DNA of 64,000 bases, taken from contig JACDBH010000004.1 of NCBI GenBank assembly GCA_013694995.1, positions 256,995 to 320,994 on the forward strand. The letters are read 5' to 3'. Made by a program: the position numbers and the translations under genes. The notes under the pieces were generated by a model. The model was given only the letters and a program-made list of their open reading frames with translations, made no database searches and was not told the DNA's origin. This DNA is from Candidatus Saccharimonadota bacterium. GTDB lineage: Bacteria; Patescibacteriota; Saccharimonadia; Saccharimonadales; JACDBH01. This document shows, in pieces, positions 1 through 64,000 of this stretch. The number at the start of each line of letters is the position of its first letter. The first letter of the stretch is position 1.

Positions 1-81
1 CATTGAGAGTGCTAAGTGGTATTATGGTTATATGTGACATTTTAAACAGTTACATTAAGAAAGAGTGGGTAAAATATAATT

Positions 82-2574
82 ATGATGCCACAATCACCTG
101 ACTTCCAAGAATTTTTGAATCATCTGACTGATAATGCGCTGCAAAGCCTTAAGCATGCCGATGCTATTGCACGTAGTTTTAACAGTCCGTACATTGGTAC
201 AGAACATTTACTGCTTGGAGTACTTGCGCAAGATAGTTCTATGGGTGCTAAGGTCCTTGAGGGTGCCGGTGTGACTTTAGAACGTGCACGGTTGGCATTG
301 GACCTTACGCCAAAATCAATAGTTATAAATATGGGGGCCAAAGGTTTAAGTGAAACAGCTAAACTTACTCTTAAGATGTCCTATGAGTTGGCACAGGAGT
401 TTAGCCAGGAGTTCTGCGGCACCGAGCACATCCTCTATAGTATCTTAAGCCAAAAGAATGCCAGGGCAACGACTTTACTGAGGGATATGAATGTGAATGT
501 CGATAGTCTGAACAACGAGCTGGAGCAATTCTTAAATCGTCAGCAATATGAGGATAACAGTGGTGCTGTTGGCAGTCGCCGCCGTACTAAACGAACGCGA
601 GGTAAGACTGCCCTTGATACTTATGGAACCGATATGACGGCGCTAGCCCGTTCCGGCAAGCTCGATCCTGTAATTGGACGGATGCCACAGATTCGTCGCG
701 TCATTACCATCCTCAACCGACGAACTAAAAACAACCCAGTACTAATAGGCGAGTCCGGAGTGGGTAAAACAGCCATAGTAGAGGGGTTAGCACAACGAAT
801 TGTAGCCGAAGACGTTCCCGATAGTTTAATCGATAAGCGTATTATTACTTTAGACTTGGCAGGCATGATTGCCGGTACTAAATACCGTGGTGAGTTTGAA
901 GAAAGACTTAAAAAAGTCATGGCTGAACTAGAAGACGATAAGAAGTCCATTATTTTTATTGACGAACTGCATTTAATTGTCGGTGCCGGTTCAGCCGAAG
1001 GCTCAATGGACGCCGGGAATATTTTAAAACCTTCATTAGCGCGAGGAAAAATTCAATTAATCGGTGCCACTACGACAGCCGAATATACTAAGTATGTCGA
1101 AAAAGACTCAGCTCTAGAGCGACGCTTCCAGCCTATCCAAGTACCCGAAACGACTGTACCCGAAACACTGGCGATCCTTAAAGGTTTGCGCAAGCACTAT
1201 GAGCAGTTCCACGGTGTTCAAATCAGTGACGAGGTACTGAACGATACGGTTAATTTGGCAAAGCGCTACGTCAACGACCGCTTCATGCCCGACAAAGCCA
1301 TTGATCTGCTAGATGAAGCTTCGGCTCACTTACGTGTCGACAAAGGCAAGACCCCACCCGAGTTACGCAAGCTGCAGAAAGAGCTGAAACTTCTTAATGT
1401 CCGTATTGATGATGCGGTAGATGGTGAAGACTATCAAAAGGCAGCCGAGTATAAGCAGCGCGCCAGCCAAATCCATACCCAAATAAATAAAATGCAGGCT
1501 GAGGGCAAAGGCGGTAAGCGATTGAAACTTAGCTCGGAAGACGTTGCAGACGTAGTCGCAAGGATGACAGGTGTGCCAGTGAATAAAGTTATTCGATCAG
1601 AAGCCAAATACTTGCGCAACCTGGAGCAAAACTTAAGCCGGCATGTCATTGGCCAGGATGAGGCGGTATCCGCTATAGCTAGGTCAGTAAGGCGCAACCG
1701 TGTGGGAATAGGCCAAACCTCGCGCCCGATCGGTTCTTTCATATTCTTGGGCCCAACAGGTGTTGGTAAAACGGAGCTTGCCCGAGTACTTGCCCGGGAA
1801 TTCTTTGGATCCGAATCGGCGCTGGTCAAAATCGATATGAGTGAATTCGGTGAACACCATACAGTCTCTCGTCTAGTTGGCGCTCCGGCAGGCTATATAG
1901 GCTATGACGACGGCGGGCAACTGACCGATAAAATCCGCCACCAGCCTTATAGCGTAGTCCTGTTCGACGAGATTGAAAAAGCTCATCCCGATGTATTCAA
2001 TATGTTACTGCAGCTTTTAGAGGACGGTAAGCTGACTGACGCAAAAAGCCGCTCGATAGACTTTACTAATACCATCGTCATTATGACTAGCAATATCGGC
2101 GCTGAGAAACTACAGAAGGAAGCCGCTTTCGGCTTCCACGCAATCGGCAAGCAAGATATCAACGACCTAGACGAATTACATAGTGAAAATCGCCATAAAG
2201 TCTTAGAGGATCTTAAAAAGCTTATGCGTCCCGAACTATTAAACCGCATTGATAAGACCATAGTGTTCCGGGCCCTCACAAAGAAAGACGCCTTGTCTAT
2301 CCTTGACTTGCAGCTAGATGAACTCCGCGGTCGGCTGGTCAAACATGGCTTAGGATTACAGATGAACATGGGTGCCAAGCAGGTTATGCTAGAAAAGGGA
2401 TATGATGCCAAAAATGGCGTAAGGCCCATGCGCCGCCTAATCCAAGACGAAATCGAAGATCATATCGCTAACAATCTACTAGATGAGGATTACCACAAAG
2501 GCGATATCGTCCAGGTAAAAAGCTCGAAGAATGAGCTGAGTTTCAGCGTCCAGCGCGAAAAAGCCGCTGCTTAA
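82..2574 (+). CDS. clpC: ATP-dependent Clp protease ATP-binding subunit ClpC (AAA+ chaperone)
   Basis: 830-aa ORF. Duplicated N-terminal Clp_N repeat ([10 protein letters not shown] / [10 protein letters not shown]) and two P-loops ([18 protein letters not shown]). A second ATG lies at 85. Confidence 0.9.
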
Positions 2575-2614
2575 AGCTTAGCGAAAAAAACTCCGTGCAT
2601 GTACACTTAATCTC

Positions 2615-3583
2615 ATGAAACTACGGCGTCTTGGCTCCGGAATAATATCGATCGCTCTATTGCTATTGTTCGGGTTCGCTGTACTCAAGTGGCAGTCGAT
2701 TTCGGATTGGTGGCGGCTTCGCGGTTATATCCCGCCTGAAGTAGTAGCTCAGCTAGCAACCAGCACAACCATGCTTGATAGCTCACGGAACCTGTTTTAT
2801 GTGAACCGCCCTGTGCTTGCCAATAAACAGAGTTTTAATGAATATTGCCGGAATAATGAGCGTACTATTGTGCTGGGCTGTTACATACAACAGGATGGCA
2901 TTTATCTTTTGGATGTAACCGATGACCGTTTGAAAGGTGTGGAAGAGGTGACGGCCGCCCACGAATTGTTACATGCCGCTTATGACCGCCTGAGTACAAA
3001 GGAGCGCGAAAAAGTTGATAGGATGACAGGTAGCGCATACCAGGCAATGGGGGACGAGCGTATTAAAAGTACCATTGAGCTCTACCGTTCACAAGATCCT
3101 TCTATCGTGCCAAACGAGCTTCACTCTATTCTGGGAACTGAAGTAAGAAACTTATCCCTAGAGCTTGAGGATTATTACAGGCAGTATTTTGCTGATCGGC
3201 TACAAGTAGTCGGCTTTTCTGAGCAATATGAACAAGCCTTTACCGAGCGACGCAACCAAATTATAGCTTTTGACAGCCAGTTAGCAACGCTTAAGCAGCA
3301 GATTGACAGCTTGAAATTATCGCTAGAGCAGACAGACAGTGAATTGCGTTCCCAACGCAGCAAGATGAATTCCCTGCGGTCTAGTGGACAGACTGAAGCT
3401 TATAATGCCGAAGTCCCTAGTTATAACAGCAAAGTAAATCGTTATAACCGTGATATTGATACATTGAGTGGCCTTGTGCTTAAGTACAATGAGGTTGTGC
3501 AGAAACGCAACGCCATCGCTTCCGAAGAAGCCGAACTAGTGGAAGCTATCGACAGCCGCGAAGTAGTTCCGGACCAGCGTTAA
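2615..3583 (+). CDS. hypothetical membrane-anchored protein with HExxH motif (putative Zn-metallopeptidase) and C-terminal coiled coil
   Basis: 322-aa ORF. N-terminal hydrophobic helix (IISIALLLLFGFAVL), AAHELLHAAY motif, and a Q/S/L/E-rich heptad-like C-terminal third. Family not recognised. Confidence 0.6.
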   Translation: MKLRRLGSGIISIALLLLFGFAVLKWQSISDWWRLRGYIPPEVVAQLATSTTMLDSSRNLFYVNRPVLANKQSFNEYCRNNERTIVLGCYIQQDGIYLLDVTDDRLKGVEEVTAAHELLHAAYDRLSTKEREKVDRMTGSAYQAMGDERIKSTIELYRSQDPSIVPNELHSILGTEVRNLSLELEDYYRQYFADRLQVVGFSEQYEQAFTERRNQIIAFDSQLATLKQQIDSLKLSLEQTDSELRSQRSKMNSLRSSGQTEAYNAEVPSYNSKVNRYNRDIDTLSGLVLKYNEVVQKRNAIASEEAELVEAIDSREVVPDQR

Positions 3584-3617
3584 GGTTTATCTATTAAATA
3601 ATCAAAAAAACCTAAGG

Positions 3618-3623
3618 TATACT
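3618..3623 (+). promoter_or_regulatory. candidate -10 box TATACT, 6 nt upstream of the radA ATG (possible leaderless mRNA)
   Basis: ctAAGGTATACTggactaATG. The same AGG-TATAMT-N6-8-ATG pattern recurs at several genes in the window. Confidence 0.35.
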
Positions 3624-3629
3624 GGACTA

Positions 3630-4973
3630 ATGGCAAAAAAGGGAAGTGTGCGCTATGTTTGCAACAGCTGCGGTGCAGTCCATTCCTCATGGATGGGGCG
3701 TTGCAGTACGTGTGGCGAATGGAACACCATAACTGAGGAACTCGATACAGCGGCTCTTAGTGCGCCCAAAGGACGGAAATTACAGACTTCTTCTGTCAGC
3801 TTAGTAGCTAAGAATGAGCAGCAAAAACGTCTTGATGCCGGCGAGCCTACGGTCAATGATGTATTAGGCGGTGGATTTGTGCCCGGCAGCGTGATACTTA
3901 TTGCCGGCCAACCGGGCATCGGTAAAAGCACGTTAATGCTGCAAATAGCCTATGCCGCTGCCAAAGCTGTCAGCGTTCTTTATATCAGCGGCGAAGAATC
4001 GGTGCACCAGGTAGGATTGCGGGCGAAACGGCTGGGAGTTAGCCAGGAGCAGCTTCAGATTGCGTCCAGCACTTCAGCAGACGATATCGCGGCAACTATA
4101 GCAAGCGGTGATCATGCATTAGTCGTCGTCGACTCCATCCAGACAGTTTCTGTGGAGGCTATTGTTTCTGCCGCCGGAACTGTCAGCCAGATTACCAATA
4201 GCACATATATGATGATGCAGGCCGCCAAGCGCTCAAACACCGCTTTGCTGTTAGTCGGGCATGTGACTAAAGAAGGTTCTATCGCTGGACCTAAAGTACT
4301 TGAGCATGTAGTTGATGTCGTATTGCAGCTGGAAGGTGACAGATATGGCGGGTTCAAAGTATTAAGAAGCGTCAAGAACCGGTTTGGTAACACAAATGAA
4401 TCGGCAATCTTTGAAATGAAGGAGGACGGTCTCCAACCGGTCGAAAATCCTTCTGCGGCATTGTTGGCCGAGAGGCAAGTTAGCGACGGTTCTGTCGTTC
4501 TAGCAACGTTAGAAGGCGCCAGGCCGCTCCTAGTTGAAGTCCAGGCGTTAGTAAATACTACAAGCTATGGATATCCCAAACGCGCTGCCAGCGGTATAGA
4601 TTTGAACCGGGTAAATTTATTGATAGCCATGCTGGAAAAACGTACTAAGCTGAATCTGGCTGACAAAGATATTTATATTAATATTGTCGGTGGACTCAAG
4701 ATTACTGAACCGGCGGCTGACCTGGCTATATGCATGGCAATAGCCAGTGCCAGCAAGGGTATGCAGCTTAAAGAAGATGCTGTTGTCTTTGGCGAAGTTG
4801 GCCTAAGCGGCGAAGTCCGGCGGGTACCGTATGCTGAGAAACGTATAGCCGAGGCAAAAAAACTTGGATTTTCCGTTGCGATTGCCCCTAAAAACAGTAC
4901 AACCAAGAAAAATACATTCGTCCGCGAAGTTATCGATATTCGAAGCGCACTTAATTCTTTTTTGAGCAAATGA
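3630..4973 (+). CDS. radA: DNA repair protein RadA/Sms
   Basis: N-terminal C4 zinc finger (CNSCGAVHSSWMGRCSTCGEW), Walker A GQPGIGKST, KNRFG motif, Lon-like C-terminal domain. Confidence 0.93.
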   Translation: MAKKGSVRYVCNSCGAVHSSWMGRCSTCGEWNTITEELDTAALSAPKGRKLQTSSVSLVAKNEQQKRLDAGEPTVNDVLGGGFVPGSVILIAGQPGIGKSTLMLQIAYAAAKAVSVLYISGEESVHQVGLRAKRLGVSQEQLQIASSTSADDIAATIASGDHALVVVDSIQTVSVEAIVSAAGTVSQITNSTYMMMQAAKRSNTALLLVGHVTKEGSIAGPKVLEHVVDVVLQLEGDRYGGFKVLRSVKNRFGNTNESAIFEMKEDGLQPVENPSAALLAERQVSDGSVVLATLEGARPLLVEVQALVNTTSYGYPKRAASGIDLNRVNLLIAMLEKRTKLNLADKDIYINIVGGLKITEPAADLAICMAIASASKGMQLKEDAVVFGEVGLSGEVRRVPYAEKRIAEAKKLGFSVAIAPKNSTTKKNTFVREVIDIRSALNSFLSK

Positions 4974-4984
4974 GTCGATAATAG

Positions 4985-7900
4985 TTAGGCGGAAAATGTA
5001 TTGGATTCGGCAGTTACGCCTTTGGCTTTTATCTGCCAAGCAGCAGCAGCTCCATTACAGCTAAGTACTTTAGGTGATCCAGCTGCATCGTCAACATCTG
5101 CTCCGTTTTTAAAGATGTCATAGCCGGTGGCTCCAGGTGCCGTACTCCATGATAAGGTACACGTATTAACTACGCGGCTTACGGTTAGGCTTATAGTCGG
5201 CCCCACCGCCGCTGTCGTAAAATTTACGTTTACCGGATTTGACGTGCTGTTGTAGAGCACGCTGTCGATGACCTCTGCTGTTACGCTTGCGCTGCCATTT
5301 GTAGTAGCTGTGTAGTTTATGCCTGCCTGGGCCGCGGCAATTCCGACCGAGCCGCCGCTGACGGTCTGCCCGTTGACCTTGAAGTTAACCACGCCGCCTC
5401 GGCTGGCGCTATCTAATGGGTGGGTGCCCGGGCTAACTGAGGCTTTAAATACATAGCTGCCGTTGCTGCCGCTTACGCTGACCGAAACACTCGGCCTTGC
5501 GTCGCTACAGGCGTGTACGTCGTCCTTTTCGTTTGTAGCAGTAGCGTTAGCTCCGCTAGCGTCTACAAATGTGTCCCCGCTGTACTGAGCTGCCGAGCCA
5601 CCAGTCTGTTCTTTTTTAGCTAGCTCAGGCGTACATTCGGTTGCCAGTTTGTTAGATATAATATCGATTATGCGCTTTTCGTTTTTGATGTTTTTCTTCT
5701 GGTACCACGAGGGATAAAGATCTTCTTTCGGACTTGGTTCCACCGATCCCGTACCCACGTGACTAGTGATGACATAGGCTGAAGCGGTTTGTACACCAGC
5801 AGGTTTAGTAAAGTCCTTGGGCGCCAAGTTTTCGTGAGCGCGCTTCATCCAGTTATTGAAAATCGGCCTGGTCATGTTTTCCATAAATCCGCTCATCTCT
5901 TTTGTGCGGTTGTGGTAGGCGACCCAGACAGCCGAAGCGTATTTGCTTGAATAGCCTGTCATCCAACCATCTTTGGCATCGTTAGTGGTACCAGTTTTAA
6001 CTGCAAATTTCCATGTACCCTGCTTGTTTTGGTAGCGCTGTATCTTCTGGCTGAAGTAACTAGCATTAGGATCGGACAACATGTCACTGATAATAAAGGC
6101 CGTATCTGGCCGAACTGCTTGGGTACCGCCTTCCATTTTCCATTCATAGGTAGTCTTGTCGCCGGCATCAACAATCTTAAGTATGTAGGAACGAGGAAGA
6201 CTTAAACCATTTCGGCCGAGGGTTGCCAGACCATGAACGTGCTCATCCATCTTAAGATAAGCACCATCGCCGATAGCAGAGGAGGCATAACACTGTTCTT
6301 CGCTGTCCGAAGTAAATTCAATCGTTTCCGGGGCGTAGCAATTGTAGCCAAAACTGTTAGGATTGCTAGCGTTCATTATGCTCTCGGCGGTTTCGATTGT
6401 CTTATCTACGCCGGCAATCAGCATAGCCTTGACAGCAGGGATATTGCGCGAACCGCCTAGGGCATAACGCAGGGTGACAGGACCGGGAAACCTCAGATCA
6501 TAATCGTGCAGGCAGTTGCCGCCATTTTTTGGCGCGGCCTTGTTGGTACAAGCGTATCCGGGCAGTGGCCCCTGGGTGTCATACAACACCGTACCAGCGC
6601 CAACATTAGTAGTATTTTCTATTAAAGCGGCATAATCGTATGGCTTAAAGCTGGAGCCTGGTGGGAGGGGAGTACGAGCATAATTATTCTGACCAAATGT
6701 TGGGTCTGTGAAATCTGGTCCACCGACCATGGCTACTATCTGGCCATTTTCAACATCTTCGGCTACAAAGGCAGCTACGTTACCACCTTGGCGCCTAACC
6801 TGAGGCATACCTTTATTAACTTCATCCTCGGCTATGTTTTGCAGGTTCAAATCAAGTGTAGTAGTCACTTTCCAGCCGCTGCGATTGACGGTCTGTGCGC
6901 CAAACTGTAAATCTAGTTGTTCTTTGGCGGTTAAGACGAAGTATGGTGCCTTGACACCGGTAAACTTACTCTCCTGTTTTTTGGTTGTTGCCAGTACATC
7001 AACTAGCTTGGCGGCTTCGCTCTGTTCGGAAGTGATATAGCCCATTTCTGTCATGACGCCAAGTGTATAGTGCATCCTACCTATAACGGCTTCACGGCCT
7101 CCATCTGCGTAATAAGCGCCGTAAGGCGAATAATATGACGGTGATTGCGGCAAAGAGGCCAAAAAGACAGACTCTTCCAAATTAAGGTCTTTTGCCGGCT
7201 TATGGAAATAATCCTGGGAGGCGGCTTCTACGCCGTACTCGATGTTGCCATAAGGCGCTGTGTTAAGATAGCCGGTTAAGATTTCATCCTTAGAATAACT
7301 ACGTTCTAGCTCGACGGATAAAATAAGTTCTTTAATTTTGCGGGTATAGGAACGATCTTTGCTCCAGTCCTGGGATAGTTTTACTAGTTGCTGGGTAATA
7401 GTCGAACCACCCTGGCTGGTCGAGCCGCCAGTGATATTCGCCCAGCCAGCGCGGGTAATACCCTTAAGGTCAAAGCCACCGTGCTTAAAGAAGTCCCGGT
7501 CTTCAAGAGCTATAGTCGCATCTTTCATGAACTGAGATATTTGGTCGCTTTTTACCGGTATACGTTTGACCGCGTCATAATCTTCCCATAATAGTGTCTC
7601 GCCGGAACGGTCATAATAACGGATGCTGCCGCCTATATTATTACCTGAAATATCACGAAGATTAGGTAAGTCCTTACGGAAGTAAGCGAAAACACCGATC
7701 ATCAGGACAAATACGACGATAATACCGATGCCTGTAACTTTCAGCGCCATTATCCCGCCTTCGCGGCTGAACCAGTAGGCAGCTAAGCGCCTGGGGTTTA
7801 AGCGATAAGCTATTCGTTTCAAACGGCTTTTAGGAAGATTCTTGAGCCGTTCGGCTTTGCTAATGGCCCTGTTATCGCGGCGGACTTTAACTCGGTCCGC

Positions 7901-8008
7901 CAAGGAACTGTGCAGTTTAATGGTCTTGCCGCTTTTTGTTACATGGACATTATTTTTAGAACCGCTGCGCGGTCTGTTAGAAACAGTTGGCTTTTTGCTG
8001 CGAACCAT
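4985..8008 (-). CDS. bifunctional class A penicillin-binding protein (glycosyltransferase GT51 + transpeptidase) with long N- and C-terminal extensions
   Basis: GT51 motifs EDRDFFKHGG and GGSTITQQL. Transpeptidase motifs SSFKP, SRN, KTGTT. One TM helix. The C-terminal ~230 aa is Ser/Thr/Gly-rich and beta-like, with an Fn3-like TLSWSTAPGATGYDIF. Confidence 0.9.
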   Translation of the reverse strand: MVRSKKPTVSNRPRSGSKNNVHVTKSGKTIKLHSSLADRVKVRRDNRAISKAERLKNLPKSRLKRIAYRLNPRRLAAYWFSREGGIMALKVTGIGIIVVFVLMIGVFAYFRKDLPNLRDISGNNIGGSIRYYDRSGETLLWEDYDAVKRIPVKSDQISQFMKDATIALEDRDFFKHGGFDLKGITRAGWANITGGSTSQGGSTITQQLVKLSQDWSKDRSYTRKIKELILSVELERSYSKDEILTGYLNTAPYGNIEYGVEAASQDYFHKPAKDLNLEESVFLASLPQSPSYYSPYGAYYADGGREAVIGRMHYTLGVMTEMGYITSEQSEAAKLVDVLATTKKQESKFTGVKAPYFVLTAKEQLDLQFGAQTVNRSGWKVTTTLDLNLQNIAEDEVNKGMPQVRRQGGNVAAFVAEDVENGQIVAMVGGPDFTDPTFGQNNYARTPLPPGSSFKPYDYAALIENTTNVGAGTVLYDTQGPLPGYACTNKAAPKNGGNCLHDYDLRFPGPVTLRYALGGSRNIPAVKAMLIAGVDKTIETAESIMNASNPNSFGYNCYAPETIEFTSDSEEQCYASSAIGDGAYLKMDEHVHGLATLGRNGLSLPRSYILKIVDAGDKTTYEWKMEGGTQAVRPDTAFIISDMLSDPNASYFSQKIQRYQNKQGTWKFAVKTGTTNDAKDGWMTGYSSKYASAVWVAYHNRTKEMSGFMENMTRPIFNNWMKRAHENLAPKDFTKPAGVQTASAYVITSHVGTGSVEPSPKEDLYPSWYQKKNIKNEKRIIDIISNKLATECTPELAKKEQTGGSAAQYSGDTFVDASGANATATNEKDDVHACSDARPSVSVSVSGSNGSYVFKASVSPGTHPLDSASRGGVVNFKVNGQTVSGGSVGIAAAQAGINYTATTNGSASVTAEVIDSVLYNSTSNPVNVNFTTAAVGPTISLTVSRVVNTCTLSWSTAPGATGYDIFKNGADVDDAAGSPKVLSCNGAAAAWQIKAKGVTAESNTFSA

Positions 8009-8039
8009 TAGTTTATCGTGATCTCCTTAATAGACTTGT

Positions 8040-8048
8040 ATTATAGCA
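8040..8048 (-). promoter_or_regulatory. candidate extended -10 (TGcTATAAT) for the PBP gene
   Basis: The minus strand reads TGCTATAAT ~30 nt upstream of the ATG at 8008, with AAGGAG between them. Confidence 0.35.
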
Positions 8049-8082
8049 AAAGCGTTAGTGACGTTACACTCTTTTTGTAATG

Positions 8083-8111
8083 TTGAATAGTATCAGGTAC
8101 GCTATTAATAG
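8083..8111 (+). promoter_or_regulatory. candidate sigma70-type promoter for tyrS (TTGAAT-17-TAATAG)
   Basis: TTGAAT at 8083-8088, 17-nt spacer, TAATAG at 8106-8111. An AAGAGG Shine-Dalgarno follows before the ATG at 8152. Confidence 0.35.
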
Positions 8112-8151
8112 GGATTAAAAATAGTAGTGTCGCATAAATTAAGAGGCTGTA

Positions 8152-9411
8152 ATGACATTATCGGAAGAACTTACCTGGCGAGGATTTGCAAATCAATGGA
8201 CTTACAAATCAATTACTGATATCGACATAAATAAATTTACATTTTATTGGGGCGTTGATCCAAGTGCTGATTCCATGACTATCGGTAACTTAGCAGCCGC
8301 CATGATGGTGCGCCATTTTATCGACCATGGCCAAAAAGCTATACTTCTATTGGGTGGCGCAACTGGGATGATCGGTGACCCTGATGGCAAGTCTGCCGAG
8401 CGCGAACTGCTGAGTACAGAACAAATTGCTGCTAATAAATCAGCCATTGCCGAGCAATACAAACGAGTGTTTGCAGGCAAAGATTTCGAAATAGTAGACA
8501 ACTACGAATGGTTCAAAGATATCAGCTACTTAGATTTCCTGCGCGATGTTGGCAAGCATGTACCGATGCGGACGATGTTGGGTCGTGAATTCGTGCAGTC
8601 ACGGTTGGGCGAAGAGGGCAGCGGCATTAGTTATGCTGAGTTTAGCTATTCCTTAATACAGGGCTACGATTTCTTGCATCTGAACCGCGAAAAAGGTGTG
8701 TCATTACAAGTCTGCGGTGCAGATCAATGGGGTAATAGTATCGCCGGCGTGGATTTGATAAGACGGCTGACCGGCAACGAAGCCCATGTCTGGTCAGCTC
8801 CACTTATTGTCAACAAAGACACTGGTGTAAAGTTTGGTAAGTCAGAGGAGGGTGCGGTCTGGCTGGATGCCAATAAAACAAGCGCATATAAGTTTTACCA
8901 ATTCTGGCTGAATGTCGGAGATGAGAGCGCGGGTGATTTATTAAAAATATACACCCTGCTTCCCAAAGACGAAATAGAATCGATTCTAGTATCGCACCAA
9001 CATGAGCCTGGTAAAAGGATTGCTCAAATTACTCTAGCTGATCAAGTCACTAGCCTGGTGCATGGTACTGAAGCGATGGCTGTTGCAAAATTTGCCACCG
9101 AAGTTACTTTTCAGAACCGACGCCTGGATAGTGTCAGCGAGGAAGAAATAACCACATTGATGAAAGAACTACCGAGTGCCCACGTTAATCTCAAAGAACT
9201 GGAACGCTTAACTGTAACTGATATCGTTGTGCTGCTGGGCCTGGCATCATCTAAGCGCGAGGCCAGGGAGTTTATTGCAAGTGGAGCCATACGAATCAAT
9301 AACGAACCGGTTGAAGCAAACGCCGATTTGTTCCCAGTGGCAAAGCTACAGGCAGGAGCAGGACTTATAAGAAGAGGCCAAAAACAATTTGGCATCATTA
9401 AGGCCGCCTAG
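8152..9411 (+). CDS. tyrS: tyrosine--tRNA ligase
   Basis: Class I aaRS with a KFGKS (KMSKS-type) motif, TyrRS-like core and a C-terminal S4-like domain. 419 aa. Confidence 0.93.
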   Translation: MTLSEELTWRGFANQWTYKSITDIDINKFTFYWGVDPSADSMTIGNLAAAMMVRHFIDHGQKAILLLGGATGMIGDPDGKSAERELLSTEQIAANKSAIAEQYKRVFAGKDFEIVDNYEWFKDISYLDFLRDVGKHVPMRTMLGREFVQSRLGEEGSGISYAEFSYSLIQGYDFLHLNREKGVSLQVCGADQWGNSIAGVDLIRRLTGNEAHVWSAPLIVNKDTGVKFGKSEEGAVWLDANKTSAYKFYQFWLNVGDESAGDLLKIYTLLPKDEIESILVSHQHEPGKRIAQITLADQVTSLVHGTEAMAVAKFATEVTFQNRRLDSVSEEEITTLMKELPSAHVNLKELERLTVTDIVVLLGLASSKREAREFIASGAIRINNEPVEANADLFPVAKLQAGAGLIRRGQKQFGIIKAA

Positions 9412-9412
9412 G

Positions 9413-9418
9413 TATACT
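9413..9418 (+). promoter_or_regulatory. candidate -10 box TATACT, 8 nt upstream of the ATG at 9427
   Basis: cctAGGTATACTgcatatctATG, inside the 15-nt tyrS/methyltransferase spacer. Confidence 0.3.
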
Positions 9419-9426
9419 GCATATCT

Positions 9427-10188
9427 ATGGCTACAAAGAAAAAAGCAGACCAATATAACGACCCGTCACACAACTATCTACATTATTGGGATGGGCGTGA
9501 TTATGAACATGAAGCTGAAATTCTTGCCATCGACCGCCTACTAAAAGGCAAGCACTTCAAGCATGCAGTCGATGTCGGCGGCGGCTATGGCAGATTGAGC
9601 GCAATACTTACACATTATGCAGATAAAGTCACGCTTGCCGAACCGTCTAAACAACAACTTGATATTGCCGAAGATTTTCTTAAGGATTACCCTACTGTGG
9701 AGCGCAAATTAATGCAAGCAGACAACCTTAAATTTACTGATGGCAGCGTCGATTTAGTTACTGTAGTGCGGGTTATTCATCATTTACCAGATCCGACTGC
9801 AGAATTCGCTGAAATTGCCCGTATTTTGAGTCCTGAAGGCTATTTCTTTTTAGAATTTGCAAATTATGCTAACTTCAAGAACCGAGTAAGGCACATAATT
9901 AGGCGCAAAAAGTTACCGCACGATCCAGTTGATATTCGTTCAGATGCCAATAAACATAACAATGAAATCCCGTTCGTGAACCATAATCCGAAAACTGTCC
10001 GAAAGCAACTAGCTCATGCTGGGCTAAGAGTTGAAAAAGTATTATCGGTATCAAATCTGCGCAGCCCGCGACTAAAAAAAATCCTTCCCAGAGGCGGCAT
10101 GGTTGCAATAGAAAGCCTGATGCAGCCAGCCCTTGCTAAGTCATACTTTGGTCCCAGCACCGTATTTTTAGCGCGCAAGGGCCGCTAA
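9427..10188 (+). CDS. class I SAM-dependent methyltransferase
   Basis: SAM-binding motif I VDVGGGYGRL and a Rossmann-type pattern. Substrate unknown. Confidence 0.8.
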   Translation: MATKKKADQYNDPSHNYLHYWDGRDYEHEAEILAIDRLLKGKHFKHAVDVGGGYGRLSAILTHYADKVTLAEPSKQQLDIAEDFLKDYPTVERKLMQADNLKFTDGSVDLVTVVRVIHHLPDPTAEFAEIARILSPEGYFFLEFANYANFKNRVRHIIRRKKLPHDPVDIRSDANKHNNEIPFVNHNPKTVRKQLAHAGLRVEKVLSVSNLRSPRLKKILPRGGMVAIESLMQPALAKSYFGPSTVFLARKGR

Positions 10189-10195
10189 CAAAGGA

Positions 10196-10201
10196 TATAC
10201 T
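10196..10201 (+). promoter_or_regulatory. candidate -10 box TATACT, 7 nt upstream of the recG ATG
   Basis: caAAGGATATACTtagtcccATG. Confidence 0.3.
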
Positions 10202-10208
10202 TAGTCCC

Positions 10209-12236
10209 ATGGCAGAAGAGAGCATCCAGTATTTCAAGGGTGTGGGACCAGCAATTGCTAAGCAGCTATCAACAATCGGGATCAAAACTATAACTGACTT
10301 GCTGGATTATTTGCCACGTACCCACAATGATTATTCGCAAATTACTCCCATAAGCCACATTAGTCCTGGTGTGGTGACGCTAAAGGCCCAATTCAAGCAG
10401 GTTAAAGGCCGATATGTTCGTCGTGGTATGCATATCACCGAAGCGGTGGCTAGTGATGCAACCGGAAGTGTGCGGATAATATGGTTCAACCAGCCTTACC
10501 GAGCGGGTTCAATAAAAACTAACGAAGATTATTATATTACCGGTAAGCTGGAACTGAAGCGCCAGCGGTTCGCAATTGCTAATCCAACCGTTGAGCTAAC
10601 TAGTGACATTCCCGTACATACGGCACGCATCATCCCTATCTATAAGGAGTCAAAGGGTATTACTTCCCAGCTTCTGCGCAAGCTAATGATACAGGCTGTC
10701 GATTCGACCGACCAATTACCTGAAGTTCTACCAACATGGCTAATAAAAAATTATAAGTTGCTTAATTATGGTGAATCAGTCCGCGAGCTACATTTTCCGA
10801 GTTCGGCCGAAAAGCTAAAACTAGCCAAGCGTACGTTTGCTTTGACAGAAGTATTCGAGCTCATGCTTGCATCGCAGCTTAATAAGCAGTTAATCGCTTC
10901 GGAAATAGCACCAGCTATTTCGTTTAACGAAGGCCTTGCTCAATCGTTTATTAGCGTTCTTCCATTTAAGCTAACCGATGCACAACGTAAAGCCGTTTGG
11001 CAGATACTAACTGATATGCAAAAAACTACACCTATGAATCGTTTACTCGAAGGTGACGTTGGATCGGGAAAGACGGTTGTAGCTGCCATGGCAGCCGTAA
11101 TGACGATGCAGGCAGGCTATCAAGTTGCACTGCTAGCCCCGACAGAATTATTAGCCCGCCAGCACGCCGATACTATAACCGAGCTACTTAAACCATTAGG
11201 CTTAGACACGGGTGTGAGTTTACTGATTGGCAGTCATAAAAAACAACAGAAAAACGAAGCTCATGAGCAACTACAAAAGGGTACGATAAAGTTCATTATC
11301 GGCACGCATGCTCTGCTGCAGGAAAAAATTAAACTTAAAAACCTTGGTTTGCTGATTGTAGATGAACAGCATCGTTTTGGCGTTGATCAACGCAAAGAAC
11401 TCCTAAAGCAAAATAGCAAGATGGCCCATGTTTTGAGCATGACTGCGACGCCAATTCCGCGCTCACTGGCTCTGACGCTGTATGGAGAACTCGACATTTC
11501 TTTACTAGACGAAATGCCAGCAGGTCGCAAACCCATTAAAACTAAAATTATTTCACCTAATTCACGTGAATCGATGGACATGCACATCAAAGAAGAATCC
11601 AATAAGAATCACCAGATTTATATTGTTTGTCCGATTATTACGGAAGGATTAGTAAATACAGTCAACGCCGAGGAAATGTATAAGCAACTGGTTAGTAAAT
11701 TCAAAAACTTATCCGTCGGTTTGTTACACGGCAAACTTAAGTCGGTCGAAAAGTCATATATAATGGAAAAGTTTGTAGCCGGTAAACTCAATATACTAGT
11801 CGCTACTACAGTAATTGAAGTCGGTGTTAATGTGCCCAATGCGACTATTATGATCATAGAAGGCGCCGATCGGTTTGGGTTGGCGCAGATGCACCAATTA
11901 AGAGGACGGGTCGGCCGCAGTACAGATCAGGGGTACTGCTATATCGTACCTTCTGACAGTAAAGCACCATCACAGCGCCTTCGGGCTCTAACCCAATCTA
12001 CCAATGGTTTTGAACTGGCTGAACTTGATCTCGAAATCAGGGGGCCAGGAGCAATATATGGGTCATTACAGCATGGAATTTTGGACTTACGTTTTGCCCA
12101 GTTATCCGACCATAAGCTAATTATTGACAGCCGCCGAGCAGTGATAGAATTTATTAATCGGAAAGAAAAACTTTCGTCTTATCCGGTCCTTATGCGGCGG
12201 GTCAGGATGGCGCAAGCGGTTGTAACACTTAACTAA
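10209..12236 (+). CDS. recG: ATP-dependent DNA helicase RecG
   Basis: Wedge/OB N-terminal region, helicase motif I GDVGSGKT, motif II DEQHRFG, RecG-type C-terminus. 675 aa. Confidence 0.92.
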   Translation: MAEESIQYFKGVGPAIAKQLSTIGIKTITDLLDYLPRTHNDYSQITPISHISPGVVTLKAQFKQVKGRYVRRGMHITEAVASDATGSVRIIWFNQPYRAGSIKTNEDYYITGKLELKRQRFAIANPTVELTSDIPVHTARIIPIYKESKGITSQLLRKLMIQAVDSTDQLPEVLPTWLIKNYKLLNYGESVRELHFPSSAEKLKLAKRTFALTEVFELMLASQLNKQLIASEIAPAISFNEGLAQSFISVLPFKLTDAQRKAVWQILTDMQKTTPMNRLLEGDVGSGKTVVAAMAAVMTMQAGYQVALLAPTELLARQHADTITELLKPLGLDTGVSLLIGSHKKQQKNEAHEQLQKGTIKFIIGTHALLQEKIKLKNLGLLIVDEQHRFGVDQRKELLKQNSKMAHVLSMTATPIPRSLALTLYGELDISLLDEMPAGRKPIKTKIISPNSRESMDMHIKEESNKNHQIYIVCPIITEGLVNTVNAEEMYKQLVSKFKNLSVGLLHGKLKSVEKSYIMEKFVAGKLNILVATTVIEVGVNVPNATIMIIEGADRFGLAQMHQLRGRVGRSTDQGYCYIVPSDSKAPSQRLRALTQSTNGFELAELDLEIRGPGAIYGSLQHGILDLRFAQLSDHKLIIDSRRAVIEFINRKEKLSSYPVLMRRVRMAQAVVTLN

Positions 12237-12238
12237 GG

Positions 12239-12244
12239 TATAAT
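12239..12244 (+). promoter_or_regulatory. candidate -10 box TATAAT, 8 nt upstream of the ATG at 12253
   Basis: ctAAGGTATAATtattaaatATG. Confidence 0.3.
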
Positions 12245-12252
12245 TATTAAAT

Positions 12253-13068
12253 ATGTATGCTGGCTTAATTTTAACTCGCTATTCAGGGCGTCTTATGGGC
12301 GCTCATCAGAAGATAGACAGAGTAGCTCGTAGGCATGTCGGTGAACTTTTACCTCGTCCTACTAGCTTTCCCAGGATTGGTGCAATCCTGCAGTTTGAAG
12401 GTAAAAATGGTCCCGATGGTATAAAAAGAAAAAGCCCTAGCCATAATGAGCCATGGCACTTTTTAAACCCATTAGCAGACGATAACGAAGAATTTCTATC
12501 AATTATACGAAATCATTACCAGGCTTTGGTCAAACATCTAAAAAATAAAAATAACGAGCGGGCGTCGTTTGAGGCTGCATGGCTGGCGCATGCTGTAGTT
12601 GATGGACTTACTCCTGCACACCACTACCCATACGAAGACAAAATTAGCGAACTTAGAAATGGAGAAGGCAAAGAAAGCCGTAATTCGATCAGTGAGAAGC
12701 TTATTTTTAGGGGTGACACGACTTCAAAAACGATTTTTAACACGCTTAAGGTTTATGGACCCAAAGGCTTACTGACCGCCCATATTCTGTTTGAGCTAGG
12801 ATTTACGGTCATTATAAAGCCGCTCCGATTGCCAGACGCAAGGCCTGCAGCGAAGGACATGGAGGAGATTTCTAGGTATGGTGCTATGCAATATTTTTTA
12901 CGTAGGGCTCGAGAAATAGCTGTCATGGATATCTTCGAAACTTATATAAGAACCGGCTGGACGCCGAAACTCAGCAGTCAAATCCGTCACAGTTTGGCGC
13001 CGATGATGGTGAAAACTGTCAGTATCCTGTGGTTCCATGCGGCTAAAGAAGCAGGTTTATGCGAATAA
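12253..13068 (+). CDS. hypothetical protein (His/Asp-rich motif AHAVVDGLTPAHH; possible metal-dependent hydrolase fold)
   Basis: 271-aa ORF co-oriented with its neighbours and overlapping rsmD by 10 nt. Family not confidently recognised. Confidence 0.6.
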   Translation: MYAGLILTRYSGRLMGAHQKIDRVARRHVGELLPRPTSFPRIGAILQFEGKNGPDGIKRKSPSHNEPWHFLNPLADDNEEFLSIIRNHYQALVKHLKNKNNERASFEAAWLAHAVVDGLTPAHHYPYEDKISELRNGEGKESRNSISEKLIFRGDTTSKTIFNTLKVYGPKGLLTAHILFELGFTVIIKPLRLPDARPAAKDMEEISRYGAMQYFLRRAREIAVMDIFETYIRTGWTPKLSSQIRHSLAPMMVKTVSILWFHAAKEAGLCE

Positions 13069-13592
13069 TTAGCGGTACCTTAGGAGGGCGTACTTTTAAT
13101 TCGGTGTCTGGACATCGTACCCATCCGATGAGCGAAAAAATCCGCGGCGCCTTATTTAACTCATTGGGCGATATTCAAGGTCTGACAGTCCTGGATGCTT
13201 ATGCAGGGACTGGTGCAATGAGTTTTGAGGCAATTAGCCGCGGTGCACTGCGGAGTGTAGCAATCGATCTAGACACTGCTGCCAGTCGTACGCTTAAAGA
13301 AAACGCTTTTAGCCTAGGTGTCGAGGACAGCATATCAACCACACGCGCTGCTATAAAAGGCTGGAGCCGTCGCCATGCTAACGAGACTTTTGATATCCTC
13401 CTGTTAGACCCCCCATACGATAATTTTGACCCCAAGGAGCTAATTAACCTCACGAAACATGCAAAACAAGGTGGTTTGATAGTTATCTCGTTACCGCCTA
13501 AAAGTGGTTTCCGATACGGTGAAAGTCGCCAAAAGCTACTGCATCAAAAAAGTTACGGTGACGCAGAGTTATTTTTTTACCGCCAGCTGTAA
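13059..13592 (+). CDS. rsmD: 16S rRNA (guanine966-N2)-methyltransferase RsmD
   Basis: 177 aa. RIISGTLGGR N-terminus, DAYAGTGA SAM motif, LLDPPY catalytic motif. Confidence 0.85.
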   Translation: MRIISGTLGGRTFNSVSGHRTHPMSEKIRGALFNSLGDIQGLTVLDAYAGTGAMSFEAISRGALRSVAIDLDTAASRTLKENAFSLGVEDSISTTRAAIKGWSRRHANETFDILLLDPPYDNFDPKELINLTKHAKQGGLIVISLPPKSGFRYGESRQKLLHQKSYGDAELFFYRQL

Positions 13593-13751
13593 TATGTACA
13601 TCACCAGATGAAACTGCTAAAATGCAGCTAACCAAATTCGTGAACTTATACACGAATTTGAGAAAAGAAGGTTTGGTGAAGTTGCTCATAAGGCCAAGCA
13701 AATTTATTTTGTCGGCCCCTAATGTCAACTTTACCATCACATTTCGACGAA

Positions 13752-13835
13752 GGGCGAGTGGTGGAATGGTAGACACGCATGCCTTAGGAGCATGTGCCGC
13801 AAGGTGTGAAGGTTCAAGTCCTTTCTCGCCCACCA
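13752..13835 (+). tRNA. tRNA-Leu (anticodon TAG), class II long variable arm, CCA encoded
   Basis: Manual cloverleaf: acceptor GGGCGAG/CTCGCCC, anticodon stem CATGC/GCATG with loop CTTAGGA, T-loop GGTTCAAGTCC, 3' ACCA. Confidence 0.9.
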
Positions 13836-13865
13836 GTGCTTAAATATCAAAAAGGAGCGTTAAGA

Positions 13866-14237
13866 GTGTCCGAAAAGATTCAGGTATGGAAGCAGCAAGC
13901 TACAGTTGAGTTTCGTGAAAAGCTGCAATTATTAGGCAGAGGCTTCGCTCAATTGGAGTTATTGAAAGAACTTAAAGGCGAACTAGGTGTTGAGGATTTA
14001 TTACTTGCGGCCAATACTTCGTATGGCGCGCCACTGGATGCCCGTGCCATTGCTCAATATGGTATTGAAGCAGCCAAAGCGAACTTTTATCCCAGGGAGA
14101 ATTATAACCAAGACAGCCTGTTTGCCGAATCCATAATAGCGGATATCATAAAACTGGAAAAAACTGACAGAGTAATTGTAGAAAACAATGAATATATCCA
14201 TCGGGATTTTGTCATCCACGCGGCGCAATCACATTAA
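13866..14237 (+). CDS. hypothetical protein
   Basis: GTG start preceded by AAAGGAG (13852-13858). The tracked ORF start at 13794 would overlap tRNA-Leu, so the shorter start is preferred. Confidence 0.5.
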   Translation: MSEKIQVWKQQATVEFREKLQLLGRGFAQLELLKELKGELGVEDLLLAANTSYGAPLDARAIAQYGIEAAKANFYPRENYNQDSLFAESIIADIIKLEKTDRVIVENNEYIHRDFVIHAAQSH

Positions 14238-14274
14238 AACAACCGTATAATTATCACCTAACTGTTGCTTACGC

Positions 14275-14280
14275 TATAAT
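14275..14280 (+). promoter_or_regulatory. candidate -10 box TATAAT, 11 nt upstream of the hisS ATG
   Basis: gcTATAATcttaaacaagtATG, with no Shine-Dalgarno in between. Confidence 0.3.
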
Positions 14281-14291
14281 CTTAAACAAGT

Positions 14292-15599
14292 ATGGCTTTA
14301 TCTATACAATCCTATAAAGGTGCGCGGGATTTTTATCCTGAGGACAAGCGTGTATTGAATGCGATTTTTGAAAAATGGCGTAACGTATGCCTGCGCTTTG
14401 GCTACGAAGAATACGACGCGCCAATTCTAGAACCGGTTGAACTTTATGCAGCCAAATCCGGAGAGGAATTGGTTAATGATCAGTCGTATAGATTCGTTGA
14501 CCGCGGCGGTCGGGAAATAATGCTCCGACCGGAAATGACACCTTCAGTTTCCAGGTTAGTTGCCGGAAAACGGCAGGAACTAACAATGCCACTGAGGTGG
14601 TTTAGTATTCCGTCCTGCTGGAGATATGAAAGGCCGCAAAAGGGTCGCGGACGGGAATTCTATCAGCTCAATGTCGATCTTTTCGGAATAAGTACTTATG
14701 AAGCAGAAGTGGAAATGCTGCAAATGGTTGATGCCTTAATGACTAGCTTTTCCGCAAAGCAAGATACCTACCAGTTAAAAATAAACAGCCGGGTACTTAT
14801 GGATCATATCCTTGGAACCTGGCTTGGGCTTGATGCGGTCGAGCAAAAAACAATCTCCAAACTAATTGATCGGATGCATAAAGTGCCACACCCGGAATTT
14901 ATTGCACTGATTGAAGCGTCTATTGCTCCTAGTCTCCGTGAGCAAGGAGCCGCCGATAAATTGTTACAATTATTAAATACCAAATCTCTAGAAGAATTGC
15001 CGGAAGATCTTCAAAAGCACGATTCGGTTAAGAACCTCAAGCACCTAAAGTCTATAAGTGAAGCATCTGGTATTACAAATGTAGTTTATGACATCACGCT
15101 CATCCGAGGTTTAGATTATTACACAGATTTTGTTTTTGAGGTGTTTGATACCGACCCACAAAATAATCGTTCATTATTCGGTGGTGGACGTTATGATGGA
15201 CTTGTTGGCTTGTTCGGTGTCGAGTCGATCCCGACTATAGGTTTTGCACTAAGTGATGTTACTTTAATGGAATTTCTAAAGGGCCATAATTTAGTACCAA
15301 AGACTAAGGTCGAATCGGAAATTTATATTATCCCTATTGGAGATGTATATGATGGCGCGCTTAGTATCAGCCAGAAATTACGTGGAATGGGCGTAAATAC
15401 CGTCTTGGATATAACTAACCGTAAAATAGACAAGCAATTAAAAAGCGCACTTAAAAAAGAGGTTCCTTACGTGTTATTTATTGGTGAAAAAGAACTAGAA
15501 AATGAACAGTTCACGCTAAAGAAACTAACAACTGGTATAGAGGAAACCCATTCACTGCATAGGATAGTAAGTATCGTGAAAGATCATCGCAAGGCCTAA
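14292..15599 (+). CDS. hisS: histidine--tRNA ligase
   Basis: Class II aaRS motifs (LRPEMT, GGGRYD) and a C-terminal anticodon-binding domain. 435 aa. Confidence 0.92.
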   Translation: MALSIQSYKGARDFYPEDKRVLNAIFEKWRNVCLRFGYEEYDAPILEPVELYAAKSGEELVNDQSYRFVDRGGREIMLRPEMTPSVSRLVAGKRQELTMPLRWFSIPSCWRYERPQKGRGREFYQLNVDLFGISTYEAEVEMLQMVDALMTSFSAKQDTYQLKINSRVLMDHILGTWLGLDAVEQKTISKLIDRMHKVPHPEFIALIEASIAPSLREQGAADKLLQLLNTKSLEELPEDLQKHDSVKNLKHLKSISEASGITNVVYDITLIRGLDYYTDFVFEVFDTDPQNNRSLFGGGRYDGLVGLFGVESIPTIGFALSDVTLMEFLKGHNLVPKTKVESEIYIIPIGDVYDGALSISQKLRGMGVNTVLDITNRKIDKQLKSALKKEVPYVLFIGEKELENEQFTLKKLTTGIEETHSLHRIVSIVKDHRKA

Positions 15600-15651
15600 T
15601 TATAACGCTTAAGGTCGTAAGAACAATCTTAATCTGTTAAAGTATTTTCTT

Positions 15652-16929
15652 ATGCACATATCGCGCACTAATAAGTCTAAAACTGAAACCAAGATGCTAA
15701 TCAGAGCTGAAGCTTCGGAATTACAAAAAGCCAAAGACCTAGCACTTAAAAAGCTTGCACTGCAGGTCAATGTTCCTGGTTTTCGTTCAGGTAAAGTACC
15801 CCTTGCCATAATTGAGAAAAACGTTAACCCTAACTTACTGCAAACCGAAGTTATTGAGGAAACAATAAATACTTTATATGCCTCTGCTGTCCGACAGGAA
15901 GATTTGCGACCAGTTGCAAATCCGGAAATAGCCATAAAAAAATTTGTACCTTTTACTGATTTGGAATTTGAAGTTTTAGTTCCTACTATTGGGGCTATAA
16001 AACTTGGGGACTATACAAAAATTAATCTGGCTAGAAAAACTGTTCAAGTAAGTGACATAGATATTAAAAATGTTATTAAGTCGTTACAACAGAGGGCTGC
16101 GGAGAAAAAGGATGTTCAACGTGCGGCCAAAGATGGTGACCAGGTTTGGATAGATTTTAAAGGTACGGATGATAAAGGTAATCCAGTCCAAGGCGCCGAT
16201 GGGAAGGATTACCCGCTAATTTTAGGTAGTAATACTTTTATACCAGGGTTTGAAGCTAATCTCATTGGTGCTAATACAGGCGAAAGTAGGACTTTTACTT
16301 TAACTTTTCCAAAAGACTACAATGTTAAAGCATTGAAAAGCAAAAAAGTCACCTTTAGAGCAACTGTAACCAAAGTCCAGGAAGTTATAGAACCTACAGT
16401 CGACGATGTATTTGCTTCAAAAATTGGACCATTTAAGACAGTTTCTGAACTCAAAAGCGATATAAAGAAACAACTAGTCTTTGAACGTAGTCGTGAAGCT
16501 GAAACAGCTTACGAAAATGAACTTTTACAAAAAATAGCCGACAAAACCATGATTGAAATTCCTGAAATGTTAATAAATGAGCAAATAGACCGTATCGAGC
16601 AGGAAGAGAAACAAAACCTAACCTACCGGGGACAGACGTGGGAGGAGCACCTGAAAGAAGAAGGCGTAACGGCAGAAGAACACCGGGAGCAGAAGCATCC
16701 GGTAGCCGACCAGAGGGTTAAAATAGGAGTACTTTTATCTGAAATTGCCGAAAAAGAACAAGTTGTTGTTACGCCAGAAGAAGTCGAAATCCGCTTACAA
16801 CTAATGAAGGGGCAATACCGTGACGCAGCCGCTCAATCCGAATTAGAAAAACCGGAGGCGCTACGTGATATTGCAACTAGAATCAAGACCGAAAAAACTC
16901 TGGAACGGATTAAATCTTATCAGAAATGA
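15652..16929 (+). CDS. tig: trigger factor
   Basis: N-terminal ribosome-binding signature GFRSGKVP, FKBP-type middle domain, helical C-terminal domain. TGA stop overlaps the next ATG. Confidence 0.87.
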   Translation: MHISRTNKSKTETKMLIRAEASELQKAKDLALKKLALQVNVPGFRSGKVPLAIIEKNVNPNLLQTEVIEETINTLYASAVRQEDLRPVANPEIAIKKFVPFTDLEFEVLVPTIGAIKLGDYTKINLARKTVQVSDIDIKNVIKSLQQRAAEKKDVQRAAKDGDQVWIDFKGTDDKGNPVQGADGKDYPLILGSNTFIPGFEANLIGANTGESRTFTLTFPKDYNVKALKSKKVTFRATVTKVQEVIEPTVDDVFASKIGPFKTVSELKSDIKKQLVFERSREAETAYENELLQKIADKTMIEIPEMLINEQIDRIEQEEKQNLTYRGQTWEEHLKEEGVTAEEHREQKHPVADQRVKIGVLLSEIAEKEQVVVTPEEVEIRLQLMKGQYRDAAAQSELEKPEALRDIATRIKTEKTLERIKSYQK

Positions 16930-17516
16930 CAGACGACGCCGCTTTTGAATTGGGTGGAGCCAAGAATTACTTAGCAACAAGTAAAGAGATAGAGCTTGCT
17001 GACTACGCCGCAATTATTACGGCAGATTTTCCGGGAGTTACTTTCTTTGTGTGCAGCATCCTGGAACGGGACATTTCTATAGAGGAAAAAAATGCTTATT
17101 TAACGGCAATCGATAACAAAGCTATTTTGGGGCGCGAACACGCCATAGCAACAATGATACCGGAAGAAATTTCACCTTGGTCAAATCAAATGAATTTTCA
17201 AACTTCCAAAAACTTAGTTGACCCATGTAACACAACAATATTTTACGACCAAGATAATGAAACGGGTAAAATTAGTTTATTTCAAGCATGGGGTAGGACA
17301 ACAGCAAACCGTTGGGAGGTGGAATCGCACCGTCAACCCCGAAGAGCATTAAGAATAATAGGTAATATTGCTATGAGCAGTGTGATAGCGGCTATGGCTT
17401 ATCGGGCCAATGTCGGGCAAAACCTATTGCCCTCCGATCCAGGACAACTAGCTATTGAAGCAATGATATTTAGTAGCGGGCTATCTCTTTCGTTTACTGC
17501 TAAGCATTATTTATAA
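16926..17516 (+). CDS. hypothetical protein with C-terminal hydrophobic helices, translationally coupled to tig
   Basis: 196-aa ORF whose ATG overlaps the tig TGA (ATGA). C-terminal segments IIGNIAMSSVIAAMAY and AIEAMIFSSGLSLSF. No recognised family. Confidence 0.55.
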   Translation: MTDDAAFELGGAKNYLATSKEIELADYAAIITADFPGVTFFVCSILERDISIEEKNAYLTAIDNKAILGREHAIATMIPEEISPWSNQMNFQTSKNLVDPCNTTIFYDQDNETGKISLFQAWGRTTANRWEVESHRQPRRALRIIGNIAMSSVIAAMAYRANVGQNLLPSDPGQLAIEAMIFSSGLSLSFTAKHYL

Positions 17517-17566
17517 ATTAGCACTCTATATTGACGAGTGCCAATTTGCAGAGTATATTATTGTTT

Positions 17567-18166
17567 ATGATGATTAAGCCACAATCAACCCTTATTCCGA
17601 CTGTTATCGAACAAGAGGGCCGTATGGAAAGAGCCTATGATATTTATTCTAGGCTTCTAAAAGACCGGATTATATTTATGGGTGAAGATGTAAATCCCCA
17701 CACCGCTAACCTTATCGTAGCCCAAATATTATTTCTTGATAATCAATCAAGCGATAATCCAGTACATTTATATATTAATAGCCCGGGTGGCAGCGTGTAT
17801 GATGCTCTCGCAATTTATGACACTATGAAGTTTGTAAAATCTCCGATTCACACATACGGAATCGGCATGCAAGCCAGCGCGGCAGCTTTTATACTTAGTT
17901 CTGGGCAAAAGGGTAAACGATTTTTGTTACCTCATGCAACCGTCATGATTCACCAACCAAGCTCTGGCACGAGGGGTAAAGTTACTGACCAGGAAATTGA
18001 TCTTAAAGAATCTTTGCGGGTGAAGAAATTGCTCGAAAATATTATGGCTAAAAATACAGGCCAAAAAATTGAGCGCATTCACGAAGACATGGAGCGAGAT
18101 AAGTGGCTTGATGCTGAAGAAGCTAAAGACTACGGTATTGTCGATCAAGTCATAAAGTCTTTGTAA
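17567..18166 (+). CDS. clpP: ATP-dependent Clp protease proteolytic subunit ClpP
   Basis: LIPTVIEQEGRMERAYDIYSRLLKDRIIF. Catalytic Ser in GMQASAAAF and His in MIHQP. The start is placed at the ATG-ATG at 17567 rather than the tracked TTG at 17531. Confidence 0.9.
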   Translation: MMIKPQSTLIPTVIEQEGRMERAYDIYSRLLKDRIIFMGEDVNPHTANLIVAQILFLDNQSSDNPVHLYINSPGGSVYDALAIYDTMKFVKSPIHTYGIGMQASAAAFILSSGQKGKRFLLPHATVMIHQPSSGTRGKVTDQEIDLKESLRVKKLLENIMAKNTGQKIERIHEDMERDKWLDAEEAKDYGIVDQVIKSL

Positions 18167-18373
18167 AATTTAAGCTATAATTAGCAAACTTTATGGTTGA
18201 CTTTATAAGATACTTCTATCACACTAATTATTAAGAAGTAGTGTAGGTAGCGGCTGTGCTCATGTTCTCTCGAGAAGAGTACCAAAAACGACCGTTCCAG
18301 GGTAGCTTCGGCCGGACAAACAGGTGTAATAATGTAATATTTATAACAATCTAAGTGGGAGCACTTTTTTAGT

Positions 18374-21300
18374 ATGGCGAAAGCAATTACCAAAAAAACC
18401 CTGCACGCGGGCAAGCGTGTGTACTTTACTAAATCCGATGATTTCCTGGACCTACCAAACTTGGTAGACCACCAGAATAAATCCTTTAAATGGTTTGTCG
18501 ATGAAGGCCTGGGCGAACTGCTTGCAGAGGTCAGCCCAATCGATGACTATACTGGCGCCAAGCTGTCTTTGCGTTTTAAAGATTATCATTTTGAAGATCC
18601 TAAAATAACTGAGACTGAAGCCAGGGAAAACAACGTCAGTTACGACGCGCCTCTTAAAGCTGTTGTAGAACTAACAAATAAAGTCACTGGTGAGATTAAA
18701 GAACAGGAAATTTACCTTGGCGATTACCCATGGATGACCGAGCGCGGAACTTTCGTTATTAATGGCGCAGAACGTGTCGTCGTTAGCCAACTTATTCGTT
18801 CTGCCGGCGTATTCTTTACGTCCGATGCCCACGGCGGTGCTTTCCAGTTCGGTGCAAAAGTTATTCCTGGCCGCGGAGCATGGCTGGAATTTGAAACTGC
18901 TAGCAACGGCGCACTGTATGTCAAAATCGACCGTAAGCGTAAAATTGCCGTAACTACCCTTTTAAAAGCACTAGGACTAACAGAAGCCCAGATTAAAGAC
19001 GCCTTTAAGCACGTGGACCAAGGCAAATTGAACTACATAGAAGCAACGATTGAAAAGGATCCTAGCAAAGGCTCATCCGAAGCTCTCATTGAGGTATATC
19101 GTCGCTTGCGTCCTGGAGATTTGGCAACTGTTGATAATGCTCGTTCATTACTCGAAAATATGTTCTATAACTATAAGCGTTTCGATTTTTCACGCGTAGG
19201 ACGATATAAAATCAATAAACGCCTGGATCTGGATATACCAAATACATCCGAAAACCGAGTTATGCGCCTCGAAGACCTTATCGCCATAATTGCTGAAATC
19301 ATCCGCCTGAATAATACCCAAGAACCAGCCGATGACATTGATTCGTTAGCTAATCGGCGCGTAAAGCTTGTCGGCGAGCTGGTCCAGCGTCAGTTCCGGA
19401 TTGGTCTTTTGCGTATGGAACGAAACGCTAAAGATCGCATGTCGATGAGCGAAATCGAGACAGTTAGCCCTGGGCAACTAATCAACGCCCGCCCTATTGT
19501 TGCGGCTGTACGTGAATTCTTTGCTTCTTCCCAACTAAGTCAATTCATGGACCAAATTAATCCTTTGAGCGAGCTTGCCCACAAGCGCCGGCTAAGTTCC
19601 ATGGGTCCCGGTGGTTTGTCTAGGGAACGTGCAGGGTTTGAGGTACGTGATGCCCACGCTACCCATTATGGACGCATCTGTCCGGTCGAGACACCGGAAG
19701 GCGCTAATATCGGATTGGTATTGAATCTTGCCAGCTATGCCCGTATTAATGATTATGGTTTTATCGAGACCCCGTATCGCAAGGTTGTGAATGCCGCAAC
19801 AGCAAAAGAAATTGCCGGTCATATAGCTAGTGTTGATTTGGAAGATGATAAGGGTAAAGTAATAGTCAAAGCCGGAAAAACCATAACCGAGGCCGATGCT
19901 AAAAAACTGGCAACAGTTAAAAAACAAGTTACATGGCCCGTCAAAGCCAAGGTTACCAAGGAAGTGATCTACCTAGACGCTGCCGAGGAAGAGCGTGTAA
20001 TTATCGCCAGTTCTGATAGTGAGACAGACGAGGACGGCCATTTCCTCAGCGACCGCGTCTCAGCCCGTAAGTATTTGCAGTCTAGTGAAGTCGATTCGAA
20101 CGATGTTACTTATATAGATGCGGCTCGCCGCCAAGTTATTGGATCTTCTGCTGGACTTATTCCGTTTATTGAAAAAAACTATGTTTACCGTTCACTTATG
20201 GGCAGTAACCAGCAGCGTCAAGCAGTACCTTTAATAAGCCCCGAAAGCCCCCTTGTCGGAACCGGCATGGAAGGAATTGCTGCCCGTAACACCGGCCAGC
20301 TGGTCGTAGCTGAAGCAGACGGCGAAGTAATCCGGGCTACTGGCGATGAAGTAATAGTCAAATATAAAAAAGGTACCGTTACATATATCCCACATCACTT
20401 TGTACGTAGCAACGAAGGCACCAGCATCAACCAAAAGGTTGTTGCCGTCACCGGTGAAAAAATTAAAAATGGCGATGTACTTATTGAGGGAATGTCGGTA
20501 AGGGACGGCGAATTGGCGCTTGGTAAAGACCTGCTGGTCGCATTTATGCCCTGGAGTGGTTACAATTTCGAGGATGCAATCATTATTTCGCGTCGTTTGG
20601 TAGAAAACGACACCTTAACCTCTGTTAATATAGTCGACTATATGACCGAAGTTCGCGAGACAAAACTGGGTCCAGAAATCGTTACCCGCGACATTCCTAA
20701 CGTCTCCGAGGACGCGTTGCGCCACCTAGATGAAGAAGGTATTGTCCGCATTGGTGCCGAAGTTCATCCAGGTGACATACTAGTTGGTAAGATAACCCCT
20801 AAAGGCGAACAAGAACTAAGTAGCGAAGAACGCCTGCTTAGGGCGATATTTGGCGAAAAAGCTAAGGAAGTTCGCGACACCTCCCAGCGAATGAGCAATG
20901 GCAAGCATGGCAAAGTCGTTGGCGTTAAAGTCTTTAGCCGAGCCAATGGCCACGAGCTTAAAGCCGGTGTCATTATGCAGATCCAGGTCTTTGTCGCCCA
21001 AATGCGTAAGATACAGGTTGGTGATAAGCTTGGTGGTCGCCACGGAAACAAAGGTGTTATTGCCCGTATTCTGCCCGCAGAAGACATGCCGTTTACAGAA
21101 GATGGTACGCCTATGGACATCGTTCTGAACCCACTAGGCATACCTTCTCGTATGAATATTGGCCAGCTATTCGAAACCCATCTTGGTATGGCCGCTCGAG
21201 CACTTGGCATAAAAGTTGCAAGCCCATCGTTCAATGGCGTATCTATCGAAAAGATTCAAGATTTACTTAATGATGCCGGCCTACCACGCGATGGTAAGCA

Positions 21301-21946
21301 GCAGTTATTTGATGGTCGTACTGGTGAGGCGTTCAAAGAGCGTACCACTGTTGGCTCGATGTATATGATCAAATTGAACCACATGGTGACTGATAAGATT
21401 CATGCCCGTTCAACCGGTCCTTACACCATGGTTACTCAGCAGCCCCTTGGCGGCAAAGCCCAGAATGGTGGCCAGCGTTTTGGAGAAATGGAAGTCTGGG
21501 CGCTGGAAGCATATGGCGCCAGCCACACATTGCAAGAAATGCTGACAATTAAGTCCGATGATGTTTACGGCCGCTCGAAAGCCTACGAATCCATCATCAA
21601 GGGCACCGAAATCGTCGGTCCAAAAGTTCCAGAAAGCTTCAACGTTCTAGTAAAAGAACTTCAAGGTCTTGGACTTAAGGTAGATTTGCTTGATTTGTCT
21701 GCCAATAAACTGATTGACGCTGAGGAAGTACTAGCAGGCAACATTAAAGACGAAGCCGCACATATTGCTGATATAGACACATTACCGGAAGAAGTAACTA
21801 GTATTGATGTTACCGAAGAAGCTATAGAGAATGAGTTTATGACGGTTAGCGTCAGCGATGAATTACTTGATAACGACGAACCAGTGACAGTACCAACCGA
21901 TATGGATGATATTGAACAAGAAGTAACCGTAGAGGAGGCAAATTAA
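18374..21946 (+). CDS. rpoB: DNA-directed RNA polymerase subunit beta, with ~82-aa acidic C-terminal tail
   Basis: 1190 aa. Conserved beta motifs (GRHGNKGV, NPLGIPSRMNIGQ, GGQRFGEMEVWALEAYGA). Confidence 0.97.
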   Translation: MAKAITKKTLHAGKRVYFTKSDDFLDLPNLVDHQNKSFKWFVDEGLGELLAEVSPIDDYTGAKLSLRFKDYHFEDPKITETEARENNVSYDAPLKAVVELTNKVTGEIKEQEIYLGDYPWMTERGTFVINGAERVVVSQLIRSAGVFFTSDAHGGAFQFGAKVIPGRGAWLEFETASNGALYVKIDRKRKIAVTTLLKALGLTEAQIKDAFKHVDQGKLNYIEATIEKDPSKGSSEALIEVYRRLRPGDLATVDNARSLLENMFYNYKRFDFSRVGRYKINKRLDLDIPNTSENRVMRLEDLIAIIAEIIRLNNTQEPADDIDSLANRRVKLVGELVQRQFRIGLLRMERNAKDRMSMSEIETVSPGQLINARPIVAAVREFFASSQLSQFMDQINPLSELAHKRRLSSMGPGGLSRERAGFEVRDAHATHYGRICPVETPEGANIGLVLNLASYARINDYGFIETPYRKVVNAATAKEIAGHIASVDLEDDKGKVIVKAGKTITEADAKKLATVKKQVTWPVKAKVTKEVIYLDAAEEERVIIASSDSETDEDGHFLSDRVSARKYLQSSEVDSNDVTYIDAARRQVIGSSAGLIPFIEKNYVYRSLMGSNQQRQAVPLISPESPLVGTGMEGIAARNTGQLVVAEADGEVIRATGDEVIVKYKKGTVTYIPHHFVRSNEGTSINQKVVAVTGEKIKNGDVLIEGMSVRDGELALGKDLLVAFMPWSGYNFEDAIIISRRLVENDTLTSVNIVDYMTEVRETKLGPEIVTRDIPNVSEDALRHLDEEGIVRIGAEVHPGDILVGKITPKGEQELSSEERLLRAIFGEKAKEVRDTSQRMSNGKHGKVVGVKVFSRANGHELKAGVIMQIQVFVAQMRKIQVGDKLGGRHGNKGVIARILPAEDMPFTEDGTPMDIVLNPLGIPSRMNIGQLFETHLGMAARALGIKVASPSFNGVSIEKIQDLLNDAGLPRDGKQQLFDGRTGEAFKERTTVGSMYMIKLNHMVTDKIHARSTGPYTMVTQQPLGGKAQNGGQRFGEMEVWALEAYGASHTLQEMLTIKSDDVYGRSKAYESIIKGTEIVGPKVPESFNVLVKELQGLGLKVDLLDLSANKLIDAEEVLAGNIKDEAAHIADIDTLPEEVTSIDVTEEAIENEFMTVSVSDELLDNDEPVTVPTDMDDIEQEVTVEEAN

Positions 21947-21947
21947 T

Positions 21948-24900
21948 ATGCGTAAATTCAACTATGGTACCAATATCGCTGATTTTGACGCAGTCCGTCT
22001 TGCTGTTGCCAGCCCGGACGATATATTAGATTGGAGTTATGGTGAAGTTACCAAGCCTGAAACAATTAACTACCGTACCCAAAAGCCTGAACGCGATGGA
22101 TTGTTCTGCGAGCGTATTTTCGGACCGGTCAAAGATATAAATCCACACGACGCCAAATATAAAGGGTTGCGCTCGCGTGAAGCAGCCGTAGATAAGAATG
22201 GCGAACTGGTTACCCGCTCAATTGTTCGCCGAGAACGTATGGGACATATTTCACTCGCTAGTCCAGTTGCCCATATATGGTTTCTGAGGGGAACGCCGTC
22301 AGCCATAGGCTTACTTATAGGCATGACAGTTAAAAACCTAGAACGAGTTGCATATTTTGCTAATTATATCGTCAAATCCGTAAACATAGACAAGCGTGAT
22401 GCAATGCTGGCTGATAAAGAAGCTGAGTTTGCGGCTGCCCAGGAAGCTATAAAAACTCGTTACGAAACCGAAGCTGCCCTGGAAAATGCTAATATTAAAG
22501 CTTTGGCCGAGATGCAGACTAAAGAAATCGAAGAAATCAGCAAGGACTTTGAGTTCCTAAAAGAACAGCTTACAAATCTCGAAAGACTGCGCTTGCTATC
22601 TGAAACTGAATATCGCGAGCTGCCAGACGAAGTTCAAAGCATAATTACCGTTGGTATGGGTGGAACTGCACTCAAGGCACTACTTGAAGAGATTGATCTT
22701 AAAGAATTAATTAACAGTTTGACTATAGAGGCCGAAGCCGCCAAAGGCCAGCGTCGAAAAAAAATAATGAAGCGCCTAAGGCTGCTTGAAAATATGTATA
22801 ACGCTGGTATTAAGCCAAGCAGCATGTGTGTGACCGTACTTCCGGTAATTCCTCCCGATCTTCGCCCTATGGTCCAGTTAACCGGCGGCCGGTTTGCCAC
22901 GTCGGACATGAATGACCTTTATCGACGCGTCATCAACCGTAACAATCGCCTCAAGAAGTTGATTGAATTAAATGCCCCGGAAGTTATTCGCCGAAATGAA
23001 CAGCGTATGCTTCAGGAAGCAGTTGATGCATTAATTGACAACAATAATGCCCGCTCAGGTCGCGCCGTGGCTGCCACTGGGCAACGCCGACGTTTGAAGT
23101 CTCTCAGTGACCTACTGAAGGGAAAGCAAGGTCGTTTTCGCCAAAACTTGCTCGGTAAGCGTGTTGACTATTCCGGCCGATCAGTAATAGTTGCCGGCCC
23201 GGAACTTAAAATTAGCCAGTGCGGCTTACCTAAAATGATGGCACTTGAACTCTTCAAGCCATTTGTTATCGGACGCCTAATTGCCGAGGGTTACGCCCAC
23301 AATATCCGCTCTGCGACGCGCATGATCGAGACCGGTGAAACTGAAGTATGGGACGCATTAGACGAAGCCATCAAGGGCAAATATGTGCTATTAAACCGTG
23401 CACCATCACTACATAGGCTTAGTATCCAGTCATTTATGCCAGTATTAATAGAGGGACGGGCTATACAGCTACACCCACTAGTCTGCAAAGGCTTCAACGC
23501 TGACTTTGACGGCGACCAAATGGCTGTTCATTTGCCGCTTTCTGACGCTGCCCAAGCCGAAGCCCGTGACATTATGGCCGCCAACAAAAACTTACTAAAA
23601 CCTGCCGATGGTTCTCCAATCCTACATATCGAACAAGATATCGTGCTTGGTTGCTACTACCTGACCTATATTCGACCAGGAGCTATTAAAAAAATAAAAT
23701 CGTTTGCTAGCTTAGAAGAAGCCCTGATGGGCTTTGATAACGGTACGATAGAACTACAGAACAATGTTAGGTTAAATTTCCGTGGTGAAATTCGTGAAAC
23801 TACCCTTGGGCGAATACTATTCAACGAAATTTTCCCAGATGATTTTCCATTCCAAGATGAAGCAATGACTAAGAAGAAGTTATCGGCAGTCATGGCTCAA
23901 GTCTATAGTTTGTATGGCCAAGACCGCACGGCTGAGATTGCTGATGATTTGAAAGATTTAGGTTTTGAATATGCAACCATGTCCGGTCTTTCAATGGGCA
24001 TGGATGACTTTGCTGAAATTAAAGGCATGGACAAAATTATCGGCCAAGCAGGCCACCGCGTAACTGAAATTAGTGAACAATATGAGCAAGGCTTCATTAC
24101 AGACGAAGAGCGTTACCGCTTGACCGTCGAAACTTGGATGACAGCGGATAGCAATGTCCAAAGCACGCTTTCCGAGCAATTTGCAACAGAGGACAGCGCT
24201 ATGGCAATCGCCGCTACTTCTGGCGCTCGGGGTAATATTGGCCAGGTTAAAAACACCGTTGGTTTGCTTGGTGTTACTACCGATGCAACCGGAAAAGCTA
24301 TCGAGCTACCTATTAAATCAGGCTACAAAAAGGGATTAACGGCACTTGAATACTTTACAGCCACCCGTGGCGCACGCAAAGGTATGATCGATACGGCGCT
24401 AAAGACCGCTGACTCTGGCTACTTAACCCGCCGGCTTGTTGATGTTGCCCAAGACGTCTTCACAATCGAAGAAGATGTCGAAGATCCAGGTTTTGCTATC
24501 TATCGTGCTGATGCCGAAGAAATCGGCGTTGCTTACGCTTCCCGTTTGGAGGGACGTTTTGCCGCCGAAAAAATTGGTTTGTATGTAAAAAAAGGTGGAT
24601 TAATTGACAAAAAAGCAGCTGAAGCAATTGAAGCTGATGCGGACCTAGACGGCGTTAGAATCAAAAGCGTTCTAAGTGTTGCTACCGCCCGCGGAATTCC
24701 TGCCAAGTGCTATGGTATTGATCCTGCAACTGGCATGTTGGTAGCTAAAGCTCACCCAATCGGTGTCATTGCGGCTCAAAGTATTGGCGAACCTGGCACA
24801 CAACTGACGTTGCGTACGTTCCACGGTGGTGGTTCTGCTGCGGCTGAAGATATTACTCAAGGTCTGCCTCGCGTTGAAGAAATTTTTGAAGTCCGTACAC

Positions 24901-25766
24901 CTAAAGGACAAGCTTATTTAAGTGATGTGCCTGGTCTTGCAAGTGTATGGGAAGAGGGCGATAAATACATTGTCCAGATTACAAGCGACCAAATAGACTC
25001 GTTAAAACTTCCGCTTGATGGACGCAAAAAGAAAGTTCAAACTGGTAGTGACATTGCTATCGGTGATGTGATTGCAGAGGGTGATGATGGCAGTAATCCG
25101 TTAATTGCACCTATGGCGGGCAAGGTTGAATTTAGTGACAAAATAGCTAATATCAGCCCAGCCAAGCAAGCTGTTGTGCGCTACGAAATACCTGGATTCA
25201 AGCAAGTCGTAGTACAAGATGGTGACCATGTAATTGCTGGACAGCGAATAACGAATGGTTCAATCAACCTACATGAGCTAATGCGCTTGCAGGGTGTTGA
25301 GGCGACACAGCGCTATATCATGAACGAAATTCTTAAGATTTTTGCATCCCAGGGTCAGAATATCGCTGATAAGCATCTTGAAATAATTGTCCGTCAGATG
25401 TTTGGTCGCGTTCAAATTGAGGAATCGGGAGACTCGGAATTCGTAACGGGTGACGTGATAAGTAAGCAGTCGGTCATTGAAATGAACGACAAGCTAGTAA
25501 AGGCCAAAAAACACCCAGTCAAATATAATCAGCTTCTACTTGGGATTACCAAAGCTAGCTTAAGCACTGATTCCTTCTTGTCGGCTGCAAGTTTTCAGGA
25601 TACTACCCGTGTGCTTATAGCGGCTGCTACTAGTGGTAAGGTTGACTATCTGTACGGCCTAAAGGAAAACGTAATCTTAGGCCGTCGCATACCTGTCGGA
25701 ACTGGTGCACGAGAACTTATGGCGCAAGAAGCCGAAGATGCTCTCGACCGTGCCGCCATTGCGTAA
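21948..25766 (+). CDS. rpoC: DNA-directed RNA polymerase subunit beta'
   Basis: 1272 aa. Catalytic NADFDGDQMAVH, with bridge-helix and trigger-loop regions. Starts 1 nt after the rpoB stop. Confidence 0.97.
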   Translation: MRKFNYGTNIADFDAVRLAVASPDDILDWSYGEVTKPETINYRTQKPERDGLFCERIFGPVKDINPHDAKYKGLRSREAAVDKNGELVTRSIVRRERMGHISLASPVAHIWFLRGTPSAIGLLIGMTVKNLERVAYFANYIVKSVNIDKRDAMLADKEAEFAAAQEAIKTRYETEAALENANIKALAEMQTKEIEEISKDFEFLKEQLTNLERLRLLSETEYRELPDEVQSIITVGMGGTALKALLEEIDLKELINSLTIEAEAAKGQRRKKIMKRLRLLENMYNAGIKPSSMCVTVLPVIPPDLRPMVQLTGGRFATSDMNDLYRRVINRNNRLKKLIELNAPEVIRRNEQRMLQEAVDALIDNNNARSGRAVAATGQRRRLKSLSDLLKGKQGRFRQNLLGKRVDYSGRSVIVAGPELKISQCGLPKMMALELFKPFVIGRLIAEGYAHNIRSATRMIETGETEVWDALDEAIKGKYVLLNRAPSLHRLSIQSFMPVLIEGRAIQLHPLVCKGFNADFDGDQMAVHLPLSDAAQAEARDIMAANKNLLKPADGSPILHIEQDIVLGCYYLTYIRPGAIKKIKSFASLEEALMGFDNGTIELQNNVRLNFRGEIRETTLGRILFNEIFPDDFPFQDEAMTKKKLSAVMAQVYSLYGQDRTAEIADDLKDLGFEYATMSGLSMGMDDFAEIKGMDKIIGQAGHRVTEISEQYEQGFITDEERYRLTVETWMTADSNVQSTLSEQFATEDSAMAIAATSGARGNIGQVKNTVGLLGVTTDATGKAIELPIKSGYKKGLTALEYFTATRGARKGMIDTALKTADSGYLTRRLVDVAQDVFTIEEDVEDPGFAIYRADAEEIGVAYASRLEGRFAAEKIGLYVKKGGLIDKKAAEAIEADADLDGVRIKSVLSVATARGIPAKCYGIDPATGMLVAKAHPIGVIAAQSIGEPGTQLTLRTFHGGGSAAAEDITQGLPRVEEIFEVRTPKGQAYLSDVPGLASVWEEGDKYIVQITSDQIDSLKLPLDGRKKKVQTGSDIAIGDVIAEGDDGSNPLIAPMAGKVEFSDKIANISPAKQAVVRYEIPGFKQVVVQDGDHVIAGQRITNGSINLHELMRLQGVEATQRYIMNEILKIFASQGQNIADKHLEIIVRQMFGRVQIEESGDSEFVTGDVISKQSVIEMNDKLVKAKKHPVKYNQLLLGITKASLSTDSFLSAASFQDTTRVLIAAATSGKVDYLYGLKENVILGRRIPVGTGARELMAQEAEDALDRAAIA

Positions 25767-25924
25767 CCACAATCAATCTGTTAAAATACATTGAAGAGTT
25801 TCACTAATTTAGCAATCTTGGGCAGGTGAACACTTTTTGAGTAATTAGGTTCGTGCTGAACTTATGTTCTAAAAGTTATCGCCTGTATCCTCGACAACAA
25901 ATTCATTTTTTAGGAGAATTTACA

Positions 25925-26338
25925 TTGCCTACAATTAACCAACTGGTTCGTAAGCCGCGCACGAGCTCAAAAGCTAAAAGCAAAAGCCCAGCACTGCATC
26001 GCGTCACCAACAATCTTCATACCAAATCATACGAGAAACCATCGCCTTTTAAGCGTGGTGTCTGTATTAAAGTAACAACCAAGACACCAAAAAAGCCGAA
26101 CTCGGCTCTACGTAAAGTTGCTCGTGTTCGTTTGAATAACGGCTACGAAGTCTGGGCTTACATTGGCGGCGAAGGCCATAACCTACAAGAGCATGCAGTT
26201 GTTCTGATTCGTGGTGGCCGGGTACCTGACCTTCCTGGCGTCCGTTACCACATTGTTCGCGGCAGCCTTGACCTCCAGGGCGTTGCCAATCGCAAACGCA
26301 GCCGTTCCAAGTACGGCGCCAAGAAGGGTAGTAAGTAA
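25925..26338 (+). CDS. rpsL: 30S ribosomal protein S12 (uS12)
   Basis: (M)[11 protein letters not shown]... with a TTG start at 25925 preceded by TTAGGAGAA. The tracked 25853 start adds a non-homologous extension. Confidence 0.93.
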
Positions 26339-26339
26339 T

Positions 26340-26816
26340 ATGCCACGCAAGGTAACCAAAGCACTGGTACGCGAAGCGGCACCAGACCGCGTCTATAACA
26401 ACCAGCAAGTCACCCGCCTTATTAACCGCATTATGCGAGACGGCAAGAAGCAGACAGCTGAGAGACTTGTCTATAGCGGCATGGAAAAAGCCGCTAAAAA
26501 GGTTAAAAATGAAAATCCACTGGAAGTTTTTGAAAAAGCCATGGGCAATATCCGTCCTCACATGGAAACCCGTTCCCGACGCGTCGGCGGTGCTAATTAC
26601 CAAATTCCTTTTGAGGTAAAGGGCCAGCGCCAGCATCATTTAACTACTATGTGGTTTGTATCTGCCGCTCGTTCCCGTAAAGGCATGAGCATGGAAGATC
26701 GAATCGCAGTCGAGCTTGTCGATGCTTTCAACAATACTGGCACGGCAGTCAAAAAACGCGAAGATGTTCATAAAATGGCTGATAGTAACCGAGCCTTTGC
26801 TCACTTTGCGAGATAG
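26340..26816 (+). CDS. rpsG: 30S ribosomal protein S7 (uS7)
   Basis: MPRKVTKALVREAAPDRVYNN... begins 1 nt after the rpsL stop. The tracked 26211 start overlaps rpsL. Confidence 0.95.
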   Translation: MPRKVTKALVREAAPDRVYNNQQVTRLINRIMRDGKKQTAERLVYSGMEKAAKKVKNENPLEVFEKAMGNIRPHMETRSRRVGGANYQIPFEVKGQRQHHLTTMWFVSAARSRKGMSMEDRIAVELVDAFNNTGTAVKKREDVHKMADSNRAFAHFAR

Positions 26817-26818
26817 AT

Positions 26819-27103
26819 TTGAACGAAGCTTTTAAATTAGTTCAAAATAGGACTGATGCTCAAGAATTAGTAGATATTTTCGCACCAGAGAATTGCAAAA
26901 ACTGCGAAGGGCTTGAAGCTCAGGCAGAAGTAGTTGGAAACGAAAAAGTGCAGTGGCATCTTATCAACGACATAACAGATGTTTTACATTCTAATTCTTC
27001 CTCACAGAAATTAAGATATTTAGTTAGGAGTATTCGGGATGCGAAAACCTCATGTCCAGGTAAAACGCCTAATGGAATGTGCCGATTAGACGTAGGTAAA
27101 TAA
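26819..27103 (+). CDS. hypothetical small CxxC protein (94 aa) inserted between rpsG and fusA
   Basis: TTG start 2 nt after the rpsG stop. The ORF fills an otherwise unexplained 326-nt rpsG-fusA gap. Four Cys residues (C26, C29, C79, C88). Resembles ORF 31713..32003. Confidence 0.5.
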   Translation: MNEAFKLVQNRTDAQELVDIFAPENCKNCEGLEAQAEVVGNEKVQWHLINDITDVLHSNSSSQKLRYLVRSIRDAKTSCPGKTPNGMCRLDVGK

Positions 27104-27142
27104 CCTTAAGATTATTAAAATATTGATTGGACGACAGATAAT

Positions 27143-29230
27143 ATGGTAGCTAAGAAAACAGCAATGAAAGACATACGCAACATGGGCATTATTGCTCATA
27201 TTGATGCCGGTAAAACTACTACTACTGAAGGCATACTGTACCGTACTGGCCTAAAGCACAAAATCGGTGCGGTACACGACGGTGAGACCACTACTGACTG
27301 GATGGCTCAAGAACGAGAGCGAGGTATCACAATCGTATCGGCCGCTGTCACTTGTTACTGGAAAGACCATCAGATTAATATCATCGATACTCCAGGTCAT
27401 ATTGACTTCACAGTCGAGGTAGAACGTAGTTTGCGAGTGCTTGACGGTGCCTGTGTAGTGTTTGATGGCAAAATGGGTGTAGAATCACAGTCTGAGACTG
27501 TATGGCGTCAGGCTACAAAATACGGCGTACCTCGTATATGCTTTATCAATAAAATAAACCAGACAGGTGGGGATTTCTATAAATCGCTAGACTCCATTCA
27601 TAACCGTCTTACTAAGCGTGCCTTTCCTGTTCACCTGCCCATAGGTTTTGAGCAAGGGATTAATGGTGTAGTCGATTTGGTATCGATGAAATCGTACACC
27701 TATAAAGAATTTACTGATAAAGAGCTTGTTGTGGGAGAAATTCCAGAAGATATGATGGATCAAGTCAAGAAATATCGCAGCTTACTCATCGAAAATGCTG
27801 TCGCAGAAGACGAAGCCGTCTTAGAAAAATACTTTGAAGTGGGCGAAGAAGGCTTAACTGAAGCCGATATAAAGCAAGCTATCCGTACTGCAGTGTTAGG
27901 CGGACAGTTTTATGTAGTAACCGGTGGTGACGGTCGGGGTGTGATAGTCGAAAAACTACTAGATATGTTTGTCGATTATCTGCCTAACCCTCTTGACCGT
28001 GGCTCTACTTGGGGAACGCACCCTAAAACTGGTGACGAAATAGAGCGTAAGCCAGATGAATCAGAGCATCTTGCCGGACTTGCTTTCAAAATTACTACCG
28101 ATCCATTCGTAGGCAAATTAGCATATTTCCGCGTTTATTCCGGCAAGCTAAGTGCAGGCTCATACATCCTTAATAGCTCAACCGGTGAAAAAGAACGTAT
28201 CGGCCGTATTGTCCGTATGCAGGCTGATAAGCGGGAAGATGTTACCGAGGTAACAGCAGGTGACATTGCGGCTATCGTTGGGCTCAAAGGAACGACCACA
28301 GGACATACTTTAAGCGATCTGAATAATCCAATAGTACTCGAAAGCATTACTTTCCCTGAGCCTCCAGTTAGTATCGCTATTGAGCCCAAGACCAAAGGCG
28401 ACCAGGAAAAAATGGGTATCGCCATGCAGCGCCTGGCTGAAGAAGATCCGACTTTCCGTATAAAAGTTGACGATGAAACAAATCAAACAATTATTTCGGG
28501 TATGGGCGAGCTTCACCTAGAAATTATCGTTGATAGAATGAAACGTGAATTTGACGTAGAAGCCAATATCGGTGCACCACAAGTTGCATATAAGGAAACC
28601 ATACGTAAGGACGGCGTGGAAGCCCAGGGTAAATTCATTCGTCAGTCTGGTGGCCGTGGACAATATGGCGACGCTTGGTTGCGTATCAGCCAGAACGAAC
28701 AAGGCAAGGGTTTTGAGTTTATCAATTCTATCAAGGGCGGAGTAATACCGGGTGAATACATTAAACCAGTCGAAGAAGGCGTAAAAGAAGCCATGACTAC
28801 TGGTGTTGTTGCAGGCTATCCTGTAGTTGACGTTAAGGTAGAGCTATATGATGGTAGCTATCATGATGTTGACTCCTCGGAGATGGCCTTTAAGATTGCT
28901 GGCTCGATGGGATTCCAAGAAGCCATGAAAAAGGCTAGCCCTGTGCTCCTAGAACCTATTATGAAAGTCGTTGTTGTGACTCCTGAGGAATTCATGGGTG
29001 ACGTTATTGGCGATCTCAATAGCAAGCGTGCTCGCATCGAATCCATGGAAGATTTAAGCTCAGGTATAAAGGAAATAACTGCTTTCGTACCATTGGGTGA
29101 AATGTTTGGCTACACCACTGCCTTACGTAGCTCCACTAAAGGTCGGGCAAGTTCAAGTATGGAACTCGATCACTACGCCGACGTACCTAATCATGTGGCT
29201 GATGCCATAGCATCAAAAAGAGCTAAATAA
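27143..29230 (+). CDS. fusA: elongation factor G
   Basis: G-domain motifs AHIDAGKTT, DTPGH, NKID(INKIN) and EF-G domains II-V. 695 aa. Confidence 0.96.
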   Translation: MVAKKTAMKDIRNMGIIAHIDAGKTTTTEGILYRTGLKHKIGAVHDGETTTDWMAQERERGITIVSAAVTCYWKDHQINIIDTPGHIDFTVEVERSLRVLDGACVVFDGKMGVESQSETVWRQATKYGVPRICFINKINQTGGDFYKSLDSIHNRLTKRAFPVHLPIGFEQGINGVVDLVSMKSYTYKEFTDKELVVGEIPEDMMDQVKKYRSLLIENAVAEDEAVLEKYFEVGEEGLTEADIKQAIRTAVLGGQFYVVTGGDGRGVIVEKLLDMFVDYLPNPLDRGSTWGTHPKTGDEIERKPDESEHLAGLAFKITTDPFVGKLAYFRVYSGKLSAGSYILNSSTGEKERIGRIVRMQADKREDVTEVTAGDIAAIVGLKGTTTGHTLSDLNNPIVLESITFPEPPVSIAIEPKTKGDQEKMGIAMQRLAEEDPTFRIKVDDETNQTIISGMGELHLEIIVDRMKREFDVEANIGAPQVAYKETIRKDGVEAQGKFIRQSGGRGQYGDAWLRISQNEQGKGFEFINSIKGGVIPGEYIKPVEEGVKEAMTTGVVAGYPVVDVKVELYDGSYHDVDSSEMAFKIAGSMGFQEAMKKASPVLLEPIMKVVVVTPEEFMGDVIGDLNSKRARIESMEDLSSGIKEITAFVPLGEMFGYTTALRSSTKGRASSSMELDHYADVPNHVADAIASKRAK

Positions 29231-29521
29231 ATGGCATATGAACCATTAGACAACGAACCGATTTCACAAGTTGGGATGCGTAATAATCTCACAACTTCAC
29301 GTATCGGCAAGGTACTTTTAGAAAAAAGCCGAAATTCCATAGGTGCGTTAGCAGAAGTAGGGAAAGCAATTGGAAGACTTGGGATGACTGGAGTCTCTTG
29401 GGGGGCTAGTAGTTTGATTAAAAAATACGAAGATAGCTGTAAGCAATTACATCTAGATGATCCAAGAACACTGGACCAACATGATACAGATCCGCCCGAT
29501 AACCCTTTACAAACTTCTTAA
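29231..29521 (+). CDS. hypothetical small protein (96 aa) inserted between fusA and tuf
   Basis: The ATG immediately follows the fusA TAA. Gly/Ala-rich amphipathic core (IGALAEVGKAIGRLGMTGVSWGASS). No recognised family. Confidence 0.5.
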   Translation: MAYEPLDNEPISQVGMRNNLTTSRIGKVLLEKSRNSIGALAEVGKAIGRLGMTGVSWGASSLIKKYEDSCKQLHLDDPRTLDQHDTDPPDNPLQTS

Positions 29522-29630
29522 TTTGGGCTATTATTCATCTGTAACTCGCGTGAGGGCTATTGCTGTAGTGTCAGTAATTATGGATCGCGAACATATATAA
29601 ACCAAGCCTAATTAAGGAGAAAAACACTTC

Positions 29631-30812
29631 ATGGCAAACTTCAACCGAGACAAACCACACGTAAACGTCGGTACCATGGGTCATGTCGACCACGGTAAAA
29701 CTACCCTAACAGCAGCTATTACGAGCGTGCTTGCTAAAAAATTGCCTAGTGACATCAATAAATCTGTTGCTTATGACCAAATCGACAACGCTCCGGAAGA
29801 AAAAGCCCGAGGTATAACTATCGCTACCTCCCACCAAGAATATGAGAGCGAAAAGCGCCACTATGCACACGTTGATATGCCGGGTCACGCTGACTACGTC
29901 AAGAACATGATTACCGGCGCTGCACAAATCGATGGAGCTATATTAGTTGTGTCTGCTGCTGATGGTCCTATGCCTCAGACTCGCGAACATGTTTTGCTTG
30001 CTAAGCAAGTGGGTGTTCCAAGCATCTTAGTTTTCATGAATAAAATGGACTTAGCGGACGCAGACCTTGTAGAGCTTGTAGAAATGGACATCCGCGAATT
30101 GCTTGCCAAATATGATTTTGATGAAAATGCACCGATTATCAAAGGCTCAGCAACCAAGGCGCTGGAAGGCGATGCTGCTAACGAAGACTCGATCATGGAG
30201 CTTATTAAAGCCATGGACGATTTTGTTCCTGAGCCAAAGCGCGAACTTGACAAGCCTTTCTTGATGCCTATTGAGGATGTCTTCTCAATTAAAGGTCGTG
30301 GCACAGTTGCTACTGGCCGTGTGGAACAAGGTGTAGTCAAGGTCAACGAAGAAGTCGAAATTGTTGGTATCCGTGCTACTACCAAATCTGTTGTAACTGG
30401 TGTTGAAATGTTCAAGAAAAATCTTGATCAGGGTCAGGCTGGTGACAACGTCGGTATACTGCTTAGAGGTATAGAACGTGATGACATAGAGCGCGGCCAG
30501 GTTTTGGCTAAACCCGGTACAATTACTCCACACACAGAATTTGATGCTGAAGTTTATATCCTAACTAAAGAAGAAGGTGGACGACACACACCATTCTTCA
30601 AAGGATATAAACCACAATTTTACTTCCGCACAACGGACGTAACAGGTGAAGTTGAACTCCCAGCAGATAAAGAAATGGTCATGCCTGGTGATACAATCAC
30701 CTTTAAGGTCACATTGCTAGCTCCTATTGCTATGGAGCAGGGACTTCGCTTTGCAATCCGCGAAGGTGGCCGTACGGTTGGTGCTGGAGTGGTAACGAAA
30801 ATCAATAAATAG
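29631..30812 (+). CDS. tuf: elongation factor Tu
   Basis: [21 protein letters not shown] motifs. 393 aa. AAGGAGA Shine-Dalgarno upstream. Confidence 0.97.
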
Positions 30813-30836
30813 AAAATTTAGTGTACTATTAAGCAT

Positions 30837-30870
30837 AGAGCCTCGCAAAATACCGGGGCTCTATTTTTAT
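30837..30870 (+). terminator. intrinsic terminator after tuf
   Basis: AGAGCCTCG-caaaatac-CGGGGCTCT (9 bp including one G.U pair) followed by ATTTTTATT. Confidence 0.75.
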
Positions 30871-30898
30871 TGATTAACCTTTCTTAAAACTATAAAAA

Positions 30899-31060
30899 CT
30901 AAGCAGCCTTAAAACGGTCTTTAAGATCTAGAAACTTAGCATACCCTTCCAGTGCTAGTGCTCCTGCAACCGCCGCGACAGCCACTGGTATATTGATTAA
31001 TTCACCCATGAGCTTACCAGACTCTTCGTTATGAAGCCTTGGTCCTATTAGTTCAGACAT
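30899..31060 (-). CDS. candidate small hydrophobic protein (53 aa), below the ORF-track length cutoff
   Basis: My translation: MSELIGPRLHNEESGKLMGELINIPVAVAAVAGALALEGYAKFLDLKDRFKAA*. The Ala/Gly-rich hydrophobic core resembles ORF 32000..32206. Weak Shine-Dalgarno. Confidence 0.35.
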   Translation of the reverse strand: MSELIGPRLHNEESGKLMGELINIPVAVAAVAGALALEGYAKFLDLKDRFKAA

Positions 31061-31250
31061 TTTTATCTTTCTCGCTAGTATAGCGTTTATGCTTTTAACT
31101 TACTCTTTAATGTTGTTGTTGTAAATATCTTTATTTATAACTAGATTTGTTGTAAAATAACAGAGTAAATTAACGGTGATGATTAAAAGTCATTGCACAA
31201 GCTCTATATAGCAGTGCAAGGATGTTACATCACAAATAAGGACAAATATT

Positions 31251-31589
31251 ATGGCAGAAGCGAAAAAAACTGAAGCGCCTGCACCAAAGCAACGTATTCG
31301 TATCCGCTTGAAGGCGTATGATCATAAAGTAATTGACCAGTCCGCAAAACAGATTGTTGATACGGCATTGCGAACGGGAGCAACCATTGCCGGCCCGATT
31401 CCGCTGCCGACACGCAAAAGTACATTTACAGTAGTCAAAAGCCCCCACGTCTTCAAGAAAGGCCGAGAACAGTTCGAAATGCGTGTCCATAAACGTCTGA
31501 TTGATGTATTTGAGCCTACCCCTAAGACAATTGATTCTTTAATGAATCTTTCTCTTCCTGCTGGCTGCGACGCTGAAATTAAGATGTAA
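31251..31589 (+). CDS. rpsJ: 30S ribosomal protein S10 (uS10)
   Basis: [26 protein letters not shown]...GPIPLPT...HKRLIDV. 112 aa. Confidence 0.95.
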
Positions 31590-31712
31590 CTTTAGGCAAA
31601 CCGTCTTAAGAGTTCTTAACTTTTAAGGCAAAGTTAAGTGATTATCTGACCAAAACTAATATTGTACTAAATATTACTGTAAATACTTATGTTTTAGAGT
31701 AAGTTGTGCCTT

Positions 31713-32003
31713 ATGACTATGCTTCAGTCTTTGGATTCAATTGAGCAACATTATGATAATTTGATTGAGATTATTTCAAAAAAGTGCAGAACTTGCCCTT
31801 ACGCTGTTGCGCTAGCGGAAATACTTATAGTCAATGTTGAACAAGGTGAGATGTCTATCGACCAGGCAGACAGGGAATTTGCTCTGCAACTTGGTAGTAA
31901 ATGTATGGAAGATGGGCTGGTTGAATTATATGATTCGTATTATTGTCCCGCAAAAGATGCGTCTGTACAGAGCCCTGAGTATCTAGCTGTAACTGGTACT
32001 TAA
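31713..32003 (+). CDS. hypothetical small CxxC protein inserted between rpsJ and rplC
   Basis: The ORF is open from TTG 31704, with ATG codons at 31713 and 31719. CRTC motif plus two distal Cys residues. Residues NLIEIISKKCRTCPYAVALAEILIVNVEQ align with ELVDIFAPENCKNCEGLEAQAEVVGNEKVQ of ORF 26819. Confidence 0.5.
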   Translation: MTMLQSLDSIEQHYDNLIEIISKKCRTCPYAVALAEILIVNVEQGEMSIDQADREFALQLGSKCMEDGLVELYDSYYCPAKDASVQSPEYLAVTGT

Positions 32004-32206
32004 GTCTTCTTTTTCTTGGCCCATCTTCTAAGTAGTTCAAAACCGCCAGCTTGTGCGGCATTAAATGCAGCGTAGGATGAAATCAGTACGTTCGGACCAG
32101 GTATTGCTAGAGCAATTGCTCCTGCTCCTAAGGCTATGACTGTATTGAAATCGCGCCCGAAACGGGCTGCTCGCTCTCCAAACTTAGACTCGATATTGCT
32201 AGCCAT
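32000..32206 (-). CDS. hypothetical small Gly/Ala-rich hydrophobic protein (68 aa) with a KKKK tail
   Basis: MASNIESKFGERAARFGRDFNTVIALGAGAIALAIPGPNVLISSYAAFNAAQAGGFELLRRWAKKKKT. Its stop overlaps the stop of the convergent ORF 31713..32003 (shared TTAA). Confidence 0.45.
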   Translation of the reverse strand: MASNIESKFGERAARFGRDFNTVIALGAGAIALAIPGPNVLISSYAAFNAAQAGGFELLRRWAKKKKT

Positions 32207-32271
32207 TGCATATGAATATATAAAAAAGCATAACAACAAGCTGTAAAGTATATTACGACTGTGCTTTAATA

Positions 32272-32529
32272 ATGATTATGGTAAAAAATAAAGAACCGGA
32301 CAGCGTTTATTTCTTAAAATTGGTGCTTTATCTTATTATTGGTGCTCAGTGGCTTCGTATAACTAAGAGTGGTTTGCAAATCCCAATCCCTATAGGTCTA
32401 ATCATCGGCATACTATTTGCTAGAACCGATCATTTTCAAATTGACCGCAAAGTTGAGTATGCAATTCTACTTGTTGCTATGTTTGTTGGTTTTTGGCTTC
32501 CACTAGGTCTCGAAATCGTAATTCGTTAA
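32272..32529 (+). CDS. hypothetical small membrane protein (85 aa, ~3 hydrophobic helices)
   Basis: ORF with hydrophobic segments LKLVLYLIIGAQWL, IPIGLIIGILFA and AILLVAMFVGFWLPLGL. Confidence 0.5.
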   Translation: MIMVKNKEPDSVYFLKLVLYLIIGAQWLRITKSGLQIPIPIGLIIGILFARTDHFQIDRKVEYAILLVAMFVGFWLPLGLEIVIR

Positions 32530-32549
32530 TTTGTAGAATTTACATCGTA

Positions 32550-32579
32550 TTGACTAGTGTTAATGTTTTGTGCTAATCT
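32550..32579 (+). promoter_or_regulatory. candidate promoter for rplC and the downstream operon (TTGACT-18-TGcTAATCT)
   Basis: TTGACT at 32550-32555. Extended -10 TGCTAATCT at 32571-32579. Confidence 0.45.
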
Positions 32580-32613
32580 GTTATGGTATATCAACAATTT
32601 GGACACTTTAGAA

Positions 32614-32667
32614 CTTGGTGAATAAGCAGGTCTACAGAGGTAGAAACCACTTGCCACCAAGCTTTTT
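32614..32667 (+). promoter_or_regulatory. structured leader or attenuator-like hairpin upstream of rplC
   Basis: CTTGGTG (32614-20) pairs with CACCAAG (32655-61). Inner helices are gca/tgc, ggt/acc and ctac/gtag, with an AGAG tetraloop. Followed by CTTTTTAA ~33 nt before the rplC ATG. Confidence 0.4.
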
Positions 32668-32699
32668 AACGCATTGTGCCAAGTAATATTAAGGAAACT

Positions 32700-33314
32700 A
32701 TGAAAGCACTCATTACCAGAAAGGTTGGCATGACAAGTCTCGTCGCTGAAGACGGTATTGTTACCGCTGTTACCTTGCTTTCAGCTAGTCCTAACGTTAT
32801 TACCCAAGTAAAGACAACTGACACAGATGGCTATCAAGCTGTTCAACTTGGTTTCGAGACTGCTAAACATCCTGCTAAGCCACAGGTTGGCCACACAGCT
32901 AAGGCTAAAGTGAATCCAGCTAAAATCGTCCGCGAAATTCGCGTAGATGAAATTAGCGAAGATATGAGCGTCGGCACTGAACTTAAAGCCGACGTTTTTA
33001 GTGTCGGTGATGCAGTTAGCGTTACTGGTATTAGCAAAGGTAAAGGTTTTGCAGGCACTATTAAGCGTCACAACTTCAAGCTTGGCCGTAAAACCCATGG
33101 TGGCCGCTCTTACCGTCGTCCCGGATCAATTGGTTCCATGTACCCGCAGCGTATCTTTAAGGGTAAACGTATGGCCGGACAGATGGGCGTTGATCAAGTC
33201 ACTGTAAAGAATCTTAAAGTAGCTCTAGTCGATGTAGATAACAACCTTATAGCGGTAACCGGTGCAGTCCCCGGCCCACGTAAAAGCATCGTCGTACTAA
33301 AGGGAGCCAAATAA
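32700..33314 (+). CDS. rplC: 50S ribosomal protein L3 (uL3)
   Basis: MKALITRKVGMTSL... with an AAGGAA Shine-Dalgarno. The tracked GTG start at 32676 is less likely. Confidence 0.95.
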   Translation: MKALITRKVGMTSLVAEDGIVTAVTLLSASPNVITQVKTTDTDGYQAVQLGFETAKHPAKPQVGHTAKAKVNPAKIVREIRVDEISEDMSVGTELKADVFSVGDAVSVTGISKGKGFAGTIKRHNFKLGRKTHGGRSYRRPGSIGSMYPQRIFKGKRMAGQMGVDQVTVKNLKVALVDVDNNLIAVTGAVPGPRKSIVVLKGAK

Positions 33315-33315
33315 T

Positions 33316-33963
33316 ATGAGCGTTCCTACTTATACCAAGACCGGCACTAAGGCTACAACTGCAGCTAAATTGCCAAAAGAAATATTTGCTGTTGAGAAAA
33401 TTAGCCATGAACTTCTGAAACAGGCCTACAACACCTATCTTGCCAATAAACGGACTAACAATGCCCGTACTCTAAAGCGCGGCGAGGTCCGTGGTGGCGG
33501 TAAGAAACCTTGGAAACAAAAAGGTACAGGACGTGCTCGCTTTGGCTCAATTCGCGTACCAATTTGGCGTGGTGGCGGTATAACGTTTGGCCCGACCGGC
33601 CTCGAAAATTACAGACATGCTTTACCAACCAGCACTAAGCGGAGCGCACTCAGGCAAGCCCTAACAGTTGCAACCCAATCTAACAAGATTACAATAATCG
33701 AATCATTTGATAACAAGGCCGGCAAAGTTGCTGAAACGGTCGCGCTGCTTAATAAAATTGAGGCTGTCCGCAACATCTTACTAGTAGTTAATGACAAGGA
33801 CGACATGGTTACCCGTGCTACCCGTAATATATCAAATCTCACAGTAGTTCAAGCCAAATACCTCAATGTATTCGATATACTGAATGCCGACACGATCGTA
33901 CTTACTACTCAGTCGGTTGAAATCATTAGCGACTGGCTCGGCCCTAAAAAGGCGGTTAAATAA
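33316..33963 (+). CDS. rplD: 50S ribosomal protein L4 (uL4)
   Basis: RGGGKKPWKQKGTGRARFGSIRVPIWRGGG motif. Operon position. Confidence 0.95.
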   Translation: MSVPTYTKTGTKATTAAKLPKEIFAVEKISHELLKQAYNTYLANKRTNNARTLKRGEVRGGGKKPWKQKGTGRARFGSIRVPIWRGGGITFGPTGLENYRHALPTSTKRSALRQALTVATQSNKITIIESFDNKAGKVAETVALLNKIEAVRNILLVVNDKDDMVTRATRNISNLTVVQAKYLNVFDILNADTIVLTTQSVEIISDWLGPKKAVK

Positions 33964-34325
33964 TGAAAGACTTTGTGCTCAAACCTCGGGTTAGCGAAAA
34001 AGCCTATGCCATGAGCCAAGCTGAAAATATCAAGACTTATGTATTTGTTGTTTCTACTTCGGCCAATAAGCATAGCGTTGCTCGTGCAATTACTGCACAG
34101 TACGGTGTGGTTGTTACCAATGTAAGGACTACAACTACCAAGGGTAAGACCAAGCAATCATATCGTAAAGGTGGTCGTCCGGTAGCGGGTGTACGTTCTG
34201 ATATTAAGAAGGCGTACGTTACGCTACGGGCCGGTGAAAGCTTGCCGCTGTTTGTCGAGGAAGCCGCTGAAGAAGAAAAACAGGCGAAGGAAGCTAAGAA
34301 AGCTTTGAAAAAGGAACCTAAATAA
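33963..34325 (+). CDS. rplW: 50S ribosomal protein L23 (uL23) with Lys/Glu-rich C-terminal extension
   Basis: LKPRVSEKAY... and operon position. Tail EEAAEEEKQAKEAKKALKKEPK. Confidence 0.92.
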   Translation: MKDFVLKPRVSEKAYAMSQAENIKTYVFVVSTSANKHSVARAITAQYGVVVTNVRTTTTKGKTKQSYRKGGRPVAGVRSDIKKAYVTLRAGESLPLFVEEAAEEEKQAKEAKKALKKEPK

Positions 34326-35179
34326 TGGCTATTAGAGCTTATAAACCAAACACACCAGGTCAGCGTGGTATGACCACTCAAGACTTTGATGGTATAACTG
34401 CTAAAAAGCCGCTCAAGAGCCTAACGGTTATTCGAAAGCAAAATTCCGGCCGTAACAACCAGGGCCGTATAACTACCCGTCACCGTGGTGGTGGAGCCCG
34501 CCGTTTTATTCGGCTTCTTAATTTCAATTTGGCACCAGGATTGGAAGCAACAATCGAGCACATCGAATACGACCCAGGACGATCAGCCCGCATTGCACGT
34601 ATTAAAGAATCGAATGGAACTTATCACTACATTTTAGCTGGCACGGATATGGTCCCAGGCCGGATTATAAGAAGTGGTGAAGACGCACCTGTTGAAAATG
34701 GCAACCGTCTACCGCTGGCAAACATTCCTGTCGGAAGCACTATTTACGGTGTTGAGTTACAGCCCGGTCGTGGTGCTCAGGTTGTTCGCTCAGCTGGTAC
34801 GTCCGCTCAGCTTATGGCCAAAGAGGATGAATACGCTCAGATTCGCATGCCATCAGGCGAAGTTCGTAAAGTACTTGTTACTTGTATGGCAACACTTGGT
34901 AGTGTTGGTAACGAGCAGCACCAAAACGTCAAAATTGGTAAGGCTGGTCGCAACCGCAATAAGGGTTGGCGTCCAAGTGTCCGCGGAGTTGTCATGAACG
35001 CCGTAGACCACCCACACGGTGGTGGTGACGGGGGACGGCATGGTGTTGGTGGTGGTAAAAACCACGGTGCGGCGCCTCGTACGCCATGGGGTGTTAAGAC
35101 GCTTGGATACAAGACCCGCCGCCGCAAGTCTACAAGTAAATTTATAGTTAAATCTCGTCATCAGGCGAAGAGGAAATAG
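34325..35179 (+). CDS. rplB: 50S ribosomal protein L2 (uL2)
   Basis: [27 protein letters not shown] motifs. Confidence 0.96.
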
Positions 35180-35181
35180 AC

Positions 35182-35451
35182 ATGAGTAGATCACTTAAAA
35201 AAGGTCCCTTTATCGATCCAAAACTTGCAAAGAAAGTAGCAGCACTTGGCAATGACGATCGTACAATTATCAAAACCTGGGCCCGAGCTAGTGCTATTCC
35301 ACCTGAGTTTGTCGGCCGCACCTTTGCTGTTCATAATGGCCGCGTTCATGTGCCTGTTTATGTCACCGAAAACATGGTCGGTCATAAACTGGGTGAGTTT
35401 TCTCCAACCCGTAAGTTCCGCTCCCATGGCGGTAAGTTGGCGAAAGGTTAA
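35182..35451 (+). CDS. rpsS: 30S ribosomal protein S19 (uS19)
   Basis: [15 protein letters not shown]...[21 protein letters not shown]. Confidence 0.96.
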
Positions 35452-35454
35452 ACT

Positions 35455-35844
35455 ATGAGTGTACAAGCAATAGCTAAAGCTGTCCGTATGAGCCCACGCA
35501 AAGTTAGTGTCGTAGCCAGTCTAGTGCGCGGCCGTACCGTTGCTGATGCGCTAATTATTCTCGAACATGCACCTCGTGCTGCTGCCTTGCCCGTCACCAA
35601 AGTTATCAAAAGTGCCCGTGCCAACGCAGAGAACAATCATAATTACCGCCCCGATAGTTTACTAATTACAGAAATCAGTGTAACACCCGGTATCCGCTAC
35701 AAGCGTTTCCGCCCGGTCTCGCGCGGCATGGCCCATCCATACCAAAAACGCACAAGCCATATTAAAGTCGTAGTTGACGGCGAAAAGCGCGCACCAAAAA
35801 AGGTAAAAGCCGAGAGTGTTAAGCCGAAAGCCGAGGAGAAATAA
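35455..35844 (+). CDS. rplV: 50S ribosomal protein L22 (uL22) with basic C-terminal tail
   Basis: RMSPRKVSVVASLVRGRTVADALIILE... and operon position. Confidence 0.94.
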   Translation: MSVQAIAKAVRMSPRKVSVVASLVRGRTVADALIILEHAPRAAALPVTKVIKSARANAENNHNYRPDSLLITEISVTPGIRYKRFRPVSRGMAHPYQKRTSHIKVVVDGEKRAPKKVKAESVKPKAEEK

Positions 35845-35845
35845 T

Positions 35846-36475
35846 ATGGGACAAAAAGTTAATCCAATCAGTATGCGTTTGCAAGTTAACAAGGACTGGC
35901 GCAGTAAATGGTTTGCTAGCAAGCGCGACTACGTTAGTTTTTTGACTCAGGACCTTGAGGTCCGCCGCATGATTCAAAAAAAGCTTGGTTCACGGGCCGC
36001 AATAAATAAAGTTGACATCGAACGATCTCCGAACCTTGTTAGTGTAACGGTTGTAACTGCCAAGGCTGGTGTTGTTATCGGACGTGGGGGATCTGGAGCC
36101 CAGGAGCTTAAGTCTGCCATAGAGCGTATTTATAAGATTCCGGTACGTGTGAATATTGAGGAAATTAAAAAGGCCGAACTTTACGCTAAACTTGTAGCCG
36201 AAAATATTGCGCATCAACTAGAACGACGTATTGCTTTTCGCCGCGCGATCAAATCATCATCTGCTGCCACAATGCGCGCTGGCGCCAAAGGCATACGTAT
36301 TGAAGCAGCTGGACGATTAAACGGTGCTGAAATGTCTAGGCGTGAGAAGTCCGTTGAAGGTTCTGTACCGCTACATACCCTACGTGCCGACATTGACTAT
36401 GCTCAAGTCGATGCCCATACCTCCTCCGGCATTATCGGCATAAAAGTCTGGATCTATAAAGGAGAGGTAGTCTAG
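35846..36475 (+). CDS. rpsC: 30S ribosomal protein S3 (uS3)
   Basis: [12 protein letters not shown]... begins 1 nt after the rplV stop. The tracked 35816 start overlaps rplV. Confidence 0.95.
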
Positions 36476-36476
36476 C

Positions 36477-36890
36477 ATGTTAATGCCTAAACGCACTAAG
36501 TACCGTAAGGTACGGAAAGGCAAAATTCGGGGACCTGCCACACGGGGTAACACAATCGCCCACGGTTCCTATGCTTTACAGTCATTAAATAACGAACGCA
36601 TTACATCACGCCAGATAGAAGCTGCACGTCAGGCCATGACCCGCTATGTAAAACGTGGTGGCCAGATTTGGATTCGCATATTCCCACACACTCCTGTTAC
36701 TAAAAAACCACAAGACGTAAAAATGGGTAGCGGCAAGGGTAGCCCGGAATATTTTGCGGCCAAAGTCCACATGGGGACGGTTTTATTTGAAATGGACGGC
36801 GTAAGCGAAGAGGTCGCCCGTGAAGCCATGCGCCTGGCTGGTCATAAGCTGCCCGTGAAAACCAAATTCCTGGTGAAAGAGGGTAGATAG
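36477..36890 (+). CDS. rplP: 50S ribosomal protein L16 (uL16)
   Basis: [15 protein letters not shown]... Confidence 0.95.
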
Positions 36891-36892
36891 TA

Positions 36893-37093
36893 ATGAAAAT
36901 AGCTGATATCCGCAAACAGTCAACTAACGAACTTGCTACTAGTGCTACAAGTATGCGCGAGGAAATCGCCGAGTTAAAGCGCAGGATGCATGTTGGTGAA
37001 GTCCAGAATGTGAAGATATTACGTGAGAAGCGCAAGGATTTGGCGCGCATGCTAACAGTATTGAGCGAGCAACTTGCTAAGGAGGCAGTGTAA
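36893..37093 (+). CDS. rpmC: 50S ribosomal protein L29 (uL29)
   Basis: 66 aa, helical. ELATSATSMREEIAELKRRM. Operon position. Confidence 0.9.
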   Translation: MKIADIRKQSTNELATSATSMREEIAELKRRMHVGEVQNVKILREKRKDLARMLTVLSEQLAKEAV

Positions 37094-37431
37094 TGGCACG
37101 AACACTAATAGGTACAGTTATGAGCGACAAAGTAGACAAAACAATTGTCATTGCTGTTCACACCCGAAAGACCCACCCGATTTATAAAAAAAAGTATTCT
37201 GTGACCACTAGATTTATGGCGCACGACGAAAAGAACGAGGCAAATGTTGGTGACAAAGTTCAGATAATTGAATGCCGACCGTTGAGTCGACGCAAGCGTT
37301 TCACGCTTGAGCGTGTTATAGAAAATGCCCGTATAACCCATGTCGAACCTGAGGCGTCCGCTACTGAAGAAGAACCCGCTTCCGAAGAAACTAAGCCGAA
37401 ACATACTGCAAGCAAAAAGGAATCGAAGTAA
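37093..37431 (+). CDS. rpsQ: 30S ribosomal protein S17 (uS17) with acidic/Lys C-terminal extension
   Basis: [29 protein letters not shown]...[11 protein letters not shown]. Tail [19 protein letters not shown]. Confidence 0.93.
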
Positions 37432-37799
37432 TGATACAGCAGGAATCACGGCTTATAGTCGCAGATAACTCTGGTGCAAAAGAAATTCTTTGCATACGAG
37501 TCTTGGGTGGCACACGCCGTCGTTATGCCGGTATTGGTGATGTTATTGTTGCAACCGTCAAGCAAGCAAACCCAAGTGGTAATGTTAAAAAGAAGTCGGT
37601 TGTTAAGGCCGTCGTCATTAGAACCCGCAATGCAATCCGCCGCCCTGATGGCTCTAGTATTCGTTTTGATGACAACGCAGCAGTAATTATTGGTGATGAT
37701 AAGCTTCCTAAAGGCACACGTATATTCGGTCCTGTCCCGCGCGAATTACGCGACCAGGGGTATGCAAAAATTATTAGCCTTGCTCCGGAGGTGCTCTAA
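37431..37799 (+). CDS. rplN: 50S ribosomal protein L14 (uL14)
   Basis: [27 protein letters not shown]... Confidence 0.96.
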
Positions 37800-37801
37800 A
37801 T

Positions 37802-38134
37802 ATGAATAAGCAAGTCTTTAAAATTAAGCTCAAAAAGGGTGACACTGTTGTGGTACGCACAGGAAAATACAAGGGCAAAACCGGTAAAGTCGTGATGACA
37901 CACCCAACTGATAATAAGGTAACAGTCGAGGGCATTAATATCGTCAAGCGTCATATTAAGCCTAACCGTCAACACCCTCAAGGTGACATTATTGAACTTA
38001 CTAAACCGATTTTCATAAGTAAAGTTGCTATTCAGGATCCTACCAGCAAAAAAGCCAGCAAGATAAGCATGAAAATTGACTCTAAGGGCATCAAATCTCG
38101 TTCTTATAAGAATTCTGGCAAGGAGATAAAGTAA
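37802..38134 (+). CDS. rplX: 50S ribosomal protein L24 (uL24)
   Basis: KLKKGDTVVVRTGKYKGKTGKV...VEGINIVKRHIKP. Confidence 0.93.
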   Translation: MNKQVFKIKLKKGDTVVVRTGKYKGKTGKVVMTHPTDNKVTVEGINIVKRHIKPNRQHPQGDIIELTKPIFISKVAIQDPTSKKASKISMKIDSKGIKSRSYKNSGKEIK

Positions 38135-38718
38135 TGGCAACTAAAACCGCAAACAAACCAGTTATAATTGGTGCTCGCTTAAAGCATCTTTATAACTACG
38201 AATACGCGGTAGATTTAATGAAAGAATTAAAGCTTCGGAACAAACATGAAGTTCCGCGTCTACAGAAGATCACTGTAAATATCGGCTTGGGACGAGCCAA
38301 GGATGATAAAAAACTAATTGAGATTGCGTCAAATACCTTAAAAAAGATTACCGGCCAGCAACCAGTAGAAACTCTTGCTAAGCAGTCTATTGCTAGTTTC
38401 AAACTGCGTGAAGGCAATAAAATCGGTCTCAAAGTTACTCTAAGGGGAGACCGAATGTACGAGTTTCTTGATCGTTTGGTTAATATCGTACTACCACGCC
38501 TAAGGGACTTCCATGGTGTCAAAGTTTCGGCTTTCGATCGTCAGGGAAACTACTCGTTGGGCCTTACTGAACAGTCGGTCTTTCCTGAATTAACATTTGA
38601 AGAAACCACGACGCCACACGGATTACAAGTTGTCATGACTATTAGGGCTAATGAACAAGCTCATTCCAGGGCTTTACTTACTAAATTCGGCATGCCGTTC
38701 GAAAAGGAGATTAAGTAA
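38134..38718 (+). CDS. rplE: 50S ribosomal protein L5 (uL5)
   Basis: [12 protein letters not shown]...[17 protein letters not shown]. Confidence 0.95.
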
Positions 38719-38987
38719 TGGCAAAAAAATCAAGTATAGCGCGCGATTTAAAGCGCCATAAAATGCATGCAAAATATGCTGCAAAACGAGCTGAGCTTAA
38801 GGAGCTTGGTGATTTGGAAGGTCTTGCTAAATTGCCACGCAATTCTAGCCCAACACGTCTTAAGAACCGCTGCCTTGAAACGGGACGCGCACGTAGTTAT
38901 ATGCGCCAATTTGGCTTAAGTCGGATGTCTTTCCGAGAACACGCTGTTAAGGGCGAAATACCCGGCGTTACGAAAGCGAGTTGGTAA
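38718..38987 (+). CDS. rpsN: 30S ribosomal protein S14 (uS14), long Cys-less (C-) form
   Basis: 89 aa ending [11 protein letters not shown]. No CxxC zinc-ribbon motifs. Confidence 0.93.
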
Positions 38988-38988
38988 T

Positions 38989-39393
38989 ATGGGAATGGTA
39001 TCAACCGATCCAGTTGCTGATATGCTGACACGAATCAGAAATGCAATCGCCGTACGTAAGCATGAGGTTGTCATGCCGCATTCAAATCTTAAAGAAGCTG
39101 TCGCTAAAATCCTGAAAAACAGTAATTTTATTAATGATTTGGCTGTTGAAGGCAAGGTTGCAGGTTTTAAATCACTGAAGCTTGTACTAAACACCGAGGA
39201 CAGTAATGCCCGTATTACAGAAATTGCCCGCCTGAGTACCCCAGGACGGCGTGTATACACATCAGCAACAGAAATTCCAGTCGTTAAACGCGGCCGCGGA
39301 ATTATTATTGTTTCTACCTCCAAAGGTATGATGACCGGCATGGAAGCCAAGAATCAACACCTAGGCGGTGAATTAATTTGTAAGGTTTACTAA
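38989..39393 (+). CDS. rpsH: 30S ribosomal protein S8 (uS8)
   Basis: DPVADMLTRIRNA...GGELICKVY. Confidence 0.95.
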   Translation: MGMVSTDPVADMLTRIRNAIAVRKHEVVMPHSNLKEAVAKILKNSNFINDLAVEGKVAGFKSLKLVLNTEDSNARITEIARLSTPGRRVYTSATEIPVVKRGRGIIIVSTSKGMMTGMEAKNQHLGGELICKVY

Positions 39394-39408
39394 TCAAGGA
39401 AATATAAA

Positions 39409-39948
39409 ATGAGTCGTATAGGAAAACTACCAATTCAAATCCCGTCCGGTGTGACAATCACTGTCGACCCACAAACTATTGTCGTAGCCGGTTCTAAGGG
39501 AACTTTGAGTCAAGCTCAGATTGAAGGGATTACGGTAAAAGTTACAGAGGGCGAAGTAACTGTGTCGCGCGTTAGCGATGAACCGAAAATTCGATCTAAA
39601 CATGGCCTAATGCGCACCTTAATCAATAATATGGTAGTTGGTGTTAGTAACGGATTTAGTAAACAATTAGAGTTAAATGGGGTCGGTTATCGTGTGGCAC
39701 TATCGGGTAACGGATTAAAACTTAACATTGGGCTATCCCATGACGTTATTTTTACCCTCCCAGTGGGCATCTCTGCAAATGTCGAGCAAAATATCATTAC
39801 TATTAATGGCTTTGACAAACAGATGGTTGGTCAGGTAGCTGCTGATATCCGTAAACTTAAGAAGCCAGAACCATACAAAGGTAAGGGCATTAAATATGTC
39901 GGTGAGAGAATACTTCGTAAGAGTGGCAAATCAGGAAAAGAGAAATAA
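39409..39948 (+). CDS. rplF: 50S ribosomal protein L6 (uL6)
   Basis: MSRIGKLPIQIPSGV...PEPYKGKGIKY. Confidence 0.95.
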   Translation: MSRIGKLPIQIPSGVTITVDPQTIVVAGSKGTLSQAQIEGITVKVTEGEVTVSRVSDEPKIRSKHGLMRTLINNMVVGVSNGFSKQLELNGVGYRVALSGNGLKLNIGLSHDVIFTLPVGISANVEQNIITINGFDKQMVGQVAADIRKLKKPEPYKGKGIKYVGERILRKSGKSGKEK

Positions 39949-39950
39949 CT

Positions 39951-40304
39951 ATGAGTATAACTAAGAAATTACATAATTTGCGTTTACGTAAAAACCGGAT
40001 CCGTGCTCGCATAAGTGGCACAGCTACTCGCCCGCGTATGAGTATTAGTGTTAGCAACTTGCATGTTAGCGCACAAATAATAGATGATACTTTACAAAGG
40101 ACACTGGTAAGCGCTACTTCTGTTGGCCAAAAAAGTGCTGGCGAGAATTTAAGCGCTAAGGCTGAATGGGTAGGTGCAGAAATAGCCAAGAAAGCCAAAG
40201 CTAAGAAAATTAAATTGATTGTACTGGATCGTAATGGTCGCCGGTATCATGGTCGAGTAAAAGCATTGGCAGAATCTGCCCGTGCAGGAGGATTGGAGTT
40301 TTAA
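39951..40304 (+). CDS. rplR: 50S ribosomal protein L18 (uL18)
   Basis: RPRMSISVSNLHVSAQIIDD...LDRNGRRYHGRVKALAESARAGGLEF. Confidence 0.94.
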   Translation: MSITKKLHNLRLRKNRIRARISGTATRPRMSISVSNLHVSAQIIDDTLQRTLVSATSVGQKSAGENLSAKAEWVGAEIAKKAKAKKIKLIVLDRNGRRYHGRVKALAESARAGGLEF

Positions 40305-40305
40305 T

Positions 40306-40860
40306 ATGCAACCAGATAATAGAGGTCGCCGCGGCCGTAGAGACCAGGGTGTCCAAGAAGAAAAGCAATATGACGAAAGAGTTATTAACGTTAACCGCGT
40401 AGCTCGTGTCGTTAAAGGTGGCCGTCGCTTCCGTTTTCAAGCACTGGTAGTCGTTGGCGACCGTAAAAACAAAGTTGGCGTAGGTGTTAGTAAAGGCGCT
40501 GACGTGACTGCGGCTGTAACTAAAGCTACAGAAGTAGCCAAGAAACATCTCATTACCGTTAATTTATATAAAGGCACATTGCCACACGATGCCGAAGCCA
40601 AGGTCGGCGGCGCAAAAATTCTTATAAAACCGGCTAGCGCTGGTACCGGTCTTATTGCCGGTGGTGTTGTGCGTACGGTTTTAGAAGTCGCCGGTGTCCA
40701 TAACGTACTTAGTAAATCGCTTGGCTCAACAAATAAAATTAATACCGCCTATGCCACCCTTGCCGCTCTAGAAAGTCTGATTCCTCAAAAACATTGGATT
40801 ACCTACCGTGCTAGACCCGCTAAGAAAGTTGCAACTGCTGAAAAAGAGGTTAAAGCATAA
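40306..40860 (+). CDS. rpsE: 30S ribosomal protein S5 (uS5)
   Basis: INVNRVARVVKGGRRFRFQALVVVGD. ATG at 40306, 1 nt after the rplR stop. The tracked 40282 start overlaps rplR. Confidence 0.94.
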   Translation: MQPDNRGRRGRRDQGVQEEKQYDERVINVNRVARVVKGGRRFRFQALVVVGDRKNKVGVGVSKGADVTAAVTKATEVAKKHLITVNLYKGTLPHDAEAKVGGAKILIKPASAGTGLIAGGVVRTVLEVAGVHNVLSKSLGSTNKINTAYATLAALESLIPQKHWITYRARPAKKVATAEKEVKA

Positions 40861-41333
40861 TGAAAGCGCATGAACTGATTGTCGCATCTCATCGTCGCAA
40901 AAACCGAGTTGGTCGTGGTATTTCAGCCGGCCAAGGTAAAACTGCCGGTCGCGGTACTAAGGGCCAAGGTTCGCGGGCCGGTTCTAGCCGTAAACCCGGT
41001 TTTGAAGGTGGCCAAAATCCACTGATGCAGCGTTTACCAAAACTCCGCGGCTTCCGCTCACAACACGCTAAAGCAGAGGTCATTTATACTGGTCAACTCG
41101 AAACCATTAAGGGCATAGTCGATAACTTTAGTCTGTTTAATGCAGGCTTAGTTTCAAGTCCCTACACAAAGGTAAAAATAGTTGTTCGTGGCGCTATTAC
41201 TAAAAAATTTATAGTAAAACTCCAAGCTGCCAGTAAGCCGGCGGTAGTAGCAATTAAAAAAGCTGGCGGTAGTTTCGATATAACCTCGCAACTTAAACGC
41301 GTAGCTAAAAAACCTGCGGAAAATAAAACCTAA
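40860..41333 (+). CDS. rplO: 50S ribosomal protein L15 (uL15); follows rpsE directly, with no L30 gene
   Basis: GRGISAGQGKTAGRGTKGQGSRAG. The start overlaps the rpsE stop. Confidence 0.94.
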   Translation: MKAHELIVASHRRKNRVGRGISAGQGKTAGRGTKGQGSRAGSSRKPGFEGGQNPLMQRLPKLRGFRSQHAKAEVIYTGQLETIKGIVDNFSLFNAGLVSSPYTKVKIVVRGAITKKFIVKLQAASKPAVVAIKKAGGSFDITSQLKRVAKKPAENKT

Positions 41334-41419
41334 CTGACTTTGATATTTAGCTACTTAGTTTAGACATTTCAGCTATTTTCCGCTTTAATGTAGAGGAATT
41401 GTATTAGGGGCAGAAATTA

Positions 41420-42967
41420 ATGAATTGGAAAACAATCGGGTCATCGTTAAAGAATGCAGATATGCGCAAACGTATCTTCGCGGTCTTAGGAATGTTACTT
41501 GTTTTCCGGTTTATGGCACATATCCCTATCCCTTTGAGCGATCCGGAAACACTCAAGCAAGTACTTGAAAATGCTTTTAATGCTTCTCAAACTTCACAGC
41601 TAGTTAGTTTTATTAATGTTATAAGCGGTGGCGCCCTGGCTAATTTTTCGATTATGCTAGTTGGTATGGGGCCATATATCAATGCTTCTATTATTTTGCA
41701 GTTACTGACTAGGGCAATTCCAAGACTTGAAGCCCTTAATAAAGAAGGCGAATACGGCCGTAAGAAAATCAACCAATATACCCGTATGTTGGCTTTCCCT
41801 TTAGCTATAATCCAATCAGTAGGAATGATTTTCCTAGTTAAACAAGTGGCCAGTAGTTTTTCGGGTTTAGGAGACATTACAGCTGGAAGCTCTATTGCGC
41901 AATGGGTATTGATGATTGCAGCCCTTACCGGGGGATCTATGATTTTGATGTGGCTTGGCGAACTAATTACTGAGAAGGGTGTAGGCAACGGCATCAGTCT
42001 GATTATTACGATTGGAATTGTCAGTAGCTTGCCGAGCACTATTTCCGATATTTTTAAAAGTGTTTACGATCCTGCTAATCCGTTGCATGTATTTGGAAAG
42101 CAACTGCCATTCAACCGGACAGCAGTTCTGTATGCGTTAGCTATTGCTGCTGTAGTGATGATTACAACGTGGCTGGTTGTTAAAATCAACGAAGCTTCCC
42201 GTAACATCACAATCAATTATGCCAAAAGGGTCCAAGGAAGCCGGGCCTACGGCGGCGTTACAACACGATTACCAATAAAGCTAATTACAGCTGGTGTTAT
42301 TCCGATAATCTTTGCCGTCGCCTTCCTAAGCATTCCAAGCTATGCTGGACAGGTCATGGTGGCATCAGATAGCTTACGGCTTCAAGAATGGGGCGTGAAG
42401 CTGACTGCTTGGTTCCAGAACCCTAGCGCTCAGACTTTTGCCGTGGGCGGATATGAGCCTTATATTTATCCGGTCGTATATTTCATTCTTGTTGTCATGT
42501 TCACATATTTCTACACTGGTGTAACCTTTAATTCCAAAGAAATTTCTGAAAATCTGCAGAAACAGGGCGGATTTATTGCCGAGGTGCGTGCTGGCAAGCA
42601 AACAGAAAAGTATTTAAGCCAAGTGGTTAACCGTTTAACACTGTTCGGTTCGTTTGCTCTTGGACTGCTGGCAATTACCCCTATTGCAGGACAGGCATTT
42701 CTAAAAACAAATATCGCTATTGGTGGCACCAGTATCTTAATACTCGTTTCTGTGGCACTGGAAACTTTACGTGCCGTAGAATCAAGGGCGTTGATGGTAA
42801 CCTATGATCAATATTCAGAACCGAGTTTTTTTGGAGATGATAATGAGAGCGAACTAAAGAAATCCCGATTTCGTCTACGCCGGAAAGCCACAAAAAAGCT
42901 AACAGATAAGACTAAATTGAAAAACACTTTACAAACTGTTGTCAGTCCTGCTATAATACAAAGTTGA
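41420..42967 (+). CDS. secY: preprotein translocase subunit SecY with ~50-aa basic C-terminal extension
   Basis: 515 aa, ~10 TM segments, SecY signatures ([30 protein letters not shown]). Confidence 0.95.
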
Positions 42968-42972
42968 TATTT

Positions 42973-43194
42973 ATGGTCAAAAACAAGGAAGTCATTGAGT
43001 TATCTGGGACGATTTTGGAAACCCTTCCAGGCACCCAGTTTCGTGTCGAACTTGAGAATGGCCATCAAATTATCGCCCACGTTGCCGGCAAGATGCGCAA
43101 GCATTTTATCCGGATTGTACCTGGGGACAGCGTTACGGTAGAGTTAACACCTTACGACCTTACTAAGGGCCGTATCACCTACCGCAAATCGTGA
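42973..43194 (+). CDS. infA: translation initiation factor IF-1
   Basis: [49 protein letters not shown] at 42973; the tracked TTG at 42964 is also possible. Confidence 0.93.
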
Positions 43195-43447
43195 TCTGCG
43201 TACTTTGCACATTTCATACAGAAACCTTGTGTTAAATTTTTAAATAGTATTGTTATACAATTTAAAAATTGTACTCGGCCTCTGCCTGTCCTGTTCTTCA
43301 GTACGAAATCACGAAAGATTAGCGAAACTTCACAAGACGGCACATAGAATGGTGAATAACCAGAAGATGTGGCTTTTTGCGAAGCGTCCGCGTTCAAACA
43401 ATCAATAATAAGCAGTGAGTCAATCTCATGAAAGGAGACTGATCCGC

Positions 43448-43564
43448 ATGAAAGTGCGTGCAAGCGTGAAGAAAATCAGCCCCGACGACAAAATTGTCCG
43501 CCGGAAGGGCCGATTATACGTTATCAACAAATTTAAGCCTAAGCATAAGCAGAGGCAAGGGTAA
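43448..43564 (+). CDS. rpmJ: 50S ribosomal protein L36 (bL36), Cys-less (C-) form; below the ORF-track cutoff
   Basis: My translation: [46 protein letters not shown] Shine-Dalgarno upstream. Confidence 0.9.
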
Positions 43565-43566
43565 CT

Positions 43567-43953
43567 ATGGCAAGAATCGCAGGAGTTACAATTCCCGCCG
43601 AGAAGCAAATAGGAGTCGCCCTTACTTATGTCTACGGAATAGGACCAAAGTTTGCTGGCGATATATTAACATCAGCCAAGGTCGACTCTACTGTCCGTGT
43701 TAAAAACTTGACAGATGATGAAGTCACCCGCATTAGCGATATCATAAGTGCTAATTTTACAGTCGAAGGTGAACTACAACGTATCGTAAGTGCCAACATT
43801 AAGAGGTTGAAAGATATTAAGGCCTACCGAGGCATCCGGCATAGTTCCAACCTGCCTTCCCGGGGCCAACGTACACGTACCAACGCCCGTACCCGTCGGG
43901 GCAAAAAAGTAACTGTCGGTGGCACGGCTAAGAAAGCGGCGTCAAAGACTTAG
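43567..43953 (+). CDS. rpsM: 30S ribosomal protein S13 (uS13)
   Basis: MARIAGVTIPAEKQIGVALTYVYGIG... Confidence 0.95.
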   Translation: MARIAGVTIPAEKQIGVALTYVYGIGPKFAGDILTSAKVDSTVRVKNLTDDEVTRISDIISANFTVEGELQRIVSANIKRLKDIKAYRGIRHSSNLPSRGQRTRTNARTRRGKKVTVGGTAKKAASKT

Positions 43954-43954
43954 T

Positions 43955-44392
43955 ATGGCAGAAGAACAAACTACACCTACGCCGGCAGAAATAACCGAAG
44001 TTCCAGCAGCTCCTGTTGTTAAAAAGAAGAAAGTAAAGCGCAGCGTGCCTTATGGCCAAGTCCATATTATGGCAACTTTCAATAATACGATTGTTACTGT
44101 AACAGATACAAAAGGTGGGGCACTTACTTATTCTAGCTCTGGTGCCTGCGGTTTCCGCGGTTCTAAAAAAGGTACAGCTTATGCAGCCCAGATAGCAGCC
44201 GAGAAAGCACTTGCTGAAGCGAAACAAAACTATGGCCTTAATAAAGCAGATGTATATGTTCGCGGCATTGGTATGGGACGCGATGCAGCAATCCGTGCAA
44301 TGCAAGTTTCTAATATCGCCCTCGAAGCTGTCCATGACGTAACTGGCATTCCGCACGGCGGCGTTCGTCCCAAGAAAGCACGGAGAGTATAG
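43955..44392 (+). CDS. rpsK: 30S ribosomal protein S11 (uS11)
   Basis: GQVHIMATFNNTIVTVTD...GFRGSKKGT. ATG at 43955 after the rpsM stop. Confidence 0.94.
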   Translation: MAEEQTTPTPAEITEVPAAPVVKKKKVKRSVPYGQVHIMATFNNTIVTVTDTKGGALTYSSSGACGFRGSKKGTAYAAQIAAEKALAEAKQNYGLNKADVYVRGIGMGRDAAIRAMQVSNIALEAVHDVTGIPHGGVRPKKARRV

Positions 44393-44395
44393 ACT

Positions 44396-45007
44396 ATGAG
44401 TAAAATATCGATCGTCAAACAATCGCGCCGTGAAGGTTATGCATTGCATCCAAAAGCACACAAGGCTCTTGTTAAACGCTCAACACTTCCTGGCAAGCAA
44501 CCTGGTTTTTCTAGTCGCAACAAACCGAGTCAATACTCCTTGCAGTTAAGAGAAAAACAGAAAGTTAAGCGTCTGTACGGCCTATTGGAACGCCAATTCG
44601 CCAAACTTATGACGGAAGCATCGCGCACAAAAGGTCAGTCCGGTCTGGTTTTGCTTCGTTTCTTGGAACTGCGTCTTGATAACGCCGTTTATCGTGCCGG
44701 TTTCGCGCCGTCGCGCCCAGCCGCTCGTCAGTTAGTTAGCCATGGACACTTTATGGTCAACGACCGGCGAGTTGATATTCCATCTATCCGTGTTCAAAGT
44801 GGCGATGTTATCGCCCTTCGCCCGCATAGTGCAGCCAATAGTTATTTTCAAAGGCTTGATGAAGTCAGCCCAGCCGGTGAAGTTATTTATAGTTGGATGA
44901 AAGTTAACCGTAAGAACCGCGCTCTTACTATTACAGGAGAACCGACGCGCGAAGAAGCAGAACCAGGCATCAATGAGCAATTAATCGTAGAATACTACTC
45001 ACGCTAG
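44396..45007 (+). CDS. rpsD: 30S ribosomal protein S4 (uS4)
   Basis: S4 RNA-binding domain (RLDNAVYRAGFAPSRPAARQLVSHGHFMVN). Confidence 0.94.
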   Translation: MSKISIVKQSRREGYALHPKAHKALVKRSTLPGKQPGFSSRNKPSQYSLQLREKQKVKRLYGLLERQFAKLMTEASRTKGQSGLVLLRFLELRLDNAVYRAGFAPSRPAARQLVSHGHFMVNDRRVDIPSIRVQSGDVIALRPHSAANSYFQRLDEVSPAGEVIYSWMKVNRKNRALTITGEPTREEAEPGINEQLIVEYYSR

Positions 45008-45025
45008 GAGGCGATAGGTAAACTT

Positions 45026-45964
45026 ATGACAAAGCAAATTCACACACCAACATTAAGCACTGTTGATGACCACAACAGCACAAGCAGCACTTTTGTGATT
45101 GAGCCACTACATACCGGTTATGGTATGACACTAGGCAACTCAATCCGCCGCGTCTTATTGTCTAGTATTTCAGGGGCGGCAATTACTTCATTTAAAATTG
45201 AAGGTGTAACTCACGAGTTCACGACAGTTCCCGGCGTCAAAGAAGATGTCGTTGATATCATGTTGAATTTAAAAGGTATTCGTTTCCGAGTGTACTCTTC
45301 AGAGGCTCAGACTCTCCGTATTGTGAAAAAGGGCAAAGGCAATATTACTGCTAAAGATATAGAAATTAATGCTGACGTTGAAATCGTCAACCCAACACAT
45401 ATTATTGCGACTGTTGATGATGAAAAAGCCCCGTTTATTATGGACCTGGTTATCGAAACCGGCCGTGGTTACCGCACAATTGATGAAAGCGCTAACACAA
45501 AACCTAGCGACATGATTGCATTAGATGCCATCTTCAGTCCGGTTCTACGTGTTCGTTATAAAGTAGAAAATACTCGTGTCGGTCAAATGACAGACTTAGA
45601 TAAGTTAATAATTAACGTCGAAACCGATGGCTCCATTACTCCTCGCGACGCCTTTGAGGAAGCCAACGCAATACTTGTCAATCAGTACACAGCTCTTGCT
45701 GGCCAAACTCGTGTTGAAGCCCCAGCCCCGTTAATCGATACCGGGGTTAAAGATATTGATCCTAGCGACGAAGCACCAGCACTGATGACACCGATTGAAG
45801 ATTTAAATCTGAGTGCCCGAACCACTAACGCCCTTATTAACAACGAAATCCATACCCTAAAAGACCTTTTCTCCTTAAGCGACGCAGAACTACGTGACCT
45901 AAAAGGATTCGGCAGCAAAGCTTTGGACGAAGTCAAAGAAAAAATGGCGGAATTGGAGCTTTAA
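45026..45964 (+). CDS. rpoA: DNA-directed RNA polymerase subunit alpha
   Basis: N-terminal domain (GYGMTLGNSIRRVLLSSI) and C-terminal domain helix-hairpin-helix (LNLSARTTNALINNEIHTLKDL). Confidence 0.95.
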   Translation: MTKQIHTPTLSTVDDHNSTSSTFVIEPLHTGYGMTLGNSIRRVLLSSISGAAITSFKIEGVTHEFTTVPGVKEDVVDIMLNLKGIRFRVYSSEAQTLRIVKKGKGNITAKDIEINADVEIVNPTHIIATVDDEKAPFIMDLVIETGRGYRTIDESANTKPSDMIALDAIFSPVLRVRYKVENTRVGQMTDLDKLIINVETDGSITPRDAFEEANAILVNQYTALAGQTRVEAPAPLIDTGVKDIDPSDEAPALMTPIEDLNLSARTTNALINNEIHTLKDLFSLSDAELRDLKGFGSKALDEVKEKMAELEL

Positions 45965-46036
45965 AGATGTTTCGTAATAATGCACATCAGCAACTAGCAA
46001 TCAGGAATCAAGAATTAGCCTTAAAGGGAACTAAGC

Positions 46037-46064
46037 TACTTTCTACTTTCTACTTTCTATTTCC
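46037..46064. repeat. short tandem heptamer (TACTTTC x3 plus a degenerate copy) in the rpoA-rplQ spacer
   Basis: Read directly: tactttc tactttc tactttc tatttcc. Confidence 0.7.
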
Positions 46065-46091
46065 TGTAATTTACCAAAGGGAGATTGCATA

Positions 46092-46559
46092 ATGCATCGC
46101 CATGGATACAAAGGCCGCAAATTTGGCCGTGAAAGGGACCAACGTGAAGCACTTCTTAAGGGCCTTGCGACTTCCTTAGTAATACACGAGAGTATTGAAA
46201 CTACGCTTCCTAAGGCTAAGGAACTTGTGCCTTTTTTGGAAAAATTGATCACCAAAGCTAAGAAGGGTGACCTACATAACCGTCGCCAAATTGTCAGCAG
46301 CCTTGATACATTGACCAGTGCCCATAAGCTAGTGGATGAAATAGCACCAAAGCTTAATACTCGTGTCAGTGGACACCTACGTATCGAACGTACGGTTATT
46401 CGACGTGGTGATCACGCACAGTTAGCACGCGTAAGTTTTGTTGATGATCTTAAAGCAGCACCTGTTGCAAAAAAAGCTGCAGTAAAACCTGCCGCGGCTG
46501 TCCCAAAAAAGCCATCCCGTAAACCTACAGTTAAAAAAGCTGTAAAGGAGACAAAATAA
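46092..46559 (+). CDS. rplQ: 50S ribosomal protein L17 (bL17) with Ala/Lys/Pro-rich C-terminal tail
   Basis: MHRHGYKGRKFGRERDQREALLKGLATSL. Tail AAPVAKKAAVKPAAAVPKKPSRKPTVKKAVKETK. Confidence 0.93.
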   Translation: MHRHGYKGRKFGRERDQREALLKGLATSLVIHESIETTLPKAKELVPFLEKLITKAKKGDLHNRRQIVSSLDTLTSAHKLVDEIAPKLNTRVSGHLRIERTVIRRGDHAQLARVSFVDDLKAAPVAKKAAVKPAAAVPKKPSRKPTVKKAVKETK

Positions 46560-46999
46560 TGAAGACTTATTCTGCCAAGCCTGCGGATGTAACTCGTAAA
46601 TGGTACGTTATTGACGCGTCTGAAGCACCTTTGGGTCGTATTGCTACTCGGGTAGCAACTCTTCTTACAGGCAAGGAAAAGCCTATGTTTACAAAACACA
46701 TCGATACCGGCGACTTTGTGATTGTTATTAATACTGCCAAAACTATCGTAACCGGTAAAAAACCTACAGATAAGATTTATTACCGCCACAGCAATTACCC
46801 CGGTGGCTTGACTGAACTAAGTTTTAATGAGGTAATGGCGAAAGATCCTACCAAAGCTATTTTTCAGGCAGTACGTGGCATGTTGCCAGTCAATAAACTC
46901 CGCGATGAGCGCCTGAAAAGATTGAAAATTTACGCCGGCAGCGAACACAACCATAATGCCCAACAACCAGAAACTTTAATCTTGAAAGGCAAGAAATAA
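46559..46999 (+). CDS. rplM: 50S ribosomal protein L13 (uL13)
   Basis: RKWYVIDASEAPLGRIATRVATLLTGK. Confidence 0.95.
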   Translation: MKTYSAKPADVTRKWYVIDASEAPLGRIATRVATLLTGKEKPMFTKHIDTGDFVIVINTAKTIVTGKKPTDKIYYRHSNYPGGLTELSFNEVMAKDPTKAIFQAVRGMLPVNKLRDERLKRLKIYAGSEHNHNAQQPETLILKGKK

Positions 47000-47394
47000 T
47001 GGCTAAGGACACATATTTTTACGCACTTGGACGTCGCAAAAGAGCTACAGCCCGCGTACGCCTGCAAAGCGGCAAAGGTAATATAGTTATCAACGGCAAG
47101 CCAGCGGTCGAATTTCTATGTGGTAGTGAGTATCTAGCCGCTGAACTTAAAAAGCCATTTACAGTTATTGAAAAAGATACTTTTGATATATCGGCTATAG
47201 TATCAGGGGGTGGTTTTGCAGGCCAAGTTGATGCTGTCCGCTTAGGTATTGCTAAAGCATTAGCTGCGATGAACGAAGATTTGAAGGGCACTCTAAAACG
47301 TGCGGAACTATTAAGTCGTGACCCTCGTGAAAAAGAACGTAAAAAGTTTGGGTTTAAGAAGGCTCGTAAGCAGAGACAATTCACTAAGAGGTAA
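46999..47394 (+). CDS. rpsI: 30S ribosomal protein S9 (uS9)
   Basis: GGGFAGQVDAVRLGIAKAL...RDPREKERKKFG..KARKQRQFTKR. Confidence 0.95.
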   Translation: MAKDTYFYALGRRKRATARVRLQSGKGNIVINGKPAVEFLCGSEYLAAELKKPFTVIEKDTFDISAIVSGGGFAGQVDAVRLGIAKALAAMNEDLKGTLKRAELLSRDPREKERKKFGFKKARKQRQFTKR

Positions 47395-47476
47395 CTGTTA
47401 GGAATCATTCCCCACATCACTCCTTTGGTGGGACCCTCTAAGATGCTTTTCACAATAGGAATTTTCTACTATACTT

Positions 47477-47749
47477 ATGCCTAATATGGTTAAGCTTTTA
47501 TATATTAGGGAAGAAGATTACTGGTTAGTGCCGATAAGTTTTTTCGCTATTATGGGCATTACAATGGGATTATATGCAGGAGTAGTACAACTGAGGCTAA
47601 TGTCTTTCTTAGCTGGTTTTATTGGGCTATGGTTTACGACTTACATAATTAGACGGGGTTACGGCAAACGCACGTCCTATATACACCTATTAATTTGTTT
47701 ATCGCTGAGTATAATCTTATCCATTACAGTAATTCTGTTGACAAACTAG
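47477..47749 (+). CDS. hypothetical small membrane protein (~3 hydrophobic helices)
   Basis: 90-aa ORF. An alternative ATG at 47486 lies 10 nt after a TATACT box (47470-47475). Confidence 0.5.
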   Translation: MPNMVKLLYIREEDYWLVPISFFAIMGITMGLYAGVVQLRLMSFLAGFIGLWFTTYIIRRGYGKRTSYIHLLICLSLSIILSITVILLTN

Positions 47750-47774
47750 CTCTTGCAGGCGTAAGGTGACTGAT

Positions 47775-47849
47775 ATGAACAAACTATTCCATCTTTATTA
47801 TACCTGGTTTACACCCCCTCAACTGGCGGTTTGTTCTGTGCGTTTGTAA
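47775..47849 (+). CDS. candidate 24-aa leader peptide (MNKLFHLYYTWFTPPQLAVCSVRL)
   Basis: AAGGTGA Shine-Dalgarno 5 nt upstream. Aromatic-rich and contains a Trp codon (47805-47807). Overlaps the first copy of the GGCGGTTT element. Confidence 0.3.
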   Translation: MNKLFHLYYTWFTPPQLAVCSVRL

Positions 47850-47870
47850 GAAAATACGAAGACATTGACT

Positions 47871-47897
47871 AAACCGCCACCTAAGGCGGTTTTTTTA
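47871..47897 (+). terminator. intrinsic terminator (possibly the attenuator of the ORF47921-trpS unit and/or the end of the rplM-rpsI unit)
   Basis: AAACCGCC-acctaa-GGCGGTTT followed by TTTTT. Confidence 0.65.
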
Positions 47898-47920
47898 AAT
47901 CTAAACAAAGGAATAAACCA

Positions 47921-48169
47921 ATGAGTGCAGAATTAAGTGAAGAAGTATTGCAAAGATTAATAGTTATGAATCGAGATGCCGGAATGGATCCTGGACCAAT
48001 CGTGCCCGCATACATCGTCGAAAGCATAAAAGTAAATCAGGACCGAAATGATCTAAAGGGTATGCACCCTGCGTTGGCTTTTCACCTCGCTTATGTAGCT
48101 ATTTGCGGAGGGACGACTGAAGAGCAAGCAGTAGTCACAGAAATGAACAATGATTATCTTGCAGAATAG
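47921..48169 (+). CDS. hypothetical protein (82 aa) immediately upstream of trpS
   Basis: ORF with an AAGGAA Shine-Dalgarno. No recognised family. Confidence 0.5.
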   Translation: MSAELSEEVLQRLIVMNRDAGMDPGPIVPAYIVESIKVNQDRNDLKGMHPALAFHLAYVAICGGTTEEQAVVTEMNNDYLAE

Positions 48170-48181
48170 AGCTGAAAAAGG

Positions 48182-48187
48182 GATACT
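48182..48187 (+). promoter_or_regulatory. candidate -10-like box GATACT, 8 nt upstream of the trpS ATG
   Basis: aAAGGGATACTtagtactaATG. Confidence 0.25.
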
Positions 48188-48195
48188 TAGTACTA

Positions 48196-49224
48196 ATGAG
48201 TAAAGAGGTTATTTTAACTGGCATTAGGGCTAATAATGACCTGACAATTGGTAATTATTTCGGCGCTATCATGCCTATTATTGATATGGCAGTACACCGG
48301 TCCAACGATTACCAGGTCAATCTGTTCGTGCCCGACATGCATAGTTTTACAACACCGATAGATCATTCTAAGTTGCAATCTCAAATTATGCACAATCTTC
48401 GCAAATTTACTGCCGCTGGTTTGCCCCTAGACATCACGGATGTACATATCTACCGACAGAGCCATATTTCAGCGCACAGTGAACTAACCTGGATTTTAGA
48501 TTGTTTTACGGGCGTTGGAGAGATGAACCGCATGACACAATTTAAAGATAAAGCTTCGAAGCTAAGTGATGATAGGGTTAGCGTCGGGCTTTTTAATTAT
48601 CCAGTACTTATGGCTTCAGATATTTTATTGTACGGCGCAAGTTATGTGCCAGTAGGTGAAGACCAGACACAACACCTTGAATTTACGCGCGATATTGCAG
48701 AACGCATGAATATACGTTTTGGCGAATTATTCACTGTGCCTAAGCCTGTAAAAGAACAGCATGAATTTTTTGGTAATGACCAAGGGCTAAGAATAAAAGA
48801 CCTTATGGATCCAAATAAAAAAATGAGTAAGAGTGACGATTCTGATAAAGGTGTGATTTTCTTGGGTGATTCGCCGGACGAGGCAGCTAAGAAAGTCATG
48901 GGCGCAACAACTGATTCGTTAGGTAGCATACGTTATGATTGGAACAACCAACCGGGAATAACTAATTTACTGCAGATACTCGCTCTTTTAACGCACCGTT
49001 CACAGGCAGAAGTAAATAATGAATGGGAAGGCAAGGAACGCTACGGTGACCTTAAGAGTGCCGTTGCTGAGGCCACCACGAGATTCTTAAATGACCTCCA
49101 AGCAAAACTGGCTCAAGTTGACGATAACGCTATTCTTGCTAAACTGGAGTCTTCTCAAGCAGCCATGCGGGATATTGCTGGTCAAACACTTCTTAAAGTT
49201 CAAAAAGCCGTCGGCTTAAGATAA
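48196..49224 (+). CDS. trpS: tryptophan--tRNA ligase
   Basis: Class I aaRS. N-terminal TGIRANNDLTIGNYFGA (HIGH-type region) and KMSKS (NKKMSKSD). 342 aa. Confidence 0.92.
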   Translation: MSKEVILTGIRANNDLTIGNYFGAIMPIIDMAVHRSNDYQVNLFVPDMHSFTTPIDHSKLQSQIMHNLRKFTAAGLPLDITDVHIYRQSHISAHSELTWILDCFTGVGEMNRMTQFKDKASKLSDDRVSVGLFNYPVLMASDILLYGASYVPVGEDQTQHLEFTRDIAERMNIRFGELFTVPKPVKEQHEFFGNDQGLRIKDLMDPNKKMSKSDDSDKGVIFLGDSPDEAAKKVMGATTDSLGSIRYDWNNQPGITNLLQILALLTHRSQAEVNNEWEGKERYGDLKSAVAEATTRFLNDLQAKLAQVDDNAILAKLESSQAAMRDIAGQTLLKVQKAVGLR

Positions 49225-49225
49225 T

Positions 49226-50083
49226 ATGTACCTAATTCAAATAACAGAAGATTTCGTAGGAAGGCGAACTGATAAGCTTTTGGCTGAACAATTGCCGCAG
49301 TTTCCACGTGCCGCTTTACAGAAATTATTTGAAAAAGACTTAATACTGTTAAATAACAAGATAACTAAGCCCGGTATAAAAGTTCGGCTTGGGGACAGAC
49401 TTAAAGCAGACTTGTCACCACTCGATATAAAAATAGACGACATTGAATTACCGATTATTTACGAGGATGAAGATACTCTTGTAATCAATAAACCCTCAGG
49501 AGTTATTTCGCACGCCCGTGGCCGATATTTTGACGAGCCCTCAGTCGCATCCTTTATAAGGCAAAATACTCATCAAAGCGGAGAAAGGGCAGGGATTGCA
49601 CATAGGCTAGACAGGGCAACTAGCGGCGTTATGATCTGCGCCAAGAACCAAAGCTCTTTGAGCTGGTTGCAAAAACAGTTTTCCTTACGCAAAGTCAAAA
49701 AAACCTATATTGCGATAATATTAGGTGAGATGCCTAGCGAAGATGGAATTATTGATATGCCCATCGGCCGGAACCCTAAAAAACCCCAGACCTTCCATGT
49801 GACTGAGTTAGGTAAAACCGCTGTAACGAGATATAAGGTGATTCAGAAAACTGATCTTTATAGTATGCTGGAACTTCAACCCGAGACGGGACGCACCCAT
49901 CAGTTACGCGTCCATTTACAGGCCCTAAAGCATCCAATTGTAGGTGATTCCTTATATGGAGGCAAGGAATCCCTGCGGCTTTTATTGCACGCTAAGGACT
50001 TAGAAATAATCTTGCCCAATAATAAGCAGGTGACATTTACGGCCCCCATTACTAGCGAGTTTATAGAGCTTTTGAATGTTTGA
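49226..50083 (+). CDS. RluA-family 23S rRNA pseudouridine synthase (RluD-like)
   Basis: N-terminal S4-like domain and catalytic HRLDRATSGVMICAK motif. Confidence 0.88.
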   Translation: MYLIQITEDFVGRRTDKLLAEQLPQFPRAALQKLFEKDLILLNNKITKPGIKVRLGDRLKADLSPLDIKIDDIELPIIYEDEDTLVINKPSGVISHARGRYFDEPSVASFIRQNTHQSGERAGIAHRLDRATSGVMICAKNQSSLSWLQKQFSLRKVKKTYIAIILGEMPSEDGIIDMPIGRNPKKPQTFHVTELGKTAVTRYKVIQKTDLYSMLELQPETGRTHQLRVHLQALKHPIVGDSLYGGKESLRLLLHAKDLEIILPNNKQVTFTAPITSEFIELLNV

Positions 50084-50945
50084 CGAACTATTGCTGCATC
50101 AAAAAACAGCTGACGGGTGTAGAGAATACTTAAAACATCCATCTCAGGGACTAATGTTAGTCGGTCCACTGGGGAGCGGTAAGCAACAGCTGGCTCTTTC
50201 TTTGGGTTCTAAACTGCTTAATATACCGGTAAACAAACTTGGTGCGCACCCTTACTTTTTACATATAAACCCCGAAGGCGAGACTATAAGTATTGAAGAA
50301 GTTAGATCAATTCAGCAATTTTTAAAGCTAAAAACACTTTCAGCAAATGAAAACATCAAACGAATAATACTAGTTAGTGATGCGGGTAGAATGAGGGTAG
50401 AGGCTCAGAATGCTTTACTCAAGACCTTGGAAGAACCGCCAATAGATACGGTAATAATTATGACTGTCCATCATATAGAAGCGTTGTTGCCCACAATAAT
50501 ATCTAGAGTCACTTCAATGAGTGTTTTACCTATAAGTGAAGAAAGCGCATTTCAGTTTTTTAAGACCCAGTTTTCGGAAGCAGCTATAAAACGTGCTTTC
50601 GTTATTTCTCAGGGCCAAGCCGGCCTGCTGTTTGCACTACTACAGGAAACTGACCATCCGCTTATAGACTTTGTCAAAAAGGCAAAGGATATTTTAAGTA
50701 AAACACCAGGCCAAAGATTATTGATAACAGAAGAATTTAGTAAAGACCGTTCAAGCGTTCAGTTAATGCTAAACGCGCTACTTCGTATAACTCATGCCGC
50801 TTTAGCTAAAACGAGCAAAAATAACGACAGAAATCAAATTAAAAAGTGGCATTCTAAATATGAGGTGATTTTACGGACAACTGAATATGCACAAACAAAC
50901 GCCAACACTAAATTGTTGCTAGACGAACTTTTTTTGAATATATAA
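50076..50945 (+). CDS. holB: DNA polymerase III subunit delta' (clamp-loader AAA+ subunit)
   Basis: P-loop-like GPLGSGKQ, LLKTLEEPP motif. 289 aa. Confidence 0.75.
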   Translation: MFDELLLHQKTADGCREYLKHPSQGLMLVGPLGSGKQQLALSLGSKLLNIPVNKLGAHPYFLHINPEGETISIEEVRSIQQFLKLKTLSANENIKRIILVSDAGRMRVEAQNALLKTLEEPPIDTVIIMTVHHIEALLPTIISRVTSMSVLPISEESAFQFFKTQFSEAAIKRAFVISQGQAGLLFALLQETDHPLIDFVKKAKDILSKTPGQRLLITEEFSKDRSSVQLMLNALLRITHAALAKTSKNNDRNQIKKWHSKYEVILRTTEYAQTNANTKLLLDELFLNI

Positions 50946-51014
50946 TGAAACCATTTATTTATTTCTTAACTATTTTGGCCCCTAGAACAGATAATGGATT
51001 TGAAATGGGTTCAG

Positions 51015-51023
51015 TGATATACT
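51015..51023 (+). promoter_or_regulatory. candidate extended -10 (TGaTATACT), 11 nt upstream of the ATG at 51035
   Basis: cagTGATATACTgattagtacctATG. Confidence 0.3.
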
Positions 51024-51034
51024 GATTAGTACCT

Positions 51035-51688
51035 ATGCTTTCTATAGCACTGTTAGCCGGTTTTGGTTTTCTCGCTTTCCGCAGTACTCGAGTACGTGAT
51101 ACGGAACTCTCTCAAGCATCACTACGTATTAGTGATCGATTAAGTAAATTGTGGGACATCGCTCATCAGGGTATGCGCGAAAACCGTTTTTTGCGAGCAG
51201 AGAAAGCGTTACTGACTATTCTTAAAATAGATCAAAAGAACGCCGCGGCCTATAACCGATTGGGTATTTTGTACGCTAAACAAAAAGAATATAAAGATGC
51301 TATTGATTGTTTCGAAATTGCCAGTTCAATTGATCCGAGTGCATCTAGCCTGCACAACTTAGGACTTATTTATTATGAAACTGAAAATTATCAAAAAGCT
51401 GCCCTAGCTTTTGAACAGGCCCTTAAACTAGAAGATGGACTTGCCGCCCGACATATAGCCTATGCTAAGGTGCAAGAAAAGCTGGGTAATGAAAAATTGA
51501 TGTTACACGAGCTTGAACGCTCCACAGAGCTTGAACCAAACCCGGAAACATTTGGTTTGCTAATACGTGCTTATGAAGCCAAAGGCTTGGCAGCAGAAGC
51601 CGATATTACGAAATTAAAACTTAATAAATTAATTATGCCCGCCGGTAAGCCCCGTCGCGTTTTACGTCCCCGCAAAGTTGTAATTTAA
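51035..51688 (+). CDS. TPR-repeat protein with N-terminal membrane anchor
   Basis: Hydrophobic N-terminus, then TPR-like repeats (AAAYNRLGILYAKQKEYKDAIDCFEIA..., LHNLGLIYYETENYQKAALAFEQALKL). Confidence 0.75.
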   Translation: MLSIALLAGFGFLAFRSTRVRDTELSQASLRISDRLSKLWDIAHQGMRENRFLRAEKALLTILKIDQKNAAAYNRLGILYAKQKEYKDAIDCFEIASSIDPSASSLHNLGLIYYETENYQKAALAFEQALKLEDGLAARHIAYAKVQEKLGNEKLMLHELERSTELEPNPETFGLLIRAYEAKGLAAEADITKLKLNKLIMPAGKPRRVLRPRKVVI

Positions 51689-51719
51689 TCTGATAAAAAT
51701 CTACCCGTTGTCAGAACTT

Positions 51720-51731
51720 TGGTGCAGGGTG
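51720..51731. repeat. 12-bp exact copy of the tRNA-Tyr 3' end (TGGTGCAGGGTG)
   Basis: Identical to 52837-52848 in the same orientation. Together the two copies bracket the VOC gene. Confidence 0.8.
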
Positions 51732-51783
51732 ATTTACGATGTTAAAACGCTACTCATTGGTCTAGTTTAGCCACAAAGTTTTC

Positions 51784-52689
51784 TTAAAAATCTGTAATCA
51801 CAATCTTTTTCATTTGCATCATATTCTTAATAGCATCAGGTTTTTGTAACAATTTACCTATATTTTTAGGGATAATTTGCCAACTTACGCCGTACTTGTC
51901 TTTACACCAGCCACATTGCTCAGATTCGGGAACGGTAGAAAGCTTAGACCACAGCTGATCAATTTCTGCTTGATCTTCACAGGCTACTGATAAAGAAATA
52001 GCCTCATTGAAGCTAAAGTCTTGATCTACGCCAGAGTCCATAGCTGCCATCCATTGCCCATCAAGTTGGAAGTCTGCAAACATCAGCGAATCTTTTTTAG
52101 CTGGCCCCGTGTCTTCAGTGTATTGAGCGAGTGTACCCACCTTAGAATTAGGGAATACATCGGTATAGAACTCAATTGCCTCACGGGCATGATTCACAAC
52201 TCCATTGCCGAACATAAGGGACGGGATGATACATGGACGTTCTTCTCCTTCTGGATCTGTGAGAATTAACTGCCAAGAAAAACCGAAGCGATCCTTTACC
52301 CAACCGTAATGTTTACTAAAGGGGTATTGATCAAGAGCCATAAGGACTTCGCCGCCTTCAATCAATTTGTTCCATACTTCGTTTAAATGTTCACGTGCCT
52401 GATTATCGTGCGCAGGATCAAAGTTAACCATGAATGAAATAGCAGAATTAGGTTTAAATTCTGACCCAGCATTAATTGCAGTGAAATCATGACCGGCTAA
52501 ATTAAAATCAACTGTTAATATTTTTCCCGCAAGCTCTACTTGAAAGTCAGCAAGGCCTTCTTCTTGGCTATCAGGGTAGTGGGAATCGCTTGTTATTTTG
52601 CTTCCTGGAAATACCGAAACATAAAACTCAACTGCTTCTTTGGCGTTGCCATCAAACCAAAAATTTGGAGTAATCTTCTGTGTAGCCAT
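51784..52689 (-). CDS. VOC/glyoxalase-superfamily protein with two tandem PhnB-like (3-demethylubiquinone methyltransferase-type) domains
   Basis: 301 aa with an internal duplication (FYVSVFPGSK.../FYTDVFPNSK...; KHYGWVKDRFGFSWQL / WCKDKYGVSWQI). Confidence 0.75.
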   Translation of the reverse strand: MATQKITPNFWFDGNAKEAVEFYVSVFPGSKITSDSHYPDSQEEGLADFQVELAGKILTVDFNLAGHDFTAINAGSEFKPNSAISFMVNFDPAHDNQAREHLNEVWNKLIEGGEVLMALDQYPFSKHYGWVKDRFGFSWQLILTDPEGEERPCIIPSLMFGNGVVNHAREAIEFYTDVFPNSKVGTLAQYTEDTGPAKKDSLMFADFQLDGQWMAAMDSGVDQDFSFNEAISLSVACEDQAEIDQLWSKLSTVPESEQCGWCKDKYGVSWQIIPKNIGKLLQKPDAIKNMMQMKKIVITDF

Positions 52690-52836
52690 AGTCCTCTTAT
52701 CATTAATAACTGTACCCTTATTATACTATTTAGATGCAACCAAATCCGTAAGATAGCCCACACTAATTTTGGTAAAATTATTTTTGACCCCAGAGTTGAC
52801 TGTTCTAACCGATATTCTAGACAGAAGTTAAATCCG

Positions 52837-52922
52837 TGGTGCAGGGTGTAGGATTCGAACCTACGAAGGCATAAGCCAACAGATTTACAGTCTGTCGTGT
52901 TTGACCGCTTCACTAACCCTGC
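52837..52922 (-). tRNA. tRNA-Tyr (anticodon GTA), class II long variable arm, CCA encoded
   Basis: Manual cloverleaf: acceptor GCAGGGT/ACCCTGC, anticodon stem ACAGA/TCTGT with loop CTGTAAA, T-arm GTAGG-TTCGAAT-CCTAC. Confidence 0.9.
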
Positions 52923-52944
52923 TCGCTTTTGTCGTAGCCAAAAG

Positions 52945-52981
52945 CAATTATCAATTTACAATTATCAATTTGCAATGATTT
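52945..52981. repeat. 14-bp tandem repeat (CAATTATCAATTTN x2 plus a partial copy) upstream of tRNA-Tyr
   Basis: Read directly: caattatcaattta caattatcaatttg caatgattt. Confidence 0.7.
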
Positions 52982-53086
52982 AAATAAGAACTGAAAGCTT
53001 TTGAGTTATATATTTCAGCGATACTGATTCCATCATTGCTAATGGTAAAATGTTAATTGTTAATTGCTTTGCTACAAGCAAAGCAC

Positions 53087-53161
53087 TGGAGCCGACAGAG
53101 GGATTTGAACCCACGACCCGCTGTTTACAAAACAGCCGCTCTACCACTGAGCTATGTCGGC
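53087..53161 (-). tRNA. tRNA-Thr (anticodon TGT), CCA encoded
   Basis: Acceptor GCCGACA/TGTCGGC, anticodon stem GCTGT/ACAGC with loop TTTGTAA, T-loop TTCAAAT. One U-U mismatch in the T-stem. Confidence 0.82.
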
Positions 53162-53226
53162 ACATGCAACAGTCTAATATTCTAGCAAAAACAGATAAGA
53201 TTTGCTACTATTATCGGGTTAAAGAC

Positions 53227-53301
53227 GCCGCCTTAGCTCAGTGGTAGAGCACCTCCATGGTAAGGAGGGGGTCTCGGGTTCAAGTCCCGAAGGTGGCTCC
53301 A
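53227..53301 (+). tRNA. tRNA-Thr (anticodon GGT), CCA encoded
   Basis: Acceptor GCCGCCT/AGGTGGC, anticodon stem CCTCC/GGAGG with loop ATGGTAA, T-arm TCGGG-TTCAAGT-CCCGA. Confidence 0.9.
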
Positions 53302-53320
53302 GGTAATTTAGGGACATGGT

Positions 53321-53629
53321 ATGAGCTTTTTTAGAACAACTCAGGAAGATAAAGGGACAGAACGGCATAAAATAGTTCGCGCTAGGCAGGTAAGTGCGAT
53401 AGCCGGCATAGTATTTAGTACATACGGAATTTTTTGGCTAAATAACACCGCGGAAGGCAGTCTTGAGTCATCTGCATCTTTTACCGCCACAGCCCTAGGT
53501 ATAGGTAGCCTCTTATGTCCTATCATAAGTGAATTGGAAGAAAGAAGGGACATTCGTAATTTGATTGCAGAGACACAAGATTTTCTACGCTATCATGCAG
53601 AACGTTCAGACACTTCAAATAGCGAGTAA
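53321..53629 (+). CDS. hypothetical membrane protein (2 hydrophobic helices)
   Basis: 102-aa ORF with AIAGIVFSTYGIFWL and ATALGIGSLLCPII segments. Confidence 0.5.
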   Translation: MSFFRTTQEDKGTERHKIVRARQVSAIAGIVFSTYGIFWLNNTAEGSLESSASFTATALGIGSLLCPIISELEERRDIRNLIAETQDFLRYHAERSDTSNSE

Positions 53630-53680
53630 TCGCTTGGCAAAATTAGTTCTATCTGTTAAAATAATGTGCTGAAGGTAATT

Positions 53681-53884
53681 ATGGCTAAAAAAGGCGACAA
53701 AAGAAAGATTATTGGCATGGTAAGTGAGACAAGCGGTCATCGCTCTTATTACACGACTAAAAATACCATGAACACACCCGAGAAGTTGCGCCTGCGCAAA
53801 TACGACCCGGTAGCACGTCAGCACGCGTGGTACGAAGAGACTAAGAAAAATCTTGGCCGTAATACAGTTAATCCTAAAAAATAA
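53681..53884 (+). CDS. rpmG: 50S ribosomal protein L33 (bL33), Cys-less (C-) form
   Basis: MAKKGDKRKIIGMVSETSGHRSYYTTKNTMNTPEKLRLRKYDPVARQHAWYEETK. ATG at 53681 preferred over the tracked 53666. Confidence 0.88.
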   Translation: MAKKGDKRKIIGMVSETSGHRSYYTTKNTMNTPEKLRLRKYDPVARQHAWYEETKKNLGRNTVNPKK

Positions 53885-53905
53885 ACAAATATAGAAATCT
53901 CAGGG

Positions 53906-53929
53906 AGTTGTCCAAAAGGACAACTTTTT
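53906..53929 (+). terminator. intrinsic terminator after rpmG
   Basis: AGTTGTCC-aaaa-GGACAACT followed by TTTT. Abuts the stop of the convergent GH15 gene. Confidence 0.7.
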
Positions 53930-55859
53930 AAATATCCGCTAGATCAAGCGCCGTATTGATGTACTCGGCATGGCTCCATACCAATGGGGCAACACCAACT
54001 TGAAAACCAGTCTCTGGTTCTACCTGCTCGCTTAGAATCCCACTGGATAGTGCTTTACTTGAAGTCCATGTCATTATGACTTCAGCCTTTTCTGGCATGT
54101 CATTGTCTTTATAGTATTGTGCAAGCCATAAACCGCAGATAAACCATGGGTTGCCTAAAACATTATGACGGGTGCGCATGTACCAGTCGTTTTCATAGCG
54201 TGGCGTACCGCCGGAAGTTGTCTTGTCTGTCATAATTTGCTCAATCAAATTAGCTGTCTGGCGGACTTGTTCGCTAGTTGACTTAGGGCCAAACATCATC
54301 ATGCCGTATAACGAGGAAACATCGAGTGTGTTGTCGTATGAAAGGTCGCCTTCGGGTTGCAGTAGAATACCTTTCCTAAATGCCAAACGGTCTTGATCGA
54401 ACAGCAAAGGAAGCCCGGATTCTATGCGCCTTGCGGCTTCACGCCATAATACAGCATCGTCAGGAAAGCCGAATAGTTCTGAAAACTGGCCGGCAACTAC
54501 TAGTGATGAATAAACAGTTGCTACTGTATAGCTGCTTGTTAGAAACTTCTCCTCCCACAAATCATAGCTGGCATGAGGCAGGTTAGTGGCTTCATCAATA
54601 AAACCAGCCATAAACATCGCAGCTGGCCGTATCAACGTGCTATATAATAGTTCAACAAAGTCTTTATCGCCTGTCAGTTTGAGGTATTCCCCTAGCATAA
54701 TAATAACGATTGCCGTCTCATCTTCCTGGATAGCGAGTTCGCGTCGGTTCTTGTGAAGTAAAGGATGCCAGGTACTACCTATAGCTCTGTCAGGTTGGTA
54801 TTTGTGCATCAAATAACCGTCTTTATGAATTATATCGCGACAAAATTCAAAAAAATTGCGGGCTTCTTCTTTAAAACCCAGGCGGATTAGCGGCCAAATA
54901 GCAAAAGCCCCGTCACGTGGCCAGCAGTAACAATAATAATCACGGCCGTAGTTGAATATACTTGAATCTCCGGAAGCAAGAATGCTGCCGCGCCGGTCGA
55001 TATGGGCTTTAACGACCAGCAGGGATTTTTTAGCTAGGTCCCTATGATGCGAATCCAGTACGGCAAACTTATCTTTTGCAGGCGCCATCCAATCATTCCA
55101 CCATTCTCTGGCAGCCCGCAGTCTTGGCACCATGCTATCTTTTTTTAGCTCCTCGTGAATTTTTTCAGCATCAAGCTGAGAGTTGGCAGCAATAATCCAG
55201 TAATCTATTACCTTCGCCTGGTTGGCACCGAGCCTTAACGACAAACGGATAACCGAGTCAACGCCGCCATGTTCAACGGCGTTACCGGATAGTTCACCGT
55301 CCTCGGCATCCTTAAACGTTCCTTCTTTGCCTTCAATTCCGCAGTTACCAACTGCATACTGATCAAACGGAGCGCCGTCACTGGTCTCTGCATATACAAG
55401 TAGACTACAACGTCCTTTGTAGTCAAGCAGGTAATTACCGTCGGGCACGAACAAAGCTGTGTCGGCCCTGCCGGCCTGTGATATTTGAAATACCTGATGC
55501 ATAAACACTCTTATTTCGCGCTGACTGTCCGAGCGATTGGCTATTTTCATATGACGGCAAAAAGCGTTTGTTTTTGGATCGACAAAATCTTGAAGCTGAA
55601 GTTCCAAGCTCATGTCCTTATTCTTCATTGTAATCAGGCTTATCAGTGCGTCTGTTTCAAAATCTACATTAATTTCCCAGGTACCGTCATTGACCCATGA
55701 GAACTTACCATCTGCCCAAATTCCTATCTTATGGCATTCGCTACGCGTAGTAGTCAAATTGTCTAAGCCAACATAAGGATAATAAAAATCATGTACCAGC
55801 CCGTGCTGATTAAGCCCGACGAACATCTGCCCATTACTCAACACCACCGGCCGACCCAT
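53928..55859 (-). CDS. glycoside hydrolase family 15 protein (glucoamylase/glucodextranase-like)
   Basis: 643 aa. N-terminal beta-sandwich plus an (alpha/alpha)6-type C-terminal domain with the CWPRDGAF motif. Confidence 0.85.
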   Translation of the reverse strand: MGRPVVLSNGQMFVGLNQHGLVHDFYYPYVGLDNLTTTRSECHKIGIWADGKFSWVNDGTWEINVDFETDALISLITMKNKDMSLELQLQDFVDPKTNAFCRHMKIANRSDSQREIRVFMHQVFQISQAGRADTALFVPDGNYLLDYKGRCSLLVYAETSDGAPFDQYAVGNCGIEGKEGTFKDAEDGELSGNAVEHGGVDSVIRLSLRLGANQAKVIDYWIIAANSQLDAEKIHEELKKDSMVPRLRAAREWWNDWMAPAKDKFAVLDSHHRDLAKKSLLVVKAHIDRRGSILASGDSSIFNYGRDYYCYCWPRDGAFAIWPLIRLGFKEEARNFFEFCRDIIHKDGYLMHKYQPDRAIGSTWHPLLHKNRRELAIQEDETAIVIIMLGEYLKLTGDKDFVELLYSTLIRPAAMFMAGFIDEATNLPHASYDLWEEKFLTSSYTVATVYSSLVVAGQFSELFGFPDDAVLWREAARRIESGLPLLFDQDRLAFRKGILLQPEGDLSYDNTLDVSSLYGMMMFGPKSTSEQVRQTANLIEQIMTDKTTSGGTPRYENDWYMRTRHNVLGNPWFICGLWLAQYYKDNDMPEKAEVIMTWTSSKALSSGILSEQVEPETGFQVGVAPLVWSHAEYINTALDLADI

Positions 55860-57070
55860 TAGACTTCAACGCCTTTTTCGCTCAGACGGTAGCGGACATC
55901 ATGCCACGTGTTCATGAAATTCATAAAAGCTTCGTAAGGTGACTCGTACGGACTAAAATAGGCATGAACATCGCCATCATTAAACCATTTGGTACACATA
56001 TAATAAAAATGATCCGACGTAGTTAATTTTCGCCAATCATTAATAAGACCTGCATCATTTGTTTCAAGAACTTGTGTTTCTAAATCGTACAGAGCTTTAA
56101 TGGCCTGTGTCTGCATGTTATTACCAAGCCAGGCGGTTAAGTCACGCTCTGTGTCGGCCCAGGTGACAGTTTGCGGCATATCGACTTTATCGACTGGTTC
56201 ATTGGCATCAATCACTTCACTGACAGTCATAAACGTGTGGTTTTCATCCTTTAACCACTCAACAGGTAAATTTGATAGGAAATCAAAGATTCCGGTATCT
56301 GACCACTGATGCTCGCCAAAAGTTTCGTAATCCATAAATAGGTTGAAATTTGTAGCTTCACCAGCCTCATTTAGCCAGTGCGTATATTTTTCGGCAGTTA
56401 GCGGCCATTCCGACCACGACTTATTACCGAACCGGAAAGCAATGTCATCACTTAATTTGTAGTTTTTTAATAACAACCGGATGTTGTCGGTACAACTTGG
56501 TTCATAAACGAAATTAGGGGATCGCCACCCCAAAACCGGATCCCAACCTTCGGTTAAGATACCTTTATAGCCGGATTTATCTGCCCAGTAGGCAAGGTCG
56601 TTATTATATGCTAACTCGGTATTGCGAAACACTTGGGGTGTTTGGCCAAAAACGGACTGTATTTTACTGCGATGCATTTCAACTTGCTGTTCAAATTCGT
56701 TTCGAGAATAAAAGAACGCCAGCGAGTGATAATAGGTTTCGGCTACTATTTCAACTCGACCCGTGTCGGTTAGAGCCTTAAAAGAGGCTAGTACATCTGG
56801 CGCCCATTGCTCGAACTGTTCAATTACGATACCGGTTATCGATAAACTAAGACGGAACTCAGGGTATTTATTGAGTAACTCTAAGAATATTTTATTAGCA
56901 GGTAAGTAAGATTTTTCAACGACTTTCCGTAGAACTTTTTGATTGTTAGTATCACTTTCATAATCAGCGTCAAAATAATTATGGTTGTGCCCGCTGTCAA
57001 AAATTGAGTAATGCCTAATACGATAAGGTTGATGGACATGTAAGTAAAGCACTATGGCTTTTTTACTCAT
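55859..57070 (-). CDS. glycoside hydrolase family 57 protein (alpha-amylase / alpha-glucan-processing enzyme)
   Basis: N-terminal LYLHVHQPYR signature and GH57-like core. 403 aa. Confidence 0.82.
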   Translation of the reverse strand: MSKKAIVLYLHVHQPYRIRHYSIFDSGHNHNYFDADYESDTNNQKVLRKVVEKSYLPANKIFLELLNKYPEFRLSLSITGIVIEQFEQWAPDVLASFKALTDTGRVEIVAETYYHSLAFFYSRNEFEQQVEMHRSKIQSVFGQTPQVFRNTELAYNNDLAYWADKSGYKGILTEGWDPVLGWRSPNFVYEPSCTDNIRLLLKNYKLSDDIAFRFGNKSWSEWPLTAEKYTHWLNEAGEATNFNLFMDYETFGEHQWSDTGIFDFLSNLPVEWLKDENHTFMTVSEVIDANEPVDKVDMPQTVTWADTERDLTAWLGNNMQTQAIKALYDLETQVLETNDAGLINDWRKLTTSDHFYYMCTKWFNDGDVHAYFSPYESPYEAFMNFMNTWHDVRYRLSEKGVEV

Positions 57071-58287
57071 ACGGACACCTCACTTAACTGCGTAGCATGA
57101 TGTTTATACCAGACTAACAACTTATCAGCAGCCGGATGCCATGACAGCTGTTCATACTCTTTGTAGGCATTTATTTTGAGTTCATCCCTCAAGGCGTCAT
57201 TTTTAACGACGCTAATAATCTGACTGGCCATATCATCTACATCCCAGCAATCAACTTTTAAACAATTACGGAATATTTCTGCCACCCCAGACTGACGGCT
57301 GATGAGCGATGGTGTGCCATAGCCGGCGGCCTCCAAAGGCGTGAGACCAAAAGGCTCTGAGGTGGAGGGCATAATAAATAAATCACCAATTGCAAAACTG
57401 TCGCGCCAATTTTTACCTCGTAAAAAACCTGTAAAAATAATGTTTTTGCTAATACCTAGTTCAGCTGCTAGCTCCACTAGTTCATAATATTGCTCACCGG
57501 AACCTACAATCAAAAACAAAGTTTTAGGCGACTTTTCGATGACCTTTCGAGCAGCATGCAATAGGTTAGTTAAACCTTTTTGAATAGTAAGCCGACCGAT
57601 GTTAACAACTACTTTGTAGCCCTGAGCTTGCATGGCACTTAAATACTTATGAATTGTCTCTTTTTCGCGGGCTTCAACCATATCAAGGTCCAGGCTGTTA
57701 TAAACTACGTCGATTTTGTCATATGGGATGTCATACTCCCTAACTATGGCTTCTTTAGTGAATTGACTCACGGCAATTATACGATCGGCCATCAAGAAGC
57801 TAGTGGCCTCAATTTCCCTTACTAGAGTGTTTCCGCCCCCTGGAGTGCCGGCGCGATCAGCTTCTATGGAATGTACATGTACAATCAGCGGCTTGCCAGA
57901 AATGTCACGGGCGCGCATGCCAGCTCGAAACGTTAGCCAGTCATGGGCGTGAATGATATCAAAATCTAGCATAGGTATTATTTTTCCGACAGAAGTTTCA
58001 TAAGCAGACTGTTGGTCGAAAATACTAAACCACTCTTCATGACCGTCTTCAAAGATATATTTGTGACTGTCATAGGCGATACCGCTCTTTAAAATTGAAG
58101 TTACACCCTGCGGATGGGCAGCCCGGATCTTCATAAACTCTGTTTTTGAAAAGTCAGCGGTATAAGGTAGAACAAATTCAATGCCAACACCTTTTTGTGA
58201 GAGGGCTTTGCATAGCTGGTAGCATGCAACGCCTAAGCCACCGCTGTTGTGAGGCGGGAGTTCCCAGCCTAGCATCAATACGTTCAT
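57067..58287 (-). CDS. GT-B glycosyltransferase, glycogen/alpha-glucan synthase-like (GT4/GT5)
   Basis: N-terminal GWELPPHNSGGLGVA and C-terminal EPFGLTPLEAAGYGTP (E-x7-E). Overlaps the GH57 start by 4 nt. Confidence 0.8.
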   Translation of the reverse strand: MNVLMLGWELPPHNSGGLGVACYQLCKALSQKGVGIEFVLPYTADFSKTEFMKIRAAHPQGVTSILKSGIAYDSHKYIFEDGHEEWFSIFDQQSAYETSVGKIIPMLDFDIIHAHDWLTFRAGMRARDISGKPLIVHVHSIEADRAGTPGGGNTLVREIEATSFLMADRIIAVSQFTKEAIVREYDIPYDKIDVVYNSLDLDMVEAREKETIHKYLSAMQAQGYKVVVNIGRLTIQKGLTNLLHAARKVIEKSPKTLFLIVGSGEQYYELVELAAELGISKNIIFTGFLRGKNWRDSFAIGDLFIMPSTSEPFGLTPLEAAGYGTPSLISRQSGVAEIFRNCLKVDCWDVDDMASQIISVVKNDALRDELKINAYKEYEQLSWHPAADKLLVWYKHHATQLSEVSV

Positions 58288-58374
58288 TTTCCCTACAAAA
58301 TTTTAATTTTAATTACCTACTATTATACCGAGCGTAAGCGGAATAGTACAACACTTTTAACAAGGTGGTTTTTA

Positions 58375-58407
58375 ATATTGTAGATTTAGCTAATAAATCT
58401 ACAATAT
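58375..58407. repeat. perfect 13-bp inverted repeat (ATATTGTAGATTT-agctaat-AAATCTACAATAT) spanning the zwf stop codon
   Basis: Read directly. No U-tract follows on the minus strand. Confidence 0.75.
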
Positions 58408-59820
58408 TTTCCAGGACTCAGGCAGTTTTGGGCCTTGGCTACCGCTACTATATGCATTTAGGCCATCGCTAGCCTTGGACCATTCATTCAGTACCGGTTG
58501 TACAATCCGCCAGGACTGCATAACTTCATCACTAGTTGCAAAAAGCGTATGGTCGCCACGAACAGCATCAACCAGCACTCGTTCGTAGGCATCAGGATGA
58601 CCCTCCGCATTGAATGTTCGCTTGTAGCTAAAATCCATCTCGGCAGGTTGTATTTCGGTACTATATCCAGGTTTTTTTACTCTTAAGCTGAGCTCAATCC
58701 CTTCGTCAGGCTGCAACCTGAAAGTAAGGATATTATGATGAGGCGCAAGATCAGTCGGCTTAAAAACAATTCTGATTTTGGTACTTTTTTCGCTTAAGCC
58801 CTTACCAGTACGGACTATAAATGGCACACCAGCCCATCGTTTGTTGGTTATTTGTAGCCTCAAGGCGGCATAAGTTTCAGTGTTGCTCTTCGAATTATCG
58901 ACTTCTTGAAGATAAGTATCATATTGGCCTCTTACACTATCAGCTACCACCTTGTTGGGGGGTACTGCTTGGATTTCTGCCATTAATTTTACTTTACTTT
59001 GGTGTAATGATTCGCTGCTATTTTCATCCGGTTGTTCCATTGCAACCAACGCTAGTACCTGCAACAAATGGCTCTGTATTAGGTCGCGTAGCGCTCCGAT
59101 TTGTTCATAAAATTTAACTCGTCCCTCTATGCCAATTTTTTCATTAGCCATTACTTCTATATAATCAATATGTTTCGAGTTCCATAGAGGTTGAAAAATT
59201 GGGTTACTAAAGCGGAAAGACAAAATATTCTGGACTGTTTCTTTTGCAAGGTAATGGTCTATACGAAAAATCTGATCTTCTTTAAAATATTTTTTAGTCT
59301 CATCCATTAATTCCTGCGAGGATTTATAATCGTAACCGAAGGGTTTTTCGCTTAAAAGCCGCGACTTAGCTTTATTATGTTGACAGCTTTTATTCAATCC
59401 GTGTTTACCTAAAAATGAAATGATAGGTTGGGAAACATTTGGAGGGATGGATAAATAAAACAGTCGGTTCATACATACTTTAAAGCTATCTTCGATGGCG
59501 TTTAACTCTTCTAGTAGGCTTTCGTATTCGCTACTTTTAGTTACTTCCATTTTACGTAGCCGTAACTTCTTTTTAAGTTTCTGAACAGCCACCGGATCGC
59601 AAATTCCGTCCTTTTCATTAACACACAGTTCAATTGTGGCTAGTAGCTCATTCATGCTCATTTGTCCACGGGTTACACCTATGATTTCGGTTTTATCATG
59701 TAACAAATCATTTTTGACCAAATGATAAAGTGCAGGCAAGAGTTTACGTTTCGCAAGATCTCCGGTTATTCCAAAGATAACGATGATTGCAGGCTCCAGT
59801 TTAGGTGCTGTATGTTCCAT
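58399..59820 (-). CDS. zwf: glucose-6-phosphate 1-dehydrogenase
   Basis: N-terminal IFGITGDLAKRKLLPALY and the RIDHYLAKE active-site motif. 473 aa. Confidence 0.93.
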   Translation of the reverse strand: MEHTAPKLEPAIIVIFGITGDLAKRKLLPALYHLVKNDLLHDKTEIIGVTRGQMSMNELLATIELCVNEKDGICDPVAVQKLKKKLRLRKMEVTKSSEYESLLEELNAIEDSFKVCMNRLFYLSIPPNVSQPIISFLGKHGLNKSCQHNKAKSRLLSEKPFGYDYKSSQELMDETKKYFKEDQIFRIDHYLAKETVQNILSFRFSNPIFQPLWNSKHIDYIEVMANEKIGIEGRVKFYEQIGALRDLIQSHLLQVLALVAMEQPDENSSESLHQSKVKLMAEIQAVPPNKVVADSVRGQYDTYLQEVDNSKSNTETYAALRLQITNKRWAGVPFIVRTGKGLSEKSTKIRIVFKPTDLAPHHNILTFRLQPDEGIELSLRVKKPGYSTEIQPAEMDFSYKRTFNAEGHPDAYERVLVDAVRGDHTLFATSDEVMQSWRIVQPVLNEWSKASDGLNAYSSGSQGPKLPESWKIL

Positions 59821-60728
59821 TATTGATCCTTATTAATAGTGTGTCCGCCGAACTTATTGCGCATAGCCGCTAAAAGTTTGGTCGTAAAACTAGTTTGGCC
59901 TTGCTGGCTGGCTAAACGAACATCAAAAGCAGCCTGGATTGATGGCATTGGAATTTCCATTGTTTTGGCAGTTTCCAGTGCCCAGCGAGCTTCCCCGGAT
60001 TCAGCAACATAGCCTTCGATTTCCTTTAGATCAGGGCTTTCCTTTAAAGCCTCGAGAGATAATTCATTTAACCAAGATGTTATCACGCTGTGATGCTGCC
60101 AGACCTCACCAGCGGCAGCCAGGTCCAAATCTTTATAAGGACCTTCTTTAAGCATTCGATATCCTTCCGCTAAAGATTCCATCATTCCGTATTCAATGGC
60201 ATTGTGGGTCATCTTGACGAAATGCCCGGCTCCACTCGGCCCAAAATGATAATATGCGCCTTCGGGTGCAGTGAGAGTTTTAAAAATTAGTTCAACTGAC
60301 TTAAAGCTTGCCTGGTCACCGCCAGCCATGATAGAAAAACCATTATCATAACCCCAGATCCCGCCGCTAGTACCGGCGTCAAGTAAAGTCGATCCAGCTT
60401 TAGCTACTCTCTCGGCCCTCACACTGGTCAATCGATAATCCGAATTACCTCCGTCAATAAAAATGCTTCCTTTTGGTGCTACCTGCAGCCATTCATCTAT
60501 GTGCATGTAAATAATATCGGCTGGAAGCATAATCCAAACTATGAGTGTTTGGTCATTAAAAGCATTAATAACGTCGGACTTCTCATATGCAGCAACTGCT
60601 CCGTAGCCTACTGCCTCTTCTATTTTGTCGTGGCTGCGGTTATGGGCAATAACTTCATGCCCGCCTTCGCTTAATTTGCGAGCTATCTGCATACCCATTC
60701 GCCCCAGTCCTTGAATTGCAATTTTCAT
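59820..60728 (-). CDS. gnd: 6-phosphogluconate dehydrogenase (decarboxylating), short ~300-aa form
   Basis: N-terminal Rossmann fold IAIQGLGRMGMQIA and a 6PGD C-terminal domain (HFVKMTHNAIEYGMM). Confidence 0.88.
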   Translation of the reverse strand: MKIAIQGLGRMGMQIARKLSEGGHEVIAHNRSHDKIEEAVGYGAVAAYEKSDVINAFNDQTLIVWIMLPADIIYMHIDEWLQVAPKGSIFIDGGNSDYRLTSVRAERVAKAGSTLLDAGTSGGIWGYDNGFSIMAGGDQASFKSVELIFKTLTAPEGAYYHFGPSGAGHFVKMTHNAIEYGMMESLAEGYRMLKEGPYKDLDLAAAGEVWQHHSVITSWLNELSLEALKESPDLKEIEGYVAESGEARWALETAKTMEIPMPSIQAAFDVRLASQQGQTSFTTKLLAAMRNKFGGHTINKDQ

Positions 60729-61387
60729 ACCGTTTCTCCTATCTGGTCGTTAAAAATATCAGTTTCTGGAATTGAGCGCAAAATCTGAGCTGGCTGTTTG
60801 TTAAGTGGCAAATGCTTATCGCGGAGATTAAGCAGCGCCGGTTTTTTCTCTCGGCCGAATGCACCCAAAAACGCATGGGTGACTTTTTGCAGCGCAACTG
60901 AAGTCAGGGTAATTCTTTGCAGGTCGCCCGCATCATATCCCGCAACAAGCCTTTTACTAAAAACAGCAGGAGACCGAGGTAATATCCCGGCTATATGCCC
61001 ATCGGCTCCGAGGCCAAAAAATGAAATGACAACTTTATGGGTATTAAATAGCTCCTGCATGTAAGTATTTGCGTCCATTACAGTTTCCTGAAAGGATTTT
61101 CCAGTGAGTATATTTTTAAAAACCGCGCCCCGGCTATCAAAACCCGCCTTAATAAGCTGCGTGTAATTTGAATTCTTGTGGCCGGATTTTCCATATCTTT
61201 CGTCTGTTAATGCTATTGTCAGGTTTTTTATATAGGTACGCGGCAGGTCAGTCATGATCCGACTGGCAATTGGTATATTGGATCCGCCGGGGACTAGCCA
61301 TAATACTCTATGCTGTCCAGCAGCTCGCAAGGCGTCGCCCAGAGCAGTTTCTAGCGCAACCGTTCCCTTAACCCGAATAAATCGCAT
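60725..61387 (-). CDS. pgl: 6-phosphogluconolactonase
   Basis: GLGADGHIAGILP motif. 220 aa. Overlaps the gnd start by 4 nt. Confidence 0.82.
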   Translation of the reverse strand: MRFIRVKGTVALETALGDALRAAGQHRVLWLVPGGSNIPIASRIMTDLPRTYIKNLTIALTDERYGKSGHKNSNYTQLIKAGFDSRGAVFKNILTGKSFQETVMDANTYMQELFNTHKVVISFFGLGADGHIAGILPRSPAVFSKRLVAGYDAGDLQRITLTSVALQKVTHAFLGAFGREKKPALLNLRDKHLPLNKQPAQILRSIPETDIFNDQIGETV

Positions 61388-61425
61388 ACGTGTATTTTAC
61401 TCCTTTCTGCTATTGCACGTAAGCG

Positions 61426-61431
61426 TATAAT
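61426..61431 (+). promoter_or_regulatory. candidate -10 box TATAAT, 6 nt upstream of the ATG at 61438
   Basis: gcgTATAATgcaactATG, with no Shine-Dalgarno. Confidence 0.35.
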
Positions 61432-61437
61432 GCAACT

Positions 61438-61836
61438 ATGGCAGGGTATTCCGGTAAACCCCTTATCGATAAGCTGGGCCTGCGATACGGCCAGCTAGTG
61501 TATTTTAGAAACGCCCCAAAAGAGTATTTCTCAGAACTTGGTAAATTGCCGGCAGGAATTTTTGTAGCAAAAAAGTTAAACCGGCCTATGGATTTTATGC
61601 ATTTTTTTTATACTGAAAGTAGAGAATTGCAGAAAGATACGCTTTTATTCAAACAGTATTTAGTTGAAGGCGGAATCCTGTGGGTCAGTTGGCCGAAAAA
61701 AGCTAGCAATGTAAAAACCGACATTAGTGAACAAACATTGCGCGATATCTTACTACCACACAATTTAATAGATATCAAAGTAGTGGCCATTTCCGATGTT
61801 TGGAGCGGCTTAAAGTTTGTCTGGCGCAAGAGCTAA
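61438..61836 (+). CDS. hypothetical protein (resembles the DUF3052-type family: AGYSGKPL..KLG...WVSWPKKAS...WSGLKFV)
   Basis: 132-aa ORF. Family assignment is from memory of conserved motifs only. Confidence 0.6.
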   Translation: MAGYSGKPLIDKLGLRYGQLVYFRNAPKEYFSELGKLPAGIFVAKKLNRPMDFMHFFYTESRELQKDTLLFKQYLVEGGILWVSWPKKASNVKTDISEQTLRDILLPHNLIDIKVVAISDVWSGLKFVWRKS

Positions 61837-63224
61837 ACGTCTCTAACGTTACCAAATGCAATACGGTCGATAATTTCTCCCTGCATATCTAGCATGGTTG
61901 CTGGAGTAATGACAAATTCGCCGTAACGGTTGTTAATCTCGTCAACTGCATCGGAAATGTGGCGTTCGGCCGCAAAACTGCGTTCGTTATTTAGTAGGCT
62001 CAGCTGTTCCGGGTCAGCTGGAGCAAGATCAAAGGTGGTGATGCTCATACCCCGGACTTTGCTATATAGCTCCGCCCGAGCCAGTATACTTTTTGCAGCT
62101 CTATATACGCTCTCTGTGCTATACAGCCGGTAACCGACTTTCTCGCCATGGTGCCAGGCTGTTTTACTTTTTAAATTTTCACCACCTATAAAGCCGTTAT
62201 CCTTGTGGCCGTATTCCTGGTAGCTCATAAAGCTAAAGTACAGGTGTATTCCCCCAGCCGTCAGGCCTTCTTTTCGTAGTCTACGCCCAACCTTTTCGCA
62301 CAATTTCATCAGTAACCGTGCCAACTCATCACGATCAGCAGTTTTATGAGGCAGGGCATACTGATGGCCGATCTGGCCGCGTCTGCTCTCGAATTTATCA
62401 ATCTCATATCCGCGCAGCCTGAGGTACCAGTAATAGCCCACGATGCTCTTAAACACTACCTTTTCTAAAACCCTTCGTTCGGCGTGCAAGAAATCGAGTG
62501 GCGTCATAATGCCGTATTCCTGCAACCGGCGGCGGTAACGGACATTAATGCCCGGCAAATCCGTAATATCCATACCGTAGTATGTTTGCTCTAGGTTAGT
62601 ATGATCAATCCGCCGCATACCATCTGGCTTACCAAAGCCAGCCGCAAACTTAGCTAAAAAGCGGTTGGGTCCAATGCCAACGTTTACGGTCACGGCTTCG
62701 CCCAGGCGTTCGCGAATCTTGTCTTTAATTTCACGACCAATTTCTTCCATAGCCATACCCACCACCTCACCCTTACTTTGTTTCCAAGACCTGGTCTTGG
62801 AAATGGAGGGATTATGTTGTAGTTGCATTTTTTCGACGTAGTGGCGTAGGACAGGAGAGTTGTTAAGATTAAGGACGAACTCGTCGATACTTTTGGGCAC
62901 TACCTCACTGGTATATTCCAGCATTAGTTCTTTAAAGCGAAGATGTGCCTCGCGGTATTTGCTTGGATCTGGCGTCAAAATAATAATGCCCGGGCACATC
63001 TGTCGCGCTTCCTGAACGTTTACGCCCAGTTTTACACCCAAACGCTTGGCTTCATAGCTTGCCGCCAGCACAAAACCACGTGGGGTAGCATAAGCCGCCA
63101 CGCCCACCAGCTTGCCGCGCAACAAACGATTACCCTGCTGCTCAATAATCGCAAAACAGGAATTAAGGTCAATATGCATAACCTGCGGCTCAGCAGTGCT
63201 AATCGGCAAATCGGGTGGTTTCAT
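61833..63224 (-). CDS. Y-family (UmuC/DinB-type) translesion DNA polymerase
   Basis: HIDLNSCFAIIEQ (catalytic Asp region), ASYEAKRLGVKLG, SIDEFVLNL motif, little-finger-like C-terminus. 463 aa. Confidence 0.88.
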   Translation of the reverse strand: MKPPDLPISTAEPQVMHIDLNSCFAIIEQQGNRLLRGKLVGVAAYATPRGFVLAASYEAKRLGVKLGVNVQEARQMCPGIIILTPDPSKYREAHLRFKELMLEYTSEVVPKSIDEFVLNLNNSPVLRHYVEKMQLQHNPSISKTRSWKQSKGEVVGMAMEEIGREIKDKIRERLGEAVTVNVGIGPNRFLAKFAAGFGKPDGMRRIDHTNLEQTYYGMDITDLPGINVRYRRRLQEYGIMTPLDFLHAERRVLEKVVFKSIVGYYWYLRLRGYEIDKFESRRGQIGHQYALPHKTADRDELARLLMKLCEKVGRRLRKEGLTAGGIHLYFSFMSYQEYGHKDNGFIGGENLKSKTAWHHGEKVGYRLYSTESVYRAAKSILARAELYSKVRGMSITTFDLAPADPEQLSLLNNERSFAAERHISDAVDEINNRYGEFVITPATMLDMQGEIIDRIAFGNVRDV

Positions 63225-63229
63225 ATTAG

Positions 63230-63394
63230 CTACAAAGACTGCCGAGCATGCGTTATTAGCTCATTAAGGTACAGAACCGGCTGCGAAGAGGCTTGATATG
63301 CTTGAGCCAGCCGCTGCTCAGCTAGCTCCTGCCGCATAGCGGCAAGGATTTTCCGGACTTCCTCGCGCTGCTTGCGTTTACGTCGGTTTCTCAT
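63230..63394 (-). CDS. hypothetical small basic helical protein (54 aa)
   Basis: MRNRRKRKQREEVRKILAAMRQELAEQRLAQAY... The ATG overlaps the upstream stop (ATGA). The gene ends 5 nt before the polymerase ATG. Confidence 0.5.
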   Translation of the reverse strand: MRNRRKRKQREEVRKILAAMRQELAEQRLAQAYQASSQPVLYLNELITHARQSL

Positions 63395-63684
63395 GCTTCT
63401 ATCCTCCTGTACTCGATGGCCATATCCTGGGCTGTCATATATTCTTCCAGCACCCACTGCAGACTATCCGTGTTCAAGGCAAGCTTAAAGTACACCCCGC
63501 CACCTTTATCGGCTATAGAAAAGTGATGGATCTGGTGCTTGCCACTCCACGTCTTGTGCCAAAAGTCGATTTTGCCCAAATGGTAATCCTGATTATTCCA
63601 AGTTAGAATATGCGGTTGCATATGACGGAGTTTGGCATTGTAATACCACACAATGCTCACAGGCTCCTCAAGTGACTCCCTCAT
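63391..63684 (-). CDS. hypothetical protein, paralogue B of a tandem pair upstream of the Y-family polymerase
   Basis: 97 aa. Shares LTWN-x-x-DY-x-LG-x3-FW...IHH...L-x-W-x-L with ORF 63681..63998. ATGA overlap with that ORF. Confidence 0.65.
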   Translation of the reverse strand: MRESLEEPVSIVWYYNAKLRHMQPHILTWNNQDYHLGKIDFWHKTWSGKHQIHHFSIADKGGGVYFKLALNTDSLQWVLEEYMTAQDMAIEYRRIEA

Positions 63685-63998
63685 GATGTCACCCCCAAGA
63701 ACTGGCGGCCCAGCCCAAAACCATTAGAAGTTGTCTTAGTGGCTTTATCTAAACTCCAGGTTAAGTTTTCGGTTTCTAAAGAAAGCTCAAAGGTATAGTC
63801 GCCATTTGCATCACCAACACAGTAGTGGTGGATTAGGGTGCCATTGCGGCGCTCGGCGTACCAGAACTGCACGCCGCCCAAAGGATAATCTTCATCGTTC
63901 CAAGTCAAACACACAGGCCGGGCATACTGGTCACGGCCATTGAAAGAAAATAACACATCGACTAGGGTTTTGTTTTCAAAAGAGAGATTATTACGCAT
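63681..63998 (-). CDS. hypothetical protein, paralogue A of the tandem pair
   Basis: 105 aa. The start codon lies 2 nt from the window edge, so the upstream region is not visible. Confidence 0.6.
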   Translation of the reverse strand: MRNNLSFENKTLVDVLFSFNGRDQYARPVCLTWNDEDYPLGGVQFWYAERRNGTLIHHYCVGDANGDYTFELSLETENLTWSLDKATKTTSNGFGLGRQFLGVTS

Positions 63999-64000
63999 AT

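Follow-up and report, generated by a model that had tools for sequence, protein, structure and literature searches.

We analysed a 64,000-nt window of a Candidatus Saccharimonadota genome in which two short ORFs, here ORF1 and ORF2, follow the genes of ribosomal proteins S7 and S10, respectively (Table 1). ORF1 sits within the str operon: its TTG start is located 2 nt past the rpsG stop, a spot suited to translational coupling with the upstream gene, and 39 nt separate its end from fusA. TTG starts are in use within this operon, since rpsL begins with one too, the conserved S12 N-terminus PTINQL being encoded by ttaggagaatttacaTTGcctacaatt. ORF3 starts at the base right after the fusA stop and has a codon-usage score of 0.172, exceeding 98.5% of shadow ORFs; no relatives of it were found in 80 related loci. 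ORF2 starts 123 nt past the rpsJ stop. The original prediction had both ORFs embedded in ribosomal-protein operons, which is true of ORF1 but not of ORF2: the latter is followed by an overlapping minus-strand gene and by a small gene before rplC, and hence lies outside an intact ribosomal operon. The product of the minus-strand gene has a homologue in a related genome (L002, 68% identical). The 85-aa membrane protein encoded before rplC yielded 67 tblastn matches and a gap-ORF cluster (n=47) with every member in the S10-L3 interval, and had no match in Pfam.

Table 1. Genes and features around ORF1 and ORF2 (positions in the window)
Feature	Coordinates	Strand	Remarks
rpsL (S12)	25925..26338	+	str operon gene 1; Pfam Ribosom_S12_S23; TTG start, AGGAG ahead
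rpsG (S7)	26340..26816	+	Pfam Ribosomal_S7; TAG stop 26814-26816
ORF1	26819..27103	+	94 aa, acidic; TTG start; Cys 26/29/79/88; occupies the rpsG-fusA slot
fusA (EF-G)	27143..29230	+	Pfam GTP_EFTU, EFG_III, EFG_IV, EFG_C
ORF3	29231..29521	+	96-aa orphan, 1 Cys; EF-G/EF-Tu slot
tuf (EF-Tu)	29631..30812	+	Pfam GTP_EFTU, D2, D3
Intrinsic-terminator-like hairpin	30835..30864	+	11-bp stem and T-run; closes the str transcription unit
rpsJ (S10)	31251..31589	+	Pfam Ribosomal_S10
ORF2	31713..32003	+	96 aa, acidic, pI 4.2; Cys 25/28/64/78; small Saccharimonadales family
Convergent 68-aa gene	32000..32206	-	stop overlaps ORF2 stop by 4 nt; breaks the S10 operon
85-aa membrane protein gene	32272..32529	+	upstream of rplC; kept in most related genomes
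rplC (L3)	32700..33314	+	Pfam Ribosomal_L3; usual S10-operon order picks up again here

The coordinates, start and four Cys residues of ORF1 are as originally predicted. ORF1 covers 87% of the rpsG-fusA gap and is longer than expected from shuffled gap sequence (p=0.003). Its codon-usage score (0.124) is higher than that of 97% of shadow ORFs and of 98.7% of composition-matched random ORFs, and the other five frames across the region score from -0.4 to -1.1. Relatives carry an ATG at the exact position of its TTG (L080, gcgagataagtATG; ORF1, gcgagatagatTTG), which is preceded by GAGA, a weak Shine-Dalgarno-like sequence. ORF1 is an orphan among 1.84 billion representative proteins, a set that yielded no close orthologue, and its sole detectable homologue is the ORF found in the same slot of another species, L020 (z=7.4; BLASTP E=5e-5 for the pair and 0.002 against a slot-only database). 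When this L020 ORF is used as the query, ORF1 is the best non-self match among 7829 ORFs. ORF1 is probably a real gene.

The slot between rpsG and fusA holds a plus-strand ORF longer than in shuffled sequences (p<0.05) in 21 of 24 related species. In most of them a single ORF spans the slot, starting 2-12 nt after the S7 stop, ending 0-39 nt before the EF-G start and typically covering 80-99% of the gap. Slot ORFs are nearly unalignable with one another, and their products have diverged beyond recognition even between sister species with S7 and EF-G about 90% identical. What the slot holds changes from species to species: roughly one-third to one-half encode a protein with four or five Cys in a 2+2 layout, a few have nothing there, and the others encode members of unrelated Cys-less families. 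On a tree of S7 and EF-G, Cys-type slot ORFs are found in most clades, including the sister L004.

We defined the 2+2 layout as CxxC, then at least 25 residues, then Cx2-14C, and shuffled the four Cys within each sequence. Chance produces it in 0.7% of ORF1 shuffles and in 0.6% of ORF2 shuffles, so the layout in both proteins exceeds chance; it is also kept in relatives of ORF2 and recurs in related slots. Indeed, 9 of the 26-27 slot ORFs show it, against 1.0±0.95 in shuffles (none of 2000 reaches 9), although these are not independent events given that Cys-type slot ORFs may share ancestry. The enrichment is specific to this junction, the layout being found in 0 of 27 cases between EF-G and EF-Tu. 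Only the layout and its recurrence carry evidential weight here: a Cys share of about 3% is to be expected of any random ORF in 40%-GC DNA, and Cys content alone proves nothing.

These observations bear on whether ORF1 could be a chance ORF, or a functionless translated spacer over which ribosomes travel from rpsG to fusA, kept open merely to avoid polarity or mRNA decay and with Cys residues that are random sequence. Such a bridge would have to abut both neighbours, as slot ORFs always do. In addition, every search leaves ORF1 an orphan, its slot cannot be aligned with that of L004 despite 91% (S7) and 89% (EF-G) identity, its GC (0.38) and GC3 (0.29) are below those of the flanking genes, and it has a TTG start and was apparently left unannotated by PGAP, to judge from the locus-tag numbering and a missing accession. 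We nevertheless consider a spacer or chance ORF quite unlikely. The 2+2 layout recurs far beyond shuffle expectation and only at this junction, Cys counts of slot ORFs are bimodal (0-1 or 4-6) and not scattered about a random expectation, codon usage is coding-like, and the homology to the L020 ORF is weak but matched in position. Furthermore, a bridge is dispensable, as several species have an rpsG-fusA gap of just 18-64 nt without any ORF.

ORF2 is already annotated, as hypothetical protein MBA2279358.1. Its coordinates agree with the original prediction, but the Cys positions given there (28/31/67/81) fit the 99-aa product of another possible start, the TTG at 31704, with a fifth Cys at position 2, and not that of the ATG start. 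The ORF2 family is small, its seven sequences coming from some six Saccharimonadales species; relatives carry the labels P0008-P0013 and L002/L004/L031/L074. The L002 member matches ORF2 in pairwise comparison (E=7e-6), and jackhmmer and profile searches recover L004, L074, L031, P0012 and P0013. Three Cys (C25, C28 and C64) are invariant across the family, and dN/dS values among relatives are 0.03, 0.14 and 0.20. Moreover, the codon score of ORF2 (0.219) exceeds that of every null ORF. Judged by its sequence, ORF2 is a real gene whose family is under purifying selection. The family is always found in the S10-L3 interval.

Structure prediction was informative for one of the two proteins. The AF2 model of ORF1 is unusable (pLDDT 40), while that of ORF2 (pLDDT 64) is all-helical, with helices at residues 7-20, 29-43 and 49-61; the tail from residue 62 to 96, in which C64 and C78 lie, has a pLDDT of about 41. 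The common architecture would then be an N-terminal helix, a CxxC knuckle opening the next helix, a helical middle and a C-terminal Cys pair. From the layout of their Cys, ORF1 and ORF2 are probably Zn-stapled mini-proteins: the four residues would hold a single metal ion in a structural role, Zn(II) being the likeliest, which would tie the C-terminal tail to the knuckle and steady a mini helical bundle. CxxC is a classic redox motif as well, and a set of four Cys is able to coordinate [2Fe-2S] or [4Fe-4S], so that a thiol-disulfide switch or an Fe-S cluster has to be considered, the more so as several members have five Cys or more. We regard this as unlikely, because a thioredoxin-like beta-alpha-beta fold is not predicted for the all-helical ORF2, none of the Trx, Grx, WhiB and Fe-S families was matched in Pfam or NCBIfam, and a second pair that varies in spacing, from Cx4C to Cx13C, is seen more typically in structural sites.

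The original prediction described ORF1 and ORF2 as paralogues sharing a colinear block. The local alignment of both proteins spans 23 residues and is no better than chance (BLASTP E=0.09; Smith-Waterman z=1.7, p=0.074 in 2000 shuffles). Profile-profile comparison of the two families with hhalign gave E=0.2 and 0.16 with a probability below 1%, and in reciprocal searches with default filters neither family HMM recovered the other at E<1. The ORF2-family HMM does give a weak match to the CxxC knuckle of ORF1 ('aipekCrpC' versus 'FAPENCKNC'), of 8.9 bits. This match ranks ORF1 second of about 7820 non-member ORFs, has an i-Evalue of 1.4e-4 against ORF1 alone, and its score is attained in 0.1% of shuffles of the full sequence and in 0.2-0.9% of those that keep Cys in place. 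Together with the similar length, acidity and 2+2 Cys layout, with an hhalign comparison of A2 and A4 that puts both Cys pairs colinear across 59 columns, and with a further 2+2 Cys ORF starting 2 nt past the S10 stop in L003, it could point to true paralogues in a single, very fast-evolving Cys4 superfamily spread behind 30S protein genes. We find this somewhat unlikely. Beyond the non-significant comparisons above, most other Cys-type slot proteins give no signal to the ORF2 profile, and the shuffle test gives p=0.005 even for L080, a Cys-less control slot protein, indicating that this null is too lenient. The two proteins have a similar architecture, but common ancestry cannot be shown from these alignments.

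The ORFs had also been proposed to encode ribosome-associated factors. Lineage-specific partners of the ribosome or of translation factors (for instance, Zn-binding partners of S7, EF-G or S10) might offset the loss of Cys-containing ribosomal proteins: the L36, S14 and L33 genes of the window are all C-minus forms, as had been noted, except that S14 is not fully Cys-less and retains one Cys. The slot persists throughout Saccharimonadales, and its gene shares a transcript and close coupling with rpsG and fusA. However, Cys-type proteins are acidic (pI 4.2-6.1 in 18 of 19 tabulated), in contrast to rRNA-binding proteins, they diverge beyond recognition between sisters, and elsewhere the slot gene is lost or swapped for unrelated families. 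Relatives of ORF2 often adjoin a NUDIX hydrolase gene, and also glycosidase-like genes, and do not directly follow S10. Nothing like known ribosome-associated families was found, and we deem such a role very unlikely.

On balance, we favour, with some reservation, the view that ORF1 and ORF2 are genuine, lineage-restricted, fast-diverging Cys4 cytoplasmic mini-proteins with accessory functions, not components of the ribosome. Their acidity, the lack of a family or fold match in Pfam, NCBIfam, PADLOC, PDB sequences and Foldseek, and the replacement by unrelated ORFs in sister species argue against a core ribosomal function. Translation of ORF1 would be driven by termination-reinitiation coupling from rpsG at the TTG, and ORF1 would hand ribosomes on towards fusA. 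The ORF2 family, resident in the S10-L3 interval, would be separate from ORF1-type slot proteins. As accessory protein-binding modules, both would profit from the strong expression of the str and S10 transcription units.

Small C4 zinc-finger and zinc-ribbon mini-proteins are known, among them haloarchaeal zinc-finger micro-proteins and bacterial zinc-ribbon proteins. ORF1 and ORF2 resemble them in having fewer than about 100 aa and four Cys in two pairs, and in that the metal presumably holds together a domain whose small size keeps it from folding unaided. In classical zinc ribbons, the two CxxC knuckles lie on beta-hairpins with 10-25 residues between them; in ORF1- and ORF2-type proteins, in contrast, 35-50 residues separate the pairs, the second of which is Cx4-13C, and the region between is helical. 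No Pfam zinc-finger or zinc-ribbon model matched either ORF. ZAS anti-sigma factors (HxxxCxxC) and WhiB-like Fe-S proteins, regulators of about 80-120 aa from Gram-positive-type lineages, are likewise small, helical and Cys-ligated, but ORF1 and ORF2 have no His four residues ahead of CxxC (A22 and I21, respectively), their spacing differs from the C-xn-CxxC-x5-C of WhiB, and neither family was matched in Pfam. The C+ zinc-binding forms of S14, L33, L36, L31 and L32 are also small Cys4 proteins in or near ribosomal operons; however, they are basic and conserved throughout bacteria, whereas ORF1 and ORF2 types are acidic, hypervariable and clade-restricted, with no ribosomal-protein family in the Pfam scan and nothing in the PDB sequence search. 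Finally, ribosomal operons do carry passengers, such as ybxF (L7Ae-like) beside rpsL in Bacillus and secY-adk-map in the spc operon. As in those cases, a core translation operon includes an accessory gene that shares its transcript and is coupled in translation. Those passengers, however, are conserved and can be identified, while here it is the position of the slot that is conserved and its sequence content turns over between species.

ORF1 lies in a gene order that runs rpoB-rpoC, rpsL, rpsG, ORF1, fusA, ORF3 and tuf, and a strong terminator-like hairpin is found downstream of tuf. Beyond the hairpin, a 53-aa ORF on the minus strand is followed by rpsJ and ORF2, then by a 68-aa gene that is also on the minus strand and converges on ORF2, a gene for an 85-aa membrane protein, and rplC-rplD with the rest of the S10 operon. 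The genome, a MAG of Candidatus Saccharibacteria with locus tags H0V99_, exists in two assemblies; both are identical over 20 kb (the other being GCA_020063845.1) and hence yield no polymorphism data. The start codon of rpsL indicates that non-ATG starts are in use within this operon. An explanation of these intervals through RNA elements is unsupported, as Rfam gives no match at E≤1 across 26700-32700.

Coordinates of the features discussed, in the window and, where a locus handle (L) is given, in related Saccharimonadales loci
Feature	Position	Strand	Description
rpsL start	25925		TTG behind AGGAG
ORF1	26819-27103	+	94 aa; TTG start 2 nt past rpsG stop; end 39 nt before fusA; Cys 26/29/79/88
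ORF3	29231-29521	+	96 aa; first base directly after fusA stop
Terminator-like hairpin	30835-30864		downstream of tuf
ORF2	31713-32003	+	96 aa from ATG; start 123 nt past rpsJ; Cys 25/28/64/78
68-aa gene	32000-32206	-	stop codon overlaps that of ORF2 by 4 nt inside CTTAAG palindrome
85-aa membrane protein	32272-32529	+	two helices
S14	38865-38984
L36	43448-43561
L33	53690-53845
Post-S10 ORF	L003:3564-3902		112 aa, acidic; Cx5C...Cx4C; start 2 nt past rpsJ stop
EF-Tu/S10 junction proteins	L021:7157-7660; L022:913-1386		157-167 aa; CxxCxxCC + four more Cys
Slot ORF trio	L024:1645-2961		2-kb rpsG-fusA gap; successive ORFs of 100, 108 and 139 aa
First Cys-less slot family	L041:2639-2974; L049:3624-3968; L081:3076-3423		111-115 aa; motif GPY..IG.D..F..G.IRIEPP
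Second Cys-less slot family	L060:3556-4032; L063:1504-1941; L072:4198-4731		145-177 aa; starts MGLFSIRG

For comparison, 80 related Saccharimonadales loci were collected via L3. Across species the distance between S7 and EF-G ranges from 18 to 2000 nt. In 21 of the 24 species with a gap of 180-700 nt, the gap contains one plus-strand ORF longer than those found in shuffles, typically covering 80-99% of it. These slot ORFs usually open with an ATG 2-12 nt past the S7 stop, and 0-39 nt separate their end from the start of EF-G; they are mostly mutually unalignable. Indeed, between the window and its sister locus L004, S7 and EF-G are 91% and 89% identical, respectively, while the DNA of the slot is identical only at random level.

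Slot ORFs split into two classes by their Cys count, with either 0-1 or 4-6 residues. Nine of 26, ORF1 included, show a 2+2 layout, that is, a close N-terminal Cys pair followed after at least 25 residues by a second pair; shuffles yield 1.0±0.95, and none of 2000 reaches nine. The layout is found in 0/27 ORFs at the EF-G/EF-Tu junction, in 3/28 at EF-Tu/S10 (not significant) and in 2/48 first ORFs after S10, so the enrichment is specific to the rpsG-fusA junction. Since random ORFs of this composition are expected to contain about 3% Cys, Cys content alone is no evidence, and the argument lies in the layout, the bimodality, the junction specificity and the recurrence. Pairwise comparison of Cys-type slot ORFs gave a mean z of 0.32, compared with 0.08 where one partner was a control, and only the pair formed by ORF1 and the slot ORF of locus L020 was significant. 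We gave up a joint MAFFT alignment or HMM of the whole set of Cys-type slot ORFs, as the alignment was essentially anchored on cysteines only. These ORFs may be homologous and hence not independent samples, in which case homology would itself mean that the cysteines are conserved.

The Cys-less slot ORFs include two further, unrelated families, neither with a Pfam match, and some species lack a slot gene altogether. At locus L024 the gap is occupied by three successive Cys-rich ORFs, the first two of which are weakly similar (E=0.24); here a slot gene of the Cys type may have expanded in tandem. The rpsG-fusA slot, which is hypervariable and translationally coupled and in which a Cys4 signature recurs, is a genuine and testable peculiarity of Saccharimonadales genomes.

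ORF1 itself is longer than ORFs in shuffled gap sequence (p=0.003), covers 87% of the gap, and has a codon usage above that of 97-99% of null ORFs. Its TTG sits exactly where loci L080, L031 and L055 have an ATG. No relative was found in a search of 5.8 billion proteins or in a JGI metagenome scan. Exhaustive phmmer over 1.84 billion representatives returned a single non-self match (P0007, E=1e-5), which we discarded: this database protein of 1899 aa carries five near-identical repeats, each with GECKNCQ, and represents one chance match counted five times. The sole detectable homologue of ORF1 is the L020 slot ORF (pairwise BLASTP 5e-5, E=0.002 against a slot-only database, z=7.4), with which it has in common the motif CPGxTxxGxC. 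Reciprocally, when the L020 ORF was searched against 7829 ORFs, ORF1 was the top non-self match; a metagenome scan with the L020 ORF gave nothing beyond its own contig. Membership of L024a, from locus L024, in the ORF1 family is unreliable, as an HMM of L020 and L024a ranks ORF1 only 8th (E=4.6). A single-sequence AF2 model of ORF1 was discarded (pLDDT 40). Taken together, the slot, the L020 match, the codon usage and the recurrence of cysteines make it likely that ORF1 is translated. It has no NCBI protein accession and, to judge by the numbering around it (02865, 02875, 02885 and so on), no locus tag, whereas its neighbours have both; from this spacing and the missing accession, it was probably missed by PGAP.

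A word-indexed search of 5.8 billion proteins with ORF2 recovered only ORF2 itself. In the closest species, L002, an 80-aa ORF is 31% identical to ORF2 over 65 residues (pairwise E=7e-6). Iteration with jackhmmer over the junction ORFs brought in L004, L074 and, at a later stage, L031, with one run converging on 4 members, and a profile search of a large protein database yielded 7 sequences, comprising the known relatives and the database proteins P0012 and P0013. Within this family C25, C28 and C64 are invariant, and the fourth Cys lies at a variable distance. The relatives are under purifying selection, with dN/dS values of 0.03 (L002/L083), 0.14 (L085/L088) and 0.20 (L031/L085); these values are measured among relatives, ORF2 itself having no close orthologue. 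Every member is found near rpsJ and on the same strand, in the S10-L3 or the EF-Tu-S10 interval, upstream of the 85-aa membrane protein and rplC; the preceding gene typically encodes a NUDIX hydrolase, or else a glycosidase-like gene lies alongside. Furthermore, the codon usage of ORF2 beats that of every null ORF tested. ORF2 is a genuine gene and belongs to a small family. An AlphaFold2 model from the 7-sequence alignment shows a three-helix core (residues 7-20, 29-43 and 49-61, pLDDT 70-86) with the CxxC just ahead of helix 2; the C-terminal third, with C64 and C78, is unconfident (pLDDT about 41).

The original prediction took ORF1 and ORF2 for paralogues on the strength of a shared block and a similar Cys pattern. 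The pattern is borne out: the CxxC lies at nearly the same place in both proteins, followed by distal pairs of the form Cx8C in ORF1 and Cx13C in ORF2, and each layout is expected in only 0.6-0.7% of shuffles. Both proteins are also acidic. All four cysteines predicted for ORF2 are present, although the numbers first assigned to them fit an alternative TTG start at 31704 and counting from the ATG gives those in the table. Paralogy, on the other hand, is unsupported. The proposed block is a 23-residue local alignment with a BLASTP E of 0.09, and the pair does not stand out significantly from shuffled controls (Smith-Waterman z=1.7, p=0.074, 2000 shuffles); global alignment of the two is no better than random (p=0.51). 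Profile-profile comparison of the relatives of each gave hhalign E values of 0.2 and 0.16 with a probability below 1%, and reciprocal family-HMM searches produced no cross-match at E<1. These pairwise and profile statistics led us to reject direct paralogy.

Two further results bear on a more remote relationship. When every filter is turned off, the HMM of the seven ORF2-family sequences scores ORF1 at 8.9 bits, second best among the non-members in 7829 ORFs, a match carried by aipekCrpC against FAPENCKNC. A score this high arises in 0.1% of full shuffles and, with the Cys fixed, in 0.2-0.9%, yet one of ten Cys-less controls reached p=0.005 in the same test, and we hence treat the match as a hint and not as evidence. 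A Smith-Waterman z of 5.4 between ORF1 and the ORF2-family protein P0010/L031b vanishes under composition-adjusted BLASTP (E=26). As far as their sequences go, ORF1 and ORF2 have a common architecture and an unproven homology, and we regard distant homology between them as rather unlikely.

All four junctions of the region vary greatly in length between species (L002-L081): S7|EF-G spans 18-2000 nt, EF-G|EF-Tu 109-3877, EF-Tu|S10 -1 to 2514 and S10|L3 198-9256. The many different genes inserted and the huge length variation at these four junctions make the str-S10 region an insertion hotspot in this order. In the window, ORF3 occupies most of the gap between EF-G and EF-Tu; it is an orphan with coding-like codon usage (0.172) and no relative in the 80 related loci, and looks like a second slot gene, without the Cys layout. 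The 68-aa gene that interrupts the S10 operon has a homologue in L002 that is 68% identical. The 85-aa membrane protein, which has no Pfam match, is conserved directly ahead of rplC at most of the 80 loci (67 tblastn matches, 47-member cluster); this widespread neighbour of the S10 operon is uncharacterised. In locus L003, from a close relative, a 2+2 ORF in an ORF1-like arrangement is found behind S10; no homology to either ORF1 or ORF2 is detectable. The L021 and L022 proteins at the EF-Tu/S10 junction may belong to a YkgJ-type Zn/Fe-chelating family.

ORF1 belongs to the str transcription unit, in which no terminator precedes tuf, and is positioned for possible termination-reinitiation from rpsG. 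No terminator is detectable between rpsJ and ORF2. The simplest explanation would be that both are expressed by piggy-backing on the str and S10 units. Across the Cys-type proteins, 18 of the 19 tabulated have a pI of 4.2-6.1 and are hence acidic, and no signal peptide or transmembrane segment is visible in the sequences. Four thiols are conserved, along with a CxxC that opens a helix, a middle part that is helical and, near the C-terminus, a second pair whose spacing varies. Because these features fit the expectation for one, we propose that the four cysteines form a putative structural metal site, most likely for Zn, that would staple the mini-domain together.

No match at E<0.01 was found in Pfam or NCBIfam for ORF1, ORF2 or 15 relatives. 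Zinc ribbons and C4 zinc fingers of the Pfam type have two CxxC knuckles; here no curated profile matches and the second Cys pair is not a CxxC. A thioredoxin-fold oxidoreductase would be built as beta-alpha-beta, its CxxC opening a helix; the ORF2 model is all-helical, and there is no Trx or Grx profile match. ZAS anti-sigma factors carry HxxxCxxC (zf-HC2); at position -4 from its first Cys, ORF1 has A22 and ORF2 has I21, again without a Pfam match. Foldseek with the ORF2 model found nothing significant in PDB or BFVD (E≥0.9 for BFVD). Like ORF1, ORF2 and their relatives, the other slot families match nothing in Pfam, NCBIfam, PADLOC, PDB sequences or phage genomes.

Nor is an origin from phages or defence systems supported: tblastn against 50,697 phage records and PADLOC gave no match, PHROG matches were weak only (E=0.009-0.03), and BFVD was equally unproductive. 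As for the ribosome, with which the original prediction tentatively associated both proteins, neither ORF1 (pI 6.1) nor ORF2 (pI 4.2) resembles a ribosomal protein or a known ribosome-associated factor by profile or PDB match. Such an association finds no support, and a core ribosomal role is argued against by the acidity of these proteins, their extreme divergence, and the replacement of the slot gene by unrelated Cys-less families or its absence in other species. Conservation is indeed narrow, ORF1 being an orphan and the ORF2 family consisting of seven sequences only. On present evidence, no new ribosomal component is revealed. Among the ribosomal proteins of the window, S14, L36 and L33 are C-minus, zinc-independent forms; they had been described as Cys-less, which is correct, with a single Cys left in S14.

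We favour the view that these proteins would be accessory, fast-evolving binding modules, or young genes in a permissive, highly expressed location. A bolder reading is that the order maintains a translationally coupled slot dedicated to expression between rpsG and fusA, and a looser one behind rpsJ, both for one ancient, acidic, metal-stapled Cys4 family whose evolution is so rapid that just the four ligands, the charge and the position survive, ORF1 and ORF2 being distant paralogues; this would suggest a role in an arms race or in coevolution with a partner, for example in modulating EF-G or the ribosome, or in the interaction between episymbiont and host. We consider it unlikely, a little more so than distant homology of the two ORFs as such.

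If these proteins are made, two Cys4 mini-protein families not described before would exist in a bacterial phylum that is uncultured and depends on hosts. They also reveal an unusual genome architecture: the junctions of str and S10, which are the best conserved of all operons, serve here as slots with a fixed position and translational coupling, and their contents change from one species to the next. The slot pattern bears on gene gain and renewal in reduced CPR genomes, on how much small-protein coding capacity is overlooked by annotation pipelines (ORF1 is apparently unannotated), and on whether core operons with high expression act as launch pads for genes that are young or evolve fast. 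The literature yielded no account of these genes or of the slot phenomenon; as kinds, both Cys4 mini-proteins and passenger genes of ribosomal operons are already known.

What the first reader, a model, noticed from the sequence alone, without database searches (positions are those of the whole stretch)
31590..32699. rpsJ is separated from rplC by a ~1.1-kb insertion carrying three small unknown ORFs, one antisense
In bacteria generally, rpsJ-rplC-rplD-rplW... form one contiguous S10 operon with a short rpsJ-rplC spacer. Here rpsJ (31251-31589) stands alone. It is followed by a 96-aa CxxC ORF (+), a convergent 68-aa Gly/Ala-rich ORF (-) whose stop overlaps it in a shared TTAA, and an 85-aa membrane ORF (+). 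Only then come a new promoter-like site and rplC at 32700. An opposite-strand gene inside this locus implies the ancestral operon is transcriptionally broken. By eye the inserted stretch looks more AT-rich than the flanking ribosomal-protein genes; I did not compute this.
Basis: partly seen in the sequence, partly recalled or inferred. Interest (0 to 1): 0.55.

Follow-up and report, generated by a model that had tools for sequence, protein, structure and literature searches.

The report
Split S10 operon with new leaders
In this Saccharibacteria genome, and in every relative examined, the ribosomal genes rpsJ and rplC are separate units, each with its own promoter and a conserved, previously uncatalogued folded RNA leader, and the space between them holds a changing set of real small genes.

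Summary
rpsJ (31251-31589) and rplC (32700-) are 1,110 bp apart. The gap holds three ORFs, one of them antisense, and is AT-rich.

It is not a one-off insertion. In 70 related Saccharibacteria genomes the same gap measures 134-4,788 bp (median about 1,240) and its cargo differs from genome to genome.

All three ORFs are real genes:
- orfC is a 3-helix membrane protein with more than 700 homologues, found only in this gap wherever its context was examined.
- orfB is a strongly conserved 68-aa protein, antisense in the gap of four genomes.
- orfA is a fast-evolving CxxC...C protein that keeps the same position in three genomes.

The main new result is two conserved control modules.
- rplC has a near-consensus promoter (TTGACN-17/18-TANNNT in 65 of 66 loci that carry the leader). 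A covarying hairpin plus U-run follows it, so it looks like an attenuator.
- rpsJ has its own, different covarying stem-loop next to its ribosome-binding site.

Neither RNA matches any Rfam 15 family. I infer that both are ribosomal-protein autoregulatory leaders; the proteins that bind them are not known. The operon split resembles the archaeal arrangement. Overall this is a new variant of a known kind, of moderate interest.

The parts
29631..30812 (+). tuf (EF-Tu), the gene upstream of the rpsJ unit
   Evidence: ORF. Named elongation factor Tu (MBA2279355.1).
30835..30874 (+). Intrinsic-terminator-like hairpin plus T-run after tuf. It separates tuf from rpsJ in this genome.
   Evidence: 11-bp stem with 6 GC pairs, followed by TTTTATTGAT.
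31153..31158 (+). Candidate -10 hexamer (TAAAAT) of the rpsJ promoter. This is inferred.
   Evidence: TGTTGTA(A/C)AAT recurs about 15-25 nt upstream of the rpsJ leader in relatives. The TM7x rpsJ upstream region works as a promoter (PMC10633639).
31172..31237 (+). rpsJ leader RNA motif. P1 is 31176-31181 paired with 31228-31233. The internal loop is AUUAAAA opposite GUUA. P2 is 31189-31197 paired with 31215-31224. The motif ends 6 nt before the SD (AAGGA, about 31239-31243).
   Evidence: - Alignment A6 (53 sequences): 12 of 14 pairs show compensatory changes.
- 93% of cells are paired against 30-54% when the partners are slid; 0 of 500 shuffles reach the observed value.
- CM R2 hits once in each of 66 sources, always upstream of rpsJ, and once in the 64-kb window.
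- MFE -18.7 kcal/mol, z -4.3.
- No Rfam match.
31251..31589 (+). rpsJ (ribosomal protein S10)
   Evidence: Pfam PF00338, E 9e-35. MBA2279357.1.
31713..32003 (+). orfA, a 96-aa Cys-rich protein (CxxC...C...C) restricted to a small clade. Locus tag H0V99_02885.
   Evidence: - Only itself was found among 5.8 billion clusters.
- Three distant relatives were found among 1.84 billion representatives, E 3e-7 to 4e-4.
- C25, C28 and C64 are invariant.
- The relatives sit in the same rpsJ-rplC gap in L001 and L087.
32000..32206 (-). orfB, a 68-aa conserved helical small protein, antisense to the ribosomal genes. It is convergent with orfA and their stops overlap in TTAA. Locus tag H0V99_02890.
   Evidence: - 74 homologues.
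- 14 invariant columns in alignment A3.
- Antisense in the gap in L001, L081 and L085 as well.
- No Pfam or NCBIfam match.
- AF2 model has three helices, pLDDT 71.
32262..32270 (+). Extended -10 promoter of orfC (TGcTTTAAT), 7 nt before the ATG at 32278. This implies a leaderless orfC mRNA (inferred).
   Evidence: A -10 hexamer lies 6-8 nt before the ATG in 28 of 39 orfC loci, 22 of them with TG. Only 2 loci have an SD.
32272..32529 (+). orfC, a small membrane protein with three hydrophobic helices, specific to Saccharibacteria. It is 85 aa as an ORF and probably 83 aa from 32278. Locus tag H0V99_02895.
   Evidence: - 702 homologues.
- 16 invariant columns in alignment A4.
- Always in the rpsJ-rplC gap and co-oriented with those genes, in 43 of 80 rpsJ-selected loci and in the 5 distinct contexts among loci chosen through other proteins.
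- AF2 pLDDT 78.
- No Pfam or PDB match.
32532..32539 (+). Conserved TGTAGAAT box upstream of the rplC -35 element. It may be a second tandem promoter or an upstream element.
   Evidence: A TAGAAT-like box is present in 41 of 66 loci. It can be read in the short-gap loci. The scan listed it as TAGAAT.
32550..32579 (+). rplC promoter. The -35 is TTGACT (32550-32555), followed by an 18-nt spacer with TG at 32571-32572, then the -10 TAATCT (32574-32579). The predicted transcription start is about 32586.
   Evidence: TTGACN-N17/18-TANNNT is present in 65 of 66 leader-bearing loci. TG is present in 56 of 66.
32608..32680 (+). rplC leader RNA motif. The hairpin spans 32614-32661: P1 is CUUGGUG paired with CACCAAG, and the conserved core is GGUCUAC-AGAG-GUAGAAACC. 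A U-run follows at 32663-32667. The arrangement looks like a transcription attenuator.
   Evidence: - nhmmer finds one copy per locus, 23-213 nt (one weak match at 333 nt) upstream of rplC.
- 13 of 16 pairs are compensatory.
- 91% of cells are paired against 27-45% when slid; 0 of 500 shuffles.
- CM R1 hits 69 relatives and hits the window once.
- A U-run is present in 62 of 66 loci.
- In a motif-first metagenome search, 18 of 18 hits have rplC downstream.
- MFE -17.3 kcal/mol, z -2.6.
- No Rfam match.
32691..32695 (+). Shine-Dalgarno sequence (AAGGA) of rplC
   Evidence: Read directly from the sequence.
32700..35844 (+). [quoted passage not shown]
   Evidence: ORFs. Pfam Ribosomal_L3. The same order is seen in L081, L085, L087 and L090.

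Best explanation
The 1.1-kb stretch is this genome's version of a variable boundary between transcription units. That boundary separates rpsJ from rplC in every Saccharibacteria (Saccharimonadia) relative examined.

Shown:
- The rplC-rplD-rplW-rplB... block is preceded by its own near-consensus sigma-70-type promoter (TTGACT-18-TGcTAATCT).
- About 30 nt downstream of that promoter lies a conserved, covarying hairpin followed by a U-run.
- rpsJ has a separate conserved stem-internal loop-stem RNA that ends 6 nt before its Shine-Dalgarno sequence.
- All three ORFs between the two units are conserved genes.

Inferred:
- Because the two units are regulated independently, DNA between the rpsJ stop and the rplC promoter can be gained and lost without harm. 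This would explain why the gap holds different cargo in different genomes.
- In this genome the cargo is orfC, orfB and orfA. orfC is a Saccharibacteria-specific 3-helix membrane protein found only in this gap in every context examined. It has its own extended -10 promoter placed for leaderless translation. orfB is a strongly conserved helical 68-aa protein transcribed antisense. orfA is a fast-evolving CxxC...C protein.
- The rplC leader probably acts as an autoregulatory transcription attenuator. When a ribosomal protein encoded in the operon is in excess, it would bind the conserved hairpin core and favour termination at the U-run. L4 is the candidate by analogy with E. coli, and L3 is also possible.
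- The rpsJ leader probably acts as a translational operator, because it sits next to the Shine-Dalgarno sequence. It may be bound by S10 itself.

My probabilities: about 0.9 for the boundary and real-gene part, about 0.45 for protein-mediated attenuation at rplC, and about 0.25 for any one specific ligand.
For: The gap is universal and variable.
- 70 relatives have gaps of 134-4,788 bp, median 1,240.
- The cargo families differ between genomes: HAD, NUDIX, Peptidase_M29 and glycosyl-hydrolase-like by Pfam, and others by eye. Some cargo genes are on the minus strand.
- The shortest gaps consist of the promoter plus leader, or in L038 the promoter only.

The rplC promoter is conserved.
- TTGACN-N17/18-TANNNT occurs in 65 of 66 loci, and TG in 56 of 66.

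The rplC leader is a conserved structure tied to rplC.
- It occurs once per locus, on the same strand as rplC, 23-213 nt upstream (one weak match at 333 nt).
- 13 of 16 pairs show compensatory changes. 91% of cells are paired against 27-45% when slid, and 0 of 500 shuffles reach that value.
- CM R1 hits 69 relatives and hits the window once.
- A U-run is present in 62 of 66 loci.
- In a search that started from the motif alone, 18 of 18 metagenome hits have rplC 16-269 nt downstream. The 60 chance occurrences of the 16-mer have neither rplC nor rpsJ.

The rpsJ leader is a conserved structure tied to rpsJ.
- 12 of 14 pairs are compensatory. 93% of cells are paired against 30-54% when slid, with a covariation score of 0.705 against 0.206 in shuffles.
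- CM R2 hits once per locus, upstream of rpsJ, in 66 sources.
- The TM7x rpsJ upstream region is a working promoter (PMC10633639).

rpsJ often ends a transcription unit.
- 34 of 81 loci have an intrinsic terminator within 120 nt after rpsJ.

The ORFs are real genes.

Precedent.
- The E. coli S10 leader is an L4-responsive attenuator and translational operator (PMC3616713).
Against: - No expression data are available, so promoters, transcription starts, termination and leaderless translation are all inferred from sequence.
- No protein partner has been identified. CM R1 and CM R2 found nothing in the E. coli rRNA operon, so rRNA mimicry is not shown. No Saccharibacteria rRNA could be examined.
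- The window has no recognisable terminator after rpsJ. rpsJ and orfA may therefore be co-transcribed, and read-through from orfC into the rplC leader is possible.
- The 153-nt rplC upstream region as a whole is no more stable than its shuffles (z -0.4). Only the hairpin itself stands out (z -2.6).
- The functions of orfA, orfB and orfC are unknown.
- Only the 80 closest of 511 rpsJ relatives were examined, so nothing is known about other CPR lineages.
Confidence: 0.7

Rival explanations
1. The hairpin plus U-run before rplC is a constitutive insulator or terminator, or an RNA processing or stability element. It would stop or process read-through from whatever cargo lies upstream. No ribosomal protein senses it.
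For: - In the window orfC ends 20 nt before the rplC -35 element, with no terminator in between, so read-through has to be handled somehow.
- A U-run is present in 62 of 66 loci.
- No similarity to rRNA was found.
Against: - The hairpin lies downstream of the conserved promoter in every locus, so it also acts on rplC's own transcripts.
- An ordinary terminator has no reason to keep an almost invariant internal sequence (ACAGRGGUAGAAACC) while its stems covary.
- The element is also present where the gap is only about 180 bp and holds no cargo.
Confidence: 0.2
2. One reading: a recent insertion, by horizontal transfer or a mobile element, of about 1.1 kb of AT-rich foreign DNA broke a previously contiguous rpsJ-rplC operon in this genome.
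For: - Gap GC is 0.376 against 0.442 for the window, the lowest 1.1% of windows.
- orfA and orfB have a patchy distribution.
- An orfB homologue lies in an unrelated context in L083 and L084.
Against: - All 70 relatives already have a gap of at least 134 bp with the same promoter and leader.
- orfC is inherited in this position across the group.
- There are no integrase genes, transposase genes, tRNA genes or meaningful flanking repeats.
- The low GC is concentrated in the spacers and in the hydrophobic orfC.
Confidence: 0.04
3. One or both leaders are riboswitch-like sensors of a small molecule or ion (for example an alarmone or Mg2+) and not protein-binding operators.
For: - Both are conserved structured 5' leaders with covariation.
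- One has a terminator-type expression platform.
- No protein partner has been demonstrated.
Against: - Both are simple single hairpins of about 50-90 nt with internal loops and no multi-stem junction.
- Each is tied to one ribosomal-protein gene and is found nowhere else in about 0.8 Mb of Saccharibacteria DNA.
- Neither matches any known riboswitch class in Rfam.
- Leaders of ribosomal-protein operons are, in the known cases, protein-responsive (PMC3616713, PMC7247131).
Confidence: 0.06
4. The ORFs are spurious or decayed and the gap is simply non-coding spacer, or the locus is an assembly artefact.
For: - No Pfam or NCBIfam family matches any of the three.
- orfA has almost no homologues.
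Against: - orfC has 702 homologues and 16 invariant columns.
- orfB has 74 homologues and 14 invariant columns.
- orfA keeps its length, position and three Cys residues at about 30% identity.
- The same proteins were recovered on two contigs, from both the NCBI and the Logan sources.
Confidence: 0.02

Closest known systems
E. coli S10 operon leader (L4-responsive attenuator and translational operator)
   Same: - Both are 5' leaders of the operon that encodes L3, L4, L23, L2 and so on.
- In both, a promoter is followed by a structured hairpin ending in a U-run a few tens of nt before the first gene, which is the architecture of a transcription attenuator.
- The precedent is autoregulation by an operon-encoded protein (PMC3616713).
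   Different: - The E. coli leader precedes rpsJ and has five hairpins. Here the element precedes rplC and is a single irregular hairpin with a different conserved core.
- No similarity was detected by Rfam 15 models.
- Dependence on L4 or NusA has not been tested.
- rpsJ has its own, unrelated leader.
L4 r-leader candidate of Archaeoglobi (Eckert and Weinberg 2020, PMC7247131)
   Same: It is a candidate structured leader directly upstream of rplC-rplD-rplW-rplB in a lineage where S10 is encoded elsewhere.
   Different: It is archaeal, and no Rfam model matches the region here. Any relationship would be one of analogy only.
Archaeal arrangement in which uS10 is encoded apart from the uL3-uL4-uL23(-uL2) cluster
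   Same: - S10 is detached from the L3-led cluster (PMC10833476).
- Here rpsJ follows tuf, and in 9 of 72 relatives it lies within 100 bp of tuf.
- From my own knowledge, cyanobacterial and plastid str operons likewise carry rps10 after tufA.
   Different: - Here rpsJ still sits next to the rplC cluster, 0.1-4.8 kb away.
- In most relatives rpsJ has its own promoter and leader and is not simply fused to tuf.
Bacillus subtilis L20 leader (infC operon), a ribosomal-protein leader acting by transcription attenuation
   Same: It is a precedent for a ribosomal protein controlling its operon through a terminator hairpin in the leader (described in PMC3616713).
   Different: It involves a different operon, protein and structure. 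It shows rRNA mimicry, which is not shown here.

Membership tests
[quoted passage not shown] | rpsJ is immediately followed by rplC with a short spacer | tested here: not met
   The gap is 1,110 bp here and 134-4,788 bp in 70 relatives.
[quoted passage not shown] | [quoted passage not shown] | tested here: met
   The junctions range from a 1-bp overlap to 3 bp. The same order is seen in L081, L085, L087 and L090.
[quoted passage not shown] | A single promoter and leader upstream of rpsJ serving the whole operon | tested here: not met
   A separate conserved promoter and leader lie directly upstream of rplC. Antisense genes lie inside the gap. 34 of 81 loci have a terminator after rpsJ. All of this rests on sequence, with no transcript data.
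Autoregulatory ribosomal-protein leader RNAs (r-leaders) | Located in the 5' untranslated region of a ribosomal-protein gene or operon, on the same strand | tested here: met
   R1 is always upstream of rplC. R2 is always upstream of rpsJ.
Autoregulatory ribosomal-protein leader RNAs (r-leaders) | Conserved secondary structure supported by covariation | tested here: met
   R1: 13 of 16 pairs compensatory, 0 of 500 shuffles. R2: 12 of 14 pairs compensatory, 0 of 500 shuffles for the fraction of cells paired and for the covariation score.
Autoregulatory ribosomal-protein leader RNAs (r-leaders) | Specific binding by a ribosomal protein encoded downstream, with repression | not testable with these tools
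   This needs binding assays, in vitro termination assays or reporter assays.
Autoregulatory ribosomal-protein leader RNAs (r-leaders) | Resemblance to the protein's rRNA binding site (common, but not universal) | tested here: inconclusive
   The CMs found nothing in the E. coli rrn operon. A short GGGAAACCG string in 23S near nt 629 resembles the GUAGAAACC core, but this is weak. No Saccharibacteria rRNA was available.
E. coli-type L4-interacting S10 leader, or any r-leader family in Rfam 15 | Match to the family covariance model | tested here: not met
   No relevant hit even at E up to 10 in 30700-32900. Only tRNAs were found at gathering threshold across the window.
Intrinsic terminator or transcription attenuator | A stable stem followed within 0-2 nt by a U-run, located between a promoter and the regulated gene | tested here: met
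   The window hairpin is -17.3 kcal/mol and is followed by C then UUUUU. A U-run is present in 62 of 66 loci, and the promoter lies 16-35 nt upstream (median 27; one outlier at 7). Actual termination has not been tested.
Mobile element or genomic-island insertion | Integrase or transposase gene, flanking direct or inverted repeats, or a tRNA target | tested here: not met
   No such genes are among the ORFs. Only short, chance-level repeats were found. There is no tRNA nearby.

The most novel reading that the evidence does not exclude
In Saccharibacteria the ancestral S10 operon has been divided into two autonomously regulated units, each under a newly evolved RNA control element. The rplC operon would have a hairpin attenuator that senses L4 or L3. 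That would be an independent re-invention of E. coli-style attenuation in the candidate phyla radiation (CPR). The rpsJ operator would be bound by S10 (NusE) itself. As far as I know, that would be the first autoregulatory RNA for S10. The small membrane protein orfC keeps its place in this gap across the group and appears to be translated from a leaderless mRNA. It could then be a lineage-specific partner of the translation or secretion machinery and not just passenger cargo.
Probability: 0.2. Interest if true: 0.7.

Novelty: new variant of a known kind. Interest (0 to 1): 0.52.

Why it matters
Almost nothing is known about gene regulation in the candidate phyla radiation (CPR). This locus offers several concrete starting points:
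- a sharply defined strong-promoter consensus;
- two well-supported cis-regulatory RNA candidates for the core ribosomal-protein genes, neither matching any Rfam 15 family;
- a case study of how a deeply conserved operon can be split and then become a tolerated site for gene gain and loss;
- two uncharacterised small-protein families (orfC with more than 700 members, orfB with at least 74), plus sequence evidence for leaderless translation.

Saccharibacteria can now be manipulated genetically (PMC10633639), so the proposed regulation can be tested directly. The rplC promoter and leader could also serve as expression tools.

Tried and rejected
Family searches
- Pfam and NCBIfam searches on orfA, orfB and orfC gave only sub-threshold noise.

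Structure searches
- The orfC model against PDB by Foldseek gave no match better than E 0.56.
- I did not run a fold search on the orfB model, because a helical hairpin would give unspecific matches.

Rfam
- The region scanned at E up to 10, and the whole window at gathering threshold, gave nothing relevant.
- The ORF-poor 1.2 kb after orfC in L001 also gave nothing.

rRNA mimicry
- CM R1 and CM R2 against the E. coli rrn operon gave only noise.
- A string search found only a weak GGGAAACCG resemblance.

Mobile-element hypothesis
- The repeat search found only chance-level matches.

Generic promoter and terminator scan
- It missed the real rplC promoter, because TAATCT matches only 3 of 6 positions of TATAAT. 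It also missed the long irregular hairpin.

Possible link between orfB and the 53-aa minus-strand ORF between tuf and rpsJ
- The orfB HMM does not detect that ORF. The only similarity is a 17-nt match at 82% identity, so I rejected a relationship.

Literature
- Searches for the operon split or for leaders in Saccharibacteria or CPR found nothing specific.
Full report
**What is in the sequence**

rpsJ lies at 31251-31589 (Pfam Ribosomal_S10, E 9e-35). rplC starts at 32700.

Three ORFs lie between them:
- orfA, 31713-32003 (+), 96 aa, with CRTC at residues 25-28.
- orfB, 32000-32206 (-), 68 aa. Its stop overlaps the orfA stop in TTAA at 32000-32003.
- orfC, 32272-32529 (+), 85 aa, with three hydrophobic helices.

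Downstream, rplC, rplD, rplW, rplB, rpsS and rplV are packed with junctions ranging from a 1-bp overlap to 3 bp. The 1,110-bp gap is therefore exceptional within this gene cluster.

The gap has GC 0.376 against 0.442 for the whole window, which puts it in the lowest 1.1% of windows of the same size. The low values are concentrated in 358 bp of spacer (GC 0.26-0.35) and in the hydrophobic orfC. orfB has GC 0.469.

The public record annotates all three ORFs as hypothetical proteins (H0V99_02885, _02890, _02895). Most proteins of the locus were also recovered on a second contig, from the Logan source. An assembly artefact is therefore unlikely.

**Synteny**

A scan for rpsJ relatives in species-representative genomes returned 80 loci, nearly all labelled Saccharibacteria or Saccharimonadia.

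- In the 70 loci that contain both genes, the rpsJ-rplC distance ranges from 134 to 4,788 bp, with a median of about 1,240 bp. Only five are shorter than 300 bp.
- The cargo differs from genome to genome. It includes HAD, NUDIX, Peptidase_M29 and glycosyl-hydrolase-like genes (by Pfam) and others such as a CTP-synthase-like gene (by eye). Several are on the minus strand.
- The tuf-rpsJ distance is also variable, from 5 to 2,518 bp.
- There are no integrase genes, tRNA genes or meaningful flanking repeats in the window.

The separation of rpsJ from rplC is thus a trait of the lineage and not an event in this genome.

**The three ORFs are genes**

*orfC*
- It has 702 homologues of 81-131 aa, mostly 85-100 aa, none with a Pfam domain, and 16 invariant alignment columns.
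- It lies in the rpsJ-rplC gap, on the same strand as those genes, in 43 of the 80 rpsJ-selected loci. It does so also in the five distinct contexts among loci selected through other proteins: L081, L085, L087, L089 and L090.
- The AlphaFold model (pLDDT 78) shows three helices and short strands. It has no PDB match.

*orfB*
- It has 74 homologues and 14 invariant columns. The conserved motif is RFGRDINALGALAIAG..IPGPNVVLA.WAGLNAAQAGGFELLR.
- It lies antisense in the gap in the window, L001, L081 and L085, at different positions relative to orfC. It lies in an unrelated context in L083 and L084.

*orfA*
- It has only three distant relatives among 1.84 billion representative proteins (E 3e-7 to 4e-4). 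They share three invariant Cys residues.
- The L001 homologue and the relative in L087 occupy the same gap.

None of the three matches a family of known function.

**rplC has its own control module**

Short minus-strand 'ORF families' just upstream of rplC in many relatives turned out to reflect conserved non-coding DNA.

A hairpin motif is found once per locus, always on the rplC strand, 23-213 nt upstream of the start (one weak match at 333 nt). In the window the hairpin spans 32614-32661. P1 is CUUGGUG paired with CACCAAG. The core is GGUCUAC-AGAG-GUAGAAACC. A UUUUU run follows at 32663-32667.

Evidence for the structure:
- On a MAFFT alignment of 48 sequences, RNAalifold predicts 16 pairs, 13 of them with compensatory changes.
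- 91% of cells are paired, against 27-45% when partners are slid by 1-3 columns. None of 500 shuffles reaches the observed values.
- A covariance model hits 69 relatives and hits the 64-kb window exactly once. It also hits four loci chosen independently of rpsJ.

A search that started from the motif alone gave the same association. The exact 16-mer AACAGAGGTAGAAACC was scanned in metagenome contigs. Of 80 loci read, 20 match the model. In all 18 with enough downstream sequence, rplC starts 16-269 nt downstream on the same strand. The 60 chance occurrences of the 16-mer contain neither rplC nor rpsJ.

Between 16 and 35 nt upstream of the hairpin (median 27; one outlier at 7) lies a near-consensus promoter. 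TTGACN-N17/18-TANNNT is present in 65 of 66 loci, usually with an extended -10 TG. In the window the elements are:
- TTGACT at 32550-32555
- TG at 32571-32572
- TAATCT at 32574-32579

A TGTAGAAT box further upstream is also common, in 41 of 66 loci.

A U-run follows the hairpin in 62 of 66 loci. The window hairpin folds at -17.3 kcal/mol, z -2.6.

There is tentative evidence for an outer helix that joins the 9 nt 5' of P1 to the segment between the U-run and the SD. The duplex energy within a locus averages -4.97 kcal/mol, against -4.12 for cross-locus pairings. In 5,000 permutations none reached the observed value.

No Rfam 15 family matches this region.

**rpsJ has a different control module**

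A second motif lies upstream of rpsJ, at 31172-31237 in the window. It has a 6-bp outer stem that covaries freely, a conserved asymmetric internal loop (AYUAAAA opposite GUUA, with a GAGAACUY variant in some relatives), and a variable inner hairpin. It ends 6 nt before the SD.

- Twelve of 14 pairs show compensatory changes.
- 93% of cells are paired, against 30-54% when slid. The covariation score is 0.705, against 0.206 in shuffles.
- Its covariance model hits once per locus upstream of rpsJ in 66 sources and hits the window once.
- It folds at -18.7 kcal/mol, z -4.3.

Where tuf and rpsJ are almost fused, the motif was not found in any locus examined.

In N. lyticus TM7x the region upstream of rpsJ was chosen as a predicted strong promoter and successfully drove a resistance gene (PMC10633639).

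An intrinsic terminator follows tuf in the window. One follows rpsJ within 120 nt in 34 of 81 loci, but not in the window.

**How it most likely works**

Shown:
- There are two separate, conserved promoter-leader modules.
- The interval between them is variable.
- The genes inside it are real.

Inferred:
- Because rplC carries its own promoter and leader, the interval between the rpsJ stop and that promoter is a boundary between transcription units. Genes can be inserted or lost there without disturbing ribosomal-protein expression.
- The order promoter, hairpin, U-run, then SD is the architecture of a transcription attenuator. The almost invariant internal sequence set within covarying stems suggests a binding site. 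By analogy with the L4-responsive S10 leader of E. coli, which acts by termination and by translational repression (PMC3616713), I propose feedback by a protein encoded in the operon, L4 or L3.
- The rpsJ element sits next to the SD, which fits a translational operator, possibly for S10 itself.
- orfC in most loci, and orfB in the four Saccharibacteria loci, have a -10 hexamer 6-8 nt before the ATG and no SD. This suggests leaderless mRNAs.

No transcript or binding data exist. The models find nothing in the E. coli rRNA operon.

**Comparison with what is known**

- Detachment of S10 from the L3-L4-L23 cluster is the rule in archaea (PMC10833476). From my own knowledge, it also occurs in cyanobacterial and plastid str operons. 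The split as such is therefore a known kind of arrangement, though I found no report of it for Saccharibacteria.
- A candidate L4 leader upstream of rplC has been described in Archaeoglobi (PMC7247131). E. coli has its leader upstream of rpsJ. Neither is detectably related to the motifs here.
- I therefore file the locus as a new variant of a known kind: a split S10 operon with two new r-leader candidates and two uncharacterised small-protein families.

**Verdict**

Interest is moderate, mainly for the two strongly supported RNA motifs and the promoter consensus in a genetically tractable CPR lineage.

Noticed in passing
window 30899-31060 (-): A 53-aa minus-strand ORF lies between tuf and rpsJ. 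It is annotated as hypothetical protein H0V99_02875. It forms a singleton cluster, has no hit in 80 relatives, and is not detected by the orfB HMM. It may be spurious or an orphan gene.
   Followed up: partly
window 32262-32280; window 32207-32230 (-); loci L001, L081, L085 and about 28 orfC loci: orfC and orfB have a -10-like hexamer, often with an extended TG, 6-8 nt before the ATG, and almost never an SD. This suggests leaderless mRNAs for small membrane proteins in Saccharibacteria. It also implies that orfC starts at 32278 (83 aa).
   Followed up: partly
window 15627-15645 (+): A near-copy of the rplC -10 region (TCTTAATCTGTTAAAGTAT, 2 mismatches) lies just upstream of a trigger-factor-like ORF (15652-16929). 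TAATCTGTTA may be a shared feature of strong promoters in this organism.
   Followed up: no
window 32532-32539 and the same position in 41 of 66 relatives: A conserved TGTAGAAT box lies about 10 nt upstream of the rplC -35 element. It could be a tandem promoter, an UP-like element or a factor binding site.
   Followed up: partly
window 32601-32606 with 32676-32680; relatives, e.g. L025, L041, L023: A possible outer helix encloses the rplC leader hairpin and its U-run, for example CCUGUA paired with ACAGG close to the SD. Pairing within a locus is stronger than pairing across loci; none of 5,000 permutations reached the observed value. The position of the helix varies between loci.
   Followed up: partly
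L001 9160-10336: In the closest relative (rpsJ 95% identical), orfC is followed by about 1.2 kb with few ORFs, no rplC, no rplC leader and no Rfam match. rplC lies further away or elsewhere. The order of orfB and orfA also differs from the window.
   Followed up: partly
L083 and L084, 4001-4231: The orfB homologue that scores highest against the family profile sits among FUR, rhodanese, glutaredoxin, Crp-type regulator and histidine-kinase genes, not among ribosomal genes. These genes are atypical for reduced CPR genomes. The family may extend beyond Saccharibacteria or may move horizontally.
   Followed up: no
L089 6540-6851; L081 314-427; L090 1668-1874: Some relatives have extra small genes of unknown function at other junctions of the ribosomal cluster: a 103-aa gene between rplB and rpsS, a 37-aa gene between rplV and rpsC, and a 68-aa gene between tuf and rpsJ.
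   Followed up: no
L037 4514-4579, L056 4706-4771, L068 4708-4771: In these loci the rpsJ leader motif lies 230-420 nt upstream of rpsJ instead of about 10-35 nt. Something may have been inserted between the leader and the gene.
   Followed up: no

Follow-up and report, generated by a model that had tools for sequence, protein, structure and literature searches.

The 125 bases upstream of the ORF82/trpS operon are likely to form a classical ribosome-mediated transcription attenuator. The assignment was made by sequence comparison and draws on a conserved leader ORF, on two competing helices and on a constant distance between the Trp codon of the leader and the antiterminator arm (region 2), which together support the attenuation geometry put forward in a preliminary description of this DNA. 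Conservation of the mini-ORF and of the upstream copy of the octamer GGCGGTTT had been set beforehand as the test of that proposal, and both were found to be kept in 14 loci. Positions refer to the window, that is, the whole stretch of DNA analysed (64,000 nucleotides); all features described below lie on the + strand.

Loci and database searches

Fourteen distinct Saccharimonadales loci were collected by TrpS homology, by ORF90 homology and with a covariance model; L081, L083, L085 and L086 were recovered via ORF90 and not via trpS. Identity among related loci amounted to 34–63% for ORF90 and 65–75% for TrpS, which excludes assembly artefacts of one sequence. A word-based protein search with ORF90 as the query returned a single homologue, and a metagenome scan with the ORF90 alignment returned only five loci, so that the sample was held at 14 elements, too few for a formal test of the R-scape type. 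Because the 14 sequences are mutually related, the shuffle statistics given below overstate independence. Three weak matches of the covariance model were discarded: L003 351–414 (a plain rpsI terminator), L007 1–50 (sequence cut by the contig end) and window 41252–41372 (E = 0.69).

The region 47300–48300 was searched against Rfam at E ≤ 10. No T-box and no riboswitch were returned, in agreement with the earlier remark that T-box-like sequence is absent. Matches to Phe_leader (RF01859, 22.2 bits, E = 0.48, gathering threshold 55 bits) and Trp_leader (RF00513, 20.3 bits, E = 0.25, gathering threshold 41 bits) were sub-threshold, and both were largely driven by the terminator; the score of 20.3 bits against a threshold of 41 places the element outside the Trp_leader family. 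At the gathering threshold, the search of 11 related loci yielded only tRNAs, with no Trp_leader, T-box (RF00230) or riboswitch. Since it is undetected at threshold by any Rfam model, the element is a candidate new RNA family for annotation. No report of ribosome-mediated attenuation in Saccharibacteria (TM7) was found in the literature.

Promoter and start of the leader

The leader promoter consists of a -35 box TTGACA (47738–47743), which lies within the last codons of ORF90 (L-T-N-stop), and, after an 18-nt spacer, of a -10-like box TAAGGT (47762–47767), located 7 nt upstream of the ATG. The -35 box reads TTGACA in 11 of the 14 loci and TTGACT, TTAACA or TAGACA in the others, and it is kept also in loci without ORF90. 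A TAnnnT box follows 16–18 nt 3′ of the -35 box in every locus (14/14), giving a sigma-70-like promoter, of which the window -10 box is a weak representative (3 of 6). The end of the -10 box is separated from the start codon by 6–10 nt in all 14 loci; the gap is exactly 7 nt in seven of them as tabulated, and in eight if L018 uses its first ATG.

A good Shine-Dalgarno sequence had been ascribed to the mini-ORF. The motif AAGGTGA is indeed present at 47763–47769, but it was rejected as a conserved feature of the leader, because the purine run occurs in the window only and coincides with the -10 box; the leader Shine-Dalgarno is absent in 13 of the 14 loci. Judged from its position, AAGGTGA is probably the -10 box, and since this box ends 6–10 nt before the start codon the leader ORF is probably leaderless or nearly so. 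The same close spacing of -10 box and ATG precedes trpS in the relatives, which suggests that leaderless mRNAs are ordinary in this clade.

Leader peptide and aromatic codons

The leader peptide ORF (47775–47849; ATG at 47775, TAA at 47847–47849) comprises 24 codons, MNKLFHLYYTWFTPPQLAVCSVRL. It was found as previously described, and its counterparts are open over 19–28 codons in all 14 loci, with ATG as the start codon in 13 and GTG in one; tblastn detects the peptide in L002 and L003. Between AUG and UGG the frame is open and in phase in all 14 loci, although its length changes by 3 and 24 nt. The putative regulatory codon cluster (47796–47810) reads TAT TAT ACC TGG TTT (Y Y T W F). Its Trp codon (TGG at 47805) was verified, and Trp occurs in 14/14 loci. 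The aromatic and Trp codons suggested as stalling sites are therefore there, but the set that appears to be regulatory is a Tyr/Phe-Trp-Phe cluster and not Trp alone: the codon after Trp is Phe in 13 of 14 loci (L003 has W-I), and Tyr or Phe is found at position -1 in 11 loci and at -1 or -2 in 13. The UGG codon lies 27–30 nt from the AUG, and its distance to the region-2 core is 21–22 nt throughout the loci, with 23 nt in the tandem copy of L085; the stop codon is located 4–22 nt 3′ of the region-2 core, within the antiterminator loop.

A 1-nt insertion in L015 and L011 causes region 2 to be read in a different frame with its nucleotides retained, which indicates that region 2 is conserved at the RNA level; in the sequences compared, codon-level conservation is limited to the aromatic codons. 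The C-terminal residues AVCSVR were considered as the mark of a functional peptide and rejected, since the extended antiterminator takes its 5′ half from their codons (UUCUGUG with CAUUGA) and since the other reading frame in L015 and L011 also contradicts such a role. A conserved terminal Pro was not found in the leader peptides, the C-terminal half of which is variable and, in L015 and L011, shifted in frame. The YWF block is duplicated in frame in L018, and L085 carries a second tandem element with a different peptide (FIWRYHLKCWRY) and two Trp codons.

Competing RNA helices

The octamer GGCGGTTT was located at 47825–47832 and 47885–47892 and its complement at 47871–47878, as first noted. 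The octamer or its complement occurs five times in the 64 kb against 2.4 expected copies, and three of the five lie within 68 nt. The antiterminator 5′ arm, region 2 (UGGCGGUUUG, 47824–47833), contains the upstream copy, which reads GCGGT in 13 loci and GTGGT in one; region 3 (UAAACCGCCA, 47870–47879) is common to the antiterminator and the terminator. The upstream pairing that would compete with the terminator turned out to be stronger than had been claimed. In addition to the 10 bp of the 2:3 helix (UGGCGGUUUG/UAAACCGCCA), the antiterminator hairpin (about 47824–47880) contains three inner helices of 2, 3 and 6 bp, with the leader stop codon at its apex, and the inner extension (UUCUGUG with CAUUGA) is kept in long-leader loci.

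In the window the antiterminator fold has an energy of -24.3 kcal/mol (z = -5.8; 0/200 shuffles as stable), compared with -12.5 kcal/mol (z = -4.1) for the terminator hairpin. In the comparison among loci the values for antiterminator and terminator are -24.5 versus -12.5 kcal/mol in the window, -23.7 versus -13.0 kcal/mol in L083 and -23.5 versus -15.0 kcal/mol in L011, and the antiterminator is the more stable of the two in 12 of the 14 loci. The comparison of relatives, which the preliminary description had proposed together with that of the energies, revealed compensatory changes in the 2:3 helix across the 14 loci. Both sides have changed in 5 of 11 pairs, for example in L010 (GGGCGGUC/GACCGCCC), L011 (GCGGUUUGUU/AACAAGCCGC) and L081 (GUGGU/ACCAC). 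The helix is paired in 80.5% of cells, versus 30–56% for slid controls, and its covariation score is 0.206, versus 0.141 in shuffles (2/500 shuffles reach 0.206). Unaided, RNAalifold predicts the 2:3 helix when region 4 is removed and the terminator when region 4 is present. The minimum-energy fold of the full leaderless window transcript is the antiterminator, so termination would hinge wholly on kinetics and on the translating ribosome.

Region 1 (GAACAAAC, 47777–47784) pairs with GUUUGUUC at 47830–47837 to give an anti-antiterminator (1:2), which is seen in the 5′ fold. By its energy this duplex is more stable than those of shuffled sequences (p = 0.0045 for the window; Fisher p = 2.6e-6 for the 14 loci), and L083 shows a compensatory change (GAAAAAAC with GUUUUUUC). 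In short-leader loci the Thr-Asp codons that directly follow UGG UUU supply ACCG, the pairing partner of CGGU in region 2; this hairpin would be opened by a ribosome halted on the aromatic codons.

The intrinsic terminator (47871–47896) is composed of AAACCGCC, the loop ACCUAA, GGCGGUUU and a run of 7 T in all. It had been recognised before, and its hairpin (47871–47892) was the top match of a terminator scan of positions 43000–52000 (9 kb). The terminator is kept in 13 of the 14 loci; the hairpin is lost in L081, the closest ORF90 relative. As the helix core is invariant, covariation is essentially absent (one compensating pair), and support for the terminator therefore comes from conservation and not from covariation. 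Among the seven perfect-stem terminators listed in the window, strong upstream complementarity was detected only at the attenuator terminator (-15.9 versus -3.5 to -7.5 kcal/mol), and this uniqueness, together with the shuffle z-scores, argues that the arrangement is more than chance.

Neighbouring genes

ORF90 (47486–47749), the small membrane protein gene upstream, precedes the element in 8 of the 14 loci. It is missing from L010 and L018, which have rpsI directly upstream, and from L011, L012 and L015. It had no match at threshold in Pfam and NCBIfam and is probably outside the switch itself. Downstream, the next start codon follows the T-run after 15–30 nt in 13 of the 14 loci and after about 57 nt in L011, and in those 13 loci a Shine-Dalgarno sequence (AAGGAG-like in most) precedes the first downstream gene; in the window it is AAAGGAA (47907–47913). 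The short spacer leaves no room for a promoter after the terminator, and no promoter-like sequence is evident in it. The first gene of the regulated unit is ORF82 (47921–48169; no Pfam or NCBIfam match), the position of which is taken elsewhere by unrelated small ORFs or by prephenate dehydratase.

The gene for tryptophanyl-tRNA synthetase, trpS (48196–49224; Pfam PF00579, E = 2.7e-55), is found 3′ of the element wherever the sequence extends far enough, also in L081, L083, L085 and L086, which had been recovered via ORF90. The genes downstream in L002 and L086 include that for prephenate dehydratase, joined in L002 by that for DAHP synthase. The regulated unit had been taken for a synthetase operon. 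Linkage to trpS bears this out, with the qualification that trpS may retain a weak promoter of its own: a putative -10 box GATACT (48182–48187) is situated 8 nt upstream of the trpS ATG, and in the relatives a TATAAT-like box, degenerate in the window and in L083, is found 7–10 nt before the ATG. Given this box, and given that trpS in the relatives has no well-spaced Shine-Dalgarno sequence, the attenuator may mainly control the small ORF.

Proposed mechanism

From the sequence features we infer the start of transcription, translation of the leader, stalling and the direction of the response as follows. The promoter TTGACA-18-TAAGGT would place the transcript start at or a few bases from AUG 47775, and the 24-codon leader would be translated as a leaderless or nearly leaderless ORF; a start codon locked to the promoter and a frame that is open and in phase in 14 loci bear on this step. 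An early 1:2 helix (47777–47784 with 47830–47837) could hold region 2 until the ribosome arrives. When aromatic aminoacyl-tRNAs are plentiful, the ribosome would pass region 2 and reach the stop codon at the antiterminator apex, and would thus stand between regions 2 and 3 as regions 3 and 4 are being synthesised by RNA polymerase; helix 3:4 would then form and transcription would end at the T-run (47890–47896). Under a shortage of charged tRNA-Trp, and probably also of charged tRNA-Tyr or tRNA-Phe, the ribosome would stall on the YYxWF codons (47796–47810). With the generally known ribosome footprint of about 12–13 nt 3′ of the A site, we infer that its leading edge would come to rest about 5 nt short of region 2. 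Region 2 would be free to form the antiterminator, the more stable structure, with region 3; this would preclude the terminator, and the polymerase would continue into ORF82-trpS-rluD. Points that speak against the model are the weak -10 box of the window, the antiterminator as minimum-energy fold of the window transcript, the near-absence of covariation in the terminator, the loss of the hairpin in L081 and the separate box in front of trpS.

Alternative explanations

The same RNA switch could in principle be thrown by the nascent peptide itself, as in TnaC, with Y/F-W-F(-T-D) arresting the ribosome in the exit tunnel and with free tryptophan or another small molecule, and not slow aromatic decoding, perhaps as the trigger. 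TnaC, encoded in the E. coli tna operon, is a 24-residue leader with W-F near residues 11–12 in the context K-W-F-N-I-D, which the W-F-x-x-D pattern of the leader resembles. In the leader the [YF]-W-F motif with its single Trp codon stands at a set distance from start and stop (W occupies codon 10 or 11, and in most loci the leader continues for another 9 or 13 residues beyond it). Conservation of T-D, however, is explained at the RNA level by the pairing of ACCG with CGGU of region 2, the residues after the motif vary and are in the other frame in L015 and L011, the tandem L085 peptide (FIWRYHLKCWRY) differs, and L003 has W-I for W-F. TnaC depends on D16 and P24, arrests at the stop codon and acts by blocking Rho, whereas the element has no conserved end Pro, possesses an intrinsic terminator and has a C-terminal half unconserved as a peptide. 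As induction of trpS by excess Trp would also make little physiological sense, arrest by the peptide is considered improbable. A functional micro-protein co-expressed with ORF90, with the hairpin as an ordinary terminator and the internal arm copy as non-regulatory, is less probable still. Such a protein would account for the peptide similarity detected by tblastn and for the adjoining ORF90 in 8/14 loci, but not for the six loci that keep the element without ORF90, nor for a peptide of 19–28 residues the C-terminal half of which changes frame. Beyond W-F, conservation follows the pairing to the terminator arm, with compensatory changes, and the T-run is followed by the next gene after only 15–30 nt, or 57 nt in L011, with a spacer devoid of an evident promoter.

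Translation would be dispensable if the RNA were a switch for a ligand or a tRNA, in which UGGUUUAC and GGCGGUU served for binding or structure and the open frame were incidental. The absence of a Shine-Dalgarno sequence from 13 of the 14 loci and the strong nucleotide conservation at UGGUUUACC and GGCGGUU would suit this explanation. It is nevertheless given very little probability, as the start codon is conserved and locked 6–10 nt past the -10 box, and the AUG–UGG frame stays in phase in all loci through changes of 3 and 24 nt. T-box and riboswitch models gave no match (window at E ≤ 10; 11 loci at the gathering threshold), and the RNA 5′ of region 2 amounts to about 50 nt with 1:2 as its only own conserved helix. 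Chance pairing next to a hairpin that merely terminates the rplM-rpsI(-ORF90) transcript is the least probable explanation, and the comparative data already contradict it. Lying 3′ of ribosomal protein genes, the hairpin is competent as an intrinsic terminator and may, besides attenuation, also close the rplM-rpsI transcript; the view that it simply does so, mentioned earlier as an alternative, leaves the conservation pattern unexplained. The entire arrangement is conserved in 14 loci, rpsI of L002 is closed by a terminator of its own ahead of the module, the z-scores are -5.8 and -4.1, and the hairpin is the sole window terminator with upstream complementarity.

Comparison with known systems

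Read as a ribosome-mediated attenuator, the element resembles the classical attenuators that Seliverstov et al. (2005, PMC1262725) predicted in Streptomyces for trpS (trpS2) and leuS. In both cases a leader-peptide attenuator precedes a TrpRS gene in a genome of Gram-positive type, and low charged tRNA-Trp would lead to more TrpRS. The Streptomyces attenuators, however, belong to Actinobacteria and the element to Saccharibacteria within the candidate phyla radiation (CPR), no sequence similarity was detected between them, and the element has one Trp codon beside Tyr/Phe and a variable small ORF before trpS. With E. coli trpL the element shares the four-region design (1:2, 2:3, 3:4), a Trp codon about 20 nt before region 2 and an intrinsic terminator before the first structural gene. 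It differs from trpL in being leaderless and not Shine-Dalgarno-led, in the location of its stop codon in the antiterminator loop 3′ of region 2, in an antiterminator twice as stable as the terminator, and in the control of a synthetase operon instead of trp biosynthesis. Its single Trp codon is a further difference and counts against the model, as two or three are usual in the known trp leaders.

Aromatic codons also attenuate a synthetase operon in E. coli pheM-pheST and prephenate dehydratase in pheL-pheA, the latter paralleled by L002 and L086, in which the element stands directly before the prephenate dehydratase gene; the E. coli Phe leaders contain runs of Phe codons, whereas the element has the mixed Y/F-W-F cluster. 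Attenuator leader peptides of Corynebacterium glutamicum are known for trpE, leuA, ilvB and aroF (PMC4046766, PMC3890552). That of aroF carries Phe-Tyr-Phe (PMC4046766), a mixture of aromatic codons as in the element, and that of ilvB, as cited in PMC4046766, is reported to be made without a ribosome-binding site (Morbach 2000), again as predicted here. The phylum and the sequences are different, and the C. glutamicum leaders control biosynthetic genes in a prototroph, whereas the constant cargo of the element is trpS. The T-box trpS leaders of Firmicutes (RF00230) likewise act on trpS through a terminator/antiterminator outcome that depends on tRNA-Trp charging, but the element is only about 125 nt long, has neither Stem I nor specifier loop, and includes a conserved ORF that is predicted to be translated.

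Significance and the variable downstream genes

Saccharibacteria and other CPR bacteria have tiny genomes and few recognisable regulators and depend on a host for amino acids; Saccharibacteria are largely auxotrophic. To our knowledge, very little is known about gene regulation in these organisms. A conserved attenuator would imply that transcription and translation are coupled in Saccharibacteria cells, that leaderless translation is used in regulation, and that aromatic tRNA charging is monitored as a direct read-out of host supply. The mechanism itself is textbook, and the advance lies in phylogenetic reach and detail, not in principle. As a cis-element of 125 nt with 14 natural variants and built-in compensatory changes, it is compact and testable.

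More speculatively, and with a rather low probability, the attenuator may be the entry gate of a Saccharibacteria module for aromatic-amino-acid starvation, with the small proteins as effectors of the response to host supply, or alternatively a W-F nascent-chain sensor. In such a module the sensor would be a leaderless peptide with a single codon for Tyr/Phe, one for Trp and one for Phe, and it would switch on a variable slot, occupied by fast-evolving, aromatic-poor small proteins or, in some genomes, by prephenate dehydratase and DAHP synthase. Among 883 residues of the downstream small proteins there is 1 Trp. Searches of a further nine small downstream ORFs in Pfam and NCBIfam gave no match at threshold, and an all-against-all BLAST of the small ORFs detected pairwise remnants only, namely between L003 and L004 and between L018 and L084.

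Conservation of the leader element

The 24-codon leader ORF that the preliminary description had placed upstream of trpS and of the 82-codon ORF preceding it was present at 47775–47849 and encodes the peptide MNKLFHLYYTWFTPPQLAVCSVRL; its TGG codon at 47805 and the two copies of the octamer GGCGGTTT (at 47825 and 47885), together with their complement at 47871, were likewise located. A tblastn search with the 24-residue peptide gave unexpected matches in two related loci, L002 and L003. After reading of neighbouring sequences, a simple motif scan and a covariance-model search had been added, with loci obtained via TrpS, via the upstream membrane-protein gene ORF90 or via the RNA model, the proposed comparison with the upstream regions of relatives yielded 14 distinct copies of the element, all of them with the Trp codon. 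The window was placed in the Saccharimonadales (Saccharibacteria/TM7) by homology of TrpS, RpsI and RplM, the best genome matches having TrpS identities of 65–75 %. Neither the window nor 11 related loci gave an Rfam match at the family threshold (Trp_leader 20 bits, threshold 41; Phe_leader 22 bits, threshold 55), and the reported lack of a T-box was borne out by this search.

Alternative RNA structures

The segments of the element are numbered as regions 1 to 4, with 1:2 denoting the anti-antiterminator, 2:3 the antiterminator and 3:4 the terminator helix. The terminator noted earlier, a hairpin followed by a T-run (47871–47896), was the top terminator-like site in a 9 kb scan (43000–52000). 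When the alternative helices were compared by folding, as had been suggested, the terminator gave −12.5 kcal/mol (z=−4.1 relative to shuffles) and the competing hairpin at 47824–47880 gave −24.3 kcal/mol (z=−5.8; 0 shuffles equally stable). The latter combines the 10-bp 2:3 helix UGGCGGUUUG/UAAACCGCCA with three inner helices and has the stop codon of the leader ORF at its apex; at equilibrium, the full leader of the window folds into the antiterminator. Among the seven perfect-stem terminators across the whole window, strong upstream complementarity was found only at that of the attenuator (−15.9 vs. −3.5 to −7.5 kcal/mol).

Evidence for the antiterminator helix came from covariation: paired cells amounted to 80.5 % (30–56 % with the partner slid), changes on both sides occurred in 5 of 11 pairs, and the covariation score of 0.206 (0.141 in shuffles) was reached by 2 of 500 shuffles; a version with 12 sequences was computed as well. 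Compensated variants are GGGCGGUC/GACCGCCC in L010, GCGGUUGU/ACAACCGC in L003, GUGGU/ACCAC in L081 and, within a 15-bp helix, GCGGUUUGUU/AACAAGCCGC in L011. The terminator reads ACCGCC-loop-GGCGGU followed by six or seven U in 13 of the 14 copies, its core being invariant apart from one compensating pair in L011. RNAalifold returned the terminator for the full alignment and the antiterminator once region 4 had been removed, and the antiterminator was the more stable structure in 12 of the 14 copies. In L081 (3290–3412; identical to L082), the closest ORF90 relative, the leader ORF and the compensated 2:3 pairing are kept, the terminator hairpin is lost (−1.0 kcal/mol), and the UGGUUUACA region is instead paired with that around the stop codon through a 13-bp helix.

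Region 1 is situated near the start codon in the long-leader copies. It pairs with region 2 as GAACAAAC/GUUUGUUC in the window and, compensated, as GAAAAAAC/GUUUUUUC in L083, and the pairing was better than in shuffles (window p=0.0045; Fisher p=2.6×10−6 over all copies). In the short-leader copies, a local hairpin directly 3′ of UGG UUU is formed by the "T-D" codons (ACC GAC) and the CGGU of region 2.

Promoter and leader peptide

All 14 copies carry a sigma-70-like promoter, with a −35 box (TTGACA in 11 copies), a spacer of 16–18 nt and a TAnnnT −10 box that ends 6–10 nt before the start codon; this distance is exactly 7 nt in seven copies as tabulated, or in eight if L018 uses its first ATG. 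The boxes of the window are TTGACA (47738–47743) and TAAGGT (47762–47767). The sequence AAGGTGA, five bases 5′ of the leader ORF, is indeed present, but its reading as a Shine–Dalgarno sequence is probably wrong: because of this conserved promoter arrangement the purine run is most likely the −10 box, and it is absent from the other 13 copies. As a −10 box followed by ATG also precedes trpS in relatives, leaderless mRNAs appear to be usual in the Saccharimonadales clade.

The leader ORF comprises 19–28 codons. Its invariant Trp codon occupies position 10 or 11 in 13 copies, with Phe directly after it in 13 of 14 and, in most copies, Tyr or Phe before it (YYTWF, YYFWF, AYWF and HAFWF, for example); region 2 begins 21–22 nt past UGG in every copy. 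In L018 (3602–3688), an in-frame tandem duplication of SNYWFTDF has doubled the Tyr-Trp-Phe cluster, with Trp at codons 11 and 19. Conservation purely at the codon level is confined to the Tyr/Phe-Trp-Phe cluster. The apparent peptide conservation 3′ of it is explained by RNA constraint, since the "T-D" codons base-pair and the "A-V-C-S-V-R" codons form the 5′ half of an extended antiterminator with the conserved CAUUGA as partner, and since the frame shifts in two loci. There (L015, 2773–2850; L011, 2631–2708) one nucleotide has been inserted after the WFT codons and before region 2, so that the leader frame shifts over region 2 although the nucleotides are retained, a natural test of RNA versus peptide constraint.

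Mechanism and alternatives

Classical ribosome-mediated attenuation, the mechanism of the textbook trpL, pheL and pheM systems, is the best-supported explanation. Its transcription start, leader translation, stalling and physiological response are steps that we infer. With aromatic tRNAs charged, the ribosome would pass region 2 and reach the stop codon, which lies within the loop of the antiterminator; there it would hold regions 2 and 3 apart during synthesis of 3 and 4, so that the terminator forms. Stalled on the YYxWF codons, it would leave a gap of about 5 nt between its edge and region 2, an estimate that takes the ribosome footprint to reach about 12–13 nt beyond the A site on the 3′ side. 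Formation of the more stable 2:3 hairpin would follow, and polymerase would read through. At the same site, directly 3′ of UGG UUU, a stalled ribosome would melt the ACC GAC/CGGU hairpin. Because the antiterminator is the equilibrium fold in the window, termination should hinge on whether the leader is being actively translated.

A nascent-peptide sensor of the TnaC type is disfavoured, because W-F alone is constant and the remaining peptide drifts or changes frame. If the ORF instead encoded a functional micro-protein followed by a plain terminator, neither the 2:3 covariation nor the occurrence of the element in loci without ORF90 would be expected, and both contradict this reading. An untranslated element resembling a riboswitch or T-box is contradicted by the constrained position of the start codon relative to the promoter, by the persistence of an open frame in leaders of changing length and by the lack of an Rfam match, and a chance arrangement is excluded by the conservation.

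Gene neighbourhood and probable regulated genes

The ancestral gene order in the Saccharimonadales group is rplM-rpsI-trpS-rluD-holB, with rpsI directly 5′ of trpS in several relatives; in the window ORF90, the leader ORF with its hairpin and the 82-codon ORF lie between them. ORF90 (47477–47749) is a member of a membrane-protein family restricted to this clade; the proteins are about 87 residues long, share a conserved REEDYW motif and end in LTN. Translation of ORF90 probably starts at the second ATG (47486), which follows a TATACT box by 10 nt, and the last codons of ORF90 coincide with the −35 box of the promoter in front of the leader ORF.

Downstream, trpS was present in every locus reaching far enough, including four found via ORF90 and not via trpS (L081, L083, L085 and L086). 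The next start codon, preceded by a Shine–Dalgarno sequence (AAGGAG-like in most), lies 15–30 nt past the T-run in 13 of 14 copies (about 57 nt in L011), and such a short spacer leaves no room for a promoter. The gene in this slot varies and is mostly a small ORF of 56–123 codons with a Shine–Dalgarno sequence (window 47921–48169; L003 3794–3982; L004 3769–3945; L010 829–1200; L012 3671–3979; L018 3757–4008; L081 3426–3632; L083 1197–1367; L085 1002–1313 and 1455–1706; L086 1425–1616). These ORFs form several unrelated families, gave no Pfam or NCBIfam match, and are poor in aromatic residues (1 Trp in 883 residues vs. 0.92 % baseline; Phe 2.0 vs. 3.5 %; Tyr 2.0 vs. 3.1 %). In L086 the first gene after the attenuator encodes prephenate dehydratase (PF00800, 568–1422), and in L002 prephenate dehydratase and then DAHP synthase (PF00793) lie directly behind it (1812–3949), which provides a link to aromatic amino acids independent of trpS. 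Saccharibacteria are usually described as lacking amino-acid synthesis.

A TATAAT-like box ends 7–10 nt before the trpS ATG in nearly all Saccharimonadales loci, and trpS has no well-spaced Shine–Dalgarno sequence in relatives, which points to transcription of trpS from a separate promoter as a leaderless mRNA. A degenerate form of the box occurs in the window (GATACT, 48182–48187) and in L083. Hence inducible read-through at the attenuator may supplement a basal leaderless promoter of trpS, or the small ORF may be the main target of the attenuator.

Directly relevant precedents are the attenuators predicted upstream of trpS in Streptomyces (PMC1262725), the ilvB leader peptide of Corynebacterium glutamicum, reportedly synthesized in the absence of a ribosome-binding site (Morbach 2000, cited in PMC4046766), and the mixed aromatic Phe-Tyr-Phe leader of C. 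glutamicum aroF (PMC4046766; PMC3890552). No published case of leader-peptide attenuation emerged for Saccharibacteria or Patescibacteria from a full-text literature search. The cis-regulatory element described here is real, conserved and, it appears, not yet annotated, and it occurs in a lineage with poorly known gene regulation; its principle is not new.

A weaker tandem copy, additional to the 14, was found in L085 (1318–1435, 23.9 bits) between two small ORFs upstream of trpS. In this second attenuator-like element the 19-codon ORF specifies a different peptide, MKTTIQQFIWRYHLKCWRY, in which Trp is encoded twice; a Shine–Dalgarno sequence of its own, a terminator and a 2:3 pairing of 10 bp are also present.
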